Shown here one piece after another: positions 1 through 64,000 of a stretch of DNA of 64,000 nucleotides; the stretch's first letter is position 1; each line of letters starts with the position of its first letter. The position numbers were made by a program, and so were the translations under genes. Where the stretch lies: assembly GCA_002482535.1 (NCBI GenBank), contig DLGE01000011.1, forward strand, positions 2,600 through 66,599, read 5' to 3'. Under the pieces are notes generated by a model. It had not been told where the DNA came from, did no database searches, and saw only the letters and a list, made by a program, of their open reading frames with translations. This DNA comes from Peptococcaceae bacterium UBA7702. GTDB taxonomy: Bacteria > Bacillota > Dehalobacteriia > UBA7702.

Positions 1-778
1 CCAGCATGCCCCGGGCGACCATGACGCCGTCGCAGCCGGTTTGCCGCAGCATATTTCCGACGTCGGCGGCCTCGAAAATATCGCCGTTGCCGATCACCGG
101 TACGGTCAGTGCCGCCTTCACTTTGGCGATAAAATCCCAATCAGCCTTACCGTTATAATACTGTTCCCGATCTCTGCCGTGAACCGTCACTGCGGCAGCT
201 CCGGCGCTTTCCACACATTTAGCCAGTTCCAACCCTTCTTCACCGCCATCAAAGCCCCGGCGCAGTTTCACGGTGACCGGAACCTCCACGGCTTTGACCA
301 TGGCCGAGACGATCTTCCCGGCCAAGGGGATGTTTTTTAAGAGCGCCGCGCCTTCGCCGTTATTCACGACTTTCGGTACGGGACAACCCATGTTGATATC
401 AATCACCCGCGCACCTTGGGCCGCCGCCCGGCGGGCGGCTTCCGCCATCTCGTAAGGGTCGGCGCCGAAAAGCTGCACGCCGCAAAAAGCCTCTTCTCCC
501 TTGATATCCATGAGTTGGAAGGTCTTGCGGTTTTCATGAACCAACGCTTTGGCGCAGATCATCTCCGTAAAGCAAAAGGTGGCCCCCATTTCCCAGAGGA
601 TACGGCGGAAGACCTTATCGGTGATGCCAGCCATGGGTGCGGCAATCACGGGAAAAGGCTCCTTAGAGCTGCTGGAGTATAAAGCCGACGCCTGCTGCCC
701 GGGTACCACGTCCCACGGTTCTTTGACGCCTTCTGTTTTCATAGGAGAAATCCCTATCTCAAGGCTTTCCTCCGTCAT
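1..778 (-). CDS. dus: tRNA-dihydrouridine synthase (Dus family). The gene's 3' end is cut off by the window start.
   Basis: I translated the minus strand by hand. The product has the VIGNGDI motif plus VKLRRGFDGG and ARGML segments typical of Dus. The start is either the ATG at 778 or the ATG at 742. The ORF runs off the window, so it is absent from the ORF track. Confidence 0.7.
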   Translation of the reverse strand, partial: MTEESLEIGISPMKTEGVKEPWDVVPGQQASALYSSSSKEPFPVIAAPMAGITDKVFRRILWEMGATFCFTEMICAKALVHENRKTFQLMDIKGEEAFCGVQLFGADPYEMAEAARRAAAQGARVIDINMGCPVPKVVNNGEGAALLKNIPLAGKIVSAMVKAVEVPVTVKLRRGFDGGEEGLELAKCVESAGAAAVTVHGRDREQYYNGKADWDFIAKVKAALTVPVIGNGDIFEAADVGNMLRQTGCDGVMVARGML

Positions 779-788
779 TTTACTTGGT

Positions 789-1556
789 TTATTGATTTCT
801 TTCATAAAGCATCTTTAATCCGTAGAGGGTTAAAAACGGATCTACCGAAGTGATGTACTCACTTTCCCGTTCCACGAGGCGCCCGTAACCACCGGTGGCG
901 ACGACTTTGATTTCAACGTTGCCGATTTCTGCCATCATCTTCTTTAAGATTCCGTCCACCTGCCCGGCAAAACCGTAGTAGAAACCGGACTGCATGCTGT
1001 GGGCGCTGTTTTTCCCTACCACCGTAGGGGGTTTCACGTATTCTGTTTTGGAAAGCTTCGCCGCTTTGGCAAAAAGGGCCTCAATGCAGATGCCGATCCC
1101 CGGAGCGATGACGCCGCCGGCGTATTCGCCGCTTTCCGTGATGTAATCAAAGGTGGTACCGGTACCGAAATCGACGACGATCACGGGACCGCCGTAACGT
1201 TTATAGGCGGCAAAACCGTTGGCAATGCGGTCGGCGCCGATTTCCGCCGGGTTGTCCATTTTAATCTTGAGACCCGGGTCAATACGGTCATTCACGACAA
1301 GGGGCTTCATGTGCAGATACTTCCTGGCCATGAAGAACAGAACTTCCGTCAAAGAGGGTACCACGGAACCGATGACGATTCCTTCGATCTCTTCCACGGA
1401 AATCCCCGCCTGCTCCAAAAACTGCAGAAATTTAACGCCGATCTCATCTTCGGTTTTCTGCCGTTCCGAAGCGATACGCCAATGATTGCGGAGTTTATCT
1501 TTTTCATAAGCGCCAATTACCGTATGGGTATTTCCCACATCAATCGTTAAAAGCAT
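789..1556 (-). CDS. coaX: type III pantothenate kinase
   Basis: The N-terminus MLLTIDVGNTHT matches the CoaX signature. An AAGGAG RBS sits 6 nt upstream of the ATG at 1556. The ORF-track start at 1640 lies upstream of that RBS-backed ATG and has no RBS of its own. Confidence 0.85.
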   Translation of the reverse strand: MLLTIDVGNTHTVIGAYEKDKLRNHWRIASERQKTEDEIGVKFLQFLEQAGISVEEIEGIVIGSVVPSLTEVLFFMARKYLHMKPLVVNDRIDPGLKIKMDNPAEIGADRIANGFAAYKRYGGPVIVVDFGTGTTFDYITESGEYAGGVIAPGIGICIEALFAKAAKLSKTEYVKPPTVVGKNSAHSMQSGFYYGFAGQVDGILKKMMAEIGNVEIKVVATGGYGRLVERESEYITSVDPFLTLYGLKMLYERNQ

Positions 1557-2107
1557 CTTTTCTCCTTTGAGGCGCCATAGCCGACGCCGGCGCGGTAGAG
1601 ACGGTGACCGACGTAAGCCGCCAGAACGATTTTCCCGCAATCACCGGGCAGATAAGGCAGGACGCCCATGGTCAACGCCGCAGTCCAGGATAGCGCCATG
1701 GTATATTTCAGCCAAACCAGCCCCAGGCCGAAAATGGCCAAAAAACCGGGCAGCAGTGCAATGATATAGGATAAAAACCGGTTTTGCTTCATTTTGCCGA
1801 TCAGTGTGCCGCTGATCAGCGGCACAAGCAAAAAACCCCAGAGAAAACCGGCGGTGGGACCCGCCAAAACGCCGATACCGGCGGTGGCGCCGGCAAAAAC
1901 CGGCAAGCCGACGGCGCCCAAGAGGATGTATAGGCCAATAGCCGCGGTGCCCCGGGCCGGACCCAAGGCCAATGCCGTCATGTAGACCGCGGCGGTCTGT
2001 AAGGTCAGAGGAATGACGCCCAAAGGAATCACGATTTGGGAACAGATGGCCAAAAGAGCTGCAAAAACCGCGGTCAAAGTCATATCGCGTACTTTTCTTT
2101 GCGCCAT
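1547..2107 (-). CDS. bioY: biotin transporter BioY (ECF S-component)
   Basis: The polytopic hydrophobic product with LTLQTAAVYMTALALG fits the BioY family. It lies directly downstream of birA, the classic birA-bioY arrangement. I chose the internal start MAQRKVRDMTL, which gives a 186-aa product. Confidence 0.8.
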   Translation of the reverse strand: MAQRKVRDMTLTAVFAALLAICSQIVIPLGVIPLTLQTAAVYMTALALGPARGTAAIGLYILLGAVGLPVFAGATAGIGVLAGPTAGFLWGFLLVPLISGTLIGKMKQNRFLSYIIALLPGFLAIFGLGLVWLKYTMALSWTAALTMGVLPYLPGDCGKIVLAAYVGHRLYRAGVGYGASKEKRCF

Positions 2108-2114
2108 GGCTCTT

Positions 2115-2882
2115 TCAGTCCTTTTCATATACGTCACCGGAGATGATTTTCGCGCCTTTGCCGTTGCCCATATCGAGGAGCAAAAAACCTTCTTCACTGA
2201 GACCGGCCACTCTTCCCGCCACCTCACCGCCGACGGTTTTGACCATCACATTGCGATCCATGAGCAAAGAGCGTTCCTCCCATTCGGCGAAAAGCTCTTG
2301 GGCCTGACCGTCAAAGTATTGGTCATAGGCGGATTCCAGCCCCAAAAGCAGGCGGCAAAGGAGTTCTTTGCGGTCGATACTGGCACCGAGAAGTTCCTCC
2401 ATACCGGTAGCCGTTTTTTGAACATCCGGCGGCAACTTTGCCGTGGAGAGGTTAACGCCGATGCCGATGACGACATAATGCAGCTTATTTTGATCGGTCT
2501 TCATTTCCGATAAAATACCGCAGAGTTTTTTGCCTTCGGCGTAAATATCGTTGGGCCACTTGATTTCAGCCCCCAAACCGGGATAATACAGCAACCCCCG
2601 GCAAATCCCCACGGCTGTGACAACGGTCAACGCCGCGGCTTTTTCCGGCGTAAAAGCCGGACGAAGCAACAGGGAAAACCACAGTCCGTCCTCGGGGGAA
2701 AACCAAACCCGATTTCGCCGCCCTCTGGCCGCGCTTTGGCTTTGGGCCGCGACGACGGTACCCATGGGCGCGCCGCTCTCCGCCATTTCATAGCAGAGTG
2801 TATTGGTGGAGATCGCTTCTTCCTCAAAACGGTAATTCCGGCCCAACCATTTCGTTTTCAATAAATCGTCGATTCGTTCCAT
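2115..2882 (-). CDS. birA: biotin--[acetyl-CoA-carboxylase] ligase, catalytic-domain-only type without HTH
   Basis: BPL/LPL catalytic domain motifs are present, including GRRNRVWFSP and KWPNDIY. At 255 aa there is no N-terminal DNA-binding domain. Confidence 0.85.
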   Translation of the reverse strand: MERIDDLLKTKWLGRNYRFEEEAISTNTLCYEMAESGAPMGTVVAAQSQSAARGRRNRVWFSPEDGLWFSLLLRPAFTPEKAAALTVVTAVGICRGLLYYPGLGAEIKWPNDIYAEGKKLCGILSEMKTDQNKLHYVVIGIGVNLSTAKLPPDVQKTATGMEELLGASIDRKELLCRLLLGLESAYDQYFDGQAQELFAEWEERSLLMDRNVMVKTVGGEVAGRVAGLSEEGFLLLDMGNGKGAKIISGDVYEKD

Positions 2883-3332
2883 TTATACTCCTATTTTGCT
2901 CCGATAAACAAAGAATACACCGACTAACATCAAAATCATGCCGATCACCCGGTTATAGTCCAGTGGGATGCGGTCCGCACCCAACCAGCCAAAGGTATCG
3001 ATTAAAATGCCGATGGTAACCTGCCCAAAAAGAATCCCCACCACCGCAAGGCCGATGCCCAGTTGAGGTGCGGCCACGATCATGGAAATCACGGCGACGA
3101 CGCCAAGGGTACCGCCGATCAGCTGCCATTTGGGTACGGAGACGATTTCCGTAAACTGCCCCCTGCCAAAAACGAGAACCAGCACGATTAAAAGCATGGT
3201 ACCGGTGGCAAAGGACCATAAACCGCTTTCAAAAACACCCACCCGCTTACCGAGGACGGAGTTGATCGGCGACTGGACCGCCGCGGCGGCGCCGCCGATG
3301 ACGACGAACAAAAGATAGATCAATTTACTCAT
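2883..3332 (-). CDS. DMT-superfamily membrane protein, DUF606/YdcZ-like
   Basis: The product is a 4-5 TM hydrophobic protein. A GGAGG RBS precedes the ATG at 3332. It has a paralog at 12942-13379. Confidence 0.65.
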   Translation of the reverse strand: MSKLIYLLFVVIGGAAAAVQSPINSVLGKRVGVFESGLWSFATGTMLLIVLVLVFGRGQFTEIVSVPKWQLIGGTLGVVAVISMIVAAPQLGIGLAVVGILFGQVTIGILIDTFGWLGADRIPLDYNRVIGMILMLVGVFFVYRSKIGV

Positions 3333-3458
3333 AACAGCCTCCGCAAATATACTATATAAAATAGCATATTTTGATCGTTTCGGCAATATAAAATGCAAAA
3401 AACGCAAAAAGCCCAACATCGTTGCAGGGCTTTTGCGTCAATAAAAATAAATTTCCAA

Positions 3459-3893
3459 TCACTTTTCCAAAATGGACTCCAAAATCTGTGCGTGCCGCTG
3501 TTCATCCGCCATGATCCGGCGAATGATCGATTTGAATTCCTCGCAGCACAGTCTGTTCAGGATTTCCCTGTAAAACGCCGTTCCCTCATACTCGCTGACA
3601 ATGGATTTACGGATGCCCTCCGTAAAATTGCCAATTTTCACCGGCTGAGCTTCCACCCGCGGCGCCCTTTTACCGAAAAGTGTGCAATACAGAAATTGCA
3701 GCGCCTTCAAATGATTTGCCTCATCGTCGGCAATGCCAAAGAGTTTTTTAGCGTCCCTTTCCCGATCGGCCATTTTCGCCAACCGCCGGTATTTTTCCCT
3801 GTCCGTCTTTTCATCTTCCATGGCGACCTTCAACATCTCTTCGAGAACCCAATCACCCCGGGGAAAGTCATCTCCGGCCTTTCCTTTTCCCAC
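3459..3893 (-). CDS. ferritin-like (rubrerythrin-family) domain protein
   Basis: There are two ExxH motifs, DEANHLKAL and DEQRHAQIL, in a predicted 4-helix bundle. I placed the start at the GTG at 3893, which is preceded by AAAGGGAGG with 7-nt spacing. Confidence 0.5.
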   Translation of the reverse strand: MGKGKAGDDFPRGDWVLEEMLKVAMEDEKTDREKYRRLAKMADRERDAKKLFGIADDEANHLKALQFLYCTLFGKRAPRVEAQPVKIGNFTEGIRKSIVSEYEGTAFYREILNRLCCEEFKSIIRRIMADEQRHAQILESILEK

Positions 3894-4084
3894 GCGCAAG
3901 CCTCCCTTTTTTTGAAATTCTAAGAATATTTATTATTGTCATCATCATGATCGTCCATGATAAAAAGCCACCAGACCAGAAAAGCAACCATAAAAAAAAT
4001 AAGGATACCAGGAAAATCCACTGAGATCACTCTCCTTTGTGTATTTTCTTGCTATCCTATCTTATGACAGAAAAAATCGGATTG

Positions 4085-4576
4085 TTACCTTATTTTCTTT
4101 TTCGTGGGCTCCACCCGTTCTTCGCCGGCAAAAGCGCAGAACAACGCTGCGACTTTACCCATTCCAGGAATATCCCAATCGGGGGCGACGTCATGGAAAG
4201 GCGTCAGCACAAAAAGACGTTCTTTGATGCGGGGGTGAGGAAGCGTCAGGGTTTCCGTGGCCACCGTCTCCCCTTCGTAGACGAGAATATCGAGATCAAT
4301 GTTACGGGGACCGTTGACAAACAGTTTCTTCCGTCCCAGCTCCCTTTCGATGCTTTGGGTCAGCATCAGCAGTTCATGGGGATCTTTGTCCGTGGCGATC
4401 AAAACGGCGCCGTTTAAAAAATCATCCTGATCAGCATAACCCCAAGGTTCCGTGATGTAAAGAGAAGAAATACGCCTTATTTCACAGCCGCCTTGTTCCA
4501 GCAAGTCCACGGCTGCCCGAAGGTTCGCCAAAGTGTCGCCGACATTGCTGCCCAAGGCGATCACCGCCTGCTTCAT
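4085..4576 (-). CDS. folK: 2-amino-4-hydroxy-6-hydroxymethyldihydropteridine pyrophosphokinase
   Basis: The product has the HPPK family signature segments LGSNVGD and GPRNIDLDIL. The gene is last in the folP-folB-folK operon. Confidence 0.85.
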   Translation of the reverse strand: MKQAVIALGSNVGDTLANLRAAVDLLEQGGCEIRRISSLYITEPWGYADQDDFLNGAVLIATDKDPHELLMLTQSIERELGRKKLFVNGPRNIDLDILVYEGETVATETLTLPHPRIKERLFVLTPFHDVAPDWDIPGMGKVAALFCAFAGEERVEPTKKKIR

Positions 4577-4935
4577 ACCCGTTCCCTCCGCAGCTCCACC
4601 CCGGCGGGGAAGGGCCCAGCACTTCCCGGCGCTTGCGGTTTATCCACCCGCACCGTGGCGGCGCGCACCGGAGAGAAGGTATAGAGAATGCGGTTGATGA
4701 TCGTATAAGCCAGTTTTTCAATGAGATCGAACTTGTTGTTTAGGGTGATATCGGCGACCATGTCGTAAACCGCGCCGTAATTGACGGTTTTCGCCAAGTC
4801 GTCGTCTTCCGCCGCCAAAGTGAGATCCAATTCCAGGATCACGGAGATATAGAAGGTCTGCCCCTCTTTTTTCTCCTGCTCCAAACAACCGTGATAGGCA
4901 AAGAACTCCAGCTGATCAAGGTAAATCTTATCCAT
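4573..4935 (-). CDS. folB: dihydroneopterin aldolase
   Basis: A FolB-like ~120-aa product starts at MDKIYLDQLEFFAYHG. It overlaps folK by 4 nt. The ORF-track start lies further upstream than the start I chose. Confidence 0.8.
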   Translation of the reverse strand: MDKIYLDQLEFFAYHGCLEQEKKEGQTFYISVILELDLTLAAEDDDLAKTVNYGAVYDMVADITLNNKFDLIEKLAYTIINRILYTFSPVRAATVRVDKPQAPGSAGPFPAGVELRRERV

Positions 4936-4936
4936 T

Positions 4937-6142
4937 TTAATAGCCCTTTCCGGCGATGGCGTCGGCCATTTTAGCAACCTGCACCATTTCTTTGACGTCG
5001 TGGACGCGGATCATATCAGCACCCTTCACAATGGAAATGGCAGTCACCGCCGCGTCTCCCATGAGGCGCTGATCCGCCGGGGCGTCCAAGACGAGACCCA
5101 CGGATTTTTTGCGGGAAGCCGCCATCAGCAAGGGACAATTCAGCGATTTCAGCTCCGCTAATTTATTGGTGAGCAAGAGATTGTGTTCGAGATTCTTGCC
5201 AAAACCAAAACCGGGATCGACAATGATCTTATTTCTGTCACAGCCGGCTTCTACGGCAATATCGATGCTCTTTCTCAAAAACGACGTCACTTCCGCCATG
5301 AAATTATCATACACCGCCTCGTTTTTATTATGCATCAAAATAACGGGACAATCCGCTTTGGCGGCCACGGCGGCCATTTCCCCTTGGTCGTATTGGAAGC
5401 CCCAAACATCGTTGATGATTTTGGCGCCGGCCTTGAGCGCCCCTTGAACCGTCTCGGCTTTGTAGGAATCAATGGAAATCGGCACCTTCAGTTTACCTCG
5501 GAGTTTTTCAATGACCGGTAAAACACGTTCCATCTCCTCGGCGGCGGAAATCTCCATTTTGCCGGGATAAGGCCGAGTGCTCTCCCCGCCAATGTCGATG
5601 ATATCGGCGCCGTCTTCCGCCATGGCCAAAGCGTGCTCCACGGCAGCATCCACATCCATCCATTTGCCGCCATCGGAAAAAGAATCCGGTGTGCAATTTA
5701 AAATTCCCATCACCAAAGTTCTTTCACCGAAAACAAGCTCGCCGCCGTCGTAGGCAATGACCCGGTCTACCTCCTTCATGCCGTAATGAAGCAGCTCTTT
5801 GATCTCATCGGCCAACCGCGGTAAACCAAAGTCCTGCATTTTCAGTCTTCTGACCAGCACTTTAAACTGGTCCTCCCGGGCCATCATCAGCACGGCGGAG
5901 CGATTTGATTTATGAATCAGCACATCGTGGTGGGTCACCACCTCGCCGCCGAGAGAAAGCAGGGATTCCTTCAAAACCTGGACGCCGGGGTCGCGGATAT
6001 TATCTGCATAAATATTCAGATATCCCGCTTTCCCTGCCATATACCTGGCGCCGTAATCCGAAGGCTTGATAAAACGCTCGTTGAAACGGTAAATTTCCAT
6101 GGCATTGTCGAAGGATACGATCCGGACGTTAAATTTACTCAT
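4937..6142 (-). CDS. folP: dihydropteroate synthase with a ~140-aa N-terminal extension domain
   Basis: The C-terminal ~270 aa is a pterin-binding DHPS domain with GILNCTPDSFSDGG, DIGGESTRP and GFGFGK. I chose the start MSKFNV, which has a GAGGTGG RBS. Confidence 0.8.
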   Translation of the reverse strand: MSKFNVRIVSFDNAMEIYRFNERFIKPSDYGARYMAGKAGYLNIYADNIRDPGVQVLKESLLSLGGEVVTHHDVLIHKSNRSAVLMMAREDQFKVLVRRLKMQDFGLPRLADEIKELLHYGMKEVDRVIAYDGGELVFGERTLVMGILNCTPDSFSDGGKWMDVDAAVEHALAMAEDGADIIDIGGESTRPYPGKMEISAAEEMERVLPVIEKLRGKLKVPISIDSYKAETVQGALKAGAKIINDVWGFQYDQGEMAAVAAKADCPVILMHNKNEAVYDNFMAEVTSFLRKSIDIAVEAGCDRNKIIVDPGFGFGKNLEHNLLLTNKLAELKSLNCPLLMAASRKKSVGLVLDAPADQRLMGDAAVTAISIVKGADMIRVHDVKEMVQVAKMADAIAGKGY

Positions 6143-6153
6143 TATCATCCACC

Positions 6154-6702
6154 TCACACTGTGATCACCGGTTGTTTTTCCGGTGAGAATTTTTTACATT
6201 CGGCCAGCACAGGGCAGTCGTAACAGGGACGGCTTTCCTTGTCGGCACGATACAACAACAAATCAAAGCCCGCCCCGTCCTTTTTACGGTGGTGGGCAAT
6301 GGCTTTTAAAATCAACCTACTTTCCGCATCAGAAAAGCCCGCTTCAAAAAGGAGCGGGCGGGCCAAAACCGCCCCTTCCACACTATGATCCAAGGCTTCG
6401 TCTGCATATTCTTTGAAGCGCCCGATATCGTGGAGAAAGGCGGCGGCATAGATCATTTCCTTGGCCGCTTCTGGGGAAAAGGACTCCAATTCCCCGCAGG
6501 GAACCTCTCCGGTCAAATAGAGAATGTAGGCCGTGCGCGCCGTTTCCCAACAGTGATTGCGGTCATGGCGGCAAAAACGGCGCGTTTCCTCGCAACGGCT
6601 GATCTGATCCATATATTCTTTATATTGCGGGGAACGCAGAAGCCTCCCCATTTTTATCAGCTTATTCTTTTGGCTCTTTTTGTTCGTCTGATTTGTCGCC
6701 AT
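6154..6702 (-). CDS. HD-domain phosphohydrolase family protein
   Basis: An HD motif (FLHDIGR) and a downstream HH pair are present. I prefer the start MATNQ at 6702 because of a GGAGG RBS at 9-nt spacing. That start overlaps the ftsH 3' end by 41 nt. The alternative ATG at 6651 does not overlap but has no RBS. Confidence 0.55.
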
Positions 6703-8683
6703 GATCGGAATCCTCCGCGCCGCCGGTTTCCACGGTTTCTTCGGGATTTTCGAGGACAGCGTTTTCTTTTTCCGTCTGCTCCGCAGGTTCCTTTTGGGCG
6801 TCAAAAGCTTCAAAGGATTTTTTACCGTTGGCGATGTCGATGTCCAGTTCGGCGGGAATCCCATTTCCTTCCGGTTCCGGCAATGTCCTGCCGTTCATCA
6901 CGTCGAGGAATTCATCGGCGCCCACGGTTTCTTTTTCATAGAGCAGCTTGGCAATGGCGTGGAGCCGATCCACGTGCTCCGTTAAAATTTCCGTGCAGCG
7001 TTGGTAGGCCGTATCCATCATCTTGCGGGCTTCCTTATCAATGGCCGAGGCCACTTCTTCGGAAAAACCGCGGTCATGACCGAGTTCTCTGCCGAGAAAT
7101 ACCTGCTCTTCATTGTGACCAAAGGTCAAAGCGCCGATTTCCTTGGACATGCCGTATTTCGTGATCATCTTGCGCACGATTTCCGTAGCCCGTTGCAAAT
7201 CGTTTTGTGCACCGGTGCTGACGTCTTTCAGAATCAGTTCTTCGGCGATGCGGCCACCAAGGAAAACAACGATTTCCTCTTCCATGTGGCTTTTCGTGAC
7301 AAAGTTTCTGTCTTCTTCCGGCAACATCAGGGTATAGCCGCCGGCGCGGCCCCGGGGTATGATGGAAATCTTATGGACAGGGTCGGCGGTAGGGCAATAG
7401 AAGGCCGCCACGGCGTGACCCGCTTCATGATAAGATACAAGTTTTTTCTCTGCGGGGGAAACAACCTTGCTTTTCTTTTCGGGGCCGGCGATCACCCGTT
7501 CGCTGGCATCTTCCATTTCCGGCATATTGATCTCGGTTTTGCGGCGGCGGGCGGCAAGGAGCGCCGCCTCATTGAAGAGATTCGCCAAATCCGCCCCGGA
7601 GAAACCGGGGGTGCGCCGGGCAATGACGGCGAGGTTGATATCGCTGCCCAAAGGTTTCCCTTTGGAGTGGACTCCCAAAATTTCTTCCCTGCCCTTGACG
7701 TCGGGCATACCGACGCTGATCTGCCGGTCGAAGCGGCCCGGACGCAACAGCGCCGGGTCTAAAATATCAGGACGGTTGGTGGCTGCGATGACGATGATAC
7801 CGGAATTTTCCGCGAAGCCGTCCATTTCCACGAGGAGCTGATTTAAGGTCTGCTCCCTTTCATCGTGACCGCCGCCGACACCGGCGCCGCGCTGACGGCC
7901 CACGGCATCGATTTCATCGATAAACACGATGCAGGGAGAATTTTTCTTAGCCTGTTCAAACAGGTCACGGACCCGGGAAGCGCCGACACCGACGAACATT
8001 TCCACAAAATCGGAGCCGCTGATGCTGAAAAAGGGTACGCCCGCTTCACCGGCAACGGCTTTCGCCAAAAGGGTCTTCCCGGTACCGGGATAACCGAAAA
8101 GCAACACACCTTTGGGAATCTTAGCGCCCAAGGCGTTGTATTTGCGGCCGTCCTTTAGGAAATCAACGATTTCCGCAAGTTCTTCTTCCACTTCATCGAC
8201 GCCGGCAACGTCTTTAAACGTTACCTTCTTGTCGCCGGGGGCTTGCATTCTGGCTTTGCTTTTGCCAAACTGCATGACTTTGGAACCGCCGCCCTGGCTC
8301 TGATTCATCATGAAGATGAATACGCCTAAAATAATGATCATGGGAATCAACATGATCAGCATACTCTGCCACCAGGGGTCCCCGGCTTCTTCCGTAAAAG
8401 ACACGGAAGATCCGGCGCTTTCCAAGGTGGTGATGATCTCATTTTCCGGCGGAATTGTCGCTTTATATTCGTTACCGTCTTTATCCGTAGCCTTAACGTC
8501 CCAGGCATTGTCCGCCGCGACGATGACCACTTCCTCAAAAAGACCGGAGTCTGCTTTACTCATGAACTCGGAAGAGGTCATTTCGGTAACATTCTGGCTT
8601 TCCTTCGACATGAACTGTACCGCTGTAATGACGGCCAGAACAATAAGAAGATAAACCATAATATTTTTAATGTATTTCTTCAA
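6662..8683 (-). CDS. ftsH: ATP-dependent zinc metalloprotease FtsH
   Basis: The product has an N-terminal TM, AAA+ Walker A (GPPGTGKT), Walker B/SRH, and an HEAGH zinc-binding motif. The likely start is the TTG at 8683, which has an AAGGAGG RBS. The ORF-track start at 8701 contains that RBS inside its own coding frame. Confidence 0.9.
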
Positions 8684-8762
8684 GGTTTCCTCCTTATGCA
8701 AACAACTCTAAATATACGAGCTTATTATAACACAAAAGACAAGGACTTAAAAGGGATATTGA

Positions 8763-10091
8763 TCAATTATTTGAATAATTCCCAAAAAAAAGCCTGATCA
8801 AAATATTCCTCTCTCCCGGCGCCGCGAAGAAGCGGCGGCCGACGACCCAAAGGACGCGTTTCCCCACGGCAAGGAGCAAGGTTTTTTCCCGTTGGCTGAT
8901 CGCTATTTTTTCATCAATAAAATAATCGCTGAGCTTCTTTGATTTGCCATCTTTTAACAGAACCCAGTCGCCTCTTTGCCGGTAACGCAAGACCGGCGGC
9001 TGCTCCCGAAAAAGCTCCGCGGGGAAAAGACCAAAAGCGTTAGAGGAGCCTTGTCCCCCTCCTTCATCAGGTCGAGTTTCCACCGTAACACCAATTTCCG
9101 CGATATCGACTTTGCCGCAAAGGGGCAGCGCCACATAGAGTCGGGGTATGCTGCGTTCCCTTGTGGTACCGAAAAGAAAGCGGTTTTCTTCCAGTCGTAC
9201 CCAAAGCTCTTTGGTCAAAGGCAATGCCTTGCCCTCTTTCAGGCCGAAGATCTTTTCGGTCAGCCCATAATCGATGGTGCTCCCGGCTTTGGCCGCCGCG
9301 GCCCGGATCACCCGCCTGGCCATGGGTTCGGCCAAACTGAGGAGGTCCTCCCGGTCAAGAATCAAATCCGCGTTTTCGGCTTGCAGAAAAAAATCGAGAT
9401 ATTCCACGGCGGCATCGTCTAACACCTTATCGTCGCCGGCGGCAATGACGGAAAAGCGGTAGATGGCGTCAACAACGTCGGGATTGATCGTTTCCATCAG
9501 CGGCAGCAATCTATGGCGCACCTTATTACGGGTATAGGCGGTATCGGCGTTGGTGGCGTCTTCGGCAAAAGCAACACCGTGTTCTTGGCAATAGGCCACC
9601 AGGTCCTCTTTGAGCACACAAAGGAAGGGCCGGCCAAGATCCCCTTCCCGCGGGGCCATCCCAGCAACGCCCTTTAGACCGCTGCCCCTGATCAGATGCA
9701 ACAGCACTGTTTCCGCCGCGTCATTTTTATGGTGGGCTGTCAAAATCAGATCCGCACCCAAGCTACGAAAAAAGCCGTACCGTTCCTCCCGGCCGGTCTC
9801 CTCAAGGCCCTGACGCCGCTCTTTGGCCAAGGCGGCGATATCGCAGCGAGAAAGGCGAAAGGGAACGCCGTGATCTGCCGCGAAAGTCCGTACCAGCTCT
9901 TCGTCGCTGGCGGCGGCCTCCCGGAGGCCATGATTGAGGTGGGCGATTTGATAGTCGTAAGCCGGGAAGCGGGACAGCATGAAATAAGCCAGCGCCATGG
10001 AATCGGCGCCGCCGGAAACGGCCAGGACAATGCGGTGGACATTGTCTAAAATATGATTTTTGGCGATAAACTCTTTTACGGTTTGTTCCAT
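8763..10091 (-). CDS. tilS: tRNA(Ile)-lysidine synthetase
   Basis: An N-terminal PP-loop SGGADS motif is present. The 442-aa product includes the C-terminal TilS substrate domain. Its position next to ftsH is syntenic. Confidence 0.85.
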   Translation of the reverse strand: MEQTVKEFIAKNHILDNVHRIVLAVSGGADSMALAYFMLSRFPAYDYQIAHLNHGLREAAASDEELVRTFAADHGVPFRLSRCDIAALAKERRQGLEETGREERYGFFRSLGADLILTAHHKNDAAETVLLHLIRGSGLKGVAGMAPREGDLGRPFLCVLKEDLVAYCQEHGVAFAEDATNADTAYTRNKVRHRLLPLMETINPDVVDAIYRFSVIAAGDDKVLDDAAVEYLDFFLQAENADLILDREDLLSLAEPMARRVIRAAAAKAGSTIDYGLTEKIFGLKEGKALPLTKELWVRLEENRFLFGTTRERSIPRLYVALPLCGKVDIAEIGVTVETRPDEGGGQGSSNAFGLFPAELFREQPPVLRYRQRGDWVLLKDGKSKKLSDYFIDEKIAISQREKTLLLAVGKRVLWVVGRRFFAAPGERNILIRLFFGNYSNN

Positions 10092-10127
10092 GATTTTATT
10101 ATATCCGAAGATCTCTTAAAAAGCAAA

Positions 10128-10172
10128 AAACGCGGAGGGAAATTCTACGGGAATTTCAAACCGCGTTTTTTG
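10128..10172. terminator. bidirectional rho-independent terminator between tilS and spoIIE
   Basis: The sequence forms an aaaacgcgg...ccgcgtttt hairpin flanked by A-runs and T-runs. Confidence 0.6.
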
Positions 10173-10285
10173 CTTCGGTTTTTCATTATTTCATTCACAC
10201 CCAAAAACACCGCGTCTACGGTTAATGGGTAACCGTCCTGTTGATTTGGCTCTCTATACAGAGCAGCCTTTGTTGAGCGCATACG

Positions 10286-12742
10286 CTATACGACTTTGGC
10301 GACAGTAACCGTGATGTCGTCACGAACCTTGCCGCCGCCCAGCTTCACCGCTTGGTTAGCAATGCGCTCCCCGATGACTTTGGCTTCTTCTTGATAGTTT
10401 TTTTCTACCAGGGAAACAAGCCAGGAATCGGGTTCTTCGCTGCCTTCGGCGGTTTCACATATCCCGTCGCTGGCTAAAATAATAATATCGCCCTTTCTGA
10501 TTTCTTCCTTAAATGATTTGGTGGGCGCTTCTCCGCCGAAGCCGACCATCATCGGCTGCCCGTAAATCACTTTCATCCCCTTTCCCGGTGTGCAGAGATA
10601 GGAGGCGCCGGCGCCCAGCTTCACAAATTCCGCCTCCCGTCGGAAAAGATCCAAAAGGCAGAGGTCGATGGTGGCGTAGATATCGTCCTCTCGGTCCATC
10701 AGCATCAGATAACTGACGAGACCGGCGGCGAAATCACGGTCGAAACCGCACTCCAACACCTCTTTCACCAGAGATATGGTCAGTTCCGATTCTTTTCGCG
10801 CTTTCGGCCCGCTGCCCATGCCGTCACTAATCATCAGCGCTTCTTTGGCCTCGGATAAGACCACTTCGGCATTGGCGTCGCCGCAGACGGCGCTGCCTTC
10901 TTTGGTCAACTGTACCGAGCTGACGGAGAGGCTCGCGGCGCCTTTGATCACAAAACGGCAGTTACAGACAAAATTTGTATCCTTGCCGCCGCAGCAACAT
11001 TCCGCGGCAGCGTACTCTTTCCCGGTCAGACTATAGATGGCGGCGGCGATGATTTCCCCGCAATTCCTGGTACCCCGGCAATGGCGCATTTTTAAGCGCA
11101 AGCCTAAATCATTTTCTGTGACGCTCTCTACCACGATTTTATCGACGTTCAGTCCTTTTTTGCGAATTTCCGTACCGAGTTTTGCGTTGAGCAGATCCTT
11201 GAAAGCTCGGTAAGAATTGATGTTATGACTCAAGGCATTGAGCAGGCGAACCGTATTATCAAGCTGGCTCAAGGCCAGATAACGGCTGCCCACCACTTGT
11301 TTTTGCCAAAACTCATTTTTACGGTAGAGTTCATAAAGGCAGTTCACCGCCGCGGTAATCTCCTTATGGTGACAGCATTTGCGGCGAAATTTTTCCGGCA
11401 GATCTTTGATGGTAATGCCATCGTTGGCTTCGGCCAAAGCAAAAACGCGCATCAGGTCTTTATAGGTGGCGGCGAAATCGCTATCCCAGCAGACGGCCCT
11501 TAGAGAGCAACCCCTGCATACTTTATCAGAAATATGGTCCAAAATCGATTTAATGTTCTTTTCCGCTTTGGGCTCCGCTTCCTTATGAATATCACGGAGC
11601 CTATCGCTTAAAAGCGAAAGATTCTTTCCCGCTTCAGTAAGACGGCTAACGGCGTATTCATCGTTTCTCGGTTTCAGTTCCGTTTTGACCGGAACAGCGC
11701 TTTGCCCCGCAACCAATTCGGTGAGGCGGAAGATCATACCTTTGGGTATCGCCAGGAAGAGGACTGCTCCGATCAGCGTTTCCACGACCGAAGACGTTAA
11801 CAGCGTCGTATTAAGGAGATAAAGCGAAAGCAATAGGTTTCCCAGCAGATACCCAAAGATGATTCCGGGACGGCGGAATTTCGTAAAGATTCCTGCCATA
11901 AACCCGGAAAACGCATACACCCCGATGGCGGAAGGGCTTACCATCGCGGATAAACTGGGGATAACTCCGACCACAGCACCGACAGCGGCGCCGCCTCCGG
12001 CGCCGGCAGTCAACGCCGCAGTTAAGATCAAAAGGCACATGATAATATTCGCGGGAGATACGGAATAAACCGCGATATGATCCATACCCAACAATAAACC
12101 AACGGCTAAAACCAATATGCATAGGATATCTCCCCGTCCCGGTTTTTCCATACTGCTTAAAAGTTGCCATACCTCAAATGCCCGATACAGTATATAGGAA
12201 AGACCGGCGGCTAAGACGCTTTCCCCCAAGGTGATGACGAGGAGCGTATCCGATATGCCGCTAAATACCAGGAAAAGGCCGCGTATTACGACGGTTGTGG
12301 AAAATACGATGATCGGCAGGTAATAACGCGACTTCTTCCCGGAAACGGAATACAAAAGAAAACAGAAAAACTCTGCCAGCAAAACAGCGGCATAAATGGG
12401 AAAATCCTGAGGTACGAACCAATAATAGCCAAAAAGCGCCGGTAATATCCAAAAAAAGATGCGCCTTTTGTCATAAAGGGACGCTGCCGCGAACCAGGCG
12501 ATACCGAAAGGATAAAGGATGTCTAAGAAGCCGGCGCCGGCCAGAAAAAGACCGATGCCGCCCAGAATGAAGGTAGATGCGGAAAAATAACAGCGGATGA
12601 TTTCCCGCAAGGGATGTTCTTTTTTCTCTTGGTAAAGATGCTCCTTTTTCCCCGACTGTGCGCCTTCAAAGGCATAGAATTTCACCGGTTCGCTCACAAT
12701 ATCACTTCCTCTGCCCATGCTGAAACTATTTTCTTTTTGCAT
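10286..12742 (-). CDS. spoIIE: stage II sporulation protein E (PP2C phosphatase with N-terminal polytopic domain)
   Basis: The 818-aa product has about ten N-terminal TM helices and a C-terminal PP2C domain (ISDGMGSG, DGICE). It sits upstream of tilS on the same strand, as it does relative to tilS in B. subtilis. Confidence 0.85.
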   Translation of the reverse strand: MQKENSFSMGRGSDIVSEPVKFYAFEGAQSGKKEHLYQEKKEHPLREIIRCYFSASTFILGGIGLFLAGAGFLDILYPFGIAWFAAASLYDKRRIFFWILPALFGYYWFVPQDFPIYAAVLLAEFFCFLLYSVSGKKSRYYLPIIVFSTTVVIRGLFLVFSGISDTLLVITLGESVLAAGLSYILYRAFEVWQLLSSMEKPGRGDILCILVLAVGLLLGMDHIAVYSVSPANIIMCLLILTAALTAGAGGGAAVGAVVGVIPSLSAMVSPSAIGVYAFSGFMAGIFTKFRRPGIIFGYLLGNLLLSLYLLNTTLLTSSVVETLIGAVLFLAIPKGMIFRLTELVAGQSAVPVKTELKPRNDEYAVSRLTEAGKNLSLLSDRLRDIHKEAEPKAEKNIKSILDHISDKVCRGCSLRAVCWDSDFAATYKDLMRVFALAEANDGITIKDLPEKFRRKCCHHKEITAAVNCLYELYRKNEFWQKQVVGSRYLALSQLDNTVRLLNALSHNINSYRAFKDLLNAKLGTEIRKKGLNVDKIVVESVTENDLGLRLKMRHCRGTRNCGEIIAAAIYSLTGKEYAAAECCCGGKDTNFVCNCRFVIKGAASLSVSSVQLTKEGSAVCGDANAEVVLSEAKEALMISDGMGSGPKARKESELTISLVKEVLECGFDRDFAAGLVSYLMLMDREDDIYATIDLCLLDLFRREAEFVKLGAGASYLCTPGKGMKVIYGQPMMVGFGGEAPTKSFKEEIRKGDIIILASDGICETAEGSEEPDSWLVSLVEKNYQEEAKVIGERIANQAVKLGGGKVRDDITVTVAKVV

Positions 12743-12941
12743 TCACTGTTTATATTTCGATTATAGACCAACGGTTTCATAAACTTTGTCGCAATCGGCG
12801 CAGAAGCAAAAGAAAATTCCGACAGAATCTCGACGCAAACGGGAAAAAAGCGGAAACGAAATCCTTCTATTCTTAGTCCAAAAGGGAAAGCGCCAGGATA
12901 AATTGACGCAGATTCCGACATTTTTCCCACTGCCCGCGGAT

Positions 12942-13379
12942 TTATTTAAAAACGAGTTTTGTACCGAAAAACAGGAGCACAACGCCGAGGAGGCGGCTCC
13001 AGGCAAAGGGGATTTTATCGGCGCCAAAGAGGCCGAAACTGTCGATCAACAAAGCGGCGCTGACCTGAAAAAGGATGATCACCGCCGTGGCGTTACCAAC
13101 GCCGAGATGGGCCATGCCGGCAACGACGGCAAAGATGATGACAGCGCTTAAAATACCACCCAAATAACCGTACCAAGGGATTTCAAAAAACCGGGACCAA
13201 TCTCCCTTGCCGATGCCGAAGAGAAGCAACAGGGCAATGACGGCAGCGCCGATCAAATGAACGACCAGGGTATTTTCGGCAATGCCGATGACCTTTCCGG
13301 CGGCTGTATTAAAGGTTCCCTGCAGCGCCATGGCCGTGCCGGCAACGGCGGCGAAGAGAATCGATGACCATTGATGCAT
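12942..13379 (-). CDS. DMT-superfamily membrane protein, DUF606/YdcZ-like (paralog of 2883-3332)
   Basis: This hydrophobic 145-aa product has an AAGGAG RBS. Confidence 0.65.
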   Translation of the reverse strand: MHQWSSILFAAVAGTAMALQGTFNTAAGKVIGIAENTLVVHLIGAAVIALLLLFGIGKGDWSRFFEIPWYGYLGGILSAVIIFAVVAGMAHLGVGNATAVIILFQVSAALLIDSFGLFGADKIPFAWSRLLGVVLLFFGTKLVFK

Positions 13380-13475
13380 AGTTACGCTCCTTGCTTTTTC
13401 TTCTATTGTGTCCGATATTCCAATAAAATACCGTCATTCAGACAATACTATAAGGAAAAAGAAAGGGAGATTGTT

Positions 13476-14159
13476 ATGGAGCTTCCTTTGGTGTCCGCCA
13501 CCATATTGAAAACCGGCGCGCTTTTTTTGCTGACCCTTATCTGCTTCCGTCTGATGGGGTATCGCTCTTTGGGCGACATGGAACCCCTGGACTACGTGAT
13601 CGTTCTCGGTATCGGCGAAATCATGGGGTCCCCTCTGGCCGCCGCGGATAAAAGCATTCTTTACCCGGCCTTGGCCATCGTCATTTTAACACTGCTGCAA
13701 ATCTCCCTTTCGGCGCTGTACGCCAGGGTTCCCAAATTGGGCAAAGTGATGGAGGGCGGTCCCGTTCCCGTCATCAAAAACGGCAAGATCATTGAGAGAA
13801 ACCTTGCCCGTTACCGGATTGACAACAATTCCATCATGGAAGAATTGCGCATCAAAGGCGTCCGCGACGAAAATGACGTGGATCTCGCCTATTTGGAACC
13901 AAGCGGCCGTTTCAGCGTGATCTTAAAAAAGGAAGCTTCGCCGGTAACGCCCCGTTATTTCGGGGAAAAGGGCTCCCTTACCTTGGTAGAAAAGGGGGAG
14001 ATTCGGCCGGAGTATTGGGAGGATAAAGAAATCGATAAAAAGGCCATCCTCGCCTTTCTCGCTGAAGAAAACGTGAGATCCTGGTCGGAAATTGAAACAT
14101 TGCTTTATAAAAACGGTAACTACATCTTAGAAAGGAAAAATAACCAAGGTAAAACGTAA
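13476..14159 (+). CDS. DUF421 (YetF-like) membrane protein
   Basis: The product has two N-terminal TM helices and a C-terminal YetF-like domain. I chose the start MELPLVS, which has an AGGGAG RBS. The ORF-track start at 13371 has no RBS and overlaps the 5' end of the neighbouring minus-strand gene (12942-13379). Confidence 0.7.
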   Translation: MELPLVSATILKTGALFLLTLICFRLMGYRSLGDMEPLDYVIVLGIGEIMGSPLAAADKSILYPALAIVILTLLQISLSALYARVPKLGKVMEGGPVPVIKNGKIIERNLARYRIDNNSIMEELRIKGVRDENDVDLAYLEPSGRFSVILKKEASPVTPRYFGEKGSLTLVEKGEIRPEYWEDKEIDKKAILAFLAEENVRSWSEIETLLYKNGNYILERKNNQGKT

Positions 14160-14218
14160 AAAATTGCGATTTTCCTCTTGACTTTTTTTTCGTTTTATAT
14201 CATAATTGTTATTGCTGT

Positions 14219-14294
14219 GGCGGCGTAGCTCAGTGGTTAGAGCACTCGGTTCATACCCGGGGTGTCATGGGTTCAAATCCAATCGCCGCTACCA
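14219..14294 (+). tRNA. tRNA-Met (CAT anticodon). It could be elongator tRNA-Met or the lysidine-modified tRNA-Ile2.
   Basis: I folded the cloverleaf by hand. The acceptor stem is ggcggcg/cgccgct, the anticodon loop is ttCATac, the T-arm is atggg-ttcaaat-cccat, and CCA is encoded. Confidence 0.85.
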
Positions 14295-14297
14295 CAT

Positions 14298-14374
14298 GGC
14301 GCGTTGGAGAAGCGGCTGAACTCACCAGCCTTTCACGCTGGCATTCATGGGTTCGAATCCCATACGCGTCACCA
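14298..14374 (+). tRNA. tRNA-Glu (TTC)
   Basis: The acceptor stem is ggcgcgt/acgcgtc, the anticodon loop is ctTTCac, the T-arm is atggg-ttcgaat-cccat, and CCA is encoded. It is identical to the minus-strand copy at 48602-48678. Confidence 0.85.
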
Positions 14375-14384
14375 TATTAAAAAG

Positions 14385-14411
14385 GTCTGTCCCGTCGGGA
14401 CAGGCTTTTTT
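14385..14411 (+). terminator. rho-independent terminator after the tRNA pair
   Basis: A gtctgtccc-gtcg-gggacaggc hairpin is followed by a TTTTTT run. Confidence 0.65.
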
Positions 14412-14457
14412 AATATATTGATTTAGAAGGGATTCGAAGTTTATGCCCTTTAGGGTA

Positions 14458-14516
14458 AATTCCATACGCGTCACCATATTAAAAAGGGCTTATCTCACCG
14501 GGATGAGCCTTTTTTA
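14458..14516 (+). repeat. tandem second copy of the tRNA-Glu 3'-end fragment plus a terminator hairpin
   Basis: The string attccatacgcgtcaccatattaaaaagg repeats the sequence at 14361-14388 about 100 bp downstream. It is followed by a second hairpin and T-run. Confidence 0.6.
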
Positions 14517-14603
14517 TTTAGTTGATTCGCAGGAATTCGGAGTTTATACCGCAAAGAAGCCACCTGCGTCACGCAGGTGGCTTCTTATACAACTTACCAT
14601 ACT

Positions 14604-16718
14604 TTATTGATCGTCATCCTGATCTTCTTCTTTCAGTTCGAATTTCCCGATCAATTCCTTGAGCATTTGCGACTGCCCGGAAAGCTCTTCACTGGCAGCG
14701 GCACTCTCCTCCGCCGTGGCGCTGTTGGTTTGCACCACACCGGAAATCTGTTCCATGCCGATGTTCACTTGATCCGCGGCTTTCGCCTGTTCTTCACTGG
14801 CGTCGGCAATTTCCTGAACCACTTCGTCGGATCGTTCGGTACCCTCGGCGATTTTCTCTAAGGCTTCCGCCGTTTGCGTCACGATTTTCGAGCCGTTTTC
14901 AATGGCCGCAAGGGAGCTTTCAATTAAGGCAGCGGTATCCTTTGCACTCTCCGCGGATTTACCCGCCAGGTTTCTCACTTCTTCCGCCACAACGGCAAAG
15001 CCTTTCCCCGCCGAACCGGCCCGGGCAGCTTCTACCGCCGCGTTAAGAGCCAAAATATTCGTTTGGAAGGCAATGTCGTCGATGTTTTCGATGATCTTGC
15101 CGATCTTGTTGGAGGCGTTGCTGATTTCGTCCATGGCCTTGATCATCAGATCCATCTGCACCTTGCCTTCGGCGGTGGTCTGTCCGTTCAAAACTGAAAT
15201 TTCCTTCGCCTTCGCCGCATTTTCCGCGTTGGCTTTTATCTGCGCAGTGATCTCACTGAGTGTGGCGGAAAGCTCTTCAATGGCGCCGGCTTGCTCCGCC
15301 GCCCCTTGGGATAGTGACTGGGCTCCTTCCGATACCTGGGACGCCCCTTCAAAGACTTGATCTGCGGACCGATCCATTTCCCCAAAAGTACTGTTCAGTG
15401 AGTTGATGATGTTATTGAGGCTCACTTTGATTTCATTAAAGTCGCCGATGTATTCCCTGGTGACCTCTTGATTGAGATTTCCGTTGGAGATCTTGGTTAA
15501 TACCTCCGAAATTTCACCGATATAACTATTCAAAATTTCCGCGGTATGTTCATTGATCCTGGTAAGCTTGCCCAGTTCATCATTGGTATAGTGGTCTGCT
15601 TTTTCGATGTTCAGATTGCCTTGCCCCATCTGTTCGATGTTGTGTACGATCTTGCCCACCGGCGCCAAAGACTTTTTGAGATTTCTGAAAATGATGAAAG
15701 CAAGGAGAAGGAGACCGACTACGGTAATGGAAACGACGATGATGATCATCGTCTTAACGGATTCAAAGGCTTCGGATTGATCCACGGAGTACTGATAGGA
15801 CCAGGTTTTATCAATCCCATCTACTTTTACAGGCATACTATAGATAATTGCCTTATCCTTGGTTTCCGGATCAATGCCTTCGATTTTGGTTTCCTTGGCA
15901 TTTTTGATGGCCTCCAACCGTTCTGCATCGCCGTCATTGATGACCTCAAATTGTTTCCCCGCGTTATCCGTATTTGTTGTGTCTACAATATAGGTTCCTT
16001 CCTCAGTCAAAAGATACCCGTGAGCCGTTTCATAATCACCCATATTGTAGTCTAACCCCAAAAAGTATTCCGCTACAAAGTCGCAGCAGGAAACACCAAT
16101 CAACGTCCCGTTATCATCAAATATCGGCTTACTTAACGTAATCAAATAAACGGTTTCTCCGTTTGTCAGTTCATATTTATAGGGTTCTGTAATGTTCGGC
16201 TTTTTCGTTTCCGCGGAGATGGCATAATAGTCCGCAACAGAATAATCATCATAATTATTTAACACGTCAATGGCCACGTCGTTTCCATCCCGATATATAT
16301 AGTACGATTGACCATCGGGAGTATCGGGAAAATACATATTCGGTTCAAAGGCATAATAGGCCGAAAAGATTTTCTCATCCAATAAAACATTGTTCAATGA
16401 ATCATGAATCAGCTGCTCCGCCACTTCACGGTCAAAGTTGCTATAACTTCCCACGTTATTCGCTAACGAATTAGAAAAATTGTCCAGCTTATCCAAATTG
16501 CTTGAAACAATTTTAGCGTTATAGGCTGCAAGCTCCTTAATCTCATTCTCTTGCTTTTCCATAAAGGCATTTTCCAAAACCACGCTCAGGGTAACAATCA
16601 CCACCAACATAACAAAAAACAGCGCAACCATTGTTCTGGTCAAGATTTTGTTTGTCAAGCTCTTTGATTTCATGGAGTTTCGCTCAGTTTTTTTCAGTGT
16701 TTTCTTTTTCAATGTCAT
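14604..16718 (-). CDS. methyl-accepting chemotaxis protein (dCache_1 sensor, HAMP, MCP signalling domain), paralog 1 of 5
   Basis: The 704-aa product has an N-terminal TM, a ~300-aa periplasmic double-Cache-like region, a second TM, HAMP, and the conserved MCP signalling domain. The tail ends [13 protein letters not shown]. An AAGGAGAG RBS is present. Confidence 0.85.
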
Positions 16719-16755
16719 ACTCTCCTTATATCGATATTTTACGCATCCTTCTTTA

Positions 16756-16783
16756 ATATCTGCTTTATTCTTTCAAATATTTA
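16756..16783 (-). promoter_or_regulatory. sigma-D/FliA-type promoter candidate for MCP1
   Basis: On the minus strand the sequence reads TAAA, then 16 nt, then GCAGATAT. The B. subtilis sigma-D consensus is TAAA-N15-GCCGATAT. Confidence 0.45.
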
Positions 16784-16920
16784 ACTTTATCGATTTATTT
16801 CAATTAGCATAAAAATACGTCTTGGAAAATCCCCCTTTATTCCATAAGGAAAACCGCCTGCAATAACGCAGACGGCTTCCCATATCGTTGGCTTCAACTT
16901 CCATTTATGATTATGGAGCT

Positions 16921-19029
16921 TTATCGATCAAAATCCTGATCTTCCTCTTTCAGTTCAAATCTTTTGATCAATTCCTTGAGCATTTGCGACTGCCCGGAAA
17001 GTTCTTCGCTGGCGGCGGCGCTTTCTTCCGCCGTGGCGCTGTTGGTTTGTACCACACCGGAAATCTGTTCCATGCCGATGTTCACTTGATCCGCAGCCTT
17101 CGCCTGGTCTTCACTGGCGTCGGCAATTTTCTGAATCACTTCATCGGATCGTTCGGTGCCTTCGGCGATCTTTTCCAAGGCTTTCGCGGTTTCCGTCACG
17201 ATTTTCGAGCCGTTTTCAATGGCAGCTCGAGAGCTTTCAATCAAGGCGGCGGTATCTTTCGCGCTCTCCGCGGATTTACCCGCGAGGTTTCTCACTTCTT
17301 CCGCCACAACGGCAAAGCCTTTCCCCGCCGAACCGGCCCGGGCGGCTTCCACCGCCGCGTTAAGAGCCAGAATATTCGTTTGGAAGGCGATGTCGTCGAT
17401 GTTTTCGATGATCTTGCCGATCTTATTGGAGGCGTTGCTGATTTCGTCCATGGCTTTGATCATCAGATCCATTTGCACCTTGCCCTCGGTAGTGGTCTGT
17501 CCGTTCAGAATCGAAATCTCTTTCGCTTTCCCCGCGTTTTCCGCGTTGGCCTTTATTTGGCTGGTAATCTCACTGATTGTCGCGGAAAGCTCTTCAATGG
17601 CGCCGGCTTGTTCCGCCGCACCCTGGGACAGCGACTGGGCTCCTTCCGATACCTGAGACGCCCCTTCAAAAACTTGGTCCGCGGACATATCCATTTCCGT
17701 AAAAGTATTGTTTAGTGAGTTGATGATGTTATTCAAGCTCACCTTGATTTCATTAAAGTCGCCGATGTATTCCCCGGTAACTTCCTGATTGAGATTTCCA
17801 TTGGAGATCTTGGTCAGTACCTCTGAAATTTCGCCGATGTAGCTATTGAGGATCTCTGCGGTGTTTTCATTGATTTTCGTGAGTTTACCCAGTTCATCAT
17901 CGCTATAGGTATCGGCTTTTTCGATGTTCAGATTGCCCTGGCCCATCTGTTCAATGTTGTGTACAATCTTACTCACCGGGGCCAAAGATTTTTTGAGACT
18001 TCTATAAATAATGAAAGCGAGGAGAAGAAGACCGACTACGGTAATGGCAACGACGATGATGATCATCGTCTTAACGGATTCAAAGGCTTCGGATTTGTCC
18101 ACAGAGAATTGACATGACCAGGTTTGATCAATTCCCTCTACCTGCGCGGGCATATTGTAGAAGATTGCCTTGTCCATGGTTTCTGGATTCGTGGCTTCGA
18201 TTTGAATTTCCTTGGCATTTTTGACGGCGTCAAGTCTTTCTTGGTCACCGTCATTGGCTGCCTCAAATTGTTTCCCCTCATTATCTTTGTTGGAAGTATC
18301 CACAATGTAGATCCCCTTCTGGGTCAAAAGACTTCCTGTGGCCGTTTCATAATCACCCATATTATAATCGAGACCTAAGAAAACTTCCACCAACATGTCA
18401 CAAGTTGTCACGCCGAGAAAATCTCCGTTTTCATCAAGTATCGCGCGGCTGATCGTCACCAAATAAACGATCTCACCGGTTGGCAGTTCATACTCATACG
18501 GCTCCGTGATATATGGTTTCAGGCTTTCTTTTACAAGGGCGTAATAATCCTCCGCGTAATAACTCTCATAATCACTCATCACGTCAATGGCTGTATCGCT
18601 GCCGTCTCTGTATACATAATAGGATAAACCGTCGGGAGTATCGGGGAAATACAGATTCGGCTCAAAGAGATAACATGCTGAAAAGATTTTCTCATCCAGT
18701 AAAACGCTATACAATGAATCGCGAAGCAGTTGATCCGCCGTATCATAGTCAAAATTTTTATAACTCACCACATTGTTGGCCAATGATTGGGCGAAGTTAT
18801 CCATTTTTTCCAAATAGCTCACAATGATTTTGCTGTTATACGCCGCAATCTCTTTGATTTCATTCTCCTGCTTTTCCGTAAAAGCATTTTGCAAAACTAC
18901 GCTCAGGGTAACAATGACAATCAACATGACAAGAAATAACGCCGCCATTGTTCTGGTCAAGATTTTGTTTGTCAAACTTTTTGATTTCATTGAATTTCGC
19001 TCAATCTTTTTTAATGATTTATTTCTCAA
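16921..19029 (-). CDS. methyl-accepting chemotaxis protein, paralog 2 of 5
   Basis: The architecture is the same as MCP1. The start is TTG, with an AAGGAG RBS at 8-nt spacing. Confidence 0.85.
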
Positions 19030-19072
19030 AATTCTCGCTCCTTATAACGTTATTTTATATATCCTTATTTTT

Positions 19073-19100
19073 ATATCCGCATTATTCTTTCAATTATTTA
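19073..19100 (-). promoter_or_regulatory. sigma-D/FliA-type promoter candidate for MCP2
   Basis: On the minus strand the sequence reads TAAA, then 16 nt, then GCGGATAT. Confidence 0.45.
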
Positions 19101-19207
19101 CTCTTATGGACATATTTTAATGCCTTTGAGAAAATCCTGTTCATTTCATAAAGGAAACCACCTGCGTGATGCAGGTGGCTTTCGTTGAAATTTATGATTA
19201 TGGGATT

Positions 19208-21319
19208 TTAACGGTCAGAATCGTGATCTTCTTCTTTTAGTTCAAATCTTTTGATCAATTCCTTGAGCATTTGCGACTGACCGGAAAGTTCTTCACTGGC
19301 CGCGGCGCTTTCCTCCGCCGTGGCGCTGTTGGTCTGCACCACACCGGAAATCTGTTCCATACCGGTGTTCACTTGATCTGCCGCTTTCGCCTGATCTTCA
19401 CTGGCGTCGGCAATTTTCTGAATCACTTCGTCGGATCGTTTGGTACCCTCCGCAATTTTCTCTAAGGCTTTGGCGGTTTCCGTTACGATTTTCGAGCCGT
19501 TTTCAATGGCGGCCCGAGAGCTTTCAATCAAATCAGCGGTGTTCTTGGCGCTCTCCGCGGATTTACCCGCAAGGTTTCTCACTTCTTCCGCCACAACGGC
19601 AAAACCTTTCCCCGCCGAACCGGCCCGGGCCGCTTCCACCGCCGCGTTAAGGGCTAAGATATTCGTTTGGAAGGCGATGTCGTCGATGTTTTCAATAATT
19701 TTGCCAATTTTGTTGGAGGCGTTGCTGATTTCGTCCATGGCCTTGATCATCAGATCCATCTGCACCTTACCTTCGGTGGTGGTCTGTCCGTTCAGAATAG
19801 AAATCTCTTTCGCTTTCCCCGCGTTTTCCGCATTGGCTTTTATCTGCGCAGTAATCTCATTGAGTGTGGCGGAGAGTTCCTCAATGGCGCCGGCTTGTTC
19901 CGCCGCTCCTTGGGACAGTGACTGCGCCCCTTCCGATACCTGGGATGCCCCTTCAAAGACTTGGTCCGCGGACATATCCATTTCCCCAAACGTACTGTTC
20001 AATGAGTTGATGATGTTATTCAGACTTACCTTGATTTCATTAAAGTCGCCGATGTATTCTCTGGTGACCTCCTGATTGAGGTTTCCATTGGCAATTCCCG
20101 TTAGTACCTCTGAAATTTCACCGATATAGCTATTCAGGATTTCCGCGGTATGTTCATTGATTCTGGTGAGTTTACCCAGTTCATCATCGCTATAGGTGTC
20201 GGCTTTTTCGATATTCAGGTTACCTTGACCCATCTGTTCGATGTTGCCCACGATCTTACCCACCGGGGCCAAGGACTTTCTGAGATTTCTGAAAATGATG
20301 AAAGCAAGGAGAAGGAGGCCGACTACGGTAATGGAAACAACAATGATGATCATCGTCCGAACAGATTCATAGGCTTCGGATTCATCCACGGAGAACTGAC
20401 ATGACCAGGTTTGTTCAATCCCATCGACCTTCACGGGCATATTATAGAAAATTGCCTTGTCCATGGTTTGCGGATTCGTGGCTTTCATTTGGGTTTCCGT
20501 AGCGTTTTTGACGGCGTCGAGCCTTCCCGCGTCGCCGTCATTGGCTGCCTCAAATGAGGTCCCGGCATTATCTGGGTTGGCGGTATCCATAAGATAGGTT
20601 CCCTTCTGGGTCAAAAGACAGCCTGTGGATGTTTCATAACCGCCCATATCATAATCGAGGCCTAAAAAAGCATCGGATAAAATATCACAGCTGGCAATAC
20701 CCATAAACTCCCCATCTTCATTGATGACAGGATGACTTAGGGTAATGAGCCAAACCGTTTCACCGGTTGTCAAATCATACTTTGTGGGTTCTGTAATAAA
20801 TGCCCCCAACGTTTCTTTGGGAACGGAATAATAATCGCCGATGGAATAGACTTCCTTATAATTATTGGCAACTTTAATGGCTGTGCTGTCTCCATCTCTG
20901 AATACCCAGTAGGATAAACCGTCGGGGGTATCGGGTAAGTACAGATTCGGCTCAAAGGCATAATAGGCCGAAAAGATGTTTTCATCCACCAAAACGCTTT
21001 CCAATGAATCACGAAGCAGCTGATCCGTCGTATCATAGTCAAAGTTTCTGTAATTGGCCACGTTGTTGGCCAATGACTTGGAAAAGTTGTCCATCTTCTC
21101 CAAATAGCTCACAACGATTTTACTGTTATATGCCGCAATCTCCTTGATTTCATTCTCCTGCTTTTCTGTAAAGGCATTTTGCAAAACCACGCTCAGGGTA
21201 ACAATCACCACTAACATAACAAAAAACAGCGCAACCATTGTTTTGGTCAAGATTTTGTTCGTTAAGCTTTTTGATTTCATTGAGTTTCGCTCAGTCTTGT
21301 TTAGTGATTTCTTTTTCAA
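19208..21319 (-). CDS. methyl-accepting chemotaxis protein, paralog 3 of 5
   Basis: The architecture is the same as MCP1. The start is TTG with an AAGGAG RBS. Confidence 0.85.
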
Positions 21320-21362
21320 AGTTTTTTCTCCTTATAACGTTATTTTATATATTCTTATTTTT

Positions 21363-21390
21363 ATATCTGCTTTATTATTTCGATTATTTA
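21363..21390 (-). promoter_or_regulatory. sigma-D/FliA-type promoter candidate for MCP3
   Basis: On the minus strand the sequence reads TAAA, then 16 nt, then GCAGATAT. Confidence 0.45.
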
Positions 21391-21450
21391 TCTTTATCGA
21401 TTTATTTTCGTCACAAGCCGGCTGCATTACGAAGGAGGTTTCAAAAGGCA

Positions 21451-21673
21451 AAAAAGCCCGCTTAAGCGGACTTTTTAGACTGTAGACAAAATACGCGCAA
21501 GCGGATTTTGGGCTACAGGATGATAGGCTGTCGAGAAAGGCTTAGACGCGGTGAACGCTTTGGCCTGCGGCTGCGCCGCGTACCGAAATGTACTCAAACA
21601 GTCACAGGGTAGAGCGTTCGCCGTGTATCAGACTTTGTCGGCGGCCTGAAAAGCCCGCTTAAGCGGACTTTTC
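21451..21673. mobile_element. copy A of a 172-bp repeated intergenic element. The core runs 21477-21648. It is flanked by two identical copies of a local hairpin, aaaagcccgcttaagcggactttt.
   Basis: The core is about 90% identical to 33304-33475. The flanking 24-nt hairpin is directly duplicated at both ends. The MCP3-MCP4 spacer is 455 bp, versus 178-221 bp for the other inter-MCP spacers. Confidence 0.55.
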
Positions 21674-21774
21674 AGGATAGGATCATAAATTTCAAGAAAG
21701 ACCTTTTCTTTTTAGAGCATTTTGAAGCCACCTACATGATGTAGGTGGCTTCCATTAAAATGCATGAAATTTTA

Positions 21775-23883
21775 TCAATCAAAATCGCGATCTTCTTTTT
21801 TCAATTCGAATTTCCCAATCAATTCCTTGAGCATTTGCGCCTGACCGGAAAGCTCTTCGCTGGCGGCGGCGCTTTCTTCCGCCGTGGCGCTGTTGGTTTG
21901 CACCACACTGGAGATCTGTTCCATGCCGATGTTCACTTGATCCGCCGCCTTCGCCTGATCTTCACTGGCGTCAGCAATTTTCTGAATCACTTCATCAGAT
22001 CGTTCGGTGCCTTCGGCGATCTTTTCCAAGGCTTTCGCGGTTTCCGTTACGATTTTCGAGCCGTTTTCAATGGCGGCCCGGGAACTTTCAATCAACGTCG
22101 CGGTGTTCTTGGCGCTCTCTGCGGATTTACCCGCGAGGTTTCTCACTTCTTCCGCCACAACGGCAAAACCTTTCCCCGCCGAACCGGCCCGGGCGGCCTC
22201 CACCGCCGCGTTAAGGGCTAAGATATTCGTTTGGAAGGCGATGTCGTCGATGTTTTCGATGATTTTGCCGATCTTGTTGGAGGCGTTGCTGATTTCGTCC
22301 ATGGCCTTGATCATCAGATCCATCTGTACCTTGCCTTCGGCGGTGGTCTGCCCGTTCAGGAAAGAGATTTCCTTGGCCTTCGCCGCATTTTCCGCGTTGG
22401 CCTTTATCTGCCCGGTAATCTCACTGATCGTCGCGGAGAGTTCTTCAATGGCGCCGGCTTGTTCCGCCGCGCCCTGGGACAGTGACTGAGCCCCTTCCGA
22501 TACCTGGGTCGCGCCCTCAAAAACTTGGTCTGCGGACATATCCATTTCCGCGAAAATCTCGTTTAACGATTGAATGATGTCGTTGAGACTCATTTTGATC
22601 GCATTGAAATTGCCGATGTATTCCCTGGTAACTGTCTGATTAAGATTTCCATTGGCAATTTCCGTTAGTATCTCTGAAATTTCGCTAATATAGTTGTTTA
22701 GGATTTCCGCGGTATGTTCATTGATTCTGGTGAGCTTGCCCAGCTCGTCGTTGGCATAGTGATCGGCTTTTTCGATATTCAGGTTGCCCTGACCCATCTC
22801 TTCAATGTGATGCACAATCTTGCCCACCGGCGCCAAAGACTTCTTGAGATTTCTGTAAACAATAAAGGAAAGGATCAGCAGGCCCGCTACGGTAATGGCA
22901 ATGACCATAATAATCATCAGCCGGACGGATTGATAGGCTTCGGATTCATCCAAGGAAAACTGAGATGACCAGGTTTTTTCAATCCCCTCTACCTTCACTG
23001 GCATATTGTAGATGATTGCCTTGTTCAAGGTTTCTGGATTCGTACCTTCTATTTTGGTTTCCGTCGTATTTTTGATCGCTTCGAGTCTTTCCGCATCACC
23101 ATCATTGGTTACCTCAAACTGCACACCCTCATGATCCTTATTGGCGGTATCCACAAGGTAGGTCCCTTCCTGAGTCAAAAGACAACCTTGCGCTGTTTCA
23201 TAACCGCCCATATTATACTTTAAGTCTAAAAAGACATCGGCTAAAATGTCACAATTCGCCACCCCCATAAACTCCCCATCTTCGTTGAAGACGGGATTAC
23301 TCAGGGTAACGAGCCAGACCACTTCACCATTGGTCAGTTCATAGTTATATGGTTCTGTAATATGAGCCGCCATTTTTTCCTTTGAAACAGCATAGTATTC
23401 TCCGGTATTATAGACGGCATAATCGTTTAACACGTCAATGGCAACGTCGCTGCCGTCCCTGTATACATAATAGGATAAACCATCGGGGGTATCGGGGAAA
23501 TACAGATTTGGCTCAAAAGCATAGTAGGCCGAAAAGATGTTTTCATCCACCAAAACGCTTTCCAACGAATCGCGAAGCAATTTATCCGCCATTTCACGGT
23601 CAAATCCTCTGTAATTCGCCACGTTATTGGCCAATGATTTGGAGAAGTTGTCCATCTTTGCCAAATAGTTTGCAATCATTTCACTGTTATACACCGCAAG
23701 CTCTCTAATCTCATTTTCTTGCTTTTGCGTAAAAGCGTTTTGTAAAACCACGCTCAGTGCAACAATCACCACCACCATGACAATCAACAGCGGAACCATC
23801 GTCCTGATCAGTATTTTATTTGTCAAGCTCTTTGTTTTTGTTACACTTTGACTGCCTCCGGTTTTTTTAAATGACTTTTTCAC
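21775..23883 (-). CDS. methyl-accepting chemotaxis protein, paralog 4 of 5
   Basis: The architecture is the same as MCP1. This is the most divergent paralog, in both the N-terminal and sensor regions. Confidence 0.85.
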
Positions 23884-23921
23884 TGTAACACCCTCCTAAT
23901 GTTATTTATAACCTATATTTT

Positions 23922-23949
23922 ATATCTGTATAATTTCATTCAATATTTA
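23922..23949 (-). promoter_or_regulatory. sigma-D/FliA-type promoter candidate for MCP4
   Basis: On the minus strand the sequence reads TAAA, then 16 nt, then ACAGATAT. Confidence 0.4.
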
Positions 23950-24104
23950 ATTATTTGTTATTATTTATTTATTTTGCGCTATCCATAGGCTTGAGGAGCG
24001 GTTTTTCGTTTTGCCTTCCCTATTCTATGACGAAGCCGGCCAAAGCTACAAAGAAAGAAGCCACCTATATGATATAGGTGGCTTCAGATTTAATTTACAA
24101 TACC

Positions 24105-26213
24105 TTACCGATCAAAATCGTGATCTTCTTCTTTCAGTTCGAATTTTCCGATTAGTTCTTTGAGCATTTGCGACTGGCCGGAAAGTTCTTCGCTGGCGGC
24201 GGCGCTTTCCTCCGCAGTGGCGCTGTTGGTTTGCACCACACCGGAAATCTGTTCCATGCCGATGTTCACTTGATCCGCCGCTTTCGCCTGTTCTTCACTG
24301 GCGTCGGCAATTTCCTGAACCACCAGGTTGGATCTTTCGGTACCCTCGGCGATTTTTTCCAAGGCTTTCGCCGTTTCCGTGACGATTTTCGAACCGTTTT
24401 CAATGGCGGCCCGAGAGCTTTCAATCAAAGCAGCGGTGTTCTTGGCGCTCTCCGCGGATTTACCCGCGAGGTTTCTCACTTCTTCCGCGACAACGGCAAA
24501 TCCTTTCCCTGCCGAACCGGCCCGGGCGGCTTCTACCGCCGCGTTAAGAGCTAAAATATTCGTTTGGAAAGCGATGTCGTCGATATTTTCAATGATCTTG
24601 CCGATCTTGTTGGAGGCGTTGCTGATTTCGTCCATGGCCTTGATCATCAGATCCATCTGCACCTTGCCTTCGGCGGTGGTCTGCCCGTTCAGGAAAGAGA
24701 TTTCCTTGGCCTTCGCCGCATTTTCCGCGTTGGCTTTTATTTGGCTGGTAATCTCACTGATCGTAGCGGAGAGCTCTTCAATGGCGCCGGCTTGTTCCGC
24801 CGCACCCTGGGACAGCGACTGGGCTCCTTCCGATACCTGAGACGCCCCTTCAAAGACTTGGTCCGCGGACATATCCATTTCGGCGAAGACACTGTTTAAC
24901 GATTTGATGATGTTATTCAAGCTTACCTTGATTTCATTAAAGTCACCAATGTATTCTCTGGTAACCTCCTGATTGAGATTTCCGTTGGAGATCTTTGTCA
25001 GCACCTCCGAAATTTCGCTGATGTAGCTATTGAGGATCTCTGCGGTGTTTTCATTGATTTTCGTGAGTTTACCCAACTCGTCGTTGGTATAGTGATCGGC
25101 TTTTTCGATGTTCAGGTTGCCGTGACCCATCTGTTCGATGTTGTGTACGATCTTGCCCACCGGGGCCAAGGACTTTCTGAGATTTCTGAAAATGATGAAA
25201 GCAAGGAGGAGGAGACCAACTACGGTGATGGAAACGACAATGATGATCATCGTCCGAACAGATTCATAAGCTTCGGATTCATCCAAGGAGAACTGATAGG
25301 ACCAGGTTTTCTCAATCCCTTCTACCTGCACGGGCATATTGTAGATGATTGCCTTATTCAAAGTTTCCGGATTCGTGCCATCGATTTGGGTTTCCGTGGT
25401 ATTTTTGATGGCGTCGAGTCTTTCCGCGTCCCCTTTATTGGTGGCCTCAAATGCTGTCCCGGCGTTATCGGCATTGGCGGAATCCACAAGGTAGGTGCCT
25501 TCCTGGGTTAAAAGACAGCCTTCAGACGTTTCATAACCGCCCATATCATAATCGAGGCCTAAGAAAACCTCGGCTAAAATATCGCAGTTTGTCACGCCGA
25601 TAAAATCTCCGTCGGCATTAAATATTGGCTGGCTCATGGAAACCAAGTAAACCGTTTCACCGTTTGTCAGCTCATACTCATATGGTTCCGTAATATGACC
25701 CGCCAACTTCTCCTGGGAAACCGTATAGTATTCTCCAGTGGAATAGACATCATAATTGTTTAACACATCAATGGCCTGGTCATCCCCGTCTCTGTATACA
25801 TAGTAGGATATACCTTCGGGAGTATCGGGGAAATACATATTCGGCTCAAAGGCATAATAGGCCGAAAAGATGTTTTCATCCACCAAAACGCTTTCCAACG
25901 AATCGCGAAGCAGTTGATCCGCCGTATCATAGTCAAAATTTCTGTAATTCGCCACGTTGTTCGCCAACGATTTGGAGAAGTTATCCATCTTCTCCAAATA
26001 GCTCACAACGATTTTGCTGTTATACGCCGCAATCTCTTTGATTTCATTCTCTTGTTTTTCCGTAAAGGCGTTTTGCAAAACCACGCTCAGGGTAACAATC
26101 ACCACCAACATGACAAAAAACAGCGCCACCATTGTTTTGATCAAGATTTTGTTGGTTAAGCTCTTTGTTTTCAGGCCATTTGGCTCCGTGCTTTTTAAAA
26201 ATTTTTTCTTCAT
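24105..26213 (-). CDS. methyl-accepting chemotaxis protein, paralog 5 of 5
   Basis: The architecture is the same as MCP1. Confidence 0.85.
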
Positions 26214-26259
26214 ATCTCATCTCTCCTCGCAAAGTAATTTAGTAATTCCTTTTTTCTTT

Positions 26260-26287
26260 ATATCTGTTATATTCTCCCGATTATTTA
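26260..26287 (-). promoter_or_regulatory. sigma-D/FliA-type promoter candidate for MCP5
   Basis: On the minus strand the sequence reads TAAA, then 16 nt, then ACAGATAT. Confidence 0.4.
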
Positions 26288-26419
26288 TCATTACGGTTTA
26301 TTTTTATAAAAGAATCAGCCGCCGTTATGGAGGCATAACAGTGTGTCGGTAAAGTGTCTTTTTTCGCTCTTTCGGGTACAGGGCAAACTCCTAATATCAC
26401 CACCACAGTCCCCTTCTTT

Positions 26420-26465
26420 TACGAAAAAAGGTCCAGCCATCATCATCGACTTTGGCTGGACTTTT
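26420..26465 (-). terminator. rho-independent terminator downstream of the sortase/adhesin operon
   Basis: A ggtccagccaaagtcgatgatgatggctggacc hairpin is followed by a T-run on the minus strand. Confidence 0.6.
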
Positions 26466-26543
26466 CCTTGGGTTATGATTTAATTTAAGGGATTTTGTCA
26501 CTGCTTGACTTATTTATATTTATTCATTCTTTATTCTTTGTTT

Positions 26544-27203
26544 TTATTTTTCAGTCAAATCACAGCGGATGATCAGCCGCTGGGTCGCCACGCGTATCGG
26601 CGTACAGGTGATTAGCGTCATTTCATAGGCGTCGTTGCTGTTTAATACCCACACGTCTTCCGGGTCAACCACAAAGATATCGCTGACCGTATAAGTGAAG
26701 GTGTCGCCGCCATATTGGGCGATCACTTCGTCCCCTTTCGCCATCTCACCGAGACGGTTGAAGAACTCACCCCAAGCGTAACTGCGGTGGCCGGTGATAC
26801 AACAGTTACCGGCTTCTCCGGGCAGCGCCGTGCCCTTGAAATGACCTACCGCATATTTAAGGGTTTTCTTATCAACGCCTTCGCCGATGGCGACACGTAC
26901 GTCGATGGCGGGGATGGATAAAACACCCACCACCTCAATGGAACCCTTGCCGACTTGGAGCAGATCGTCGGGATTTGGCAGCATCGTCATCTTCTCGCCT
27001 TTTCCCGTAACCTCCGCGGCACGTCCGGTTTCGTACTGGCGGATCAACGCGTTTTGTTGATCATTCGTATACCATTTGACACCGGCCACAGCAAGGATCA
27101 GCAAGAGGCCGGCGCTGATCAAAATGAGGGAAAGGACGCGGACAATGCGGCGGGATGGCTTTTCCCTTTCTTTCTTAGCCGGAAGCTGCTTTTCCTTTGC
27201 CAT
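26544..27203 (-). CDS. sortase family transpeptidase
   Basis: The product has an N-terminal TM anchor, a catalytic TLITCTP (TLxTC) motif and a conserved downstream Arg. The gene overlaps or abuts the adhesin gene. Confidence 0.8.
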   Translation of the reverse strand: MAKEKQLPAKKEREKPSRRIVRVLSLILISAGLLLILAVAGVKWYTNDQQNALIRQYETGRAAEVTGKGEKMTMLPNPDDLLQVGKGSIEVVGVLSIPAIDVRVAIGEGVDKKTLKYAVGHFKGTALPGEAGNCCITGHRSYAWGEFFNRLGEMAKGDEVIAQYGGDTFTYTVSDIFVVDPEDVWVLNSNDAYEMTLITCTPIRVATQRLIIRCDLTEK

Positions 27204-27204
27204 G

Positions 27205-30200
27205 TCAGCTGTTTTTAGCCCCCCGTTTGCGATTGAGCAAACCGATGGTAGCGCCGCTGAGGATCAGGAAGATCCCGGCTAAAACCAGCATTTTGCCATC
27301 CCAAAACATGCCGGATTGAGGCAGCTTCTTTTTGGCCGTATTTTCCACGGTGTAAGTATACGTTTTTGCCAGTTCTGTGGTAACGCTGATCGTTGCCGTA
27401 CTGGCAATGTAACCGTCGGGTGCTTTTGTTTCGGTAATCGTATAGGCGCCGGGCATCACATCGTGAAAAGTCGCTAAACCGTTGCTGCCAGTCGTGGCGG
27501 TGGCGACAATGGTGCCGCCTGTATTGAACAGCGTAAATACAGCGCCGGAAAGGGCTTGCTTGGTGGAAGCGTCCACTTTCTTGATTTGGATCGTCGCGCC
27601 GATACGCTTATTTACCACCGTATAGGGGGAAGCTTTGACCACCGTATCCACATCCTTCGCGGTTAAGGTTATGGGAATCACTGCCGTGGAAAGGGTATAC
27701 CCTGCCGGGGCGCTGATTTCCTTGATGGTATAGGTGCCGATAAGGACGTCGGCAAAGGTGACTTTACCGTCGGCGGCAGAGGTCGCCTGAGATATGAGCT
27801 TGTTATTGCCATCATAAAGCCCGAATACCGCGCCGGCCAAAGCAGCGCCGGTATCGTCGGTTTTCTTCAGCTCAACGGTGGCGATCTGGGTGGCCGGATC
27901 GATTTCGTTCACGAAAGGACCGTCGGGTGTCAATACCAGATCCATGCCGGTATTTTCTTCGTTATAGGAAATGACCGCGGTCAGTTCCGTTTGACTCAAA
28001 AGATAATCTTTGGGCGCCACAGTTTCCCGGATCGTATACGTTCCCACACCCACGTCGACAAAGCGTACGAGGCCATCGATGCCAGAGGTAGCACTTTGCA
28101 ACAGTGCGTTTTCGCTGTTATAAAGTCCGAAGGTCGCCCCCTGCAAGGGGTTTACACCATTGGTTTTGGTGAATTCGATATCAATGGGAGCAATGGGTGC
28201 GTCCACAATCGCTCCCTCAGGAGAAATGTCAACGATACACGCGGTTTTATCCTCGTTATAGGTAATACCGATGGTAATTTCCGCATCGTAGATCAGATAT
28301 CCAATGGGCGATGATGTTTCCAGCGCCGTGTAGCTGCCGGCGGGAATTTCCGTAAAACGCACCACGCCGAATTCATCGGAAGTTGCGGTAGCCACCTCTT
28401 CGCTGTCTTGATCGTAAAGGGTGAAGACCGCGCCAGCCAAGGCATTGACGCCGTCGGTTTTGTTAAATTCCACGGTGGCCGTGGGCAACGGGCGGTTTTC
28501 GATGCTGTCATTTTCCGAGGTAATCGTGACAACGGTTGCGGTTTTATCTTCATTGTAGGTCACCGTGGCGGTGATGGTCTCACTGGATTCTACATAACCG
28601 TCGGGGGCTATGGTTTCTGCAACACTGTAAGTGCCAAGAGGCAGATCAGAAAAGGTCACGACGCCGTCCACCGCCGCAGCGGTGCGGCTGACGTCTTCAT
28701 TGTTATAATCGGTGCCGGTGAGGGTAAAGGTGCCGCCAGAAAGCGTCGCATCATCAGTGGCTGTTTTATCAAAGCTCAAGGTACCTAAAGCATCTTCGTC
28801 GGAGGTTGTGTAAAGAGCGTTTTCATTCAGACGGTCGCCGCCGATGTAGTCCGTATTGAGCAAATAACCGTCGGGGGTTCCTACTTCCACCACATAAAAG
28901 ACCCAGGAGGGCAAATTGCTGAAAACAGCATTGCCGCTGGCATTGGTGGTGGCTTCCACATATTTTCCGCCTTTGAGAATAGGATCCTTATTGAAGTTCA
29001 AGAGACGGTAAATGGCGCCTTCCACGGGATCCCCCGAACCATTCACCTTGTTGACCGTCAACTTCATGCTGCCGCTGCCTCCGGAAGACCACAGGTTGTT
29101 GATCTCAATCCGGGAGGCTTCCGCGGTACCGGAAGGGCTGCTGCTGGTGCCGGTAAGGGAAATCTTATTTACCGTATTCAAATCGTCGGCAATGATAAAG
29201 GTCGTAAATTCCAAACGGTAGGCGGCTTTGCTGTCAGGCAGCGTCACGGTGAGGGTATTGTTATTGGCCGCCGTCGGTAAGGTAACGGCATAACCGGAAG
29301 TCACCAAAGTTCCCTCCGCCGCGGCTTGCACGGAACCGTCGCTGTTGACAGCGACCCGATAGAGCTTGACGCTGTCTTCGTCCACCATCAGAGCGGGATC
29401 AAGAACGTCGCTGACGGAAGCGTTGGTCAACTGAATCTGGCCGGGATTGATCACGGCGGACCAGTCGATATGGTCAGAGCCGGTTTGGTATTGATATGTT
29501 TTGGTAACCACGGGGTTTTTGATTTTGGCGGTGGCCGTGACGTTGATCGGTGTGCCGATTTCATCCCCGTCAATGGAAGCTTTGTTGATGAAGTCCCTTT
29601 CGCCGGACCATTGCTGTTTCAGCGTCTCATCGGTTAACCGCGTATAGAAGGTGATGGTATATTGGTTGTCGATGGCCGATGAAAATTTATATTCAAAGGA
29701 CGTATCACCGTTGACACCGGTGGTGGGGGCTGTGGCCAGGGGCGTTGTTGCACCGCTTTCCAACACGGTAAAGGGATGCTCACTGTCAATCAAAAGCACC
29801 ATGCCCGGAGGAAGCGTATCGGTAACGACAGCGTTGGTCAAGGGGAGTTTATTGCGGTTGACCACGATCTGCCATTGCGCCGTATGGGTCGCGTAATCAT
29901 AGCTCCCCACCAAGGATTTGGCAATCATTTGACTGTTGTAGGTCTTTGTGCCGTCCACGGGAAGGTCTGTTTGACCGTCACGCCTTAAGACGACTTTATT
30001 GCCGAATCCCACTGAGTTATTGTTTACGTAAAGCGAGGAAAAATCAACGATTTTCGTAGAATACGTTACGGTATAGGCAGTGCTAATACTGCCAAAGGCA
30101 TAGGAAAAATCACGCACAAAACTGTCGGTAGAGGTGAATGCCGCTGTAGCCGTTGGCGTAGTCGTCGAAAATACAGTCGTGGAACCCTGTTTCACGGTAA

Positions 30201-31851
30201 AGGGATGGTCGGCGTCAATCAGGAGTTGCTGATTGGCGGGAATCGTATCCTTGATGGAGGCATTCGTCATAGAAATGGCGTTACGGTTTACGGTGGTGGT
30301 CCAAGTGATATAGCCGGGAGGAGCAAAATTCGTGGTAGAACCGGCGGATTTGGCTAAGAGACCGCCGCTGCCCACGCCGGTGGCGGTAGCTGTGTCTCCC
30401 GGCGGATTGCTGCTGTCGCTCATTTCCGTCCAGCTTAATTTCGCCCTGTTGGTAAAGTTTACCGTACCGTTGTTGTTGAGCATCGCGTCGCGGTTGGTAA
30501 CCTTCGTATAATAGGTCAGCGTGGCGTTGCCGCTTAAAGCGGCGGGAAAACGGTATTCCAGGGTACTTGCGGTCGCTACATCGGTGTAAGTATAGGTGTA
30601 GGTGCCGGCTGTAGTCCCTGAGTTAACGGTGGTCGCCGCGGTGGCGCCGATCTTGACCTGCACGGGATAAGTCGCATTGTTCAGCAATTCCAATCCCGCG
30701 GGGAGGGTATCGGTAATTTTGACGCCGGTGATCGATTCATCCCCGGGCACCGTTGCATTCACCGTCCATTTCAACACCATGGTTCCGTCACTGGTGGTCT
30801 CTTGGGTACCGGATTTACCGATCCAGTCCGTCTTGACAGTAGCCAGAGCGGGCTCCGTTACGGCTTCGCTCCCCCAGAAAATGGTGGCGGTGTTGGTAAA
30901 GGAGGAAGATTCCGTTGCGGTACTGGCTCCTGTTTCCGCTTTAAACGTCGTCGGCGTCGTTTTATAGGTAATGACTTGTTCGCCGGTGGTGCCGGCGGGG
31001 AAGGTGTAAGAAACCTGGTTGGCGGTGGTCAGATCAAGGCTGCCATCGGGAATATTGGTCGTTCCGACATAGAAAGAGCCGGCTTTATAGGTCTGATTGG
31101 AACTGTACACGTCCACGAGGTTATATTCACCCAAATCGACACCGCTGGGAGGCGTCGCCGTTACGGTCCAGGTGATATCGTTGGTGGAGGCATTGTATAC
31201 GCCGCTCTTTGCCAATTCGATTTCGGGAAGGGGCGGCACTTCACGATTAATGATCACGGTTTCCGTACCGAAGGTCACTTGAGTGGAAGTATTGTCGTCA
31301 GGACCGAGCTCCTTAAAGGTACCGTTCACACCGACTTTTCCCCACATATTGCTATGGTTGGCCACATCGGCGTTGAAGTTGACGCGGATCGTATTGCTGT
31401 CGGTAAATTGCCAGGTACCCAAAACCCAGGAGCCGGTTTCCGTATCTTCGGCAGTAATATCATGGGTTTCCCCTATCACATAGGCAAAGTCAATGCCGTT
31501 GGGAAGGGTAACGGTAAAATAGTTACTGCCGGAATACGAATAGAATTCTCCCTCTCCGTCACCGTCTTCCAAGTGGAACACATATTCCAGGCTGATGGTG
31601 GCATCGGCGGGAACATCGTTATACGTATTGCTCACCGGTAAGATCGCATTGCCATCGGCGTCTTTTACCGATAGGGATGACGGTCCGCCGGTTTCGGCGT
31701 AACTGCCGGTGGTGTTATGAATCGCCAGGTAATCGCTTTGATTGGTAAGATTGTCCGGCGTATCCGCAAAGATGGATACGATGGGTAGCGACAGCAAAGC
31801 AAAACATACGACCAACAATAATTTTATAAGACGATTCTTTTTCTTTTTCAT
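27205..31851 (-). CDS. 1548-aa cell-wall-anchored surface adhesin or pilin-like protein with six C-terminal CnaB/SpaA-type (prealbumin-fold) domains and an LPQSG sorting signal
   Basis: The signal peptide is MKKKKNRLIKLLLVVCFALLSLPIVSIFA. The N-terminal ~950 aa is a Thr/Ser-rich beta-rich region. Six repeats of about 95 aa each contain G(T/A)YT(I/L)xE(T/I)xAPxGY. The C-terminus is LPQSG, a hydrophobic stretch, then NRKRGAKNS. Confidence 0.8.
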   Translation of the reverse strand: MKKKKNRLIKLLLVVCFALLSLPIVSIFADTPDNLTNQSDYLAIHNTTGSYAETGGPSSLSVKDADGNAILPVSNTYNDVPADATISLEYVFHLEDGDGEGEFYSYSGSNYFTVTLPNGIDFAYVIGETHDITAEDTETGSWVLGTWQFTDSNTIRVNFNADVANHSNMWGKVGVNGTFKELGPDDNTSTQVTFGTETVIINREVPPLPEIELAKSGVYNASTNDITWTVTATPPSGVDLGEYNLVDVYSSNQTYKAGSFYVGTTNIPDGSLDLTTANQVSYTFPAGTTGEQVITYKTTPTTFKAETGASTATESSSFTNTATIFWGSEAVTEPALATVKTDWIGKSGTQETTSDGTMVLKWTVNATVPGDESITGVKITDTLPAGLELLNNATYPVQVKIGATAATTVNSGTTAGTYTYTYTDVATASTLEYRFPAALSGNATLTYYTKVTNRDAMLNNNGTVNFTNRAKLSWTEMSDSSNPPGDTATATGVGSGGLLAKSAGSTTNFAPPGYITWTTTVNRNAISMTNASIKDTIPANQQLLIDADHPFTVKQGSTTVFSTTTPTATAAFTSTDSFVRDFSYAFGSISTAYTVTYSTKIVDFSSLYVNNNSVGFGNKVVLRRDGQTDLPVDGTKTYNSQMIAKSLVGSYDYATHTAQWQIVVNRNKLPLTNAVVTDTLPPGMVLLIDSEHPFTVLESGATTPLATAPTTGVNGDTSFEYKFSSAIDNQYTITFYTRLTDETLKQQWSGERDFINKASIDGDEIGTPINVTATAKIKNPVVTKTYQYQTGSDHIDWSAVINPGQIQLTNASVSDVLDPALMVDEDSVKLYRVAVNSDGSVQAAAEGTLVTSGYAVTLPTAANNNTLTVTLPDSKAAYRLEFTTFIIADDLNTVNKISLTGTSSSPSGTAEASRIEINNLWSSGGSGSMKLTVNKVNGSGDPVEGAIYRLLNFNKDPILKGGKYVEATTNASGNAVFSNLPSWVFYVVEVGTPDGYLLNTDYIGGDRLNENALYTTSDEDALGTLSFDKTATDDATLSGGTFTLTGTDYNNEDVSRTAAAVDGVVTFSDLPLGTYSVAETIAPDGYVESSETITATVTYNEDKTATVVTITSENDSIENRPLPTATVEFNKTDGVNALAGAVFTLYDQDSEEVATATSDEFGVVRFTEIPAGSYTALETSSPIGYLIYDAEITIGITYNEDKTACIVDISPEGAIVDAPIAPIDIEFTKTNGVNPLQGATFGLYNSENALLQSATSGIDGLVRFVDVGVGTYTIRETVAPKDYLLSQTELTAVISYNEENTGMDLVLTPDGPFVNEIDPATQIATVELKKTDDTGAALAGAVFGLYDGNNKLISQATSAADGKVTFADVLIGTYTIKEISAPAGYTLSTAVIPITLTAKDVDTVVKASPYTVVNKRIGATIQIKKVDASTKQALSGAVFTLFNTGGTIVATATTGSNGLATFHDVMPGAYTITETKAPDGYIASTATISVTTELAKTYTYTVENTAKKKLPQSGMFWDGKMLVLAGIFLILSGATIGLLNRKRGAKNS

Positions 31852-32346
31852 TTGCTTACCCTTCCTTTCTCTAAATAGCGCTTCTTTATACTACGTCACT
31901 TTACGTTGCCTTCCATCAGCCAAATTGTTCGAAGGATGCATAACATAAATAGATACCCATTATACAATGGAATTAATCATATTTGAAATTAGTTTATCAT
32001 ATGTTACTACAATCGTCTATCACTTTTTTATCACATTTTTCTCTTAATTTCACAACGTTGCCTGGTTAGGACAGATTTTCCCCGGACACAAATGGTATAT
32101 GCTTGTTAAATGAATGGATTCCGTTGGATCTGATTTGGGTTTGGACTGAAACATAGAGTTCTTTGCTATTTTTTTCGTGCCTTTTCATCATAAGCATGGT
32201 ATAATGTGATTACCGATCGAAACGATTTCTCCCCTCTTTCGGCAATCATCAGGGGAAAAAGGAGAGATCCTTTTGATTTTAGCGGTCGCCGTTTAGATAA
32301 AACCTGAAAAACGGCACATACTAAGAAAAAAGTGAGGGGAAACGCG

Positions 32347-33264
32347 ATGATATACGACGTAATTATAATCGGCGGCGGTCCCAGCGGACTCACCGCAGCG
32401 CTATACGGCGCAAGAGCCGGTCTCTCGGTGCTGGTTTTAGAACGGTTTTTTGTCGGCGGACAAATGACTCAAATTTATGAAATTTTTAACTACCCCGGCT
32501 TTCCCGAAGGGATCAACGGCATGGATTTGGCTGTTCTTTTTGAACAGCAGGCAAAAAAATGGGGCGCCGAAATCAAACAGGAAGAAGTGACCTCTGTCAA
32601 TAAACGAAACCAACTATGGCAGCTTTCCACCAAAAATAATGAATATACGGCAAGAACGGTGGTGGCCGCCACCGGCGCTTATCCCCGACATCTCGGCGTC
32701 AAAGGCGAAGCGCAGCTTAGGGGGAAGGGCGTATCCTATTGCGGTACCTGTGACGGCCCTCTTTACCGCGATGGCACGGTGGCCGTGATCGGCGGCGGCA
32801 ATACAGCGCTGCAAGACGCCGATTTTCTCACCCGCTACGTAAAAAAGATCTACCTGATCCACCGCCGCGATGAATTCCGGGCCCAAAAAGTCCTGGTAGA
32901 TCAACTTAAAAAAAGCGATAAAGTAGAGTATTACTTAAACTGCGAAGTCACGGAAATTCTCGGCGCCGATGCCGTAAACGCCGTCAACATCAGTCATAGC
33001 GATACGGGAACAACGGAGACACTTGCGGTGAACGGCGTCTTCATCTTCATCGGCGACAATCCCAACAGCGGTTTCTGTAAGGATCTCATCAAAACCGATC
33101 CCCAGGGACGCGTCTTTACCGACAGTCACTACATGACCAGCGAACCAGGATTTTTCGCCATCGGTGACGTCCGGGACAGAGAAGTGTACCAAGTGGCCAC
33201 CGCCGTGGGGGACGGCGCCGACGTCATTCATTGGGTACAAAAATACCTGAAAGAAAACGAATAA
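32347..33264 (+). CDS. trxB: thioredoxin-disulfide reductase
   Basis: The product has the FAD motif IIGGGPSG, a redox CGTC(D) motif and the NADPH motif VIGGGNTA. The likely ATG is at 32347, with a GAGGGG RBS at 7-nt spacing. Confidence 0.8.
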   Translation: MIYDVIIIGGGPSGLTAALYGARAGLSVLVLERFFVGGQMTQIYEIFNYPGFPEGINGMDLAVLFEQQAKKWGAEIKQEEVTSVNKRNQLWQLSTKNNEYTARTVVAATGAYPRHLGVKGEAQLRGKGVSYCGTCDGPLYRDGTVAVIGGGNTALQDADFLTRYVKKIYLIHRRDEFRAQKVLVDQLKKSDKVEYYLNCEVTEILGADAVNAVNISHSDTGTTETLAVNGVFIFIGDNPNSGFCKDLIKTDPQGRVFTDSHYMTSEPGFFAIGDVRDREVYQVATAVGDGADVIHWVQKYLKENE

Positions 33265-33274
33265 AGATCGGATA

Positions 33275-33504
33275 AAGGGGCTGTCTTTTTAAGACAGCCC
33301 CTCAGACTGTAGACAAAATACGCGCAAGCGGATTTTGGGCTACAGGATGACAGGCTGTCGAGAAAGGCTTAGACGCGGTGAACACTTTGGCCTGCGGCTG
33401 CGCCGTGTACATAGAGGTACATAAGCTGTCGTGGGCCAAAGGGTTCGCCGTGTATCAGACTTTGTCGACGGCCTGAGGGGCTGTCTTATTAAGACAGCCC
33501 CTTA
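33275..33504. mobile_element. copy B of the 172-bp repeated intergenic element. The core runs 33304-33475. It is flanked by duplicated copies of a different local hairpin, ggggctgtct(t/a)ttaagacagcccc.
   Basis: The core is about 90% identical to copy A and the same length. The flanking hairpin differs from copy A's but is again duplicated on both sides. Confidence 0.55.
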
Positions 33505-33596
33505 TTTTGTTTCAGAAGCTGCCGCGAAAGCGGCGGCTTCTTTTTTGCTGCCTTTTCGCATATGAATGGACTATCTGAAGATGCGGAGTGCGGTCT

Positions 33597-34586
33597 ATGG
33601 AAGAAATGCTTTTTTACGGCTGGGGCATTGAGCCGGAAAAGATCGTTACAGTACAAGACAATGTATGGTGTGTTGAAGACGGTCTGGAAAAGTTCGCCTT
33701 CAAACGCAGCTTGCTCAAGGAAAAGAACCTCCGATTTGTTTGCGCTGCCGAGGACAGCCTTTTGCGCCACGGCTTTTTTGATTACGCTTTGTTGCTGCCA
33801 CCAAAAAACGGCCAGCTCTACTACGGCGATAAGGGTCAGTTTTATACGCTGCACCGCTGGATCGACGGGGAAAAGTGCGATTTCGATCATATCGGCCATT
33901 TATATACTGCCGCCCAAACCCTCTTTTCCTTTCATCTGCGCAGCCGGGAAAAATCCCTAAAAGATCTTGATTCCACCCGCTATGTCTGCTTTGACCGCTA
34001 TCAACAGCTGGCGGAGCGCGGCAGCGAATTGCAGCATTTTTATGAAATTGCCTCTTTCTCCCCGCAAACCTACTTTACCAAACTGTATCGGACATACTAC
34101 GGCGGTTTTTTAGAGAAAACACGCCGGGCCCAAAAAGAGCTGCTCTGCTCGGAATATCCCCGTCTGGCGAGGGAGGCTGCGGCTGTCGGCGCTTTCATCC
34201 ACTACGATGTAGCGGCACGGAACTTCCTCATTGAAAACAATAAAGCAATGCTCATCGATTTCGACTATTGCTGCTGCGATCTGCCCCTCACCGACTTGGT
34301 GCGCCTCACCAAGCGATCCTTAAAGAGCGGCGCCCGCTGCGAAGAGAAAATTAACGCGATTTTAAACGGCTATCAGCAGTATCGCCGCCTGACCAAGGAA
34401 GAAGGCAAAGTCCTCTACGCTTTACTGCTGTTTCCGCAAAAATACTGGCGTATCTCCCACCGCTATTTTTACGAACAAAAAGCCAACGAGGAGGAATACT
34501 ATATCAAGAAAATGGAAAACGCCGTCAAAGAATTGGAAAAAGAGGACCACTGGCTTGATCTGCTAAAAAAGAGATTGGAGGAATGA
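33597..34586 (+). CDS. cotS: CotS-family spore coat protein, a kinase-like protein with an aminoglycoside-phosphotransferase fold
   Basis: The product has the CotS/YtaA-like length and motifs HYDVAARNFLI and LIDFDYC. It is followed immediately by a GT4 glycosyltransferase, a cotS/cotSA-like pairing. Confidence 0.65.
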   Translation: MEEMLFYGWGIEPEKIVTVQDNVWCVEDGLEKFAFKRSLLKEKNLRFVCAAEDSLLRHGFFDYALLLPPKNGQLYYGDKGQFYTLHRWIDGEKCDFDHIGHLYTAAQTLFSFHLRSREKSLKDLDSTRYVCFDRYQQLAERGSELQHFYEIASFSPQTYFTKLYRTYYGGFLEKTRRAQKELLCSEYPRLAREAAAVGAFIHYDVAARNFLIENNKAMLIDFDYCCCDLPLTDLVRLTKRSLKSGARCEEKINAILNGYQQYRRLTKEEGKVLYALLLFPQKYWRISHRYFYEQKANEEEYYIKKMENAVKELEKEDHWLDLLKKRLEE

Positions 34587-34590
34587 CCCG

Positions 34591-35724
34591 TTGACAAAAG
34601 GCAACATCGGCATTGACGGCCGCGGCGCGCTGTTTTACAGAGGTACCGGTATCGGCACGTATACCTGGCAATTGATCTCCCATCTGGAGGCGGTTACCAA
34701 AAACCTCCGTGTCTTCCTGCCGGGAGAAGAATATAACGATTTTTCTTTCCGGGAGTCGGACGCTTTGAACTACACGGAATTCAACGGCGATATGTGGCGG
34801 GAAATCTTTCTTCCCAAAGCCCTGCCCAAAGAAAGCATCGCCCTCTATCACGTGCCCCAAAACGGCATCGGTCTGCCGGAAAAGAAGTGCTCCCTGGAAA
34901 CGGTAACGATCCACGACCTGATACCCTATACCTTTCCGGAAACAGTGGGCAAGGGCTATTTAAAGGAATTCCTGAAAGAGATGCCCAAGATCATGGAGCG
35001 GAGCGACGGCATCATCACGGTTTCCCAATGGTCAAAAAAAGATATCATCAAAGTATTCGGCTACCCGGAAGCAAAAATTCAGGTTATTTATGAAGCCCCA
35101 GAACCGATTTACCAACCGTTGCCGAAAACCCGGGCGGCGGCTTTTCTCAAAGAAACTTACCACATCACGGGAGACTATATCCTCTACGTCGGCGGCTTCG
35201 GCATCCGCAAAAATGTGAAAGCCTTGATCAATGCCGTATACCTATTAAAAAAAGAAGCGCCTTTCCCCTTCCGCCTCGTTTTACCAGGAAAGCGCAACCG
35301 GGATTTTGATCAGTTGGACGCCTTAACCGAATCTCTGGGTCTCACCGACGACGTTATTTTTCCCGATTACGTTCCCGTTTCCGATTTACCTTATTTTTAC
35401 AGCGGCGCCACGGCGATGGTCTATCCCAGTTTATACGAGGGCTTTGGTTTGCCGCCATTGGAAGCCATGGCTTCGGGCACCCCTGTTTTGTCTTCTCGGG
35501 CCACTTCCCTGCCGGAAGTATTGGGCGACGCCGTCCTCTATTTCGACGCTTATAACAGTCTGGAACTGGCGGAACAGCTTCACCGTCTGGTTTCCTCAAG
35601 GTCTTTAAGGAAAATGCTGGTGCAAAAAGGCTTGCAAAAAGCCGCCGGCTATCGCTGGGAGAAAACAGCCGGGGAAACCTTGGCCTTTTTCGATCAGATA
35701 CAGGAAAGGGAGACGCCGCAATGA
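34591..35724 (+). CDS. glycosyltransferase family 4 (CotSA-like)
   Basis: The GT4 C-terminal motif EGFGLPPLEAMASGTPV is present. The start is TTG, 4 nt after the cotS stop, with a GGAGG RBS. Confidence 0.75.
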   Translation: MTKGNIGIDGRGALFYRGTGIGTYTWQLISHLEAVTKNLRVFLPGEEYNDFSFRESDALNYTEFNGDMWREIFLPKALPKESIALYHVPQNGIGLPEKKCSLETVTIHDLIPYTFPETVGKGYLKEFLKEMPKIMERSDGIITVSQWSKKDIIKVFGYPEAKIQVIYEAPEPIYQPLPKTRAAAFLKETYHITGDYILYVGGFGIRKNVKALINAVYLLKKEAPFPFRLVLPGKRNRDFDQLDALTESLGLTDDVIFPDYVPVSDLPYFYSGATAMVYPSLYEGFGLPPLEAMASGTPVLSSRATSLPEVLGDAVLYFDAYNSLELAEQLHRLVSSRSLRKMLVQKGLQKAAGYRWEKTAGETLAFFDQIQERETPQ

Positions 35725-35772
35725 GCGTGGCAGGCGAATCACGGAGATACCCCATCAAAGACAAAAATCGGC

Positions 35773-35810
35773 CGAAATCACAATGATTTCAGCCGATTTT
35801 TCCCTTTGCA
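35773..35810. terminator. bidirectional terminator between cotSA-like and the histidine kinase
   Basis: A perfect atcggctgaaatcattgtgatttcggccgat hairpin is flanked by an A-run and a T-run. Confidence 0.6.
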
Positions 35811-35854
35811 AAGCGGTTTCACCAGAACAATCCTGTTACAGATCCCCCCCATCA

Positions 35855-37750
35855 CTATGCTTTCTCAAAAACAATAACGACTTTGAACAGATCGCCATCC
35901 ACATATAAATCAAACCGTCCTTTTTGCAGTTCCGTCAAGCTTTTGGCAATGGACAGGCCCAAACCGCTGCCCTCGGTGGTACGGGCGCTGTCCCCCCGGA
36001 CGAACCGCTCCATCAAATCGTCGGCGGTAATATTCAAAGGCGTGGCGGAAATGTTTTTCAAGGTGATGACCACGGTTTCCCCGCCTGTCTTCACATTGAA
36101 GTAAACCCTCGTATGGGGCAGCGAATATTTACAGATATTGTTTAAGAGATTGTCGAAGACGCGCCACATCAGGCGACCGTCGGCAAAGATCCTGGCTTCT
36201 CCCGCCACGCTGACCACAGGTTGCAGTTGCTGCTTCTGAAGCGCCTCATCGTATTCAGCCAACAGCTGATTCAAAAATTCCGCGACATCAACGCCTTCGG
36301 GCTGAAAGGCGATGTTGCCGGTGGCGGCCTTGGAGGCCTCCACCAAATCCTCGGTAAGCTTCTTCAACCTCGTTGATTGACGGTCCAAAACGTCGATGTA
36401 TTCTTTGGCGGTGTCATTTTCCATTTCTTCCTTTTTCAGCAGGTCAACATAGTTGATGATGGAAGTCAGAGGCGTTTTGATATCATGGGAAACATTGGTG
36501 ATCAGCTCCGCTTTGAGGCGCTCGCTTTTCAAGCGCTCTTCCACAGCCAGGGACATACCGCCGCCGATGTCATTTAAGGTTTCCGCATATTTTTTGATTT
36601 CCCAACGCAGGCGGCTCGTATCAATTTTCGTTTCAAAATCTCCCCCGGCGATGCGCTCCCCGCCCTTTTTCAACTGGTTTAACTGCAACACGAAGAAGCA
36701 CAAGCCAAAAAGAACGGCAAGATTGAAAGCGAAACAGAGCATGGCAAAAAACCCATTGTAAACTGCCTGTGTGACGCAGATCAGATTGAAAAAGAAGTAT
36801 GCGCAAAAACCCAGCACAGTCTTCCACAATAGCGGAATGCTGCCGAAAATGGTGCCTGCGCCCTTTTTCAAAGCGTGGCCCACTTTATAAATCAGCGTAT
36901 TCTGCCACCATTGACCGGCTTTGACCCGGGCGGCAAAGGTCATAGAGAAGAGGAGAAGCATCAGGGCACAAATCAGCAAAGCCCCGATGATATAGATCAC
37001 TTCTCCGAAAAAGCCGACATTATTCCAGAATACACTTAACGGAGACACCCCCACCATGGCAAGGAGGAACAAGCCGCAAACCAAAAAGTCCAGGGGGATC
37101 CTGTCGAACAGATTCAGGGAAATGCCGTCCACATTTTTACGATGACCCGCGGCGGTCAACAAAAAGAGGAAGAGCAGAACCGTAAGGAGAACCGCCGTTA
37201 CCGCAATGGCAATCACGGTATAGCGCAGGGAATCAAGAAGTGTCAAAAAATGGTATGACTCATAGTAATCGTCGTCGGCGGTGATGGGGTCTTTGACGTA
37301 AGCGGTTACCGTATAGTCGGTGCTGTCATCAAGCAAATCACCGTTTTCATCATAGAGATCATCAAAGGTATAAACCTCTTTGGCGCCAAAGGCTTCATCA
37401 GCAAAGTTCGTCAGTACGGTATGGCCTTCTTCATCGGTAACGGTAAAGAAGAAATTCGTATTTTCTTTGCTGAAAGCCGCCGCGTACTGTTCTAAACGGA
37501 AGGTTTCTTCCGTGGTAGGCTTCTCCGCCAAGGCCAAGGGCAGGTAATTATAGTAAACATCGCTGGCATAGCTCCAAGTCACACGGGCACAAGCATTGCT
37601 GTCGTAATAGGAATAGTCCTGCCGGTCGTAGACGCCCTCATCCGCCATGTAGAAAATGGCGGCAACACCGCCGAGAGAGGCGGTAGCACACAACAAAAAT
37701 AAAACCGTCGCGACAATTTTCACACCTAAGTTGGCACTCAGTTTTTTCAT
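35855..37750 (-). CDS. sensor histidine kinase (two TM, large extracellular domain, HAMP, HisKA, HATPase)
   Basis: The product has an H-box HDIKTPLTSI and downstream N, G1 and G2 boxes. It overlaps the upstream response regulator by 4 nt. Confidence 0.85.
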   Translation of the reverse strand: MKKLSANLGVKIVATVLFLLCATASLGGVAAIFYMADEGVYDRQDYSYYDSNACARVTWSYASDVYYNYLPLALAEKPTTEETFRLEQYAAAFSKENTNFFFTVTDEEGHTVLTNFADEAFGAKEVYTFDDLYDENGDLLDDSTDYTVTAYVKDPITADDDYYESYHFLTLLDSLRYTVIAIAVTAVLLTVLLFLFLLTAAGHRKNVDGISLNLFDRIPLDFLVCGLFLLAMVGVSPLSVFWNNVGFFGEVIYIIGALLICALMLLLFSMTFAARVKAGQWWQNTLIYKVGHALKKGAGTIFGSIPLLWKTVLGFCAYFFFNLICVTQAVYNGFFAMLCFAFNLAVLFGLCFFVLQLNQLKKGGERIAGGDFETKIDTSRLRWEIKKYAETLNDIGGGMSLAVEERLKSERLKAELITNVSHDIKTPLTSIINYVDLLKKEEMENDTAKEYIDVLDRQSTRLKKLTEDLVEASKAATGNIAFQPEGVDVAEFLNQLLAEYDEALQKQQLQPVVSVAGEARIFADGRLMWRVFDNLLNNICKYSLPHTRVYFNVKTGGETVVITLKNISATPLNITADDLMERFVRGDSARTTEGSGLGLSIAKSLTELQKGRFDLYVDGDLFKVVIVFEKA

Positions 37751-38445
37751 TCTTTTTCACCCCGTTCCATTTTATACCCCTGTCCCCAAACCACCTTCAG
37801 ATAACGGGGTTCGGCGGGGTTCAGTTCCAATTTCTCTCTGAGGTGGCGTATATGAACGGCGACGGTGGCTTCGCCGCCATAGGCGCTGTCTCCCCAAACC
37901 TCTTCGTAAATTTCGCCGGAAGAAAACACTTTGCCGGGGTTTTTTAGCAACAGTTTCAGAATATCGTATTCCGTGGGCGTCAGGGAAACCGCCTCGCCGT
38001 CTAAAGTCACTTTCTTTTCCCGGTCAAACAGTTCAATGCCGCCGCAATAAAGGCGGTTCTCCGACTTCACCCTGCCCCCCAAATGGTTATAGCGCCTTAA
38101 CTGGGCCTTGACCCTGGCGATCAGTTCCACGGGATTGAAAGGCTTGGTGATATAATCGTCAGCGCCGATGTTGAGTCCCAGGATCTTATCGGTATCTTCA
38201 CTTTTCGCCGTCAACAGGATCACCGGGATGTTGCGGTCTTGCCGCAGTTTCACCGTGGCGGCAATGCCGTCCATTTCCGGCATCATGATATCCATGAGCA
38301 CCAGTTCAATATCGTGTTTGCCGATAATTTCCAAGGCTTCTCTGCCGTTGGCGGCAGTGTAGGTCTCAAAGCCTTCCGCCGAAAGATAGATGTTCAGCGC
38401 GGACACAATATCCGCTTCGTCGTCGCAAATTAAAATATGGTTCAT
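37747..38445 (-). CDS. OmpR-family DNA-binding response regulator
   Basis: There is a receiver domain with a conserved phospho-Asp (LMDIMMP) and a C-terminal winged-helix domain. Confidence 0.85.
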   Translation of the reverse strand: MNHILICDDEADIVSALNIYLSAEGFETYTAANGREALEIIGKHDIELVLMDIMMPEMDGIAATVKLRQDRNIPVILLTAKSEDTDKILGLNIGADDYITKPFNPVELIARVKAQLRRYNHLGGRVKSENRLYCGGIELFDREKKVTLDGEAVSLTPTEYDILKLLLKNPGKVFSSGEIYEEVWGDSAYGGEATVAVHIRHLREKLELNPAEPRYLKVVWGQGYKMERGEKE

Positions 38446-38526
38446 TTCGTCACCTTCCGCGTTTATTGTAACAAATCATTTCTTAAAATAAAAGCGGCCA
38501 ACCATTTAAGAATTGTTTAAGATGTC

Positions 38527-38554
38527 TTGCAAAATAAAAAAAAGCTACTATAAT
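38527..38554 (+). promoter_or_regulatory. sigma-A-type promoter candidate, TTGCAA-N16-TATAAT
   Basis: It lies upstream of the small ORF at 38589. Confidence 0.45.
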
Positions 38555-38588
38555 AAATGTAAGGGAACATTTTCCCTGGAAGGAGGGC

Positions 38589-38750
38589 ATGATGGATATG
38601 ATGAATTTGATCAATATCGACACCTTTCAGACCCTGGCCGCAGCGGGCAACGGGATATTCCTTTTGATCACGGTTTTTGGTTTCGCCGCTGTTATCGCCC
38701 TGATCGCGCGACAATTATTACAATTGGTAAAAAGGAAGAAAAAGGTTTAA
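38589..38750 (+). CDS. 53-aa hydrophobic small protein (predicted single-TM peptide)
   Basis: The ATG is preceded by GGAAGGAGGG at good spacing. The product is MMDMMNLINIDTFQTLAAAGNGIFLLITVFGFAAVIALIARQLLQLVKRKKKV. It is below the 60-aa cutoff of the ORF track. Confidence 0.5.
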   Translation: MMDMMNLINIDTFQTLAAAGNGIFLLITVFGFAAVIALIARQLLQLVKRKKKV

Positions 38751-38834
38751 AGCATACCAGGGATGCCAATAGTTCTAAAGTACAAAAGAAGCACCGGAAA
38801 CCGCGTTACAGCGCTGACCGGTGCTTCTCTAATC

Positions 38835-39542
38835 TCAGCAATCAATATTTGCTTTTTTAGCTTGGGCGGATAAGAGGTCTTTCTTTAAGGTGTACATTTT
38901 GCCGTCTTTCATAAAATGGGTGCCGCATTGACGAAACTGAAAGGCCACGCCTTTTTTGATGCACTGCTCTCTGATCGACAGCACCCAGTCGTAATTTAGG
39001 GGCCGGGCATAGCGGTCGGACTCACCGCCCACCACCACCAGTTCCACGCCGTCAAGATAATCGGCAAGATCGATTGCTCCGATGAGGGGCTGACAGATGA
39101 TATTCCTATGCTTGAGGGGTAATGCTGCAAAAATAGAAAGCCGCTGGTCAGCTCTTTTTTGGTTTTCCACGGTACAGCCCACAGTGACGTTGTCGTAGCC
39201 CTCTCCCCAGTCCTCGGGAAGACAGTCCTTCAAACGCTGGATCCGCTTGGTCAGAAAAAGAAAGTGTAAATCGGAGCGTTCCTTGATCATCTCCCAACAC
39301 GCTTTGCGCCAGGGATCACCTTCCTCAATCAAAAAATCCCCGGAAAAACAGAGATAGACCGTTTGCCCCGGTTTCATTTTGTATTCACCCTTTTGATTTT
39401 TTGCCACTGGAGCGCAAAAGCCGTTGGTTTTCACGATGCGGTCGGTGTCCACTTTCCGCTTGGCGTCGCCTTTATGAATATAACAATACTTACAGCCTTC
39501 GCTGCAACGGTGACACCCCCGCCAAGGATTCCACATAGCCAT
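38835..39542 (-). CDS. DUF5131 (phage Gp37/Gp68 family) protein
   Basis: The N-terminus is MAMWNPWRGCHRCSEGCKYCY, matching the WNPxxGCxxxSxGCxxCY family signature. Confidence 0.7.
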   Translation of the reverse strand: MAMWNPWRGCHRCSEGCKYCYIHKGDAKRKVDTDRIVKTNGFCAPVAKNQKGEYKMKPGQTVYLCFSGDFLIEEGDPWRKACWEMIKERSDLHFLFLTKRIQRLKDCLPEDWGEGYDNVTVGCTVENQKRADQRLSIFAALPLKHRNIICQPLIGAIDLADYLDGVELVVVGGESDRYARPLNYDWVLSIREQCIKKGVAFQFRQCGTHFMKDGKMYTLKKDLLSAQAKKANIDC

Positions 39543-39784
39543 ACTTTCACCCGCTTTATGATGATGACCACCATTATATCACAGTTTCCTTTATCATAAA
39601 AGGGTACGGAAACCGGTACTGGACGCGGCGGATCATTCCTCGAAAAGCGAAGTTGTCCAGATGCCTTACAAACTGATGACACGGTAACGAAATCTGGAAA
39701 ATCCGCATACATAACCAAAACCAGTCTTTGATGACATCGCGGCAGATTCAGACCCGTAATCCCTCTCGCGTGGCAGTTATGACT

Positions 39785-40552
39785 TTACAAGTTTTTCCGG
39801 TTTTTCACGCCTTCTTTTATTTGAAAAAAATCGAAGGTTCCGTTACTAAAATCTTCACGGATCTTTTCTGCCGTTCCAATAGAGGTGATCTCACCGGCAT
39901 TCATGACAATGATACGATCCCCAAGTTTGGTCGCCTCCCTTAAATCATGGGTGATAAAAACAATGGTCAAACCAAGCTCCTGATGAATCCGTAGTATCTC
40001 ATCCTGTAGTTTATTGCGGGTGATCTCATCGAGGGCGCCGAAAGGCTCATCCATCAATAAAATTTCAGGAGAGGCAGCCAATGCCCTTGCTACACCGATA
40101 CGCTGTTTTTGCCCTCCGGAAAGCTCATGGGGATAACGTTTTAGTATACTTTCGTCTAAACCAACCATTGTGATCAGATCTTTCGCAATCGCATCCGCCT
40201 CTTTTTTGTCATATTTCAAAATATTCGGAATAAACGTAATATTTTTTCTGATACTCAGATGCGGAAAAAGGCCAATACTTTGAATCACGTAACCAATCTT
40301 GCGGCGCAACGCAATCTGATCGATCTCTGCGATATGAACGCCATTGATGAATACTTGACCGTTGCTTGGTTCGATCAAACCGTTCATCAATTTCAGCATG
40401 GTTGTTTTACCACAACCGGAACTGCCGATGACAGTAATAAATTCGCCTTTATGGATCTCCATCGATACATCTTTCAATGCCGCATATTCATCATATTGCT
40501 TGCAAACATGTCGAAAGTCAATCACGGTTTCGGTGCCGTTATGATCCGTCAT
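39785..40552 (-). CDS. ABC transporter ATP-binding protein, OpuCA/ProV-like, with no CBS domains
   Basis: Walker A GSSGCGKTT, the signature LSGGQKQR and a Walker B are present. Confidence 0.85.
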   Translation of the reverse strand: MTDHNGTETVIDFRHVCKQYDEYAALKDVSMEIHKGEFITVIGSSGCGKTTMLKLMNGLIEPSNGQVFINGVHIAEIDQIALRRKIGYVIQSIGLFPHLSIRKNITFIPNILKYDKKEADAIAKDLITMVGLDESILKRYPHELSGGQKQRIGVARALAASPEILLMDEPFGALDEITRNKLQDEILRIHQELGLTIVFITHDLREATKLGDRIIVMNAGEITSIGTAEKIREDFSNGTFDFFQIKEGVKNRKNL

Positions 40553-41460
40553 TGGTCAATCAATCCTTTTCTCTGTAAAAATGCAGTAGCAACATCTTTT
40601 GGGTCTTCTCCGTTGATATCGACTGCCGCATTCATTTCCCTCATTTCTTCGCTGGAAACCACTCCATTTAATTTATTCAGTACTTCAACCAGTTCCGGGT
40701 GAGCTTCGGCAATTTCGTTTCGAATGATCGTGCCGCACATTGCCGGTGGGAAATAGCCCTTATCATCTTCCAGAATAACAATCTCCGGATAGTTAAGACG
40801 GCCGTCTGTTTTGTAAACAGTGATGGCATCAACCTGTCCGTCAAGAAGCGCGTCATATTTCAAACTAAGATTCATTTCCTTTTTCTCTTTGAAGTTAAAA
40901 TGATACATCGATTGCAGACCGTCATAACCGTCTTCTCTTTCATAAAATTCATACCCGGCGCCAAAAATCATTTTGTCACTGACAGCCACCAAATCCGAAA
41001 GGGTTTTCAAACCGTATGCTTTCGCAGTTTCCGTACGAACAGCGATTTCATAACCGTTATCAAAGCCGTAGTAACCCAGCCATGTCATATCATACAAATC
41101 ATTATAAGCTTCATTCAAATCAATGTGCATTTGCTCAACATCGGTAATGGCGCCTTCTTTCAACACCGTCAGCCAGGCAGTGCTATCATACTCGGCATAA
41201 AAATCAAAATCCCCTTTTTCCATTGCCGGCATAATAATTGTTGTTTCCCCTGTAATCCCCGAAGTCAGATTAACCTCAAGATCCGTATTTTCGCTGACAA
41301 GAGCCGCTAACATTTCCCCAATGATATACTGTTCCGTAAAATCCTTTGCCGCAATATTCACTGTTGTACCGCTGTCCCCGCCACCACCGCAACCAACAAA
41401 AGGACAGAGGAACACGACCGCCATCAGCACGCACATAAATCTTATAAAAAAAATTTTCAT
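40549..41460 (-). CDS. quaternary-amine (glycine betaine/choline/carnitine-type) substrate-binding lipoprotein, OpuCC-like
   Basis: The product has a lipoprotein signal with a Cys-Gly-Gly-Gly lipobox region, and fits the OpuAC/OpuCC family. Confidence 0.75.
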   Translation of the reverse strand: MKIFFIRFMCVLMAVVFLCPFVGCGGGGDSGTTVNIAAKDFTEQYIIGEMLAALVSENTDLEVNLTSGITGETTIIMPAMEKGDFDFYAEYDSTAWLTVLKEGAITDVEQMHIDLNEAYNDLYDMTWLGYYGFDNGYEIAVRTETAKAYGLKTLSDLVAVSDKMIFGAGYEFYEREDGYDGLQSMYHFNFKEKKEMNLSLKYDALLDGQVDAITVYKTDGRLNYPEIVILEDDKGYFPPAMCGTIIRNEIAEAHPELVEVLNKLNGVVSSEEMREMNAAVDINGEDPKDVATAFLQRKGLIDQ

Positions 41461-41486
41461 GACAACTTTCCTTTATAAATTTTAAT

Positions 41487-42128
41487 TTACAGTTTTCTTT
41501 TTCTCTTTATATGTTTTTCAAATGCACCGATTAGCGCATCTAAAAACAAGGCCAATAAAGCAATGAGTAAACTGGCCGCCACCGTCATGGCCATATTGTT
41601 TGTGGTGATCCCCCTGTAAATTGCAGTACCAAGGCCACCGGCGCCGATATAAGAAGCAATACCGGCCAAAGCAATTGTCATAACAACCATATTGCGGAAA
41701 CCCGCAAGAATAACGATCAGCGCCAAAGGAAGTTTCACTTTATAAATCAACTGAAAACGTGTACAACCCATACCCTTTGCAGCTTCAATGATATCGGGAT
41801 CAATCGTATCAATCCCTGTAAACGTATTTCGTATCATGGGCAGCAAACCATATACCGTCAGGGCAATCACCGCGGTTGTATTCCCGATACCGGAAAGCGG
41901 CAGTAAAAAACCGAGCAATGAAATGGAAGGGATCGTGTAGATCACATTGCAAAAACCTAAAACAAATTTTGAGGTATTTTTATATTCCGCAATCATGACA
42001 CCCAACAAAAGCCCGACCATCGTCGCGATCACAATGGCAATACCGGATATATACAAATGTTGGATCGTCAACGCAGAAAACCAATCAAAACGATCATAGA
42101 AAATCTGAATCAAAGCCTTCATCGTCAT
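41487..42128 (-). CDS. ABC transporter permease, OpuCB/CD-like
   Basis: The product is a 5-TM BPD_transp_1-type permease. I chose the start MTMKAL, which has an AAGAGGG RBS. Confidence 0.8.
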   Translation of the reverse strand: MTMKALIQIFYDRFDWFSALTIQHLYISGIAIVIATMVGLLLGVMIAEYKNTSKFVLGFCNVIYTIPSISLLGFLLPLSGIGNTTAVIALTVYGLLPMIRNTFTGIDTIDPDIIEAAKGMGCTRFQLIYKVKLPLALIVILAGFRNMVVMTIALAGIASYIGAGGLGTAIYRGITTNNMAMTVAASLLIALLALFLDALIGAFEKHIKRKRKL

Positions 42129-42366
42129 CCCTCTTATTGGCAATCATCGATGTTGAAAATTTTTATTTTATTTTATTATTTTGCTTTTTATATTATAACA
42201 TAAAAACCCCAAAAAGAAACGGTTTTAAAAATTAATTTTTAAAACAACGATTGCAGACAACAAGAGTATTGCCTGCAATCATCGTCATTTACAAACGGAT
42301 TAACCTAAAACAAAAGCGTAATGCTTTCTTATTAACATCGAAACACACCCTCTGATCACAGCATCA

Positions 42367-43785
42367 TCATCCAAGAACGGCTTTATGGTATGCTTCAGGC
42401 AAGAGTTTTTCGATGATTTTTCTGCGTCCATCAGAAAGATCGGGAAATTCATATTCTTCGATACGTTTCTTCCATTCGGCGGTAAGCAGTTCTTCACAAA
42501 CTGGTTCACCATTCTTGACCCAGTTGTTATGGATATCTCTGACATCAAATTTGGGTTCAAAGAATTCCTTGCGGTAAATCGGTAGAGTTCTGCCAAGATA
42601 ACTGCCGGTCGGACCCTTTTTCTTGATTTCATCGAAGCGGAGAGTTTCTTCGGTAACATCATAACCTTTCATTAGATGGCGGCATTTCATGATATCTTCT
42701 TCGTCCCAGATAAATTTTTCATAGCACATTGTGTTCATCGTATCCATAGGACCGCAAGCCATATTCATAATGTCCGCTTTTAGCAGATGGGGGCTCAAGG
42801 CATTCATGAAGCATTCAGCACCACACTGGATATCGAGGACTTTGGATTCACCGGTACCGACGCCACTCTGCAAAGGCAGGCTATAAAAATCAGCCATGCG
42901 CTTAGAGGTGGCGCATGCCCACATTGCCTCAATCCCGCCATAAGCAGGTCCCATGGTTCTCATCTCATGAGAGGAGAATCTGGTGCAATAAAGGATTGGA
43001 GTACCCGGTCTCAACAGTTGGGAGTAGACAATCGCGGCCAGGACCATTGCATTACCAATGGTATAGGCGCCGGCCATGGTTTGGGGTCCGGAAGCGCCCA
43101 GCATCACGCCACTAACGACAGTACAGGGCTGACCGGCAGTACAAAGAACATCCATGGCTTCGCAGATGTCTTTGGCCAACTGCATCGGACCTACCGTGCA
43201 GGTGAGGGCGTGCATGATGGGCTTATCATAGATGCCGTAAAAATCCTGCATATTTTTGAAGCATTCCTCAACGACATCTCTACCGCCGAGAACCATACCG
43301 TGCATTGGTTTTTTGCAATAACGAAGAGCAACGCCAAGGCCGTACTGATTACGGATTGTGGGTTTAACATAGGAAAAGTCAATAATGTTGGGGTTGGAAA
43401 TGGAGATCACTTTACTCGTTTCAGAAAGTTTATGAAAATTGACCAGATCTTCGTGAGTGGTCGGACCATACGTGCCCTCTTTTCTGATAAAGATTGGGCC
43501 ATCAGTGGAATCATATTTTAAATCGCCGTCACCAATGGTGATATAATCGCCTTCTCTATCATAAAGGCGATACGTTTTCGGTACCGTGTTCAACGCATCT
43601 TCCAGCATCGCTCTGGTGATATAAACAACTTCACCATCAACCTTTGCACCGTGTCTTTTGAATAATTCCACCGCTTTGGGAGAGTGAAACGCAGCACCTA
43701 CTTCTTCAAGGATCTTAATACTTGTTTCATGGATCAGATCGACTTCGTTGTCGGTACCGATTGCATAACTTAATCTCATGTTCAT
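42367..43785 (-). CDS. MttB-superfamily methyltransferase, non-pyrrolysine type. It is a candidate quaternary-amine:corrinoid methyltransferase, MtgB-like.
   Basis: The 472-aa product is trimethylamine methyltransferase family. The reading frame is continuous with no in-frame TAG. Confidence 0.75.
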   Translation of the reverse strand: MNMRLSYAIGTDNEVDLIHETSIKILEEVGAAFHSPKAVELFKRHGAKVDGEVVYITRAMLEDALNTVPKTYRLYDREGDYITIGDGDLKYDSTDGPIFIRKEGTYGPTTHEDLVNFHKLSETSKVISISNPNIIDFSYVKPTIRNQYGLGVALRYCKKPMHGMVLGGRDVVEECFKNMQDFYGIYDKPIMHALTCTVGPMQLAKDICEAMDVLCTAGQPCTVVSGVMLGASGPQTMAGAYTIGNAMVLAAIVYSQLLRPGTPILYCTRFSSHEMRTMGPAYGGIEAMWACATSKRMADFYSLPLQSGVGTGESKVLDIQCGAECFMNALSPHLLKADIMNMACGPMDTMNTMCYEKFIWDEEDIMKCRHLMKGYDVTEETLRFDEIKKKGPTGSYLGRTLPIYRKEFFEPKFDVRDIHNNWVKNGEPVCEELLTAEWKKRIEEYEFPDLSDGRRKIIEKLLPEAYHKAVLG

Positions 43786-43861
43786 ATGAATATACTCCTT
43801 TCAGCATCATTAAATCCAACGATGATAATATCCCTTTTTACTTCGGCTTCCACTGCCTCTT

Positions 43862-45199
43862 TTATTCTTCCGTTACAGTTTCCACCGGCGTATTGGTTTT
43901 TTGCGCCGTTTTTCTCTTGGCACGTTCAGCGATTTCCTCCGCTCTGACCTCAGCAATAACCTTCTTGTTTCTGACCATGAAAACAATCGAAGCAATGATA
44001 CCGATTATCCCGAACACAACGAGCATGAGGAAGATATTCCCCCATGCCTGTTCAACAGGGAGGTTATCCAGCCACTGGCCGATGGGAATCGGCAGGATGG
44101 CATCGGTTGCATAAATCAACGTCGCATAAAAACCAATGGCAGAGCCGCTGAGATTCATCGGAACGCGGCATTGCCGCATCGGTGCATACATCTGACCGCG
44201 AAAAGCCCCTGTTAGGGTGATTTCGGCAATGATGATAATGATGAAAACCGCAACCATCGTGCTGTTTTTCGGCAGGAAATAGTAGATTGCCGCAATAACA
44301 GTAAGACAGATGTTAATAAAAAGAATCACTTTACTGGGGCCGAATTTGTCACCAAAGAAACCGACGCTGAAATTACCGACAGGTTTGCACCACTGGTTAA
44401 GCAGGCCGACATAAGCGGCAACGGCAACAGAGATACCAAAGCAACTGGTACCGAAGGTACCCATATAAGAACCGATGACACTGCCGACGGTGTAGCCGCC
44501 CATGGCCATAATACCTATCAGCCAAATATTCGGGTCTTTGATGCACTGTACCAACAATTTAAAGGGATTTTCTTTGTTGATCACATCTTCTGCAGATTCA
44601 TCATCATCTTTAAAAGCAAAGAACGCCATGATGCCGAAGAGCACCAGAACACCGGCATACATCCACATCACAAAACGCAGACCGGAAACAGTGTTATTAA
44701 ACTGGGAGAACATATAAACCGCGAAGGTCGCTGCAACGATGGCAAATACGCTTCTGGTACCTTCCATTGCGCCGAAGCTTTTGGACTCTGAACCAACTTT
44801 ACGCCCAAATTGTCTCGTCAGTTTTAAGAATGCGCCCCAGAAAGTCAGCGTCGTTGTAGCACCCATGATGGCATACAGGCAAAGTGTAACACCATAATTG
44901 GGGAAGAATCCGAGGAAAAAGTTGCACAACCCGGTGCCGATAAAGGAAATGACCACCAACATACGGGGGTGAACCTTATCCGCAAGGATGCCGCCGACAA
45001 AATAGGTCAGCATTGAGATCGTCAGTGCCACAGTGGACATTAAACCAAACTGAGTATTCGTCACATTGAATGCCGCAGTAAAAGCATCATAATAGCTTCC
45101 TCTGCTGAACAAAATATAGAAAATCGCATTGGAGCCGCAACCCAACAGCAGAAATTGTATGATCTCGCGGCTGCCTAATTTTTTACTAAGACTTGCCAT
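43862..45199 (-). CDS. MFS transporter
   Basis: The product has 12 predicted TM helices. I chose the start MASLSKK, which has a GGAAGGAGAA RBS. Confidence 0.75.
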   Translation of the reverse strand: MASLSKKLGSREIIQFLLLGCGSNAIFYILFSRGSYYDAFTAAFNVTNTQFGLMSTVALTISMLTYFVGGILADKVHPRMLVVISFIGTGLCNFFLGFFPNYGVTLCLYAIMGATTTLTFWGAFLKLTRQFGRKVGSESKSFGAMEGTRSVFAIVAATFAVYMFSQFNNTVSGLRFVMWMYAGVLVLFGIMAFFAFKDDDESAEDVINKENPFKLLVQCIKDPNIWLIGIMAMGGYTVGSVIGSYMGTFGTSCFGISVAVAAYVGLLNQWCKPVGNFSVGFFGDKFGPSKVILFINICLTVIAAIYYFLPKNSTMVAVFIIIIIAEITLTGAFRGQMYAPMRQCRVPMNLSGSAIGFYATLIYATDAILPIPIGQWLDNLPVEQAWGNIFLMLVVFGIIGIIASIVFMVRNKKVIAEVRAEEIAERAKRKTAQKTNTPVETVTEE

Positions 45200-45293
45200 T
45201 GTTTTTTCTCCTTCCATTTTATCCAAACCTGACAATCGTCAGGCGAGAACAAATAAAAAGCTCGTTTCTTTTTTTGAAAGGAAAGATGCAAGA

Positions 45294-45923
45294 TCAAGAA
45301 AGAGCCCAATCACGGCAGATCGCAACACCTTCCTGTGGATTGGTCGACCAGGCATCCGCACCGCATTCTTTGCAGGCTTCATCAGTAACAGGGTTTCCAC
45401 CGAGAATGATGTGAACCTCATCGCGCATACCTTCCGCTTTGAACGCTTCCACGGTGGCTTTCATGGAGTCTATCGCAAGCGTCAGAATACCGCTGAGACC
45501 AATGATCTTGACAACGTTTTCTTTCGCCGCCTTCACGATATCTTCCGGAGCAACATCAACGCCAAGGTCAATCACTTCAAAACCGCCGGCAGCCATAATC
45601 GATTTAACGATATTTTTGCCAATATCATGGATGTCACCGGCAACGGTACAAAGTATAATCTTACCGAGAGCTTCGGCGGAATCCGACGACATCAGGGGAT
45701 GCAGTGCTTCCATGGCATCGCCCATGAGCTCGCCCGCAAAAATCAGGTCCCCGACAAAATATTCGCCCCTTTCAAACATATCACCGACAACAGCCATACC
45801 TTCTTGACAGGCTGCCATTGCTGATGCCGCATCGCCCTTGGTTTCGACAACTTCATCGATCATTTCCATCGCAACCTCTTCATCCATTTCGCTGATGGCA
45901 ACTTTTAATTTTTCAAAATCCAT
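45294..45923 (-). CDS. cobalamin-binding corrinoid protein (MtbC/MtgC-like)
   Basis: There is a B12-binding-2 N-terminal helical domain plus a B12-binding domain with a DxHxxG motif (GDIHDIGKN). Confidence 0.8.
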   Translation of the reverse strand: MDFEKLKVAISEMDEEVAMEMIDEVVETKGDAASAMAACQEGMAVVGDMFERGEYFVGDLIFAGELMGDAMEALHPLMSSDSAEALGKIILCTVAGDIHDIGKNIVKSIMAAGGFEVIDLGVDVAPEDIVKAAKENVVKIIGLSGILTLAIDSMKATVEAFKAEGMRDEVHIILGGNPVTDEACKECGADAWSTNPQEGVAICRDWALS

Positions 45924-45966
45924 GGTCCATTCCTCCTTTATCCTTTATCAATGAAATTTTGTGTTT

Positions 45967-46776
45967 CTACTTTTCCTTTACAGGACCAAATTTGTTCTGA
46001 CGAAAGGCTTTGCCGTACTTACGGCAGTGTTTGTCGCGATGAAGCAAAGCTTCCGTTGCGTACATGGAAGCGATCAAATCTCTCTTTTCCGGATCGATAA
46101 TCGCCGCATCCATCCCGGCTGACAGTGCCAAAGTCAAGAAGTTCTGATTGACGATCTTGCGGTAAGGCATGCCATAGGAAATATTCGACAGGCCGGAAAC
46201 CGTCTTGACGGTAGGATGCAGTTTTTTGATTTCCCGGACCGATTCCATAAAGGTCAGCATACAATCGTTTACGGCAGCCAGTGACAATACCAACGGGTCA
46301 ATGAATATCCTGCTTGCATCAATGTTGTAGGCCGCCGCTTTTTTAATGAGTTTATCTGCAATTTTAATCTTTTGTTTCGCAGTCTCGGGAATACCTTCGC
46401 TGTCACAAGTCAAGGCAATCACTTTCCATTCAGTATCCTTGATCAGAGGAAAAATCACTTCGCATTTTTCCCCTTCACCGGAAACAGAATTAATCAAACC
46501 ACAGTTCTTAACCCGAGGCCAAACGTCTTTGATGATCCTTACATTGGGACTGTCGATACAAAGCGGCGTGTCTGTTTCACTCTGAGTAATGTCGATCAGC
46601 CAATTCAATGCTTCAAGCTCTTTGTCGGCGCTTGTTCCAGCGCATACGTCAAGATAATCAATACCCACCTCCACTTGACGCCTCACCAAATCTCTGATGA
46701 ATTTTTCATCCCGACGGGCAATCGCCTCGCCGACGGAAGGAATCGCGCCATTGATTTTTTCACCAATGACAATCAT
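45967..46776 (-). CDS. methyltetrahydrofolate:corrinoid methyltransferase (pterin-binding, MtgA/MtrH-like)
   Basis: The product has a pterin-binding TIM-barrel domain, with motifs similar to the DHPS-like fold. Confidence 0.75.
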   Translation of the reverse strand: MIVIGEKINGAIPSVGEAIARRDEKFIRDLVRRQVEVGIDYLDVCAGTSADKELEALNWLIDITQSETDTPLCIDSPNVRIIKDVWPRVKNCGLINSVSGEGEKCEVIFPLIKDTEWKVIALTCDSEGIPETAKQKIKIADKLIKKAAAYNIDASRIFIDPLVLSLAAVNDCMLTFMESVREIKKLHPTVKTVSGLSNISYGMPYRKIVNQNFLTLALSAGMDAAIIDPEKRDLIASMYATEALLHRDKHCRKYGKAFRQNKFGPVKEK

Positions 46777-46993
46777 TGAACCATCTCCTCCTGTCCTTTT
46801 GGATTTTTAAAGTTAAGATAATAAATGATAAAATTCTGAATCATGCATGAAAAATAGAATTTTCATCCTCAAATCAAATATAGCAAAATACCTGATTCAA
46901 GAATAGTGTCATTTCAGGAAAAATATTGACAATATATTAAACACAATGTACAATGTGATGTACAATATTAAGAAAATCAATAGGGTTCTGCAT

Positions 46994-48226
46994 ATGGCCA
47001 TCATCAATATTATTACAATCTCAGACGTTCTTCACTTAAATGCTTTTTCGGAAGCAACGCTTCTGGCAGGAGAAAAAGGCATAAGTAATGAGATCAGCTG
47101 GGTTCATCCTATGGAAATATGGGACAATCCCAATAACTGGATCGACGGCGGAGAGTTGATTTTTTGCAGTGCCCTCGGTGTCAATAACCCTGATACCATT
47201 ACAAGCTATTTTAAAAAACTGCTGTCAAGAGGAATCGCAGGGCTTGCTCTACAGATCCATACCCATATACAAAACGTCCCTCAGGAAATGATTGACCTGG
47301 CAAATCAGCATAACTGTCCACTGATCATTTTTAAAAAACAGGTGCGTTTTATCGATCTCAGCAGGGAACTGATCAACGCCCTTGTTGCAAATGTCAATCA
47401 TGATTACTATAAAGAAAAACAAAAAATCGAAGAAAACAGCTGGATGTTGCAATGGCTGGACAATAATCTAACCAATGAAGAGATCACAAAGAATCTAAAA
47501 AAAACTCTCCCTAACCTAACGAACTATAAAATGTTTACGGTTCTAATTGAATACAGCACCTGCAAAATATCGTACCGCTGGACAGAAGGAGTCTATATTT
47601 CCATCGTAAAATATCTTAGAAATCTGTTTGAAAGCAATCAGTTCCTTCTTTTCCCGCTGTTTGCCAACAACCAACTCACCGGCATTGTTCTGGATTACGG
47701 CAAAGAAAATACATGGAAACAACGGTTCCACAATATTATTACCGAAACCAATCACAATTTTATGATTTCTGAAGGCAAGCCCAGACTGATCATTACCGCC
47801 GGCAGTCGTTGGAGTAAGGCAGAAAAAATCCCCGTCAGTTATCAAAACGCCAAAGATACCATGGAAATCTGCCAGCAATTTCATATCAATCGATTTATTT
47901 ATGAAGATCTAAACCTGTTTTGCCTTTTGTCTCTAATCGACAATGACAACAACCTAAAATGCCTAAAACAATTTGTACAGGAAAAGGTCAACCCACTGAT
48001 CGAACACGATGGGAAACACAAAAGCGATCTACTAAATACACTGATCAAATACGAAGCACATTACGGCAACAAGCAACTAACCGCCACCGAACTAAATATC
48101 ACCAGAAGAACACTGTATAATCGGCTTGAACAAATCAAAACCATTCTTCAGACTGACTTTGAAGATCCGGAGAAGCGCATCACGTTAGAGCTCGCCATAA
48201 TGCTTTATCAAAATGGAATCAAATAG
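46994..48226 (+). CDS. PucR/CdaR-family transcriptional regulator
   Basis: A C-terminal PucR-type HTH (ATELNITRRTLYNRLEQI) is present. The gene is divergently oriented relative to the methyltransferase cluster. Confidence 0.7.
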   Translation: MAIINIITISDVLHLNAFSEATLLAGEKGISNEISWVHPMEIWDNPNNWIDGGELIFCSALGVNNPDTITSYFKKLLSRGIAGLALQIHTHIQNVPQEMIDLANQHNCPLIIFKKQVRFIDLSRELINALVANVNHDYYKEKQKIEENSWMLQWLDNNLTNEEITKNLKKTLPNLTNYKMFTVLIEYSTCKISYRWTEGVYISIVKYLRNLFESNQFLLFPLFANNQLTGIVLDYGKENTWKQRFHNIITETNHNFMISEGKPRLIITAGSRWSKAEKIPVSYQNAKDTMEICQQFHINRFIYEDLNLFCLLSLIDNDNNLKCLKQFVQEKVNPLIEHDGKHKSDLLNTLIKYEAHYGNKQLTATELNITRRTLYNRLEQIKTILQTDFEDPEKRITLELAIMLYQNGIK

Positions 48227-48292
48227 CGAATGAGTACTATCATCTCCGAAAAAACCATTTTCCCCGCTCTTATGAACCAAAAATACACAAAA

Positions 48293-48335
48293 ACCCCTGC
48301 CAAATATAATGTTTGGCAGGGGTTTCTTTGTGTGT
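48293..48335. terminator. bidirectional rho-independent terminator
   Basis: A cccctgccaaa-tataatg-tttggcagggg hairpin is followed by a T-run on both strands. Confidence 0.65.
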
Positions 48336-48430
48336 CATGGGTACAAAATAGATACTGACCGTCAGCGCAGGCGCAAAACAAGACGCACCCACAAAGGTGA
48401 GTGCGCGATTTGCGTCCAGCTTCAAGCTGG

Positions 48431-48504
48431 TGGAGCGGGTGAAGGGAATCGAACCCTCGTTTTGAGCTTGGGAAGCTAACGTTCTACCATTGAACCACAC
48501 CCGC
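48431..48504 (-). tRNA. tRNA-Gly (CCC)
   Basis: The cloverleaf has the acceptor gcgggtg, anticodon loop ttCCCaa and T-arm gaggg-ttcgatt-ccctt. Confidence 0.75.
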
Positions 48505-48601
48505 AGATCTTCCAAATATATAGTAAGACCGCATTTGCGGTCTTTTTTAAAGAGTTATTTAAATCAATCAACTGCACCGGTGGTGCGGTTGATTGATTTA
48601 A

Positions 48602-48678
48602 TGGTGACGCGTATGGGATTCGAACCCATGAATGCCAGCGTGAAAGGCTGGTGAGTTCAGCCGCTTCTCCAACGCGCC
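48602..48678 (-). tRNA. tRNA-Glu (TTC), identical to the copy at 14298-14374
   Basis: It is an exact reverse-complement match to the plus-strand copy. Confidence 0.85.
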
Positions 48679-48684
48679 AAGTCA

Positions 48685-48760
48685 TGGTGAGCCATCGGCG
48701 ATTCGAACGCCGGACACCCTGATTAAAAGTCAGGTGCTCTGCCTGCTGAGCTAATGGCTC
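48685..48760 (-). tRNA. tRNA-Lys (TTT)
   Basis: The acceptor stem is gagccat/atggctc, the anticodon loop is ctTTTaa, and CCA is encoded. Confidence 0.85.
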
Positions 48761-48959
48761 TTGTACAACGAAAATGATTGTATCAAATTTCGAAGATTTT
48801 GTCAATCACTTTTCCCAAATTTCTTGATTTCATTGTCGGGATACGCAAGATTTCCCTGTCATCATAAAGTATTCCCGATGCTGAGCGGAACCATCTACAC
48901 CGCCGTGATCTGCCTGATTCTATAGGAACATGAGACAGGATGTGATGATTCTCTACGAT

Positions 48960-50240
48960 TTAAAATTCTTTTCTTAAAATCGTCTGCTGCCGGTCGGGGC
49001 CGACGGCGACGATGGAGACAGAGGTTTCCGTCAGTTCTTCAACCCGTTTGATATAGGCTTTGGCATTCTCCGGCAGTTCCTCATAATTGCGGCAGGAGGA
49101 GATGTCCTGCTGCCAACCGGGGAGAGTTTCATAGATCGGCTCACACTGCTCCATGGCATCAAGGGAGGCGGGAAACTCCGTCATGATCTGGCCGCCGTAG
49201 CGATAGGCGACACAGAGTTTCAACTCTGATAGCTGATCAAGGACGTCCAACTTGGTCAAAGCCAGATCGGTCATGCCGCAAACCCGGGCGCTGTAGCGCA
49301 GCACCACACCGTCGAGCCAGCCGCAACGGCGGGGACGGCCGGTGGTGACACCGTATTCACCGCCAATTTTGCGTAAGGTTTCACCGTACACATCGTGCAG
49401 TTCCGTGGGGAACGGCCCACTGCCCACTCTGGTGGTATAGGCCTTGGCCACGCCGACGACGGCATCAATTTTAGTAGGACCGACGCCGGTGCCGGTAAGG
49501 GCGCCGCCGGCACAGGGAGAAGAAGACGTTACAAAAGGATAGGTGCCGTGGTCGATATCGAGATGTACCGCCTGGGCGCCTTCGAAAAGAACCTTTTTCC
49601 CTGCTTTCAACGACTCGTTGACGAGTACCGAGGTATCCGCCACATAGGGACGGATTCTTTCGGCCAAATCGGCGAATTCCTTTAAAATCGCCCCTTCGTC
49701 TAAAGGTTCTTCTCCATATATTTTTTCTAACAGTAGGTTCTTCTGCTTCAGAACAACGTGGAGTTTCCGTTGGAACTCGTCGAACTCCAAGAGGTCACAG
49801 ATACGGATCCCGACGCGGTTCACCTTATCACTGTAAGCGGGGCCAATCCCCCGTTTGGTGGTGCCAATTTTGTCTTCGCCTTTGGCGCTCTCCTCAAGAC
49901 CGTCGATGAGCTTATGATAGGGCATGATCAGATGGGCCCGGTCGGAAAGATAAAAGTGTTGAAAGGATATGCCCCGTTCTTGTAGCTGTTCCATTTCGCC
50001 AAGCAAGACGGATAAATCGACGACAACGCCGTTGCCGACAATGTTCAGGCTGTCTTTATTCAATATACCTGAGGGAATGAGATGCAATTTATATTCGGCG
50101 CCGTTGCTGATGACCGTATGACCGGCGTTGTTGCCGCCTTGGGAACGAACGACGACTTCGGAACGGTCGGCGAGAAAATCCGTGATTTTCCCCTTTCCCT
50201 CGTCTCCCCATTGTGATCCGACAATAATGGTTGCAGGCAT
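48960..50240 (-). CDS. purA: adenylosuccinate synthetase
   Basis: The N-terminus MPATIIVGSQWGDEGKGKI (P-loop) and a full-length PurA are present. Confidence 0.9.
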   Translation of the reverse strand: MPATIIVGSQWGDEGKGKITDFLADRSEVVVRSQGGNNAGHTVISNGAEYKLHLIPSGILNKDSLNIVGNGVVVDLSVLLGEMEQLQERGISFQHFYLSDRAHLIMPYHKLIDGLEESAKGEDKIGTTKRGIGPAYSDKVNRVGIRICDLLEFDEFQRKLHVVLKQKNLLLEKIYGEEPLDEGAILKEFADLAERIRPYVADTSVLVNESLKAGKKVLFEGAQAVHLDIDHGTYPFVTSSSPCAGGALTGTGVGPTKIDAVVGVAKAYTTRVGSGPFPTELHDVYGETLRKIGGEYGVTTGRPRRCGWLDGVVLRYSARVCGMTDLALTKLDVLDQLSELKLCVAYRYGGQIMTEFPASLDAMEQCEPIYETLPGWQQDISSCRNYEELPENAKAYIKRVEELTETSVSIVAVGPDRQQTILRKEF

Positions 50241-50355
50241 ATAAAGACCGCCTTTCTCTCTAAGCTGTGCATAAAGTGACAAAGTAATTATATTAAATAA
50301 TGCTTGTTATGTCAATGAATTGTCGAAAAAGCAGCCGTTTCCCTGGGAAAAACGT

Positions 50356-51441
50356 TTATAAAACGTCGTCGCCAAAGGAAATCCCCAAATCCCGGGCTGT
50401 TTGCACCAGTTCACCGCAGGGATCGACCTTTTTCAGCACCCGGGCAAATTCTCCGATGGGCACCAATTCGATGTGGTCATTTTTCAAACAGACAATGACG
50501 TTTCTCCGTCCGTCAAAGGCCGCTCTCACCGCCGCCACACCGTAACGGCTGGATAAAATGCGATCAAAAGGCGCAGGACTGCCTCCCCGCTGCAAATGGC
50601 CCAAAACGATACAACGGGTTTCCAGGCCGCCTTCTTCTTTTAAAAGCGCCGCCACCACGTTGCCGATGCCACCAAGTTTTTCCGGATTATAGAGATTGCC
50701 CACGTTTTCGCCGCTAACAACTTTTTCCCCGTTGATTTTCGCGCCTTCGGCGACGACGATGATGCTAAAAGCCCGGCCCCGCTTTTTTCGGGATTCAATC
50801 TTCTTTAAGATTCCCCGGACATTGAAGGAAATTTCCGGAATCAGAATCACGTCGGCGCCCCCGGCAATCCCGGCGTAAAGGGCGATAAACCCCGCGTCCC
50901 GGCCCATGACTTCTAAGATCATCGCACGGTGGTGGCTTTCCGCCGTTGTATGTAATTTATCAATGGCATCGGTGGCGGTGTTGACCGCAGTTTCAAAGCC
51001 AAAGGTACGGTCGGTAATGGGGAGATCGTTATCGATGGTTTTGGGTACACCGATCACCGGAAGTCCTTTTTCTGCCAGCTCATAGCTAATGGCCATGGAG
51101 CCGTCGCCGCCGACGACGATCAGGCAGTCCAGTCCCAGCTTCTTTCCGTTGGCGATCACTTTATCGCTGACGTCTTCATAAACGGTTTCCCCGTCTTTTT
51201 CCACGGGATAATGAAAGGGATTGTCCCGATTTGTGGTACCCAAGATCGTGCCGCCCTTGGGCAAGATGCCCCGGACATTGTTGGGGCTCATCACGGTACA
51301 GTGCATTTCGATCAGGCCTTTGTAACCGTCGTAAAAACCGATCACTTCCGCCTTTTGTTTACAGGCTGTTTTGACCACGGCGCGAATTACGGCGTTCAAA
51401 CCGGGGCAATCGCCGCCGCCGCATAAAATACCGAGTTTCAT
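50356..51441 (-). CDS. pfkA: 6-phosphofructokinase
   Basis: The product has MKLGILCGGGDCPGLNAVIR, GGDGS and PKTIDND motifs. The Gly/Lys combination at the phosphoryl-donor specificity positions leaves ATP versus PPi dependence open. Confidence 0.85.
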   Translation of the reverse strand: MKLGILCGGGDCPGLNAVIRAVVKTACKQKAEVIGFYDGYKGLIEMHCTVMSPNNVRGILPKGGTILGTTNRDNPFHYPVEKDGETVYEDVSDKVIANGKKLGLDCLIVVGGDGSMAISYELAEKGLPVIGVPKTIDNDLPITDRTFGFETAVNTATDAIDKLHTTAESHHRAMILEVMGRDAGFIALYAGIAGGADVILIPEISFNVRGILKKIESRKKRGRAFSIIVVAEGAKINGEKVVSGENVGNLYNPEKLGGIGNVVAALLKEEGGLETRCIVLGHLQRGGSPAPFDRILSSRYGVAAVRAAFDGRRNVIVCLKNDHIELVPIGEFARVLKKVDPCGELVQTARDLGISFGDDVL

Positions 51442-51671
51442 AAAAACCTCCTATTTCAAAAAAATAGTGTTTTTTTCTATTCTACTATAGATTCGTGATG
51501 CAACATCTTTTCCCTTTTTCTTTCCTCATCAAACAAAAACTTCCCCTAAAATTAAAAAAATAGCATTTTCTTCTATTCTTACCTATTTAAAATAAATATT
51601 CTAAATATTTTTCTTTTCTCTTCCTATTTATTGTGTTAAAATTGAAAGAAAAAAGAGGGATTTTCGTTATG

Positions 51672-52940
51672 GAAACGAGTCAGATTTTTGCCATTGCCGT
51701 ATTCGTACTGGTTATGGCAGTCATCATCAGCGAAAAAGTCCACCGGGCAGCGGTAGCCCTGGCCGGTGGTATCATCCTGATTGTCTCCGGCGTCATTAGC
51801 TTTGATCAGGGGATTGAAGCCATCGATTTCGCTACCATGGGCGTGCTTTTGGGTATGATGCTCTTTGTCGCCGTGGTAAAGGAATCGGGACTTTTTGAGT
51901 ACATGGCCATCAAGGCGGCAAAAATTGCCAAAGGCGACCCCTGGCGCATCATGGTGGCGTTCATGATTGTCACCGCGGTCTTTTCAGCCTTTCTTGACAA
52001 TGTGACCACTGTTTTATTGGTGGGTCCCATGACCATCACCATCTGCCGAATGATCAAAACCAACCCGGTCCCATTTCTGCTCACGGAAATTCTCGCCTCC
52101 AATATAGGCGGCACCGCAACCTTAATCGGCGATCCGCCGAATATCATGATCGGCACCGCCGCGCATTTATCCTTCATTGACTTCATTCTTTACGACACAC
52201 CCGTCATTATCGTTGTCATGGTGGCCATGGTGATCTTCTTCCGTTTCGTTTACAAAAACAAGCTTTCCGCCTCCGCCGATGCCCAAAGTGAAGTGCTCAG
52301 TCTTGATGAAAATAAGTTCATTAAGGATGCAAAGCTCTTTAAAAAGAGCGTGATTATGATCATTCTCGTGGTGGCCGCTTTTATCTGCCACAGTTTTCTT
52401 GGCGTCGAATCCTGTGAAGTGGCTCTGGCCGCCGGGATTATCATGGTTATCATCGGCAGGACCAACGTAGAAGAAGCCATTCACAATGTAGAATGGCCGA
52501 CTCTGCTCTTCTTTATCGGTCTTTTTGTCGTCGTCGGCGCTTTGGACAAAACGGGTGTGATCGGCATGATGGCCAACGGCATCATCCAGGTTACCGGCGG
52601 CAATGTGATCTTGACCATGCTGGTCATCCTCTGGGTTTCCGCCCTGCTTTCGGCAATTTTAGATAATATTCCCTTTGTCGCCACGATGATTCCCTTGATT
52701 TTAACCATGGAAGCCAACGGCATTGATGCCGCTCCCCTTTGGTGGGCCCTTTCTCTCGGCGCCTGTCTCGGCGGTAACGGGACTTTGATTGGCGCTTCCG
52801 CCAATGTTGTACTTTCCGGGATCAGCAGCAAACACGGTTATCCCATTACTTTCATCAGCTTTCTTAAAATTGGTATGCCCATGATGCTGATTTCCGTGGT
52901 TATTGCCACCGCTTATCTATTGCTGCGTTTTGCCCTTTGA
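51672..52940 (+). CDS. ArsB/NhaD-superfamily permease, paralog A
   Basis: The product has about 11-12 TM helices. I chose the start METSQIF, which has an AGAGGGA RBS. Confidence 0.7.
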   Translation, partial: ETSQIFAIAVFVLVMAVIISEKVHRAAVALAGGIILIVSGVISFDQGIEAIDFATMGVLLGMMLFVAVVKESGLFEYMAIKAAKIAKGDPWRIMVAFMIVTAVFSAFLDNVTTVLLVGPMTITICRMIKTNPVPFLLTEILASNIGGTATLIGDPPNIMIGTAAHLSFIDFILYDTPVIIVVMVAMVIFFRFVYKNKLSASADAQSEVLSLDENKFIKDAKLFKKSVIMIILVVAAFICHSFLGVESCEVALAAGIIMVIIGRTNVEEAIHNVEWPTLLFFIGLFVVVGALDKTGVIGMMANGIIQVTGGNVILTMLVILWVSALLSAILDNIPFVATMIPLILTMEANGIDAAPLWWALSLGACLGGNGTLIGASANVVLSGISSKHGYPITFISFLKIGMPMMLISVVIATAYLLLRFAL

Positions 52941-53068
52941 CAAAAACAAACTACATGTATCCTACATGCATCTAAAGGATCATATCGCTGATATCTGTTT
53001 CACATATTGATTTTATAACTCCAAAATGGTAAAATGAAAAGAATAATGAAAAAAAATGGAGTAATATG

Positions 53069-54340
53069 ATGGAAACAAATCAGCTTTTCGCCATTGCCGT
53101 ATTTGTCTTGGTCATGGCGGTGATCGTCAGTGAAAAAATACACAGAGCGGCAGTGGCTCTGGCCGGCGGTATCATCCTGATCCTCTCCGGTATCATCTCC
53201 TTTGATGAAGGCATAGAAGCCATTGATTTCGGTACTTTGGGCGTATTATTGGGCATGATGCTCTTTGTGGCCGTGGTGAAAGAATCCGGTCTCTTTGAGT
53301 ACATGGCCATCAAGGCCGCAAAAATCGCCAAAGGAGACCCTTGGCGCATTATGATCGCTTTTATGGTCGTTACAGCGGTTTTATCCGCCTTTCTCGATAA
53401 TGTCACCACCGTTCTTTTGGTGGGGCCCATGACCATTACCATCTGTCAGATGCTCAAGGTAAACCCGGTGCCCTTTTTAATCACGGAGATTCTTGCTTCC
53501 AACATCGGCGGCACCGCCACCTTAATCGGGGATCCGCCCAACATCATGATCGGCAGCGCCGCCCATCTGTCCTTTCTGGATTTCTTGTCGATGGACGCTC
53601 CAGTGGTCGTCGTCATCATGATTGTCACGATTTTCTGTTTCCGTTTTATCTACGGTAAAAAGCTCACCGTAAGCCCAGAGGCCAAAGCGGAAATTCTAAC
53701 CCTTGATGAAAAGAAAGCCATCAAAGACGAAAAGCTCTTCAAAAAGAGCCTGGTGATGATTTTCTTCGTCGTTCTCGGCTTTATGCTCCATGGTGTGATC
53801 GGCATAGAATCCTCGGTCATTGCTTTGGCCGCGGGCATTTTGATGGTCATCATCGGCGGCACCAGCGTGGAAGAAGCCATCCATCATGTGGAATGGCCAA
53901 CGCTGCTCTTCTTTATCGGGCTTTTCGTCGTCGTCGGCGCCTTGGAAGCCACCGGTGTGATTACGCTGCTGGCCAACATGCTCATCGGGGCTACCGCAGG
54001 CAAATTGATCTTAACCATGCTGATGATCCTATGGATTTCAGCACTCCTATCCGCAATTTTAGATAACATCCCCTTTGTCGCCACAATGATACCGCTGGTC
54101 TTGACGATGGAAGCCAGCGGCATTGATGTTACGCCCCTTTGGTGGGCAATTTCTCTCGGCGCCTGCCTCGGCGGGAACGGCACTTTAATCGGCGCCTCCG
54201 CCAATGTCGTGCTTTCCGGTATCAGCAACCGGCAGGGATATCCCATTACCTTCCTTGCTTTTCTTAAAATCGGGATGCCAATGATGCTCCTTTCCATCGT
54301 CATTTCTTCTGTCTACCTATTGCTGCGTTTCGCAATCTAA
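53069..54340 (+). CDS. ArsB/NhaD-superfamily permease, paralog B
   Basis: It is about 80% identical to paralog A at the amino-acid level. It is tandem and on the same strand. Confidence 0.7.
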   Translation: METNQLFAIAVFVLVMAVIVSEKIHRAAVALAGGIILILSGIISFDEGIEAIDFGTLGVLLGMMLFVAVVKESGLFEYMAIKAAKIAKGDPWRIMIAFMVVTAVLSAFLDNVTTVLLVGPMTITICQMLKVNPVPFLITEILASNIGGTATLIGDPPNIMIGSAAHLSFLDFLSMDAPVVVVIMIVTIFCFRFIYGKKLTVSPEAKAEILTLDEKKAIKDEKLFKKSLVMIFFVVLGFMLHGVIGIESSVIALAAGILMVIIGGTSVEEAIHHVEWPTLLFFIGLFVVVGALEATGVITLLANMLIGATAGKLILTMLMILWISALLSAILDNIPFVATMIPLVLTMEASGIDVTPLWWAISLGACLGGNGTLIGASANVVLSGISNRQGYPITFLAFLKIGMPMMLLSIVISSVYLLLRFAI

Positions 54341-54366
54341 GATAAAAACTGAAAGAAGGAATTGTC

Positions 54367-54843
54367 ATGTATGAAAGTATGATCGATGGTGAAATCATCG
54401 AAATGACCAGCAGACAACTGGGGGCCAGCAAAGTGGTGGAACTCACGGGATCCCTCTATTACATCGAATTCCCGGTCACCGACTGTTGCACCCTCTCTTA
54501 TACCTTTAACGTCAACAGCAAAAATCAATATCATCTGCAACGCATCAAGCCCTATCCCTTTGCCCACGATCCCATCAAAGGGGAGGAAGATGTTATCGCT
54601 TTCATCAAAAAAGACTTGTCCCGTTTTCGCAACGCGGCCAAAAGCAGCAATTTTGATAATTTCGTCACTGCTGTCAATAAACTGATGACCATCGGCGAAC
54701 AAATGGACGACCTGTTTCTCAATTTCAATGTTGATAAAAAGGCCCTTTCCGAAATTGCACTGCACCTTGATGAGATTGAGGTACATATCGCCGAAGTGAA
54801 GCAATGCTCCGTTGAACTTGAGGTTCCCTACACAGCGGAATAA
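54367..54843 (+). CDS. hypothetical cytoplasmic protein
   Basis: The 158-aa ORF has a GAAGGA RBS and no recognisable motifs. Confidence 0.5.
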   Translation: MYESMIDGEIIEMTSRQLGASKVVELTGSLYYIEFPVTDCCTLSYTFNVNSKNQYHLQRIKPYPFAHDPIKGEEDVIAFIKKDLSRFRNAAKSSNFDNFVTAVNKLMTIGEQMDDLFLNFNVDKKALSEIALHLDEIEVHIAEVKQCSVELEVPYTAE

Positions 54844-54940
54844 CTTTTACAATCTTTATAACAAGGTAGACTTTTTGCCAGGGCGGCAGGGCGGCAGGGC
54901 GGCGAGAAACCGTATCCCGCAAGGCACAGGCAAAAAGCAG

Positions 54941-55012
54941 GTTCGCCGCGTATCAGCCTTTGTCGGCAGCCTGAGGGTGTGTCCCAAATTTGGGGCACAC
55001 CCTCTCTTTTTT
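54941..55012 (+). repeat. partial third copy of the repeated element's 3' end, followed by a terminator hairpin
   Basis: The string gttcgccgcgtatcagcctttgtcggcagcctg matches the last ~33 nt of the copy A and copy B cores. It is followed by gggtgtgtcccaaatttggggcacaccc and a T-run. Confidence 0.45.
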
Positions 55013-55020
55013 TACTGCTT

Positions 55021-56031
55021 TTATTGGCCGCCGCCGGGCATCTGCCCGCCGCCGGAGGGCATTTCACCACCACCTGGCATCTCTCCGCCACCGGGCATTT
55101 CACCGCCGCCCATATTGCCAAAGCCGCTGTTTTCTTCATCGTCTTCGGCAGAAATTACCTGCACGGTTTCACCGCCCTGCAAACCGTTGGTGATCTCAAT
55201 ATAGGAACCGTTGCTGATCCCCGTTTCCACCGTCACGTTTTCGGTGGTACCGTCGTCGTTGACCACCGTCACATAGGATTCGCCATTGGCGGTCTGCACC
55301 GCCGTGAGAGGAACGGCAATCACATCGGCGGCTTCTTCCAAAATGATCGAAGCCGTGCCGGTCATGCCGATTTTAAGGTTGCCGTCATTCTCAAAAGTCA
55401 CGGTGGCGCTAAAGGTGGAACCGCTGGAAGAATAAGTGCCCCTTTCACTGATGAAGGTAATGTAGCCGGTATACACCGTATCTGTGGTTGACGTGGCAAT
55501 CGCCACCTCATTGCCGACGCTGACTTTACCGATGTCTTCTTCACTGACGGACAAAGTCATCGACAGCGTGTCACTGCTGGCCACCGTAATATAATACTCC
55601 GAGGTAAGCTCTGCGTCCTCGTCGGGAAGGGACAATGTTTCGATCACGAGGTTATAAGGAGCATACATATATTTGCCGTTGGTATATTTTAGCAGCGGGT
55701 CGCCTTCGGCAACGGCTTCGCCGGCGCTGACCAAAACCTCCTCAAGATCATAGGTTGCGTGGGGTTCGATGTCTTCTGTTAAAGCGGAGGAAATTTCTCC
55801 TTCTGAGGAAAGCGTATTTTGGATGGTCATGGTTTGCACCGTTGTTGTAGTAACGGATTTGTCAGCTTCCACAGCGGCGCCATCTTGCAAGAGGATGCCA
55901 CCAATCACCGAAGAGGCAATCACCGCAACGACCGCCAAAACGGTAACAAGGATTTTATGCTTCTTTACAAATTTTATAAACTTGAAGAACTTACTGCCTC
56001 TTTTGGCTTCTAATTGCTGTTTTTTGCTCAT
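55021..56031 (-). CDS. HlyD-family membrane-fusion (periplasmic adaptor-like) protein with a C-terminal Gly-rich GGEMP repeat tail
   Basis: The product has an N-terminal TM and biotinyl-lipoyl-like and beta-barrel MFP motifs. The C-terminus reads GGGEMPGGGEMPGGGEMPSGGGQMPGGGQ. Confidence 0.7.
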   Translation of the reverse strand: MSKKQQLEAKRGSKFFKFIKFVKKHKILVTVLAVVAVIASSVIGGILLQDGAAVEADKSVTTTTVQTMTIQNTLSSEGEISSALTEDIEPHATYDLEEVLVSAGEAVAEGDPLLKYTNGKYMYAPYNLVIETLSLPDEDAELTSEYYITVASSDTLSMTLSVSEEDIGKVSVGNEVAIATSTTDTVYTGYITFISERGTYSSSGSTFSATVTFENDGNLKIGMTGTASIILEEAADVIAVPLTAVQTANGESYVTVVNDDGTTENVTVETGISNGSYIEITNGLQGGETVQVISAEDDEENSGFGNMGGGEMPGGGEMPGGGEMPSGGGQMPGGGQ

Positions 56032-56891
56032 GCCACATTCTCCCTGGTCACATAGATTCGATAGGTCCTCAGGTTACCGTTTTCCGCGGTAACGCTGACC
56101 AGCACTTTATTAACGCCTACGGCCAAATCGTCATTTCCCGTTACAGCAACGACAGCGGCATCATCCTCGGCAACGGCGCTCACGGTAATGTCGCTGACAT
56201 CGTTGGCTACCGTGATAAAATACGTGTCATTGGTTTTCGTAAAATCTGTCTGAAAAGCGTAATCCGTTACCGCAAGGCTTGATAAATAATTATTGTAGGA
56301 ACCCTGGTACGTCACGGTTGCGGCAGAAGAGACAGTGGAAGCAGAAGCCGCCGGAGTAGCAGTTCCTCCCCCAGCCGCGGCAGATGCTCCCGCTGTGCTC
56401 CCGTTGGCCGTTTCGTTTTCCGTTTCGTCTTTGCTTTCGCCGCCGGTTTCTTCTTCCACCGGTCTTGGGGCTACCGTAAAGGTCAGCGTATCACTGATGG
56501 ACACGCCGCTATCACTTAAAAGGACAGCCGTAACGGTATACGTTGTGCCGGAAACAGCGTCTGCAGGAAGGTACGCCAATGCATTGAGAGAAGAAAGCCC
56601 CACCAAATCCGCAGAGGCGATCTGATACGATTTTTGTACGGCGTTATACGTAACGGAAACACTCTCTTTTGTGGTCAGGCCGGTGACTTCTGGAGATACG
56701 GTTAGGGACAGCGTATAGCCGGTATCCGTTTCCGGTATCCCGGTGAGATCCACGCTAAAGCTGTATGCTCCCTGGGCTTCGACTTCGCTGACAGAGGATA
56801 CCAGCAGATTCGTATCGTCGGCCCCGTAAACGAGCATGCCGGGAATCAGCAGGAGCAGAGCGATGACAGGGATCCAAGTTTTCTTTTTCAT
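56028..56891 (-). CDS. secreted protein with a C-terminal cadherin-like beta-sandwich domain
   Basis: A signal peptide (MKKKTWIPVIALLLLIPG) is present. The C-terminus reads LSSLAVTDY...GNLRTYRIYVTR, which is cadherin-like beta-sandwich (PF12733-like). Confidence 0.6.
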   Translation of the reverse strand: MKKKTWIPVIALLLLIPGMLVYGADDTNLLVSSVSEVEAQGAYSFSVDLTGIPETDTGYTLSLTVSPEVTGLTTKESVSVTYNAVQKSYQIASADLVGLSSLNALAYLPADAVSGTTYTVTAVLLSDSGVSISDTLTFTVAPRPVEEETGGESKDETENETANGSTAGASAAAGGGTATPAASASTVSSAATVTYQGSYNNYLSSLAVTDYAFQTDFTKTNDTYFITVANDVSDITVSAVAEDDAAVVAVTGNDDLAVGVNKVLVSVTAENGNLRTYRIYVTRENVA

Positions 56892-56908
56892 TTCAGTATA
56901 ACCTCCCC

Positions 56909-58078
56909 TTATTCCTGTTTCAGAGCATCGATTGGCCGTAAACCGGCAGCGCGGTAGGAGGGAAAAATCCCAAAGACCAGACCGACGGCAGCAGAGACGC
57001 TGAAGGATACCAGGATCACACCGACGCCGGGAGCAAAGGAGACGCCGAAAACCTCTGAGGCAAAACCGCCGCTGATACCGGCAACAATACCCAGGATGCC
57101 CCCGAACAAACTCAAGACCAATGATTCAATGAGAAACTGTTTTAAAATATCTGAACGCTTGGCGCCCAGGGATTTCCGGATGCCGATTTCCTTCGTCCGT
57201 TCCGATACGGAAACCAGCATCACATTCATCACGCCGATGCCGCCCACAAGCAATGAGATTCCGGCAATGCCACCCAAAAGCAAGGACATCGTATTCGTGA
57301 TATCCGCCATTGCTTCCAGCGTTGATTCCTGGGTGGAAACACTGAAATCATCATCAGCGGAGAGAGCGTAGGTTCGCGTCAAGTACATTTCCGCTTCACT
57401 GGCGGCCTCCTCCACCCCGTCTTCGCTGGCGGCTTTCAAATAAAGATTGCTGATACCGGTGTCAGTGCCAAGATATTTTACGGTGGTCATCGGCATCAGT
57501 AACATATCGTCAACATTGTTCCCCATGGAAGAGCCGGTACTTTCCAATACGCCGATCACGGTATAATGGTCGCCGTCGATTTTCACCGTTTCTCCCAAAG
57601 GGTTCGTTAAACCAAAGAGATCTTTGGCGGCGTCACTGCCGATGATCACCACTTTGCTACAGTTTTCAATATCGATTTCCGAGATCGTTCTGCCCTTTGC
57701 CAACTGATAACCCATGATATCAATGTAATGATCGTTGGTGGCGATGAGAGACGTTTGGGCTGAGGTCTCCGCTTCCCGGCTCACCGTGGCGGAAACGGTG
57801 AGATACGGCGCTGCGCTGTCAATTAGGCTCAGCGAGGTAAAACCGTCCAGCTCATCGTAATCAAGGGTCGTGTCGCTGTTGTTGATCGTCACCGTCAGCA
57901 CATCGGCGCCAAGGCTGGAAACCTGGTCTTGGACACTACCGGCGGCACCGTTACCGATGCCCACCAAAATGATCACAGAGGCGATCCCGATCACCAAACC
58001 CAGCATGGTGAGACCGGAGCGCAATTTGTTACTGCGGATATTGCTAAATGCCAGTTTGACCGTTAAAAACAGATTCAT
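56909..58078 (-). CDS. ABC transporter permease, FtsX/MacB-like
   Basis: The product has an N-terminal TM, a large extracytoplasmic domain and a C-terminal 3-TM FtsX domain. Confidence 0.8.
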   Translation of the reverse strand: MNLFLTVKLAFSNIRSNKLRSGLTMLGLVIGIASVIILVGIGNGAAGSVQDQVSSLGADVLTVTINNSDTTLDYDELDGFTSLSLIDSAAPYLTVSATVSREAETSAQTSLIATNDHYIDIMGYQLAKGRTISEIDIENCSKVVIIGSDAAKDLFGLTNPLGETVKIDGDHYTVIGVLESTGSSMGNNVDDMLLMPMTTVKYLGTDTGISNLYLKAASEDGVEEAASEAEMYLTRTYALSADDDFSVSTQESTLEAMADITNTMSLLLGGIAGISLLVGGIGVMNVMLVSVSERTKEIGIRKSLGAKRSDILKQFLIESLVLSLFGGILGIVAGISGGFASEVFGVSFAPGVGVILVSFSVSAAVGLVFGIFPSYRAAGLRPIDALKQE

Positions 58079-58752
58079 CGCGCGTCCCCCGTGTCCATGA
58101 GCTTTCCGTCACCAATGGTTACCACCCGTTTCGCCTTGGTGGCAACCTTTAAATCATGGGTAATCAGGAGGATCGTCTGCCCCCTATCGTTTAACATTGC
58201 CAGGAGCTCCATGATTTCCGTGCCGGTTTTGGAATCAAGGGCGCCGGTGGGTTCATCGGCCAGGATGATATCGGGGCTGCAGGCAAGGGCCCGGGCAATG
58301 GCAACCCGCTGCTGCTGGCCGCCGGAAAGTTGGCAAGATAAATGCTGATACCGGTCGGTAAGTTTCATCTTCTCCAGGAATTCCAAGGCTCTCGCCTTGG
58401 CGTCTTTTTCCCCCATCCCTTTATAAAGCAAGGGTACCATAACATTTTCAAGGGCGTTCATCTTGGGCAAAAGATTAAAGCTCTGAAACACAAAACCGAT
58501 TTTTTCATTGCGGATCTTCGCCTGCTCATTGTCGGAAAGCTGCGTCACGTCTTTTCCCGCCAATAGATAAGTACCGCTGTCCGCCATATCCAGCAGACCG
58601 ATGATATTCATCAGCGTCGATTTCCCGGAACCGCTGGGACCGACAATGGAAACGAACTCCCCTGCTTTTACCTGAAAATCGATATGATCCACGGCACAAA
58701 TCGTCTCGTCCCCCATTTGATAAGTTTTACTCAAACCAGTCATTGCGATCAT
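58075..58752 (-). CDS. ABC transporter ATP-binding protein, MacB/YknY-like
   Basis: Walker A GPSGSGKST, the signature LSGGQQQR and a Walker B are present. Confidence 0.85.
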   Translation of the reverse strand: MIAMTGLSKTYQMGDETICAVDHIDFQVKAGEFVSIVGPSGSGKSTLMNIIGLLDMADSGTYLLAGKDVTQLSDNEQAKIRNEKIGFVFQSFNLLPKMNALENVMVPLLYKGMGEKDAKARALEFLEKMKLTDRYQHLSCQLSGGQQQRVAIARALACSPDIILADEPTGALDSKTGTEIMELLAMLNDRGQTILLITHDLKVATKAKRVVTIGDGKLMDTGDAR

Positions 58753-58762
58753 TTTCTTCTCC

Positions 58763-59743
58763 TTAACCGATCTTTTCTACACGCACCGTCTCGTCACCGC
58801 TAAGCCCCGCGGTGATTTCCACGTAATGAGCGTCGCTGATACCGGTTTCCACGGTCTGCTTGGTAATACTGCCATCGTCACCCACAAGGTAAACGTAACG
58901 GTCAGCAGCGCTGAAATAGACGGCCTCCACGGGCACGGCGATGACATCCTCCTTGGATTCCAACATAATCGTGCAGTTGGCCCCCATGCCGAGTTTCAAA
59001 TTCCCGTCATTGACCATACTGATGATGACCTCAAAATAGGCGGTATTATTGTTGTCCGTGGACGTACCCGAACTGCCATTGCTGTTGGCGGAAGCAGCCG
59101 CTTCGCTGCCGCCAACGCTGCTTTCCGTGGTTTCAGAAGAAGTATCGCTGCTTAAAGATCTGCTGGCAGCGCCGCTGAGATAGGTAATCGTACCCTCATA
59201 AACCGTATTCTTGTCGGCATTGACGACGATATCCGCTTCGTCGCCTTTGGCGACCATGTTGATCTCGTCCTGGGGAACCGTAATGTCGAGGATGAGCTCA
59301 TCGGTGGGGTAGATGGTGATGTAGTGACTGCTCGTCGCCGTCGCCCCGGTTTCCGGCGCGTTGATTTCGGCAATCACACCGTTGCAGTCGGCAGTCAGAT
59401 AAGTGCCGTTGCTGTATTCCGCTAATTTCTGTCCTGTCACCACAGCGTCGTCCGTTTCCACGCAGGTCGCTTTCAATGTTTTTGAAGTGCTGAAAGACAC
59501 GGTTTCCGGATCGGCGTAGGTGATTTCCCCGGCTGCGGTCAAGGTCCTGTCTATGGTTCTCGTCGTCACCGCGACAGTTTCATAACTGACCGCGTCTTCC
59601 GCATCGTTATCCAGGTAAAGCAGCGCCGCTGTGGCGGCGGCCAACATAAAAACGAGAACCGCGGCGCCGCAAAACAGAAGGCCTTTGGGATTCTTTCGGA
59701 ACCGCTGGCGAAAATCAAGCCGCCGCTTCCTTGTCTTAGCCAC
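58763..59743 (-). CDS. HlyD-family membrane-fusion protein, YknX-like
   Basis: I chose the start GTG at 59743 (VAKTRKRRL...) just before the TM segment. The ORF-track start at 60199 adds 152 aa of low-complexity sequence with no RBS. Confidence 0.6.
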   Translation of the reverse strand: MAKTRKRRLDFRQRFRKNPKGLLFCGAAVLVFMLAAATAALLYLDNDAEDAVSYETVAVTTRTIDRTLTAAGEITYADPETVSFSTSKTLKATCVETDDAVVTGQKLAEYSNGTYLTADCNGVIAEINAPETGATATSSHYITIYPTDELILDITVPQDEINMVAKGDEADIVVNADKNTVYEGTITYLSGAASRSLSSDTSSETTESSVGGSEAAASANSNGSSGTSTDNNNTAYFEVIISMVNDGNLKLGMGANCTIMLESKEDVIAVPVEAVYFSAADRYVYLVGDDGSITKQTVETGISDAHYVEITAGLSGDETVRVEKIG

Positions 59744-60129
59744 CGTTACCCCCGTTAAGGCAACACTCTCCGCCACGGCAAGGCTTTCTTCTGCGCTCTT
59801 GGAGGCAGTATCGCAAGCCTTGCCACGGTCGCCCTCAAAAAAAGCCAGCCCTTCGCCGCCTGCTCCCTTTGCTTCTGTTTCGTCATGCGTGAGACCGTCT
59901 CTCTTATTTCGATTCAAAAATTTCAATGCGGAAAACCTCCCCGAAAAGCAAACTAACCATGAATTCAGCATAGAGGAGCGATATGTAAAATCCATGGCTA
60001 TTTTTTCCTTCTTTGATGAAAAACCAGCAGGAAATTGAGGAACAGATCCCATTGAAAAAACCTGCCGCCCTTCGCCAAGGCCGATACGGCGTCGGTTACG
60101 CGGCACTGCCGAAACCCCCATAACGCAAA

Positions 60130-60165
60130 AACGGCATAGTCGGTATTTTCTACCGGCTATGCCCC
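60130..60165 (-). terminator. rho-independent terminator downstream of the gene at 60237-60737
   Basis: A ggcatagccggtagaaaataccgactatgcc hairpin is followed by GTTTTTG on the minus strand. Confidence 0.6.
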
Positions 60166-60236
60166 ATTTTTCAAAGGAAACCATTCCCTTAGAACCCACC
60201 TTTTAACGGCGGCTTCCGCATGATCATAAAATCATT

Positions 60237-60737
60237 TTATTCTTTTGTTTCGTCTGCCGCCGCAGCGCTTTTTTCTTCACAGCAGCCAGAGGAATCCGCG
60301 TTTTCCGCGACGTCTTCTTCCGTGTCTTCCTCTATGCTTCTTTCAATGGTCGCCTCGTCGTCGGCATAGCGGATGGTATATTCCACTACAACGTCCTCTT
60401 CATCGCCGCCCTTGATCTTTTCCTTGACTTTGCCAACAAAGCCGCAACACGAGGCCCCCTTCACTTTTTCCGCTACTTTCGCTGAGGTTTCTTTGACGCC
60501 GCTGATGGCGAAATCTTTTTTATCTTTGATGTCCTGCCTCGTTTCCGCGCCGGATTGAGGAACGGTCAAGGCGGTTACGGCCGCGCCGACCACAACGCCG
60601 ACGGCCAAACCGATGGCAATGCCGCCGAGCATCATCATGTTTTCTCTCATTTCTGCCTCTTTTTTACTGATGACAGGAACCTGATCCCGGAACAATTTTT
60701 TGGCAACAGGACTGAAGGAGTATTTGCTAAATCTCAC
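60237..60737 (-). CDS. membrane-anchored YtxH-like domain protein with an acidic C-terminus and two Cys-Cys pairs
   Basis: The start is GTG with an AGGAGG RBS. The product has an N-terminal TM, a KDFAISGVKETSAKVAEKVKGA segment and CC pairs at GASCCGF and SSGCCEE. Confidence 0.55.
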   Translation of the reverse strand: MRFSKYSFSPVAKKLFRDQVPVISKKEAEMRENMMMLGGIAIGLAVGVVVGAAVTALTVPQSGAETRQDIKDKKDFAISGVKETSAKVAEKVKGASCCGFVGKVKEKIKGGDEEDVVVEYTIRYADDEATIERSIEEDTEEDVAENADSSGCCEEKSAAAADETKE

Positions 60738-60768
60738 TTACAGCACCTCCTTTCCTTTGATTGGATTT

Positions 60769-60797
60769 ATTATATGATAACTGGCTTTGTTTGTCAA
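60769..60797 (-). promoter_or_regulatory. sigma-A promoter, TTGACA-N17-TATAAT
   Basis: On the minus strand the -35 and -10 are perfect consensus hexamers with a 17-nt spacer. The promoter sits about 30 nt upstream of the GTG start at 60737. Confidence 0.6.
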
Positions 60798-60863
60798 ATG
60801 GAGACAAAGGCAAAAATCCTGCGCCAGCGGGGTTTGACTCTGGGCAGGATTTCATAAACGCAA

Positions 60864-61871
60864 TTAGTCTTTCTTGACGGTGGTTTTGATAAAGGGCATC
60901 ATGGAACGAAGCTGTTTGCCGACAATCTCCACCTGATGTTCTTCGCCCAGGCGTTCCAAGGCATTGAAACGGGGACGGCCCGCCAGATTTTCCTTGATCC
61001 AATCGGAGGCAAAAGTACCTTCCTGGATGTTCTTCAGGTTTTGTTTCATGGCCTTCTTCGTTTCTTCCGTGACAATGGTGGGGCCCACATGAAGGTCGCC
61101 CCATTCCGCCGTATCACTGACAGAATAACGCATGGTAGAAAGGCCGCCTTCATAGATCAGGTCGATGATCAGCTTCAGTTCATGCACACACTCGAAATAG
61201 GCGATTTCCGGCTGATAACCGGCTTCCACCAAAGTTTCAAAGCCGGCGATCAAAAGATGGCTCAAGCCGCCGCAAAGGACGTTTTGTTCGCCGAAGAGGT
61301 CGGTTTCGGTTTCTTCCCGGAAGGTGGTTTCAATGACCCCGGCTCTCGTGCCGCCGATACCTTTGGCCCAGGCCAAGGCGATGTCTTTGGCTTTGCCGGA
61401 GTAATCCTGCTCCACAGCGATGAGATCGGGAACGCCGCTGCCTTCCGTATACGTGCGGCGGACAAGATGCCCGGGACCTTTGGGGGCGATCATGATCACA
61501 TCAACATCTTTGGGAGGAACGATTTGGCCGAAATGGATATTGAAACCGTGGGAAAAGACCAGGACTTTCCCTTCGCTCATTTCCGCTTTGACGGTATCTC
61601 TGTAAATCTTTGCCTGCAATTCGTCGGGGGCGACAATTTGAATGATGTCGGCCTTTTTGACCAATTCTTCCGTGGTCATAATGGTCATACCGTCCGCTTC
61701 CGCCTTTTTCCAATTGGGGCTGCCGGGAAGGTCGGCCACAATCACGTCGAGACCGCTGTCTTTCAAGTTCTGGGACTGTGCGTGTCCCTGAGAACCATAT
61801 CCGATCACACCGATTTTTCTGCCTTTCAAAAAGGATAAGTCGGCGTCACTGTCATAATACATTTTTGCCAT
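60864..61871 (-). CDS. ilvC: ketol-acid reductoisomerase
   Basis: The N-terminus [36 protein letters not shown] has a Rossmann GxGxxG motif. The 335-aa length fits class I KARI. Confidence 0.9.
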
Positions 61872-61994
61872 GTTTCATTCCTCCTATTGATTCCAAGTTA
61901 ATATTGTTTACCTATTTAATCAATAATTGTAGCACCATTGTGGGGAAAAAGCAATCACTTTTTGAGTACAACAATCAGAAAAAATATGCGCACC

Positions 61995-63473
61995 TCACTT
62001 CAAATATGGCAGATAAGGATTGAGATCGGCGCTGTTGAGATAGAGACCGTAATATTCCTCCAGGGTGGCGACGTTTAACTGTTTCATTTCCGCGGCGACT
62101 TCCACGCCGACATAGCGGAAATGCCACGGTTCGTAGATAATGCCGGTGATTTGCTGTTGATTGGTGGGATAGCGCAGGATATAGCCGTATTCGCTGCAAT
62201 GGGCAGCGATCCATTTGCCCTGAACGGTGCTGCCAAAGGATTGGAGCAGGGTACCGTCGGTGGTGACGTCCATGGCAAGGCCCAACTGATGCTCGCTGGT
62301 GCCGGGAACCGCCGAGATGGTACCGGCTTTATAGATGTTGCCTCCCTGTTTGGAGATCTGATTCTGATAGAGAGTTTGCTGGGTTGCATAGGAACGGTAA
62401 CCGCTCTGGGTATAGAGGGAATAGCCGGGATAGGCTTTTTTGAAATCGGCAATCATTCGGTTCATGGCCGATGCCGCGGCGGACCGCATTGACTGGGGCG
62501 CCTTTCCCGGATAAACGTAACTCACCGCCGTAAGATCATTGGGCACATAAGAAGCGGCGTTCACAATGGGATAGGAACGGTTCACCAACTGGGCATAGCC
62601 GCTGTTGGGATTACCGGATTTCTTTTTGAAGGTCACCGAAACGGTATGATTGGCTCCGTTTATGGCCACCGACTTCCGCACCGCGTAGCCCAGGGAGACA
62701 CCGTCTACCTTGACTTCATTGACCATATAGCCGCTGTCCGGGAGAAAGCGGTAGGTGACGGAAGCGCCGTCCACCAGGGTGGCGGTTCCCGCCGGGGAAA
62801 TCTTACCGTGATCCCCCGCCGTGGCGGTGATCTGATGGGTATCCCCTGCCAGATAATTGTCAAGACGTAGCAAAACCATGGCGATCTGGGCTCTCGTCGA
62901 GGAATCCAAGGGTAGCAAATAACCGTCGCTACCGTTAATCAAACCCCAAGATGTGCAGAAAACCCCGGCTTTCACGGCCCAGGAACCAACGTTAGTGACA
63001 TCATCAAAGGAATGGTAAAGCGCCGCTTCACCGTTCTCATTCGTCACTTTCCCCTGAACGGAGAGAAAACGGTACAAAAAGACCATCAGCTCCTGGCGGG
63101 AAACGTCGCTGCCGGGACGAAAAGAGCCGTCTTCATAACCGGCGGCAATGCCCTTTTCCACGCCCCAAAGCACGGCGTCGGTGTACCAGGTGGCCGCCGC
63201 CACGTCGAAAAAGGGATTTTTAGCGCTGACTGCGGGAGAACCGGCGCCCCGGTATAACACCGTCATGAGCATGGCCCGGGACATGGCGACATCCGGGGCA
63301 AAGGTCGCCGCCGTCACACCTTCCATATAACCCTTTTCATAACAGTGATTCACCGCCGGAGCGTACCAGGAGCCGGCGGAGACGTCCTGAAAGACGGCTG
63401 CCTTGACGTTGCCGGAAAAACAAAGCAACAAAAAAAGAGCAACAAAAAACGGTAACGGTACATTCTTTTTCAT
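61995..63473 (-). CDS. SLH-domain cell-wall protein fused to a D-alanyl-D-alanine carboxypeptidase (VanY/M15B) domain
   Basis: There is a signal peptide, SLH repeats (FQDVSAGSWYAPAV..., FFDVAAATWYTDAV...) and C-terminal M15 motifs SEHQLGLAMDV and EPWHFRYVG. I chose the start MKKNVPL, which has an AGGAG RBS. Confidence 0.75.
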   Translation of the reverse strand: MKKNVPLPFFVALFLLLCFSGNVKAAVFQDVSAGSWYAPAVNHCYEKGYMEGVTAATFAPDVAMSRAMLMTVLYRGAGSPAVSAKNPFFDVAAATWYTDAVLWGVEKGIAAGYEDGSFRPGSDVSRQELMVFLYRFLSVQGKVTNENGEAALYHSFDDVTNVGSWAVKAGVFCTSWGLINGSDGYLLPLDSSTRAQIAMVLLRLDNYLAGDTHQITATAGDHGKISPAGTATLVDGASVTYRFLPDSGYMVNEVKVDGVSLGYAVRKSVAINGANHTVSVTFKKKSGNPNSGYAQLVNRSYPIVNAASYVPNDLTAVSYVYPGKAPQSMRSAAASAMNRMIADFKKAYPGYSLYTQSGYRSYATQQTLYQNQISKQGGNIYKAGTISAVPGTSEHQLGLAMDVTTDGTLLQSFGSTVQGKWIAAHCSEYGYILRYPTNQQQITGIIYEPWHFRYVGVEVAAEMKQLNVATLEEYYGLYLNSADLNPYLPYLK

Positions 63474-63537
63474 TGTTTTTCTCCTTTGTGTAAAAGATGA
63501 AGGCAGGTGATACCCGGCCAACTTTTCGCTGCCGGGT

Positions 63538-64000
63538 TCAACCCTGCTCTTCGCTGGGAGGTCCGCTTTCTTCTTCGTGATGAAAGTCCATATCGCAAAA
63601 AAGGGAATATTCTCTTAAAAATCCCAGCTGAGCCGTGCCCACGGCGCCGTTTCTATTTTTGGCGACGATGGCTTTGGCCAGACGCTTTTCTTCGGATTCA
63701 TCGTAATAATGGGGCCGGTGGATAAAAATGACGATATCGGCATCCTGTTCCAAAGCACCGGATTCCCGCAGATGGGAAAGATCCGGTTCTTTGATTTTGC
63801 CCTCATTTTTCACGGAAGCCCGGTTTAACTGAGAAATCACCACCACCGGTACTTCCAGCTCCTTGGCCAACCCCTTTAATTGCCGGGAGATTTCAGAAAT
63901 CTGCTGTTGGCGGCTTTCCGTCTGTTGCAGGGAGGAGGCTTGCATCAAACCGATGTAGTCAACGACCACGAGATCAAGACCTTTTTCCCGTTTCAGTTTC
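63538..64000 (-). CDS. dnaB: replicative DNA helicase, C-terminal portion. The gene continues past the window end.
   Basis: DnaB C-terminal motifs are present: VVVISQLNRASVKNEGK, ESGALEQDADIVIFIHR and AKNRNGAVG. Confidence 0.8.
   Translation of the reverse strand, partial: KLKREKGLDLVVVDYIGLMQASSLQQTESRQQQISEISRQLKGLAKELEVPVVVISQLNRASVKNEGKIKEPDLSHLRESGALEQDADIVIFIHRPHYYDESEEKRLAKAIVAKNRNGAVGTAQLGFLREYSLFCDMDFHHEEESGPPSEEQG

Follow-up and report, generated by a model that had tools for sequence, protein, structure and literature searches.

A probable 173-bp MITE-type element between duplicated terminator hairpins in uncultured anaerobic Clostridia

Terminators and extragenic palindromes are used as "safe" landing sites by class C group II introns and by insertion sequences of the IS1397/ISKpn1 type. 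Unlike the element reported here, these are not known to duplicate the hairpin, and group II introns are reverse transcriptase-bearing ribozymes. The precedent for structure-directed insertion into terminators is provided by IS1272 and TnSha1 of the IS1182 family, which insert into terminator hairpins in either orientation and without a primary-sequence consensus; many of their target inverted repeats are experimentally confirmed terminators (PMC4923244). Both remove the target stem-loop and leave no duplication (PMC4923244, PMC5678879), and the target inverted-repeat structures of IS1272-type elements span 21 to 85 bp (PMC5678879). In the cruciform model drawn by Wan et al. for IS1272, the observed outcome is pathway a, and a hypothetical pathway b duplicates the whole stem-loop (PMC5678879). 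Siguier et al. 2015 is cited in both papers for the targeting of palindromes by other IS1182 members (PMC4923244, PMC5678879). Like IS1272/ISSau3 and TnSha1, the present element has hairpins as targets, with no sequence specificity, and their length of 21 to 31 bp falls at the low end of the 21- to 85-bp range. It differs in size and content, being 173 bp and non-coding where IS1272 and TnSha1 are 1.9 to 3 kb with a transposase, and in outcome, since those elements delete the hairpin whereas it was duplicated here, as in pathway b. The preliminary description of this DNA had known of no described family with these properties. The element family itself does appear to be undescribed, but its structure-directed insertion into terminators has the above precedent; the novelty is the duplication instead of deletion, in a MITE, that follows the terminator targeting known from IS1272-like elements.

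Classical MITEs produce target-site duplications (TSDs) that are typically 2 to 9 bp and of fixed length. Those of bacteria are intergenic, multicopy and mobilised in trans (background in PMC3049150). The element resembles the MITEs RUP, Correia and Nezha in being short, non-coding, highly base-paired and intergenic, with a TSD. Unlike that of classical MITEs, its TSD is co-extensive with the secondary structure of the target, and the terminal inverted repeats (TIRs) of MITEs are usually clearer. In CRISPR spacer and casposon integration, Cas1 acts at the two borders of a palindromic repeat, which is thereby duplicated over a length fixed by a ruler. The palindrome-insert-palindrome architecture is shared with the element, whose targets, unlike the leader or specific site used there, are many unrelated hairpins and whose duplication length is defined by structure. 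The IS1202 subgroup of DDE elements is characterised by fixed direct repeats of 27 to 28 bp, which are not described as palindromic or terminator-linked, and by ends that begin TGT or T(a/g)T (bioRxiv 10.1101/2022.12.17.520857). A very long target duplication of similar size is common to this subgroup and the element. A fixed long stagger of the IS1202 type was nevertheless dropped as an explanation, as the TSD of 21 to 31 bp tracks the palindrome. The termini, CAGAC.../...GGCCTN, also differ from those of the subgroup.

The window, the whole 64-kb stretch of DNA that was analysed, contains two full copies of the element, A and B, with their target hairpins:

21452 to 21475, no strand: left target hairpin of copy A, 24 nt, AAAAGCCCGCTTAAGCGGACTTTT, an exact repeat of 21649 to 21672
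21476 to 21648, + strand: element copy A, 173 bp, composed of a junction T (21476) and the 172-nt core (21477 to 21648)
21649 to 21672, no strand: right target hairpin of copy A, AAAAGCCCGCTTAAGCGGACTTTT, identical to the left copy
33276 to 33302, no strand: left target hairpin of copy B, 27 nt, AGGGGCTGTCTT[T/A]TTAAGACAGCCCCT, 12 nt past the TrxB stop codon
33303 to 33475, + strand: element copy B, composed of a junction C (33303) and the 172-nt core (33304 to 33475)
33476 to 33502, no strand: right target hairpin of copy B, AGGGGCTGTCTT[T/A]TTAAGACAGCCCCT, one loop mismatch against the left copy

The preliminary description had noted that the MCP3-MCP4 spacer is about 230 bp longer than its counterparts, that it holds a 172-bp core recurring at 33304 to 33475 with about 90% identity, that an identical 24-nt hairpin stands on both sides of copy A, and that copy B has a different hairpin, again duplicated. 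These statements were borne out by measurement. The spacer (21320 to 21774) was 455 nt in length compared to 178, 202 and 221 nt for the other inter-MCP spacers, and 197 nt of this excess of 234 to 277 nt correspond to the element plus one hairpin copy. The cores of A and B differed at 19 of 172 positions (89% identity), nt 1 to 47 being identical. For the hairpin pair of copy A, 0 exact matches were expected by chance, and the pair of copy B was duplicated apart from its loop mismatch. The hairpin of copy A was absent from all other inter-MCP spacers of the window; these paralogous spacers had been considered as an empty site for copy A and were dropped for that reason. When the flanking MCP proteins were clustered at 90% identity, the clusters contained only the window's own MAG and one 50-aa fragment and gave no empty site for copy A. 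The surrounding block (14604 to 31851), with five tandem MCP paralogues of 81 to 85% nucleotide identity, a sortase and a 1548-aa SpaA/collagen-binding adhesin, sits between DUF421/tRNA genes and TrxB. In a related 2.65-Mb genome (L026), DUF421 is followed directly by TrxB, and the block was therefore deduced to be a variable island.

Further copies were obtained from a scan of 185,579 species genomes in which both element ends were required 120 to 150 nt apart. Nine loci were found, eight in the MAG Clostridiales bacterium AnMBR.bin542 (GCA_040776805.1; hereafter bin542) and one in a Peptococcaceae MAG. A profile search with nhmmer revealed a second copy in one of the bin542 loci (L009) and a decayed remnant in the window, and a JGI metagenome scan with the 5' 20-mer of the element gave one true copy, on contig L020. 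A count of copies had been suggested in the preliminary description; it gave 13 full copies (two in the window, nine in bin542, one in the Peptococcaceae MAG and one on the JGI metagenome contig), 12 of which lay between direct duplicates of a GC-rich hairpin, the hairpin being different at each locus. All 13 were at unrelated loci with unrelated flanks. The repeated unit stopped at exactly the same bases in every copy, and the copies were 85 to 100% identical to each other, with identical cores inside bin542 subfamilies (L002 = L004; L005 = L006 = L009a). In L009 (2141 to 2734), two copies, each with its own hairpin pair, were located within 600 bp around a tRNA-Lys(ctt) gene (2454 to 2529).

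The sole copy that lacked the duplication was the full-length one in L020 (360 to 600), which had two different hairpins on its two sides; copies may have recombined with each other here, or the short-read contig may be chimeric. The other five metagenome loci were assigned to three chance matches in coding sequence (L016 and L019, which overlap, and L021) and one hairpin-adjacent match (L017/L018). In the latter (L017, 885 to 904; L018, 4141 to 4160), a hairpin followed by C and AGACTGTAGACAAAAG, equal to the left-end junction of the element, ran directly into an unrelated terminator hairpin. A related family may have left a solo end or footprint here, or the match may be due to chance. In scans of viral contigs the 5' end gave four chance matches in coding sequence and the 3' end gave none, and blastn of the element against plasmid and phage collections returned nothing.

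At every locus the spacing of the two hairpin copies equalled 173 plus the TSD length, from which a constant insert of 173 bp was deduced for all 12 loci. The TSD lengths were 24, 27, 28, 27, 24, 28, 31, 26, 21, 30, 25 and 26-27 bp, and in each case the TSD was the whole palindrome, its two boundaries being displaced from the stem ends by the same distance in opposite directions and thus symmetric about the dyad. Each TSD folded as a complete hairpin (−8 to −23 kcal/mol), and the 12 target hairpins had a common shape but no common sequence. The suggestion in the preliminary description that a mobile element lands in terminator hairpins agrees with these 12 duplications and with the single-hairpin empty sites described below. 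Its estimate of a TSD of about 25 to 30 bp was correct as to a duplicated hairpin but not as to a set length, which ranged from 21 to 31 bp and was co-extensive with each palindrome. The junction base was T in copy A and C in the 12 other copies. Five differences were found in all between paired hairpin copies, each in or beside the loop; three of the five fell within the loop itself, whose nucleotides account for 16% of the duplication (P = 0.03). Some of these differences occurred at insertions whose cores match other copies exactly.

Empty sites had been proposed as a check, and orthologous positions in related genomes were indeed found to carry a single hairpin and no element. For copy B, the site was located in related assemblies through orthologues of the upstream TrxB gene. 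The spacer between TrxB and YutH was 332 nt in the window and 96 to 164 nt in L022/L023, L024/L025, L026, L036 and L037, in all of which it contained one hairpin and no element. The single hairpin of bin542 (L036) had the same 10-bp stem, GGGGCTGTC.../...GACAGCCCC, as the copy B duplication. For the bin542 insertion L004, which is downstream of an EF-G-like gene, the site was empty in L039, L038 and L041, and the hairpin at the empty L039 site agreed with that of L004 in both stem and loop. L038 encodes a protein identical to one from a Clostridiales bacterium MAG, which is probably the assembly of the window. Since copy B is missing from bin542 and L004 is missing from L038, the two related genomes show reciprocal occupancy, provided that L038 is indeed the window's assembly. 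Together with the identical cores inside the bin542 subfamilies, this reciprocal occupancy shows recent mobility.

Two orthologous terminators were observed in which the stems were kept and the loops were reverse-complemented, one in L038 (3515 to 3740) versus L039 (2615 to 2870) and L004 (ttcc versus gaaa) and the other in L036 (3919 to 4082) versus the window at 33276 to 33302 (ccaaaaa versus tttttaa). A flipping of the hairpin by the insertion was considered from these two comparisons and was dropped because the empty site in L039 carries the loop of the filled site. The loop flips were thus concluded to be a polymorphism independent of the element.

The element is probably a 173-bp non-autonomous DNA transposon of the MITE type that was recently active in a small group of uncultured anaerobic Clostridia and inserts at the foot of a cruciform. 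Four features by which a MITE is recognised were found, namely a non-coding sequence of 173 bp, dispersed copies with the same boundaries, a locus-specific TSD, and presence or absence with intact empty sites. A transposase encoded elsewhere would presumably move it in trans. This enzyme would choose its targets by shape rather than by sequence, that is, GC-rich palindromes, mostly intrinsic terminators, and the target palindrome would probably be extruded as a cruciform. Strand transfer at the 5' feet of the cruciform, at two sites symmetric about the dyad, would leave each flank with a single-stranded copy of the entire palindrome, and gap repair would then yield a complete hairpin on both sides, of 21 to 31 bp depending on the palindrome. 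From the geometry of the product we infer strand transfer at this position. The duplication length follows the palindrome and its range spans a full turn of the helix. This cannot be the product of a transposase that cuts B-form DNA with a fixed stagger. Two attacks at the base of a cruciform, where the two sites are brought side by side at the four-way junction, can duplicate the whole palindrome. The five differences between paired hairpins are not predicted by simple gap filling and count against the model.

The anatomy of the element was examined in the alignment of the 13 copies, and the following features are given for copy A:

21477 to 21491, + strand: terminal motif AGACTGTAGACAAAA, left-end copy of AGRCYGYMGASAAA, a putative transposase-binding or cleavage site
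21480 to 21518, + strand: 5' hairpin of the element, 39 nt (alignment columns 4 to 42), invariant in 13 of 13 copies; helix 1 has 14 pairs, none of which varies
21524 to 21648, + strand: long imperfect hairpin, 125 nt (columns 48 to 172), with variation mostly at the apex and three compensatory pairs
21525 to 21539, + strand: internal direct copy of the end motif, AGGCTGTCGAGAAAG, at position 49
21634 to 21648, − strand: right-end inverted copy of the end motif, reverse complement CAGGCCGCCGACAAA

The motif AGRCYGYMGASAAA is therefore present three times per element, twice in one orientation (at the left tip and at position 49) and once in the inverted orientation, at the right tip. The ends read CAGACTGTAGAC... 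on the left and ...GTCGACGGCCT on the right (end strings CAGACTGTAGACAAAA and TTTGTCGACGGCCT), the element starting with CAGAC and ending with ...GGCCT(A/G/C). The TIR is weak. When anchored at both tips, AGACTGTAGACAAA and AGGCCGTCGACAAA match at 11 of 15 positions, and by local alignment the repeat was no better than shuffles (p = 0.12). Conserved ends, a variable apex and a motif in triplicate are the pattern that would be expected of ends bound by a transposase.

The leading candidate for the enzyme is a DDE transposase of the IS1182 family, which would carry PF05598/PF13751 domains. For comparison, IS1182-family ends were read from plasmids (ISKpn6, ISClbu1 at two sites, ISSau3/IS1272, two enterococcal members and one from Methylobacterium). 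Their TIRs (GGGGCTGTATCAAA, GAGGCTGGGACATAAA, GGGGCTGTCGCA, GGAGCCTGTCCGAG and GGAGTCTGCGCGG) share RGRSCTG 4 to 5 nt from the tip, and several of the ends fold into a terminal hairpin. The AGACTG/AGGCTG/AGGCCG of the element at the same distance from the tip, together with its 5' hairpin, resembles these ends; the similarity is suggestive but not significant pairwise against shuffles (p = 0.2 to 0.9). The plasmid copies of the IS1182 family that were examined had no duplicated hairpins, no transposase of the family was tied to the host genomes, and homologues of the ISClbu1 transposase were from close Clostridium relatives only. ISClbu1 itself resides on C. butyricum megaplasmids (L028, 1374 to 3211; L029, 301 to 2137) and in L028 starts on the DegV stop codon. 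Both of its ends are hairpins formed from the inverted repeat GGGGCTGTATCAAA, the right one resembling an intrinsic terminator.

The window, the fetched loci (about 250 kb) and the viral, plasmid and phage collections yielded neither a transposase nor any longer element bearing these ends, and the JGI metagenome scan for the 5' end gave no longer element. None of ten sampled window ORFs was a transposase. An autonomous insertion sequence with hairpin duplications would be marked by further palindromic direct repeats, but none were present in all of the fetched DNA at distances of up to 6 kb, and all-against-all blastn gave no other repeats shared among the loci. The genome scan needed both ends within 150 nt, and a full-length insertion sequence in bin542 would escape it.

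The core, which the preliminary description had suggested be folded, was very stable, with −91 kcal/mol for the + strand (z = −8.0) and −66 kcal/mol for the − strand. Over all copies the values were −82 to −99 kcal/mol versus −65 to −85 kcal/mol, and the + strand was better by 11 to 29 kcal/mol in each. This strand bias hints at a single-stranded or RNA stage that is not needed by the transposon model. As to the structured sRNA that the preliminary description had named as an alternative, the fold is real and favours one strand, and the core may have a role as RNA. In place of a passive IS1182-type MITE, an undescribed mobile system, with either a new structure-specific integrase acting on cruciforms or a read-through transcript of the element that helps its mobilisation, was considered and is given a small chance. 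If such a reading were true, the terminator rebuilt behind the element would secure both its own expression and a harmless insertion.

The same fold is one argument for regarding the unit as primarily an RNA gene or 3'-UTR module with its own structure, spread by way of RNA, whether by read-through, reverse transcription and integration at terminators or by RNA guidance (bridge/seek RNAs and omega RNAs as in IS110 and IS605), a reading that was judged to be unlikely. It would be consistent with the more stable + strand in every copy, with the finding that 98.4% of structure cells are paired over ten distinct sequences, three pairs having compensatory changes, and with the orientation of 10 of 12 insertions along the T-tract, which would allow transcription from the upstream gene to stop at the downstream hairpin. 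The covariation is, however, thin because the copies are 85 to 100% identical, the excess of G-U over A-C is modest (3 to 6 versus about 2), and a long inverted repeat in DNA yields the same fold. Two copies (copy A and L006) are in the opposite orientation, and no reverse transcriptase or recombinase was located nearby. The core matched no Rfam family, including group II introns, retrons and IS-associated RNAs, so that the housekeeping RNA raised in the preliminary description as a contrary finding was not encountered. At gathering thresholds, Rfam 15 gave only tRNAs over the window, and a permissive scan of 21430 to 21700 gave sub-threshold matches, mostly on the flanking terminator hairpins, with none at gathering score. 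Furthermore, known RNA-guided insertion or retro-insertion gives no symmetric duplication of an entire target palindrome.

That same duplication theoretically could be the work of a Cas1-type integrase, either casposase-like or in off-target CRISPR adaptation, that attacks both borders of the palindrome. The product geometry is that of CRISPR spacer or casposon integration and 21 to 31 bp is a repeat-like size, but a ruler would give a fixed length, and here the length follows the palindrome over a 10-bp range. The insert was the same 173 bp each time rather than variable spacers, and no cas1 gene was present among the sampled window ORFs or near any copy. This route was deemed very improbable. 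The long imperfect hairpin, with its strand-biased stability, recalls REP doublets and IS200/IS605 ends, and a REPIN-like single-strand element moved by an HUH transposase (RAYT or IS200-IS605 type) that recognises this hairpin would fit with there being no transposase inside or beside the element. The "peel and paste" insertion of IS200/IS605 is not known to duplicate its target and requires a short conserved sequence there. The element duplicates the whole hairpin, its targets have no sequence in common, and its copy number is low compared to typical REPINs, so that this reading was regarded as very improbable. A conserved intergenic sequence that is not mobile, copied by recombination or segmental duplication and with its hairpin pairs created by tandem duplication on the spot, would accommodate the unmatched hairpins of L020 and the chimeras to which MAG and metagenome assemblies are prone at repeats, but has a near-negligible probability given 13 of 13 copies at unrelated loci with unrelated flanks, unit boundaries that are identical to the base each time, and the contradictory one-hairpin orthologous empty sites and reciprocal occupancy.

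For the MITE-type transposon, the preferred reading, the effect on transcription was deduced from the position of the T-tract. The element was co-oriented with the T-tract of the terminator in 10 of 12 insertions, the two opposite ones being copy A and L006. Directly after the upstream hairpin copy comes (T)TCAGACTG; the original T-rich tail remains with the downstream copy in 10 of 12 insertions, and only the downstream copy has a T-tract. In copy B, the left hairpin has lost the T-tract and has no terminator score, and the right one still carries the original T-tract and is scored as a terminator. For copy A, whose orientation is opposite to that of its target, the same terminator logic applies on the − strand, where its left hairpin reads as an intrinsic terminator with a T-tract (−8.3 kcal/mol). 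With an upstream hairpin that lacks the T-tract and a downstream hairpin that has it, transcription from the upstream gene should cross the element and stop behind it. The folded + strand would thereby join the 3' UTR of the upstream gene and the locus would stay terminated.

A hairpin restored on both sides would offer a mobile element a route to near-neutrality, and a systematic 3'-UTR extension is predicted for the genes upstream of the element. The 12 independent insertions with their empty sites form a natural data set for an outcome previously drawn only as a hypothetical branch. They make the geometry of structure-directed target capture testable, mark out the enzymes to be sought in these genomes, and provide a short substrate with which insertion into a terminator that leaves termination intact could be studied or engineered. 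Annotation pipelines could mistake such elements for sRNA genes or paired terminators. Short-read assemblies are also broken by them. To either side of copy B, Logan short-read contigs of the window organism (L010, 3940 to 3983; L011, 1 to 30) break off within the element, from which it was concluded that the repeat fragments assemblies.

The decayed relative in the window and its adjoining hairpin were assigned as follows:

54905 to 54973, + strand: decayed, 5'-truncated relative of the element, of which only the 3' end, GGTTCGCCGCGTATCAGCCTTTGTCGGCAGCCTG, is recognisable (nhmmer E = 3.8e-6, profile positions 138 to 171)
54974 to 55003, + strand: single terminator hairpin adjoining the remnant

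No second copy of this hairpin was present anywhere in the window. Two tandem paralogous genes for CitMHS-type transporters, with 77% nucleotide identity, occupy 51633 to 54340, and three tandem GGCAGGGC units were observed upstream of the remnant.

Follow-up and report, generated by a model that had tools for sequence, protein, structure and literature searches.

A 173-bp, probably MITE-like element flanked by directly duplicated terminator palindromes in Peptococcaceae-like Firmicutes

Introduction

Transposable elements that choose their targets by structure are rare, and in the published examples the target is either duplicated, as by IS1630, or replaced, as by IS1272. For IS1630 (IS30 family), found in Mycoplasma fermentans, and for its relative ISMhom-1, palindrome duplications of 16–26 bp have been described (PMC3317919 and PMC7648426; Calcutt et al. 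1999, by title). IS1272, a member of the IS1182 family from staphylococci, targets stem-loops or cruciforms of varied size and sequence just downstream of genes, and its insertion has been observed to replace the stem-loop without duplicating the target (PMC5678879). The model proposed for this element includes a pathway (pathway b) in which the 3' ends of the transposon are joined at the 5' feet of the cruciform, so that the whole stem-loop would be duplicated (PMC5678879).

Here we describe a 173-bp element from a 64,000-nucleotide stretch of the genome of Peptococcaceae bacterium UBA7702 (contig DLGE01000011.1), referred to below as the window. As with IS1630, its targets are duplicated, and the duplications of 24–28 bp are whole terminator palindromes. 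IS1630, compared here by description only, differs in being an autonomous insertion sequence of ~1.4 kb from AT-rich Mollicutes that encodes a DDE transposase and has terminal repeats of 27 bp, whereas the present element is non-coding and resides in a spore-forming Firmicute of ~50% GC. IS1272 is an autonomous insertion sequence of 1.9 kb and replaces the type of target that is duplicated here; the duplicated left-end repeat of IS1272L is loosely like the two direct motifs at the left end of our element. Members of the IS30 family have related terminal repeats of ~20–30 bp; the hexamer TGTAGA presumably resembles an IS30 end, which we take as a lead only.

Results

The copy between trxB and cotS

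The copy that occupies the trxB-cotS spacer (copy B) and its immediate surroundings comprise the following features.

33276..33302, + strand: left flank of copy B, a duplicated host terminator palindrome of 27 bp, AGGGGCTGTCTTTTTAAGACAGCCCCT, with a single ortholog in the closest relative (L008)
33303..33475, + strand: core of copy B, 173 bp, 5'-CAGACTG...CGGCCTG-3' (repeat family D18, by alignment)
33476..33502, + strand: right copy of the palindrome, AGGGGCTGTCTTATTAAGACAGCCCCT, followed by the native T-rich tail
33514..33541, + strand: second trxB terminator, host context outside the element, unduplicated and kept in relatives

The upstream ORF (32347–33264, +) encodes a thioredoxin-reductase-type flavoprotein and the downstream ORF (33597–34586, +) a homologue of the CotS/YutH-type spore-coat kinases. 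From trxB to cotS the spacer consists of the palindrome, the core, the palindrome again with one loop base changed, the T-rich tail and the second terminator. A sequence-only reading of this DNA had placed a second full copy of the element here, with the same core length and boundaries as a copy located elsewhere in the window (copy A, below). Both statements are borne out: the core is found at 33303–33475 and aligns with that of copy A without gaps over 173 bp, with 153 identities. The same reading gave the flanks as ggggctgtctttttaagacagcccc (33277–33301) and ggggctgtcttattaagacagcccc (33477–33501). These sequences are present and one loop base apart, but the duplicated unit is longer than proposed, as it spans 27 bp including an outer A and T, and can be written as AGGGGCTGTCTT(T/A)TTAAGACAGCCCCT (33276–33302 and 33476–33502).

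The right hairpin of copy B keeps its T-tract and still scores as an intrinsic terminator. The left copy does not, and the start of the element stands where the native T-tract was. Because the left hairpin is without a T-tract, transcription of trxB probably enters the core, and would then probably stop at the right hairpin copy or at the second terminator. Short-read contigs with trxB and cotS genes identical to those of the window end ~28–30 nt into the core, from either side, which is the behaviour expected of an assembler at a multi-copy repeat.

Anatomy of the core

Three parts can be distinguished within the core, numbered here from its first base.

33307..33345, + strand: small 5' hairpin with a GCAA loop (core positions 5–43), with the terminal motif CTGTAGACAAAAT in one arm and an inverted copy of it in the other; no variation among the three full copies
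33351..33475, + strand: long imperfect hairpin of ~125 nt (core positions 49–173), at the base of which the internal motif AGGCTGTCGAGAAAG is paired with the right terminal inverted repeat CTTTGTCGACGGCCT
33406..33442, + strand: variable segment (core positions 104–140), made up of the loop at the apex and the 3' side of the apical stem, with 15 of the 20 differences between copies A and B

Both hairpins are present in the predicted plus-strand fold of each of the three full copies. The termini are CAG...CTG, and the terminal inverted repeats are imperfect, the two tips agreeing at 11 of 15 positions and the internal motif and the right tip at 13 of 15. A motif of ~15 nt, AGRCYGTMGASAAA, is found in four places. 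Two copies are direct, one at the left tip and one at position 50, and two are inverted, one in the small 5' hairpin and one at the right tip. It is plausible from this arrangement that the four copies are transposase-binding sites.

Among copies, there is almost no variation in the initial ~103 nt of the core or in its final ~33 nt. The alignment of copies A and B shows 20 differences in 173 positions, which cluster in the centre as had been claimed, although the cluster covers about 37 nt and not the ~45 nt first given. Invariant ends and a variable middle would fit cis-acting ends placed around a dispensable spacer.

Two other explanations of the variable segment were rejected. As a programmable guide of the bridge-RNA or spacer-like kind, the segment matches its own site over 5–7 nt, no better than it matches other sites. 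Against a diversity-generating retroelement, the changes seen in the variable arm are not specific to adenine, and no reverse transcriptase is present.

The core contains no ORF above 45 aa, and a search of 5.8 billion proteins with the translation of this longest frame yielded no homologue. Nor did the frame, used as bait, bring up any candidate in the protein database for a gene wrongly called at another copy. No Rfam match covers the core at the gathering threshold, and at E<=10 the only matches, at chance level, fall on the terminators. No convincing promoter was found.

Other copies and remnants

Copy A is located between two tandem genes for methyl-accepting chemotaxis proteins (MCPs), which are chemotaxis receptors, and is antisense to both.

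21452..21475, + strand: left flank of copy A, a 24-bp duplicated palindrome, AAAAGCCCGCTTAAGCGGACTTTT
21476..21648, + strand: core of copy A, 173 bp, in which the first base is T instead of C
21649..21672, + strand: right flank of copy A, the 24-bp palindrome duplicated, with its stem mismatch oriented as in the left copy

The cores of copies A and B are 88–89% identical; a repeat finder pairs the copy B core with 21477–21649 (D18) and reports flank-plus-tip inverted repeats for both copies (I2, I3). For 20–21-nt probes taken from each end of the core, shuffling of the window gives a chance expectation of 0.00.

The genes around copy A belong to a series of five tandem paralogous MCP genes on the minus strand (14604–26213), each of ~702 aa, with a period of ~2.3 kb and 3' ends that are 80–90% identical. 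One spacing in the series is longer than the others (2564 against ~2300) owing to the insertion of copy A. Compared with a relative with 2.65 Mb of sequence (L007), the window carries an extra ~18 kb (~14200–31900) between a DUF421 gene and trxB, which contains two tRNAs, the five MCP genes, a sortase and a 1548-aa SpaA/collagen-binding pilin-like protein. The gene order around this segment is otherwise as in L007 (folB-folP-ftsH-tilS-spoIIE ... trxB-cotS-GT-HK-RR). An 82-nt inverted repeat with 99% identity between arms 34 kb apart (14294–14375 and 48601–48682) is made up of tRNA genes (Rfam, 14298–14371, +, and 48605–48678, −). Genes for an MttB-family trimethylamine-methyltransferase, a corrinoid-binding protein and a pterin-binding methyltransferase adjoin a glycine-betaine-type ABC transporter at 42367–46776, which suggests a cluster for the demethylation of methylated amines or betaine.

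A third full copy (copy C) was identified in a scan of one genome per species, on a contig from an uncultured Peptococcaceae MAG, where it lies between vanX and traB with the 28-bp hairpin AAGCATCGGCGCAAAAACGCCGATGCTT on both sides. This filled site is seen in four assemblies, and several contigs carrying vanX end inside the core. Comparisons among full copies thus involve three sequences (A, B and C). Orientation relative to the neighbouring genes is mixed, copy B being sense and copies A and C antisense.

The window also contains a remnant of the element (remnant D).

54940..54973, + strand: remnant D, the right ~34 nt of the element only, GGTTCGCCGCGTATCAGCCTTTGTCGGCAGCCTG
54974..55003, + strand: single-copy terminator palindrome adjoining the remnant, AGGGTGTGTCCCAAATTTGGGGCACACCCT, with a T-run after it

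The left part of this copy has either been replaced or belongs to a divergent subfamily. Upstream of the remnant (54879–54903 and 54860–54940) are a perfect (CAGGGCGG)x3 tandem repeat and a stem formed by CTTTTTGCC...GGCAAAAAG. On the other side, a 336-aa ORF without a Pfam match (55021–56031, minus strand) converges on the terminator next to the remnant; an 18-nt tandem repeat within it (55057–55107) encodes a Gly/Pro-rich stretch.

A shortened copy is found in a further relative (L018:18565–18658, GCA_040776805.1). Its apical hairpin segment is inverted with respect to the canonical copies, which is a flip between the hairpin arms and thus an event at the DNA level, and it ends ...GACGGCCTG directly against the terminator-like hairpin AAGCGGTTACAAAAGTGACCGCGTTTT. 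The ends of additional copies occur at contig edges in L004 and L022. These copies amount to a minimum of 7 insertions, distributed over 5 or more assemblies. The scans of public genomes and metagenomes used exact patterns and gave one locus each, so that they underestimate copy number and spread. Searches with nhmmer across ~220 kb of fetched DNA found no diverged copies beyond those listed here.

Hairpins at the junctions

The direct duplications at the full copies measure 24 bp (A), 27 bp (B) and 28 bp (C), and each is a complete palindrome. In terms of stem, loop and stem these are 12+0+12, 12+3+12 and 11+6+11, and the hairpins at one-sided junctions are similarly composed: 26 bp as 11+4+11 in L022, and 30 bp as 12+6+12 at remnant D. 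At each site the two hairpin copies agree completely or in all but 1 nt. Since bases of the stem or loop that are not symmetric can be followed from one side to the other, the flanks can be recognised as direct and not inverted repeats. The C/A mismatch in the stem of copy A has the same orientation on both sides (24 of 24 positions agree as direct repeats, 22 of 24 as inverted), as does the loop CAAAAA of copy C (28 of 28 against 22 of 28).

The core adjoins at least 6 hairpins that are unrelated in sequence, and the flanks have nothing in common except that they are palindromes, mostly bounded by A...T. Six of the seven right-end junctions lie directly against a terminator-like hairpin. The exception, and the sole misfit, is a metagenome contig that starts inside a copy (L004:1098–1150), in which the right end is followed by AGCAGCGCAGAACTGCGG... 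and no clean terminator hairpin is formed. Within the window there are no tandem hairpin pairs without a core that might be read as excision footprints.

Empty sites in relatives

In L008, the TrxB of which is 89% identical to that of the window, the trxB-cotS spacer is 130 nt long and holds one orthologous hairpin and no core. This hairpin, GGAGCTGCC-atcatac-GGCAGCTCC, is at the same position as that of the window and shares its outer stem bases. The window spacer of 332 nt corresponds to 130 + 173 + 27 + 2. More distant relatives (84% and 74%) are also without the core between these genes.

The vanX-traB site gives a similar result. In L019 and L022 (79% and 80% VanX identity) it lacks the core and has a single orthologous hairpin, ATCATCGGCGC-loop-GCGCCGATGAT. 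In L018, the closest relative at this site (90%; L018:10610–10771, compared with L012, L019 and L022) a stretch of ~40 nt including the hairpin is absent, and there is again no core. As more distant genomes keep the hairpin, this gap is best read as a lineage-specific deletion, which may be a simple one or the scar of a lost element.

A third pair of sites is located just downstream of traB. In L022 (8330–8389) the right end of the element stands against the 3' foot of the hairpin CGGCATAGGCC-ATAA-GGCCTATGCCG, with the other junction past the end of the contig, and in L019 (12010–12050) the same hairpin occurs alone with no element. The paralogous MCP spacers have neither the copy A hairpin nor the core, but have diverged too far to serve as a decisive empty site for copy A.

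The sequence-only reading had held that the hairpin of copy B differs from that of copy A and that the flanks are duplicated host sequence and not part of the element. The hairpins are indeed locus-specific (27 bp against 24 bp), and the host origin of the flanks agrees with their direct orientation, with the different hairpin at each locus and with the empty sites. The single hairpin in L008 is the arrangement to be expected at trxB-cotS on this account, and no relative lacking the core was seen to carry both hairpins.

Searches for a mobilising partner

No transposase domain was detected among the 49 ORFs of the window, and neither the window nor the ~220 kb of fetched loci yielded a transposase, TnpA/RAYT included. 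There was thus no candidate gene for an IS30-type DDE transposase with an N-terminal HTH domain. An autonomous partner with the same ends was likewise not found in the window, in the fetched loci or in the exact-match scans. The core has no blastn match in plasmid and phage collections. Of three patterns run against viral contigs, two were without a match and the other gave one 18-mer match (L010) inside a coding region, which we attribute to chance.

Discussion

The element is present in multiple copies in a clade of spore-forming Peptococcaceae-like Firmicutes. Its small size, lack of coding capacity, CAG...CTG tips, direct duplications, insertion polymorphism and remnants point to a non-autonomous transposable element, and it seems likely that it is a MITE-like one, mobilised by a trans-acting transposase, for which the target duplication is a whole terminator palindrome. 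With bacterial MITEs such as Correia, RUP, ERIC and bcr1 it shares its small size, lack of coding sequence, multiple copies between genes, terminal inverted repeats, folding into a long hairpin and insertion polymorphism between relatives. Four of the features by which MITEs are recognised are seen here: a non-coding unit of <500 bp, terminal inverted repeats, target duplication with matching empty sites, and dispersed copies. Classical MITEs make short duplications of fixed length, 2–10 bp. No description of a MITE with duplication of a whole terminator was found in the literature searched, which was covered incompletely. SPRITE, a pneumococcal element resembling rho-independent terminators, is also a small repeat tied to terminator-like hairpins, but carries its own hairpin inside the repeated unit, whereas here the hairpins are locus-specific host DNA and the repeated unit lies between them (PMC10969869).

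A transposase encoded elsewhere, presumably of the DDE type, would insert the element into intrinsic-terminator-like palindromes downstream of genes by two strand transfers at the two outer feet of the stem-loop. The simplest substrate would be an extruded cruciform, in which these outer feet are side by side. Repair of the two resulting single-stranded gaps would copy the entire palindrome, whatever its sequence or length, to both sides, leaving a terminator hairpin on each side and the element in a 3'-UTR or intergenic position. With the terminator remade on both sides, insertion would be nearly harmless.

Set beside the two described systems by behaviour alone, this mode of insertion appears to work like that of IS1630 and as the mirror image of that of IS1272. 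Target duplication of the IS1630 type, as judged against the literature descriptions, is seen at copies A, B and C and at the L022 junction. With regard to IS1272, a stem-loop is targeted here too, but it is duplicated and not replaced, which fits pathway b. Group IIC introns possess ribozyme domains I–VI and insert 3' of a terminator hairpin without duplicating it. A relation to these was rejected, as 173 nt is too short, there is no match to an Rfam intron, and the hairpin is duplicated.

The fold of the core is open to another interpretation. Calculated energies are −92 to −102 kcal/mol for the plus strand and −66 to −73 for the minus strand, a difference of 25–30, and the helix positions that are not Watson–Crick on the plus strand are G.U 21 times and A.C 3 times (about 13 and 3 as distinct events). 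This strand bias could be a sign of selection, either on a transcript or on a top-strand intermediate that is single-stranded, although with three related copies it is only suggestive, and a plain cut-and-paste MITE has no need of it, which counts to some extent against our reading. It would be in keeping with a core that is primarily a functional structured small RNA, either a 3'-UTR or an antisense module between terminators, for which the strand-specific fold is selected and spread is secondary. The GCAA loop is a tetraloop of the GNRA type, one apical pair is compensatory (T-A vs C-G), and the probable readthrough from trxB, past a left hairpin without a T-tract to a stop at the right hairpin, would supply a transcript. 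We nonetheless regard a primary role as RNA as improbable, because another pair goes from G.U to A.C, no Rfam family is matched even at permissive thresholds, there is no convincing promoter and orientation relative to host genes is mixed. The truncated remnants and the apical flip in L018, an event at the DNA level, also count against it, and whole-hairpin duplications and empty sites would be left unexplained. The same strand bias, with its G.T-tolerant pairing, together with subterminal hairpins at both ends, could also be expected if the element derived from a transposon that moves as single-stranded DNA (of the IS200/IS605-type PATE or REPIN-like kind), with a HUH/Y1 transposase reading the top-strand hairpins. 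IS200/IS605-type and REPIN elements insert 3' of a fixed tetra- or pentanucleotide and are not known to make a target duplication. Every full copy here has a direct duplication of 24–28 bp, the sites share no target oligonucleotide, and no TnpA or RAYT gene is found nearby in the window or the fetched loci, so that an origin of this kind is very doubtful.

The hairpins themselves might be thought to belong to the element, or to be made by site-specific recombination in the manner of Xer or of integron attC sites, and not by duplication of host DNA. The vanX-traB site of L018, with neither hairpin nor core, and the paralogous MCP spacers without the copy A hairpin speak for this. Single orthologous hairpins without a core in L008, L019 and L022 largely refute it, and hairpins at six sites that are unrelated in sequence, present at each site as direct repeats identical or 1 nt apart, leave it scarcely credible. 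Several observations count against the MITE-like reading as well: the imperfect terminal repeats, the L004 junction, the hairpin-free vanX-traB site of L018, the small number of full copies (three), the reliance on exact-match scans, and the failure to find an autonomous partner or transposase. We give some small weight to a less conventional account, in which the mover is an enzyme outside the known hairpin-targeting IS families that reads only the shape of DNA (the four-way junction of a terminator cruciform), and/or the core is used as RNA, as a portable 3'-UTR module bracketed by two copies of a host terminator.

On the MITE-like reading, this is a previously undescribed family with a rare but documented, structure-directed mode of insertion. 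In practical terms, the repeat breaks short-read assemblies, and doubled terminators would confuse predictors of terminators and small RNAs. The loci described here provide natural pairs of filled and empty sites in a different phylum-level setting from the known examples, that of GC-rich terminators in a spore-forming Firmicute. Strand transfer at the feet of a cruciform would be expected to leave just this signature, duplication of the whole palindrome (24, 26, 27 or 28 bp) irrespective of loop size. For its hosts, a selfish element that lands in terminators and remakes one on each side would be nearly harmless.
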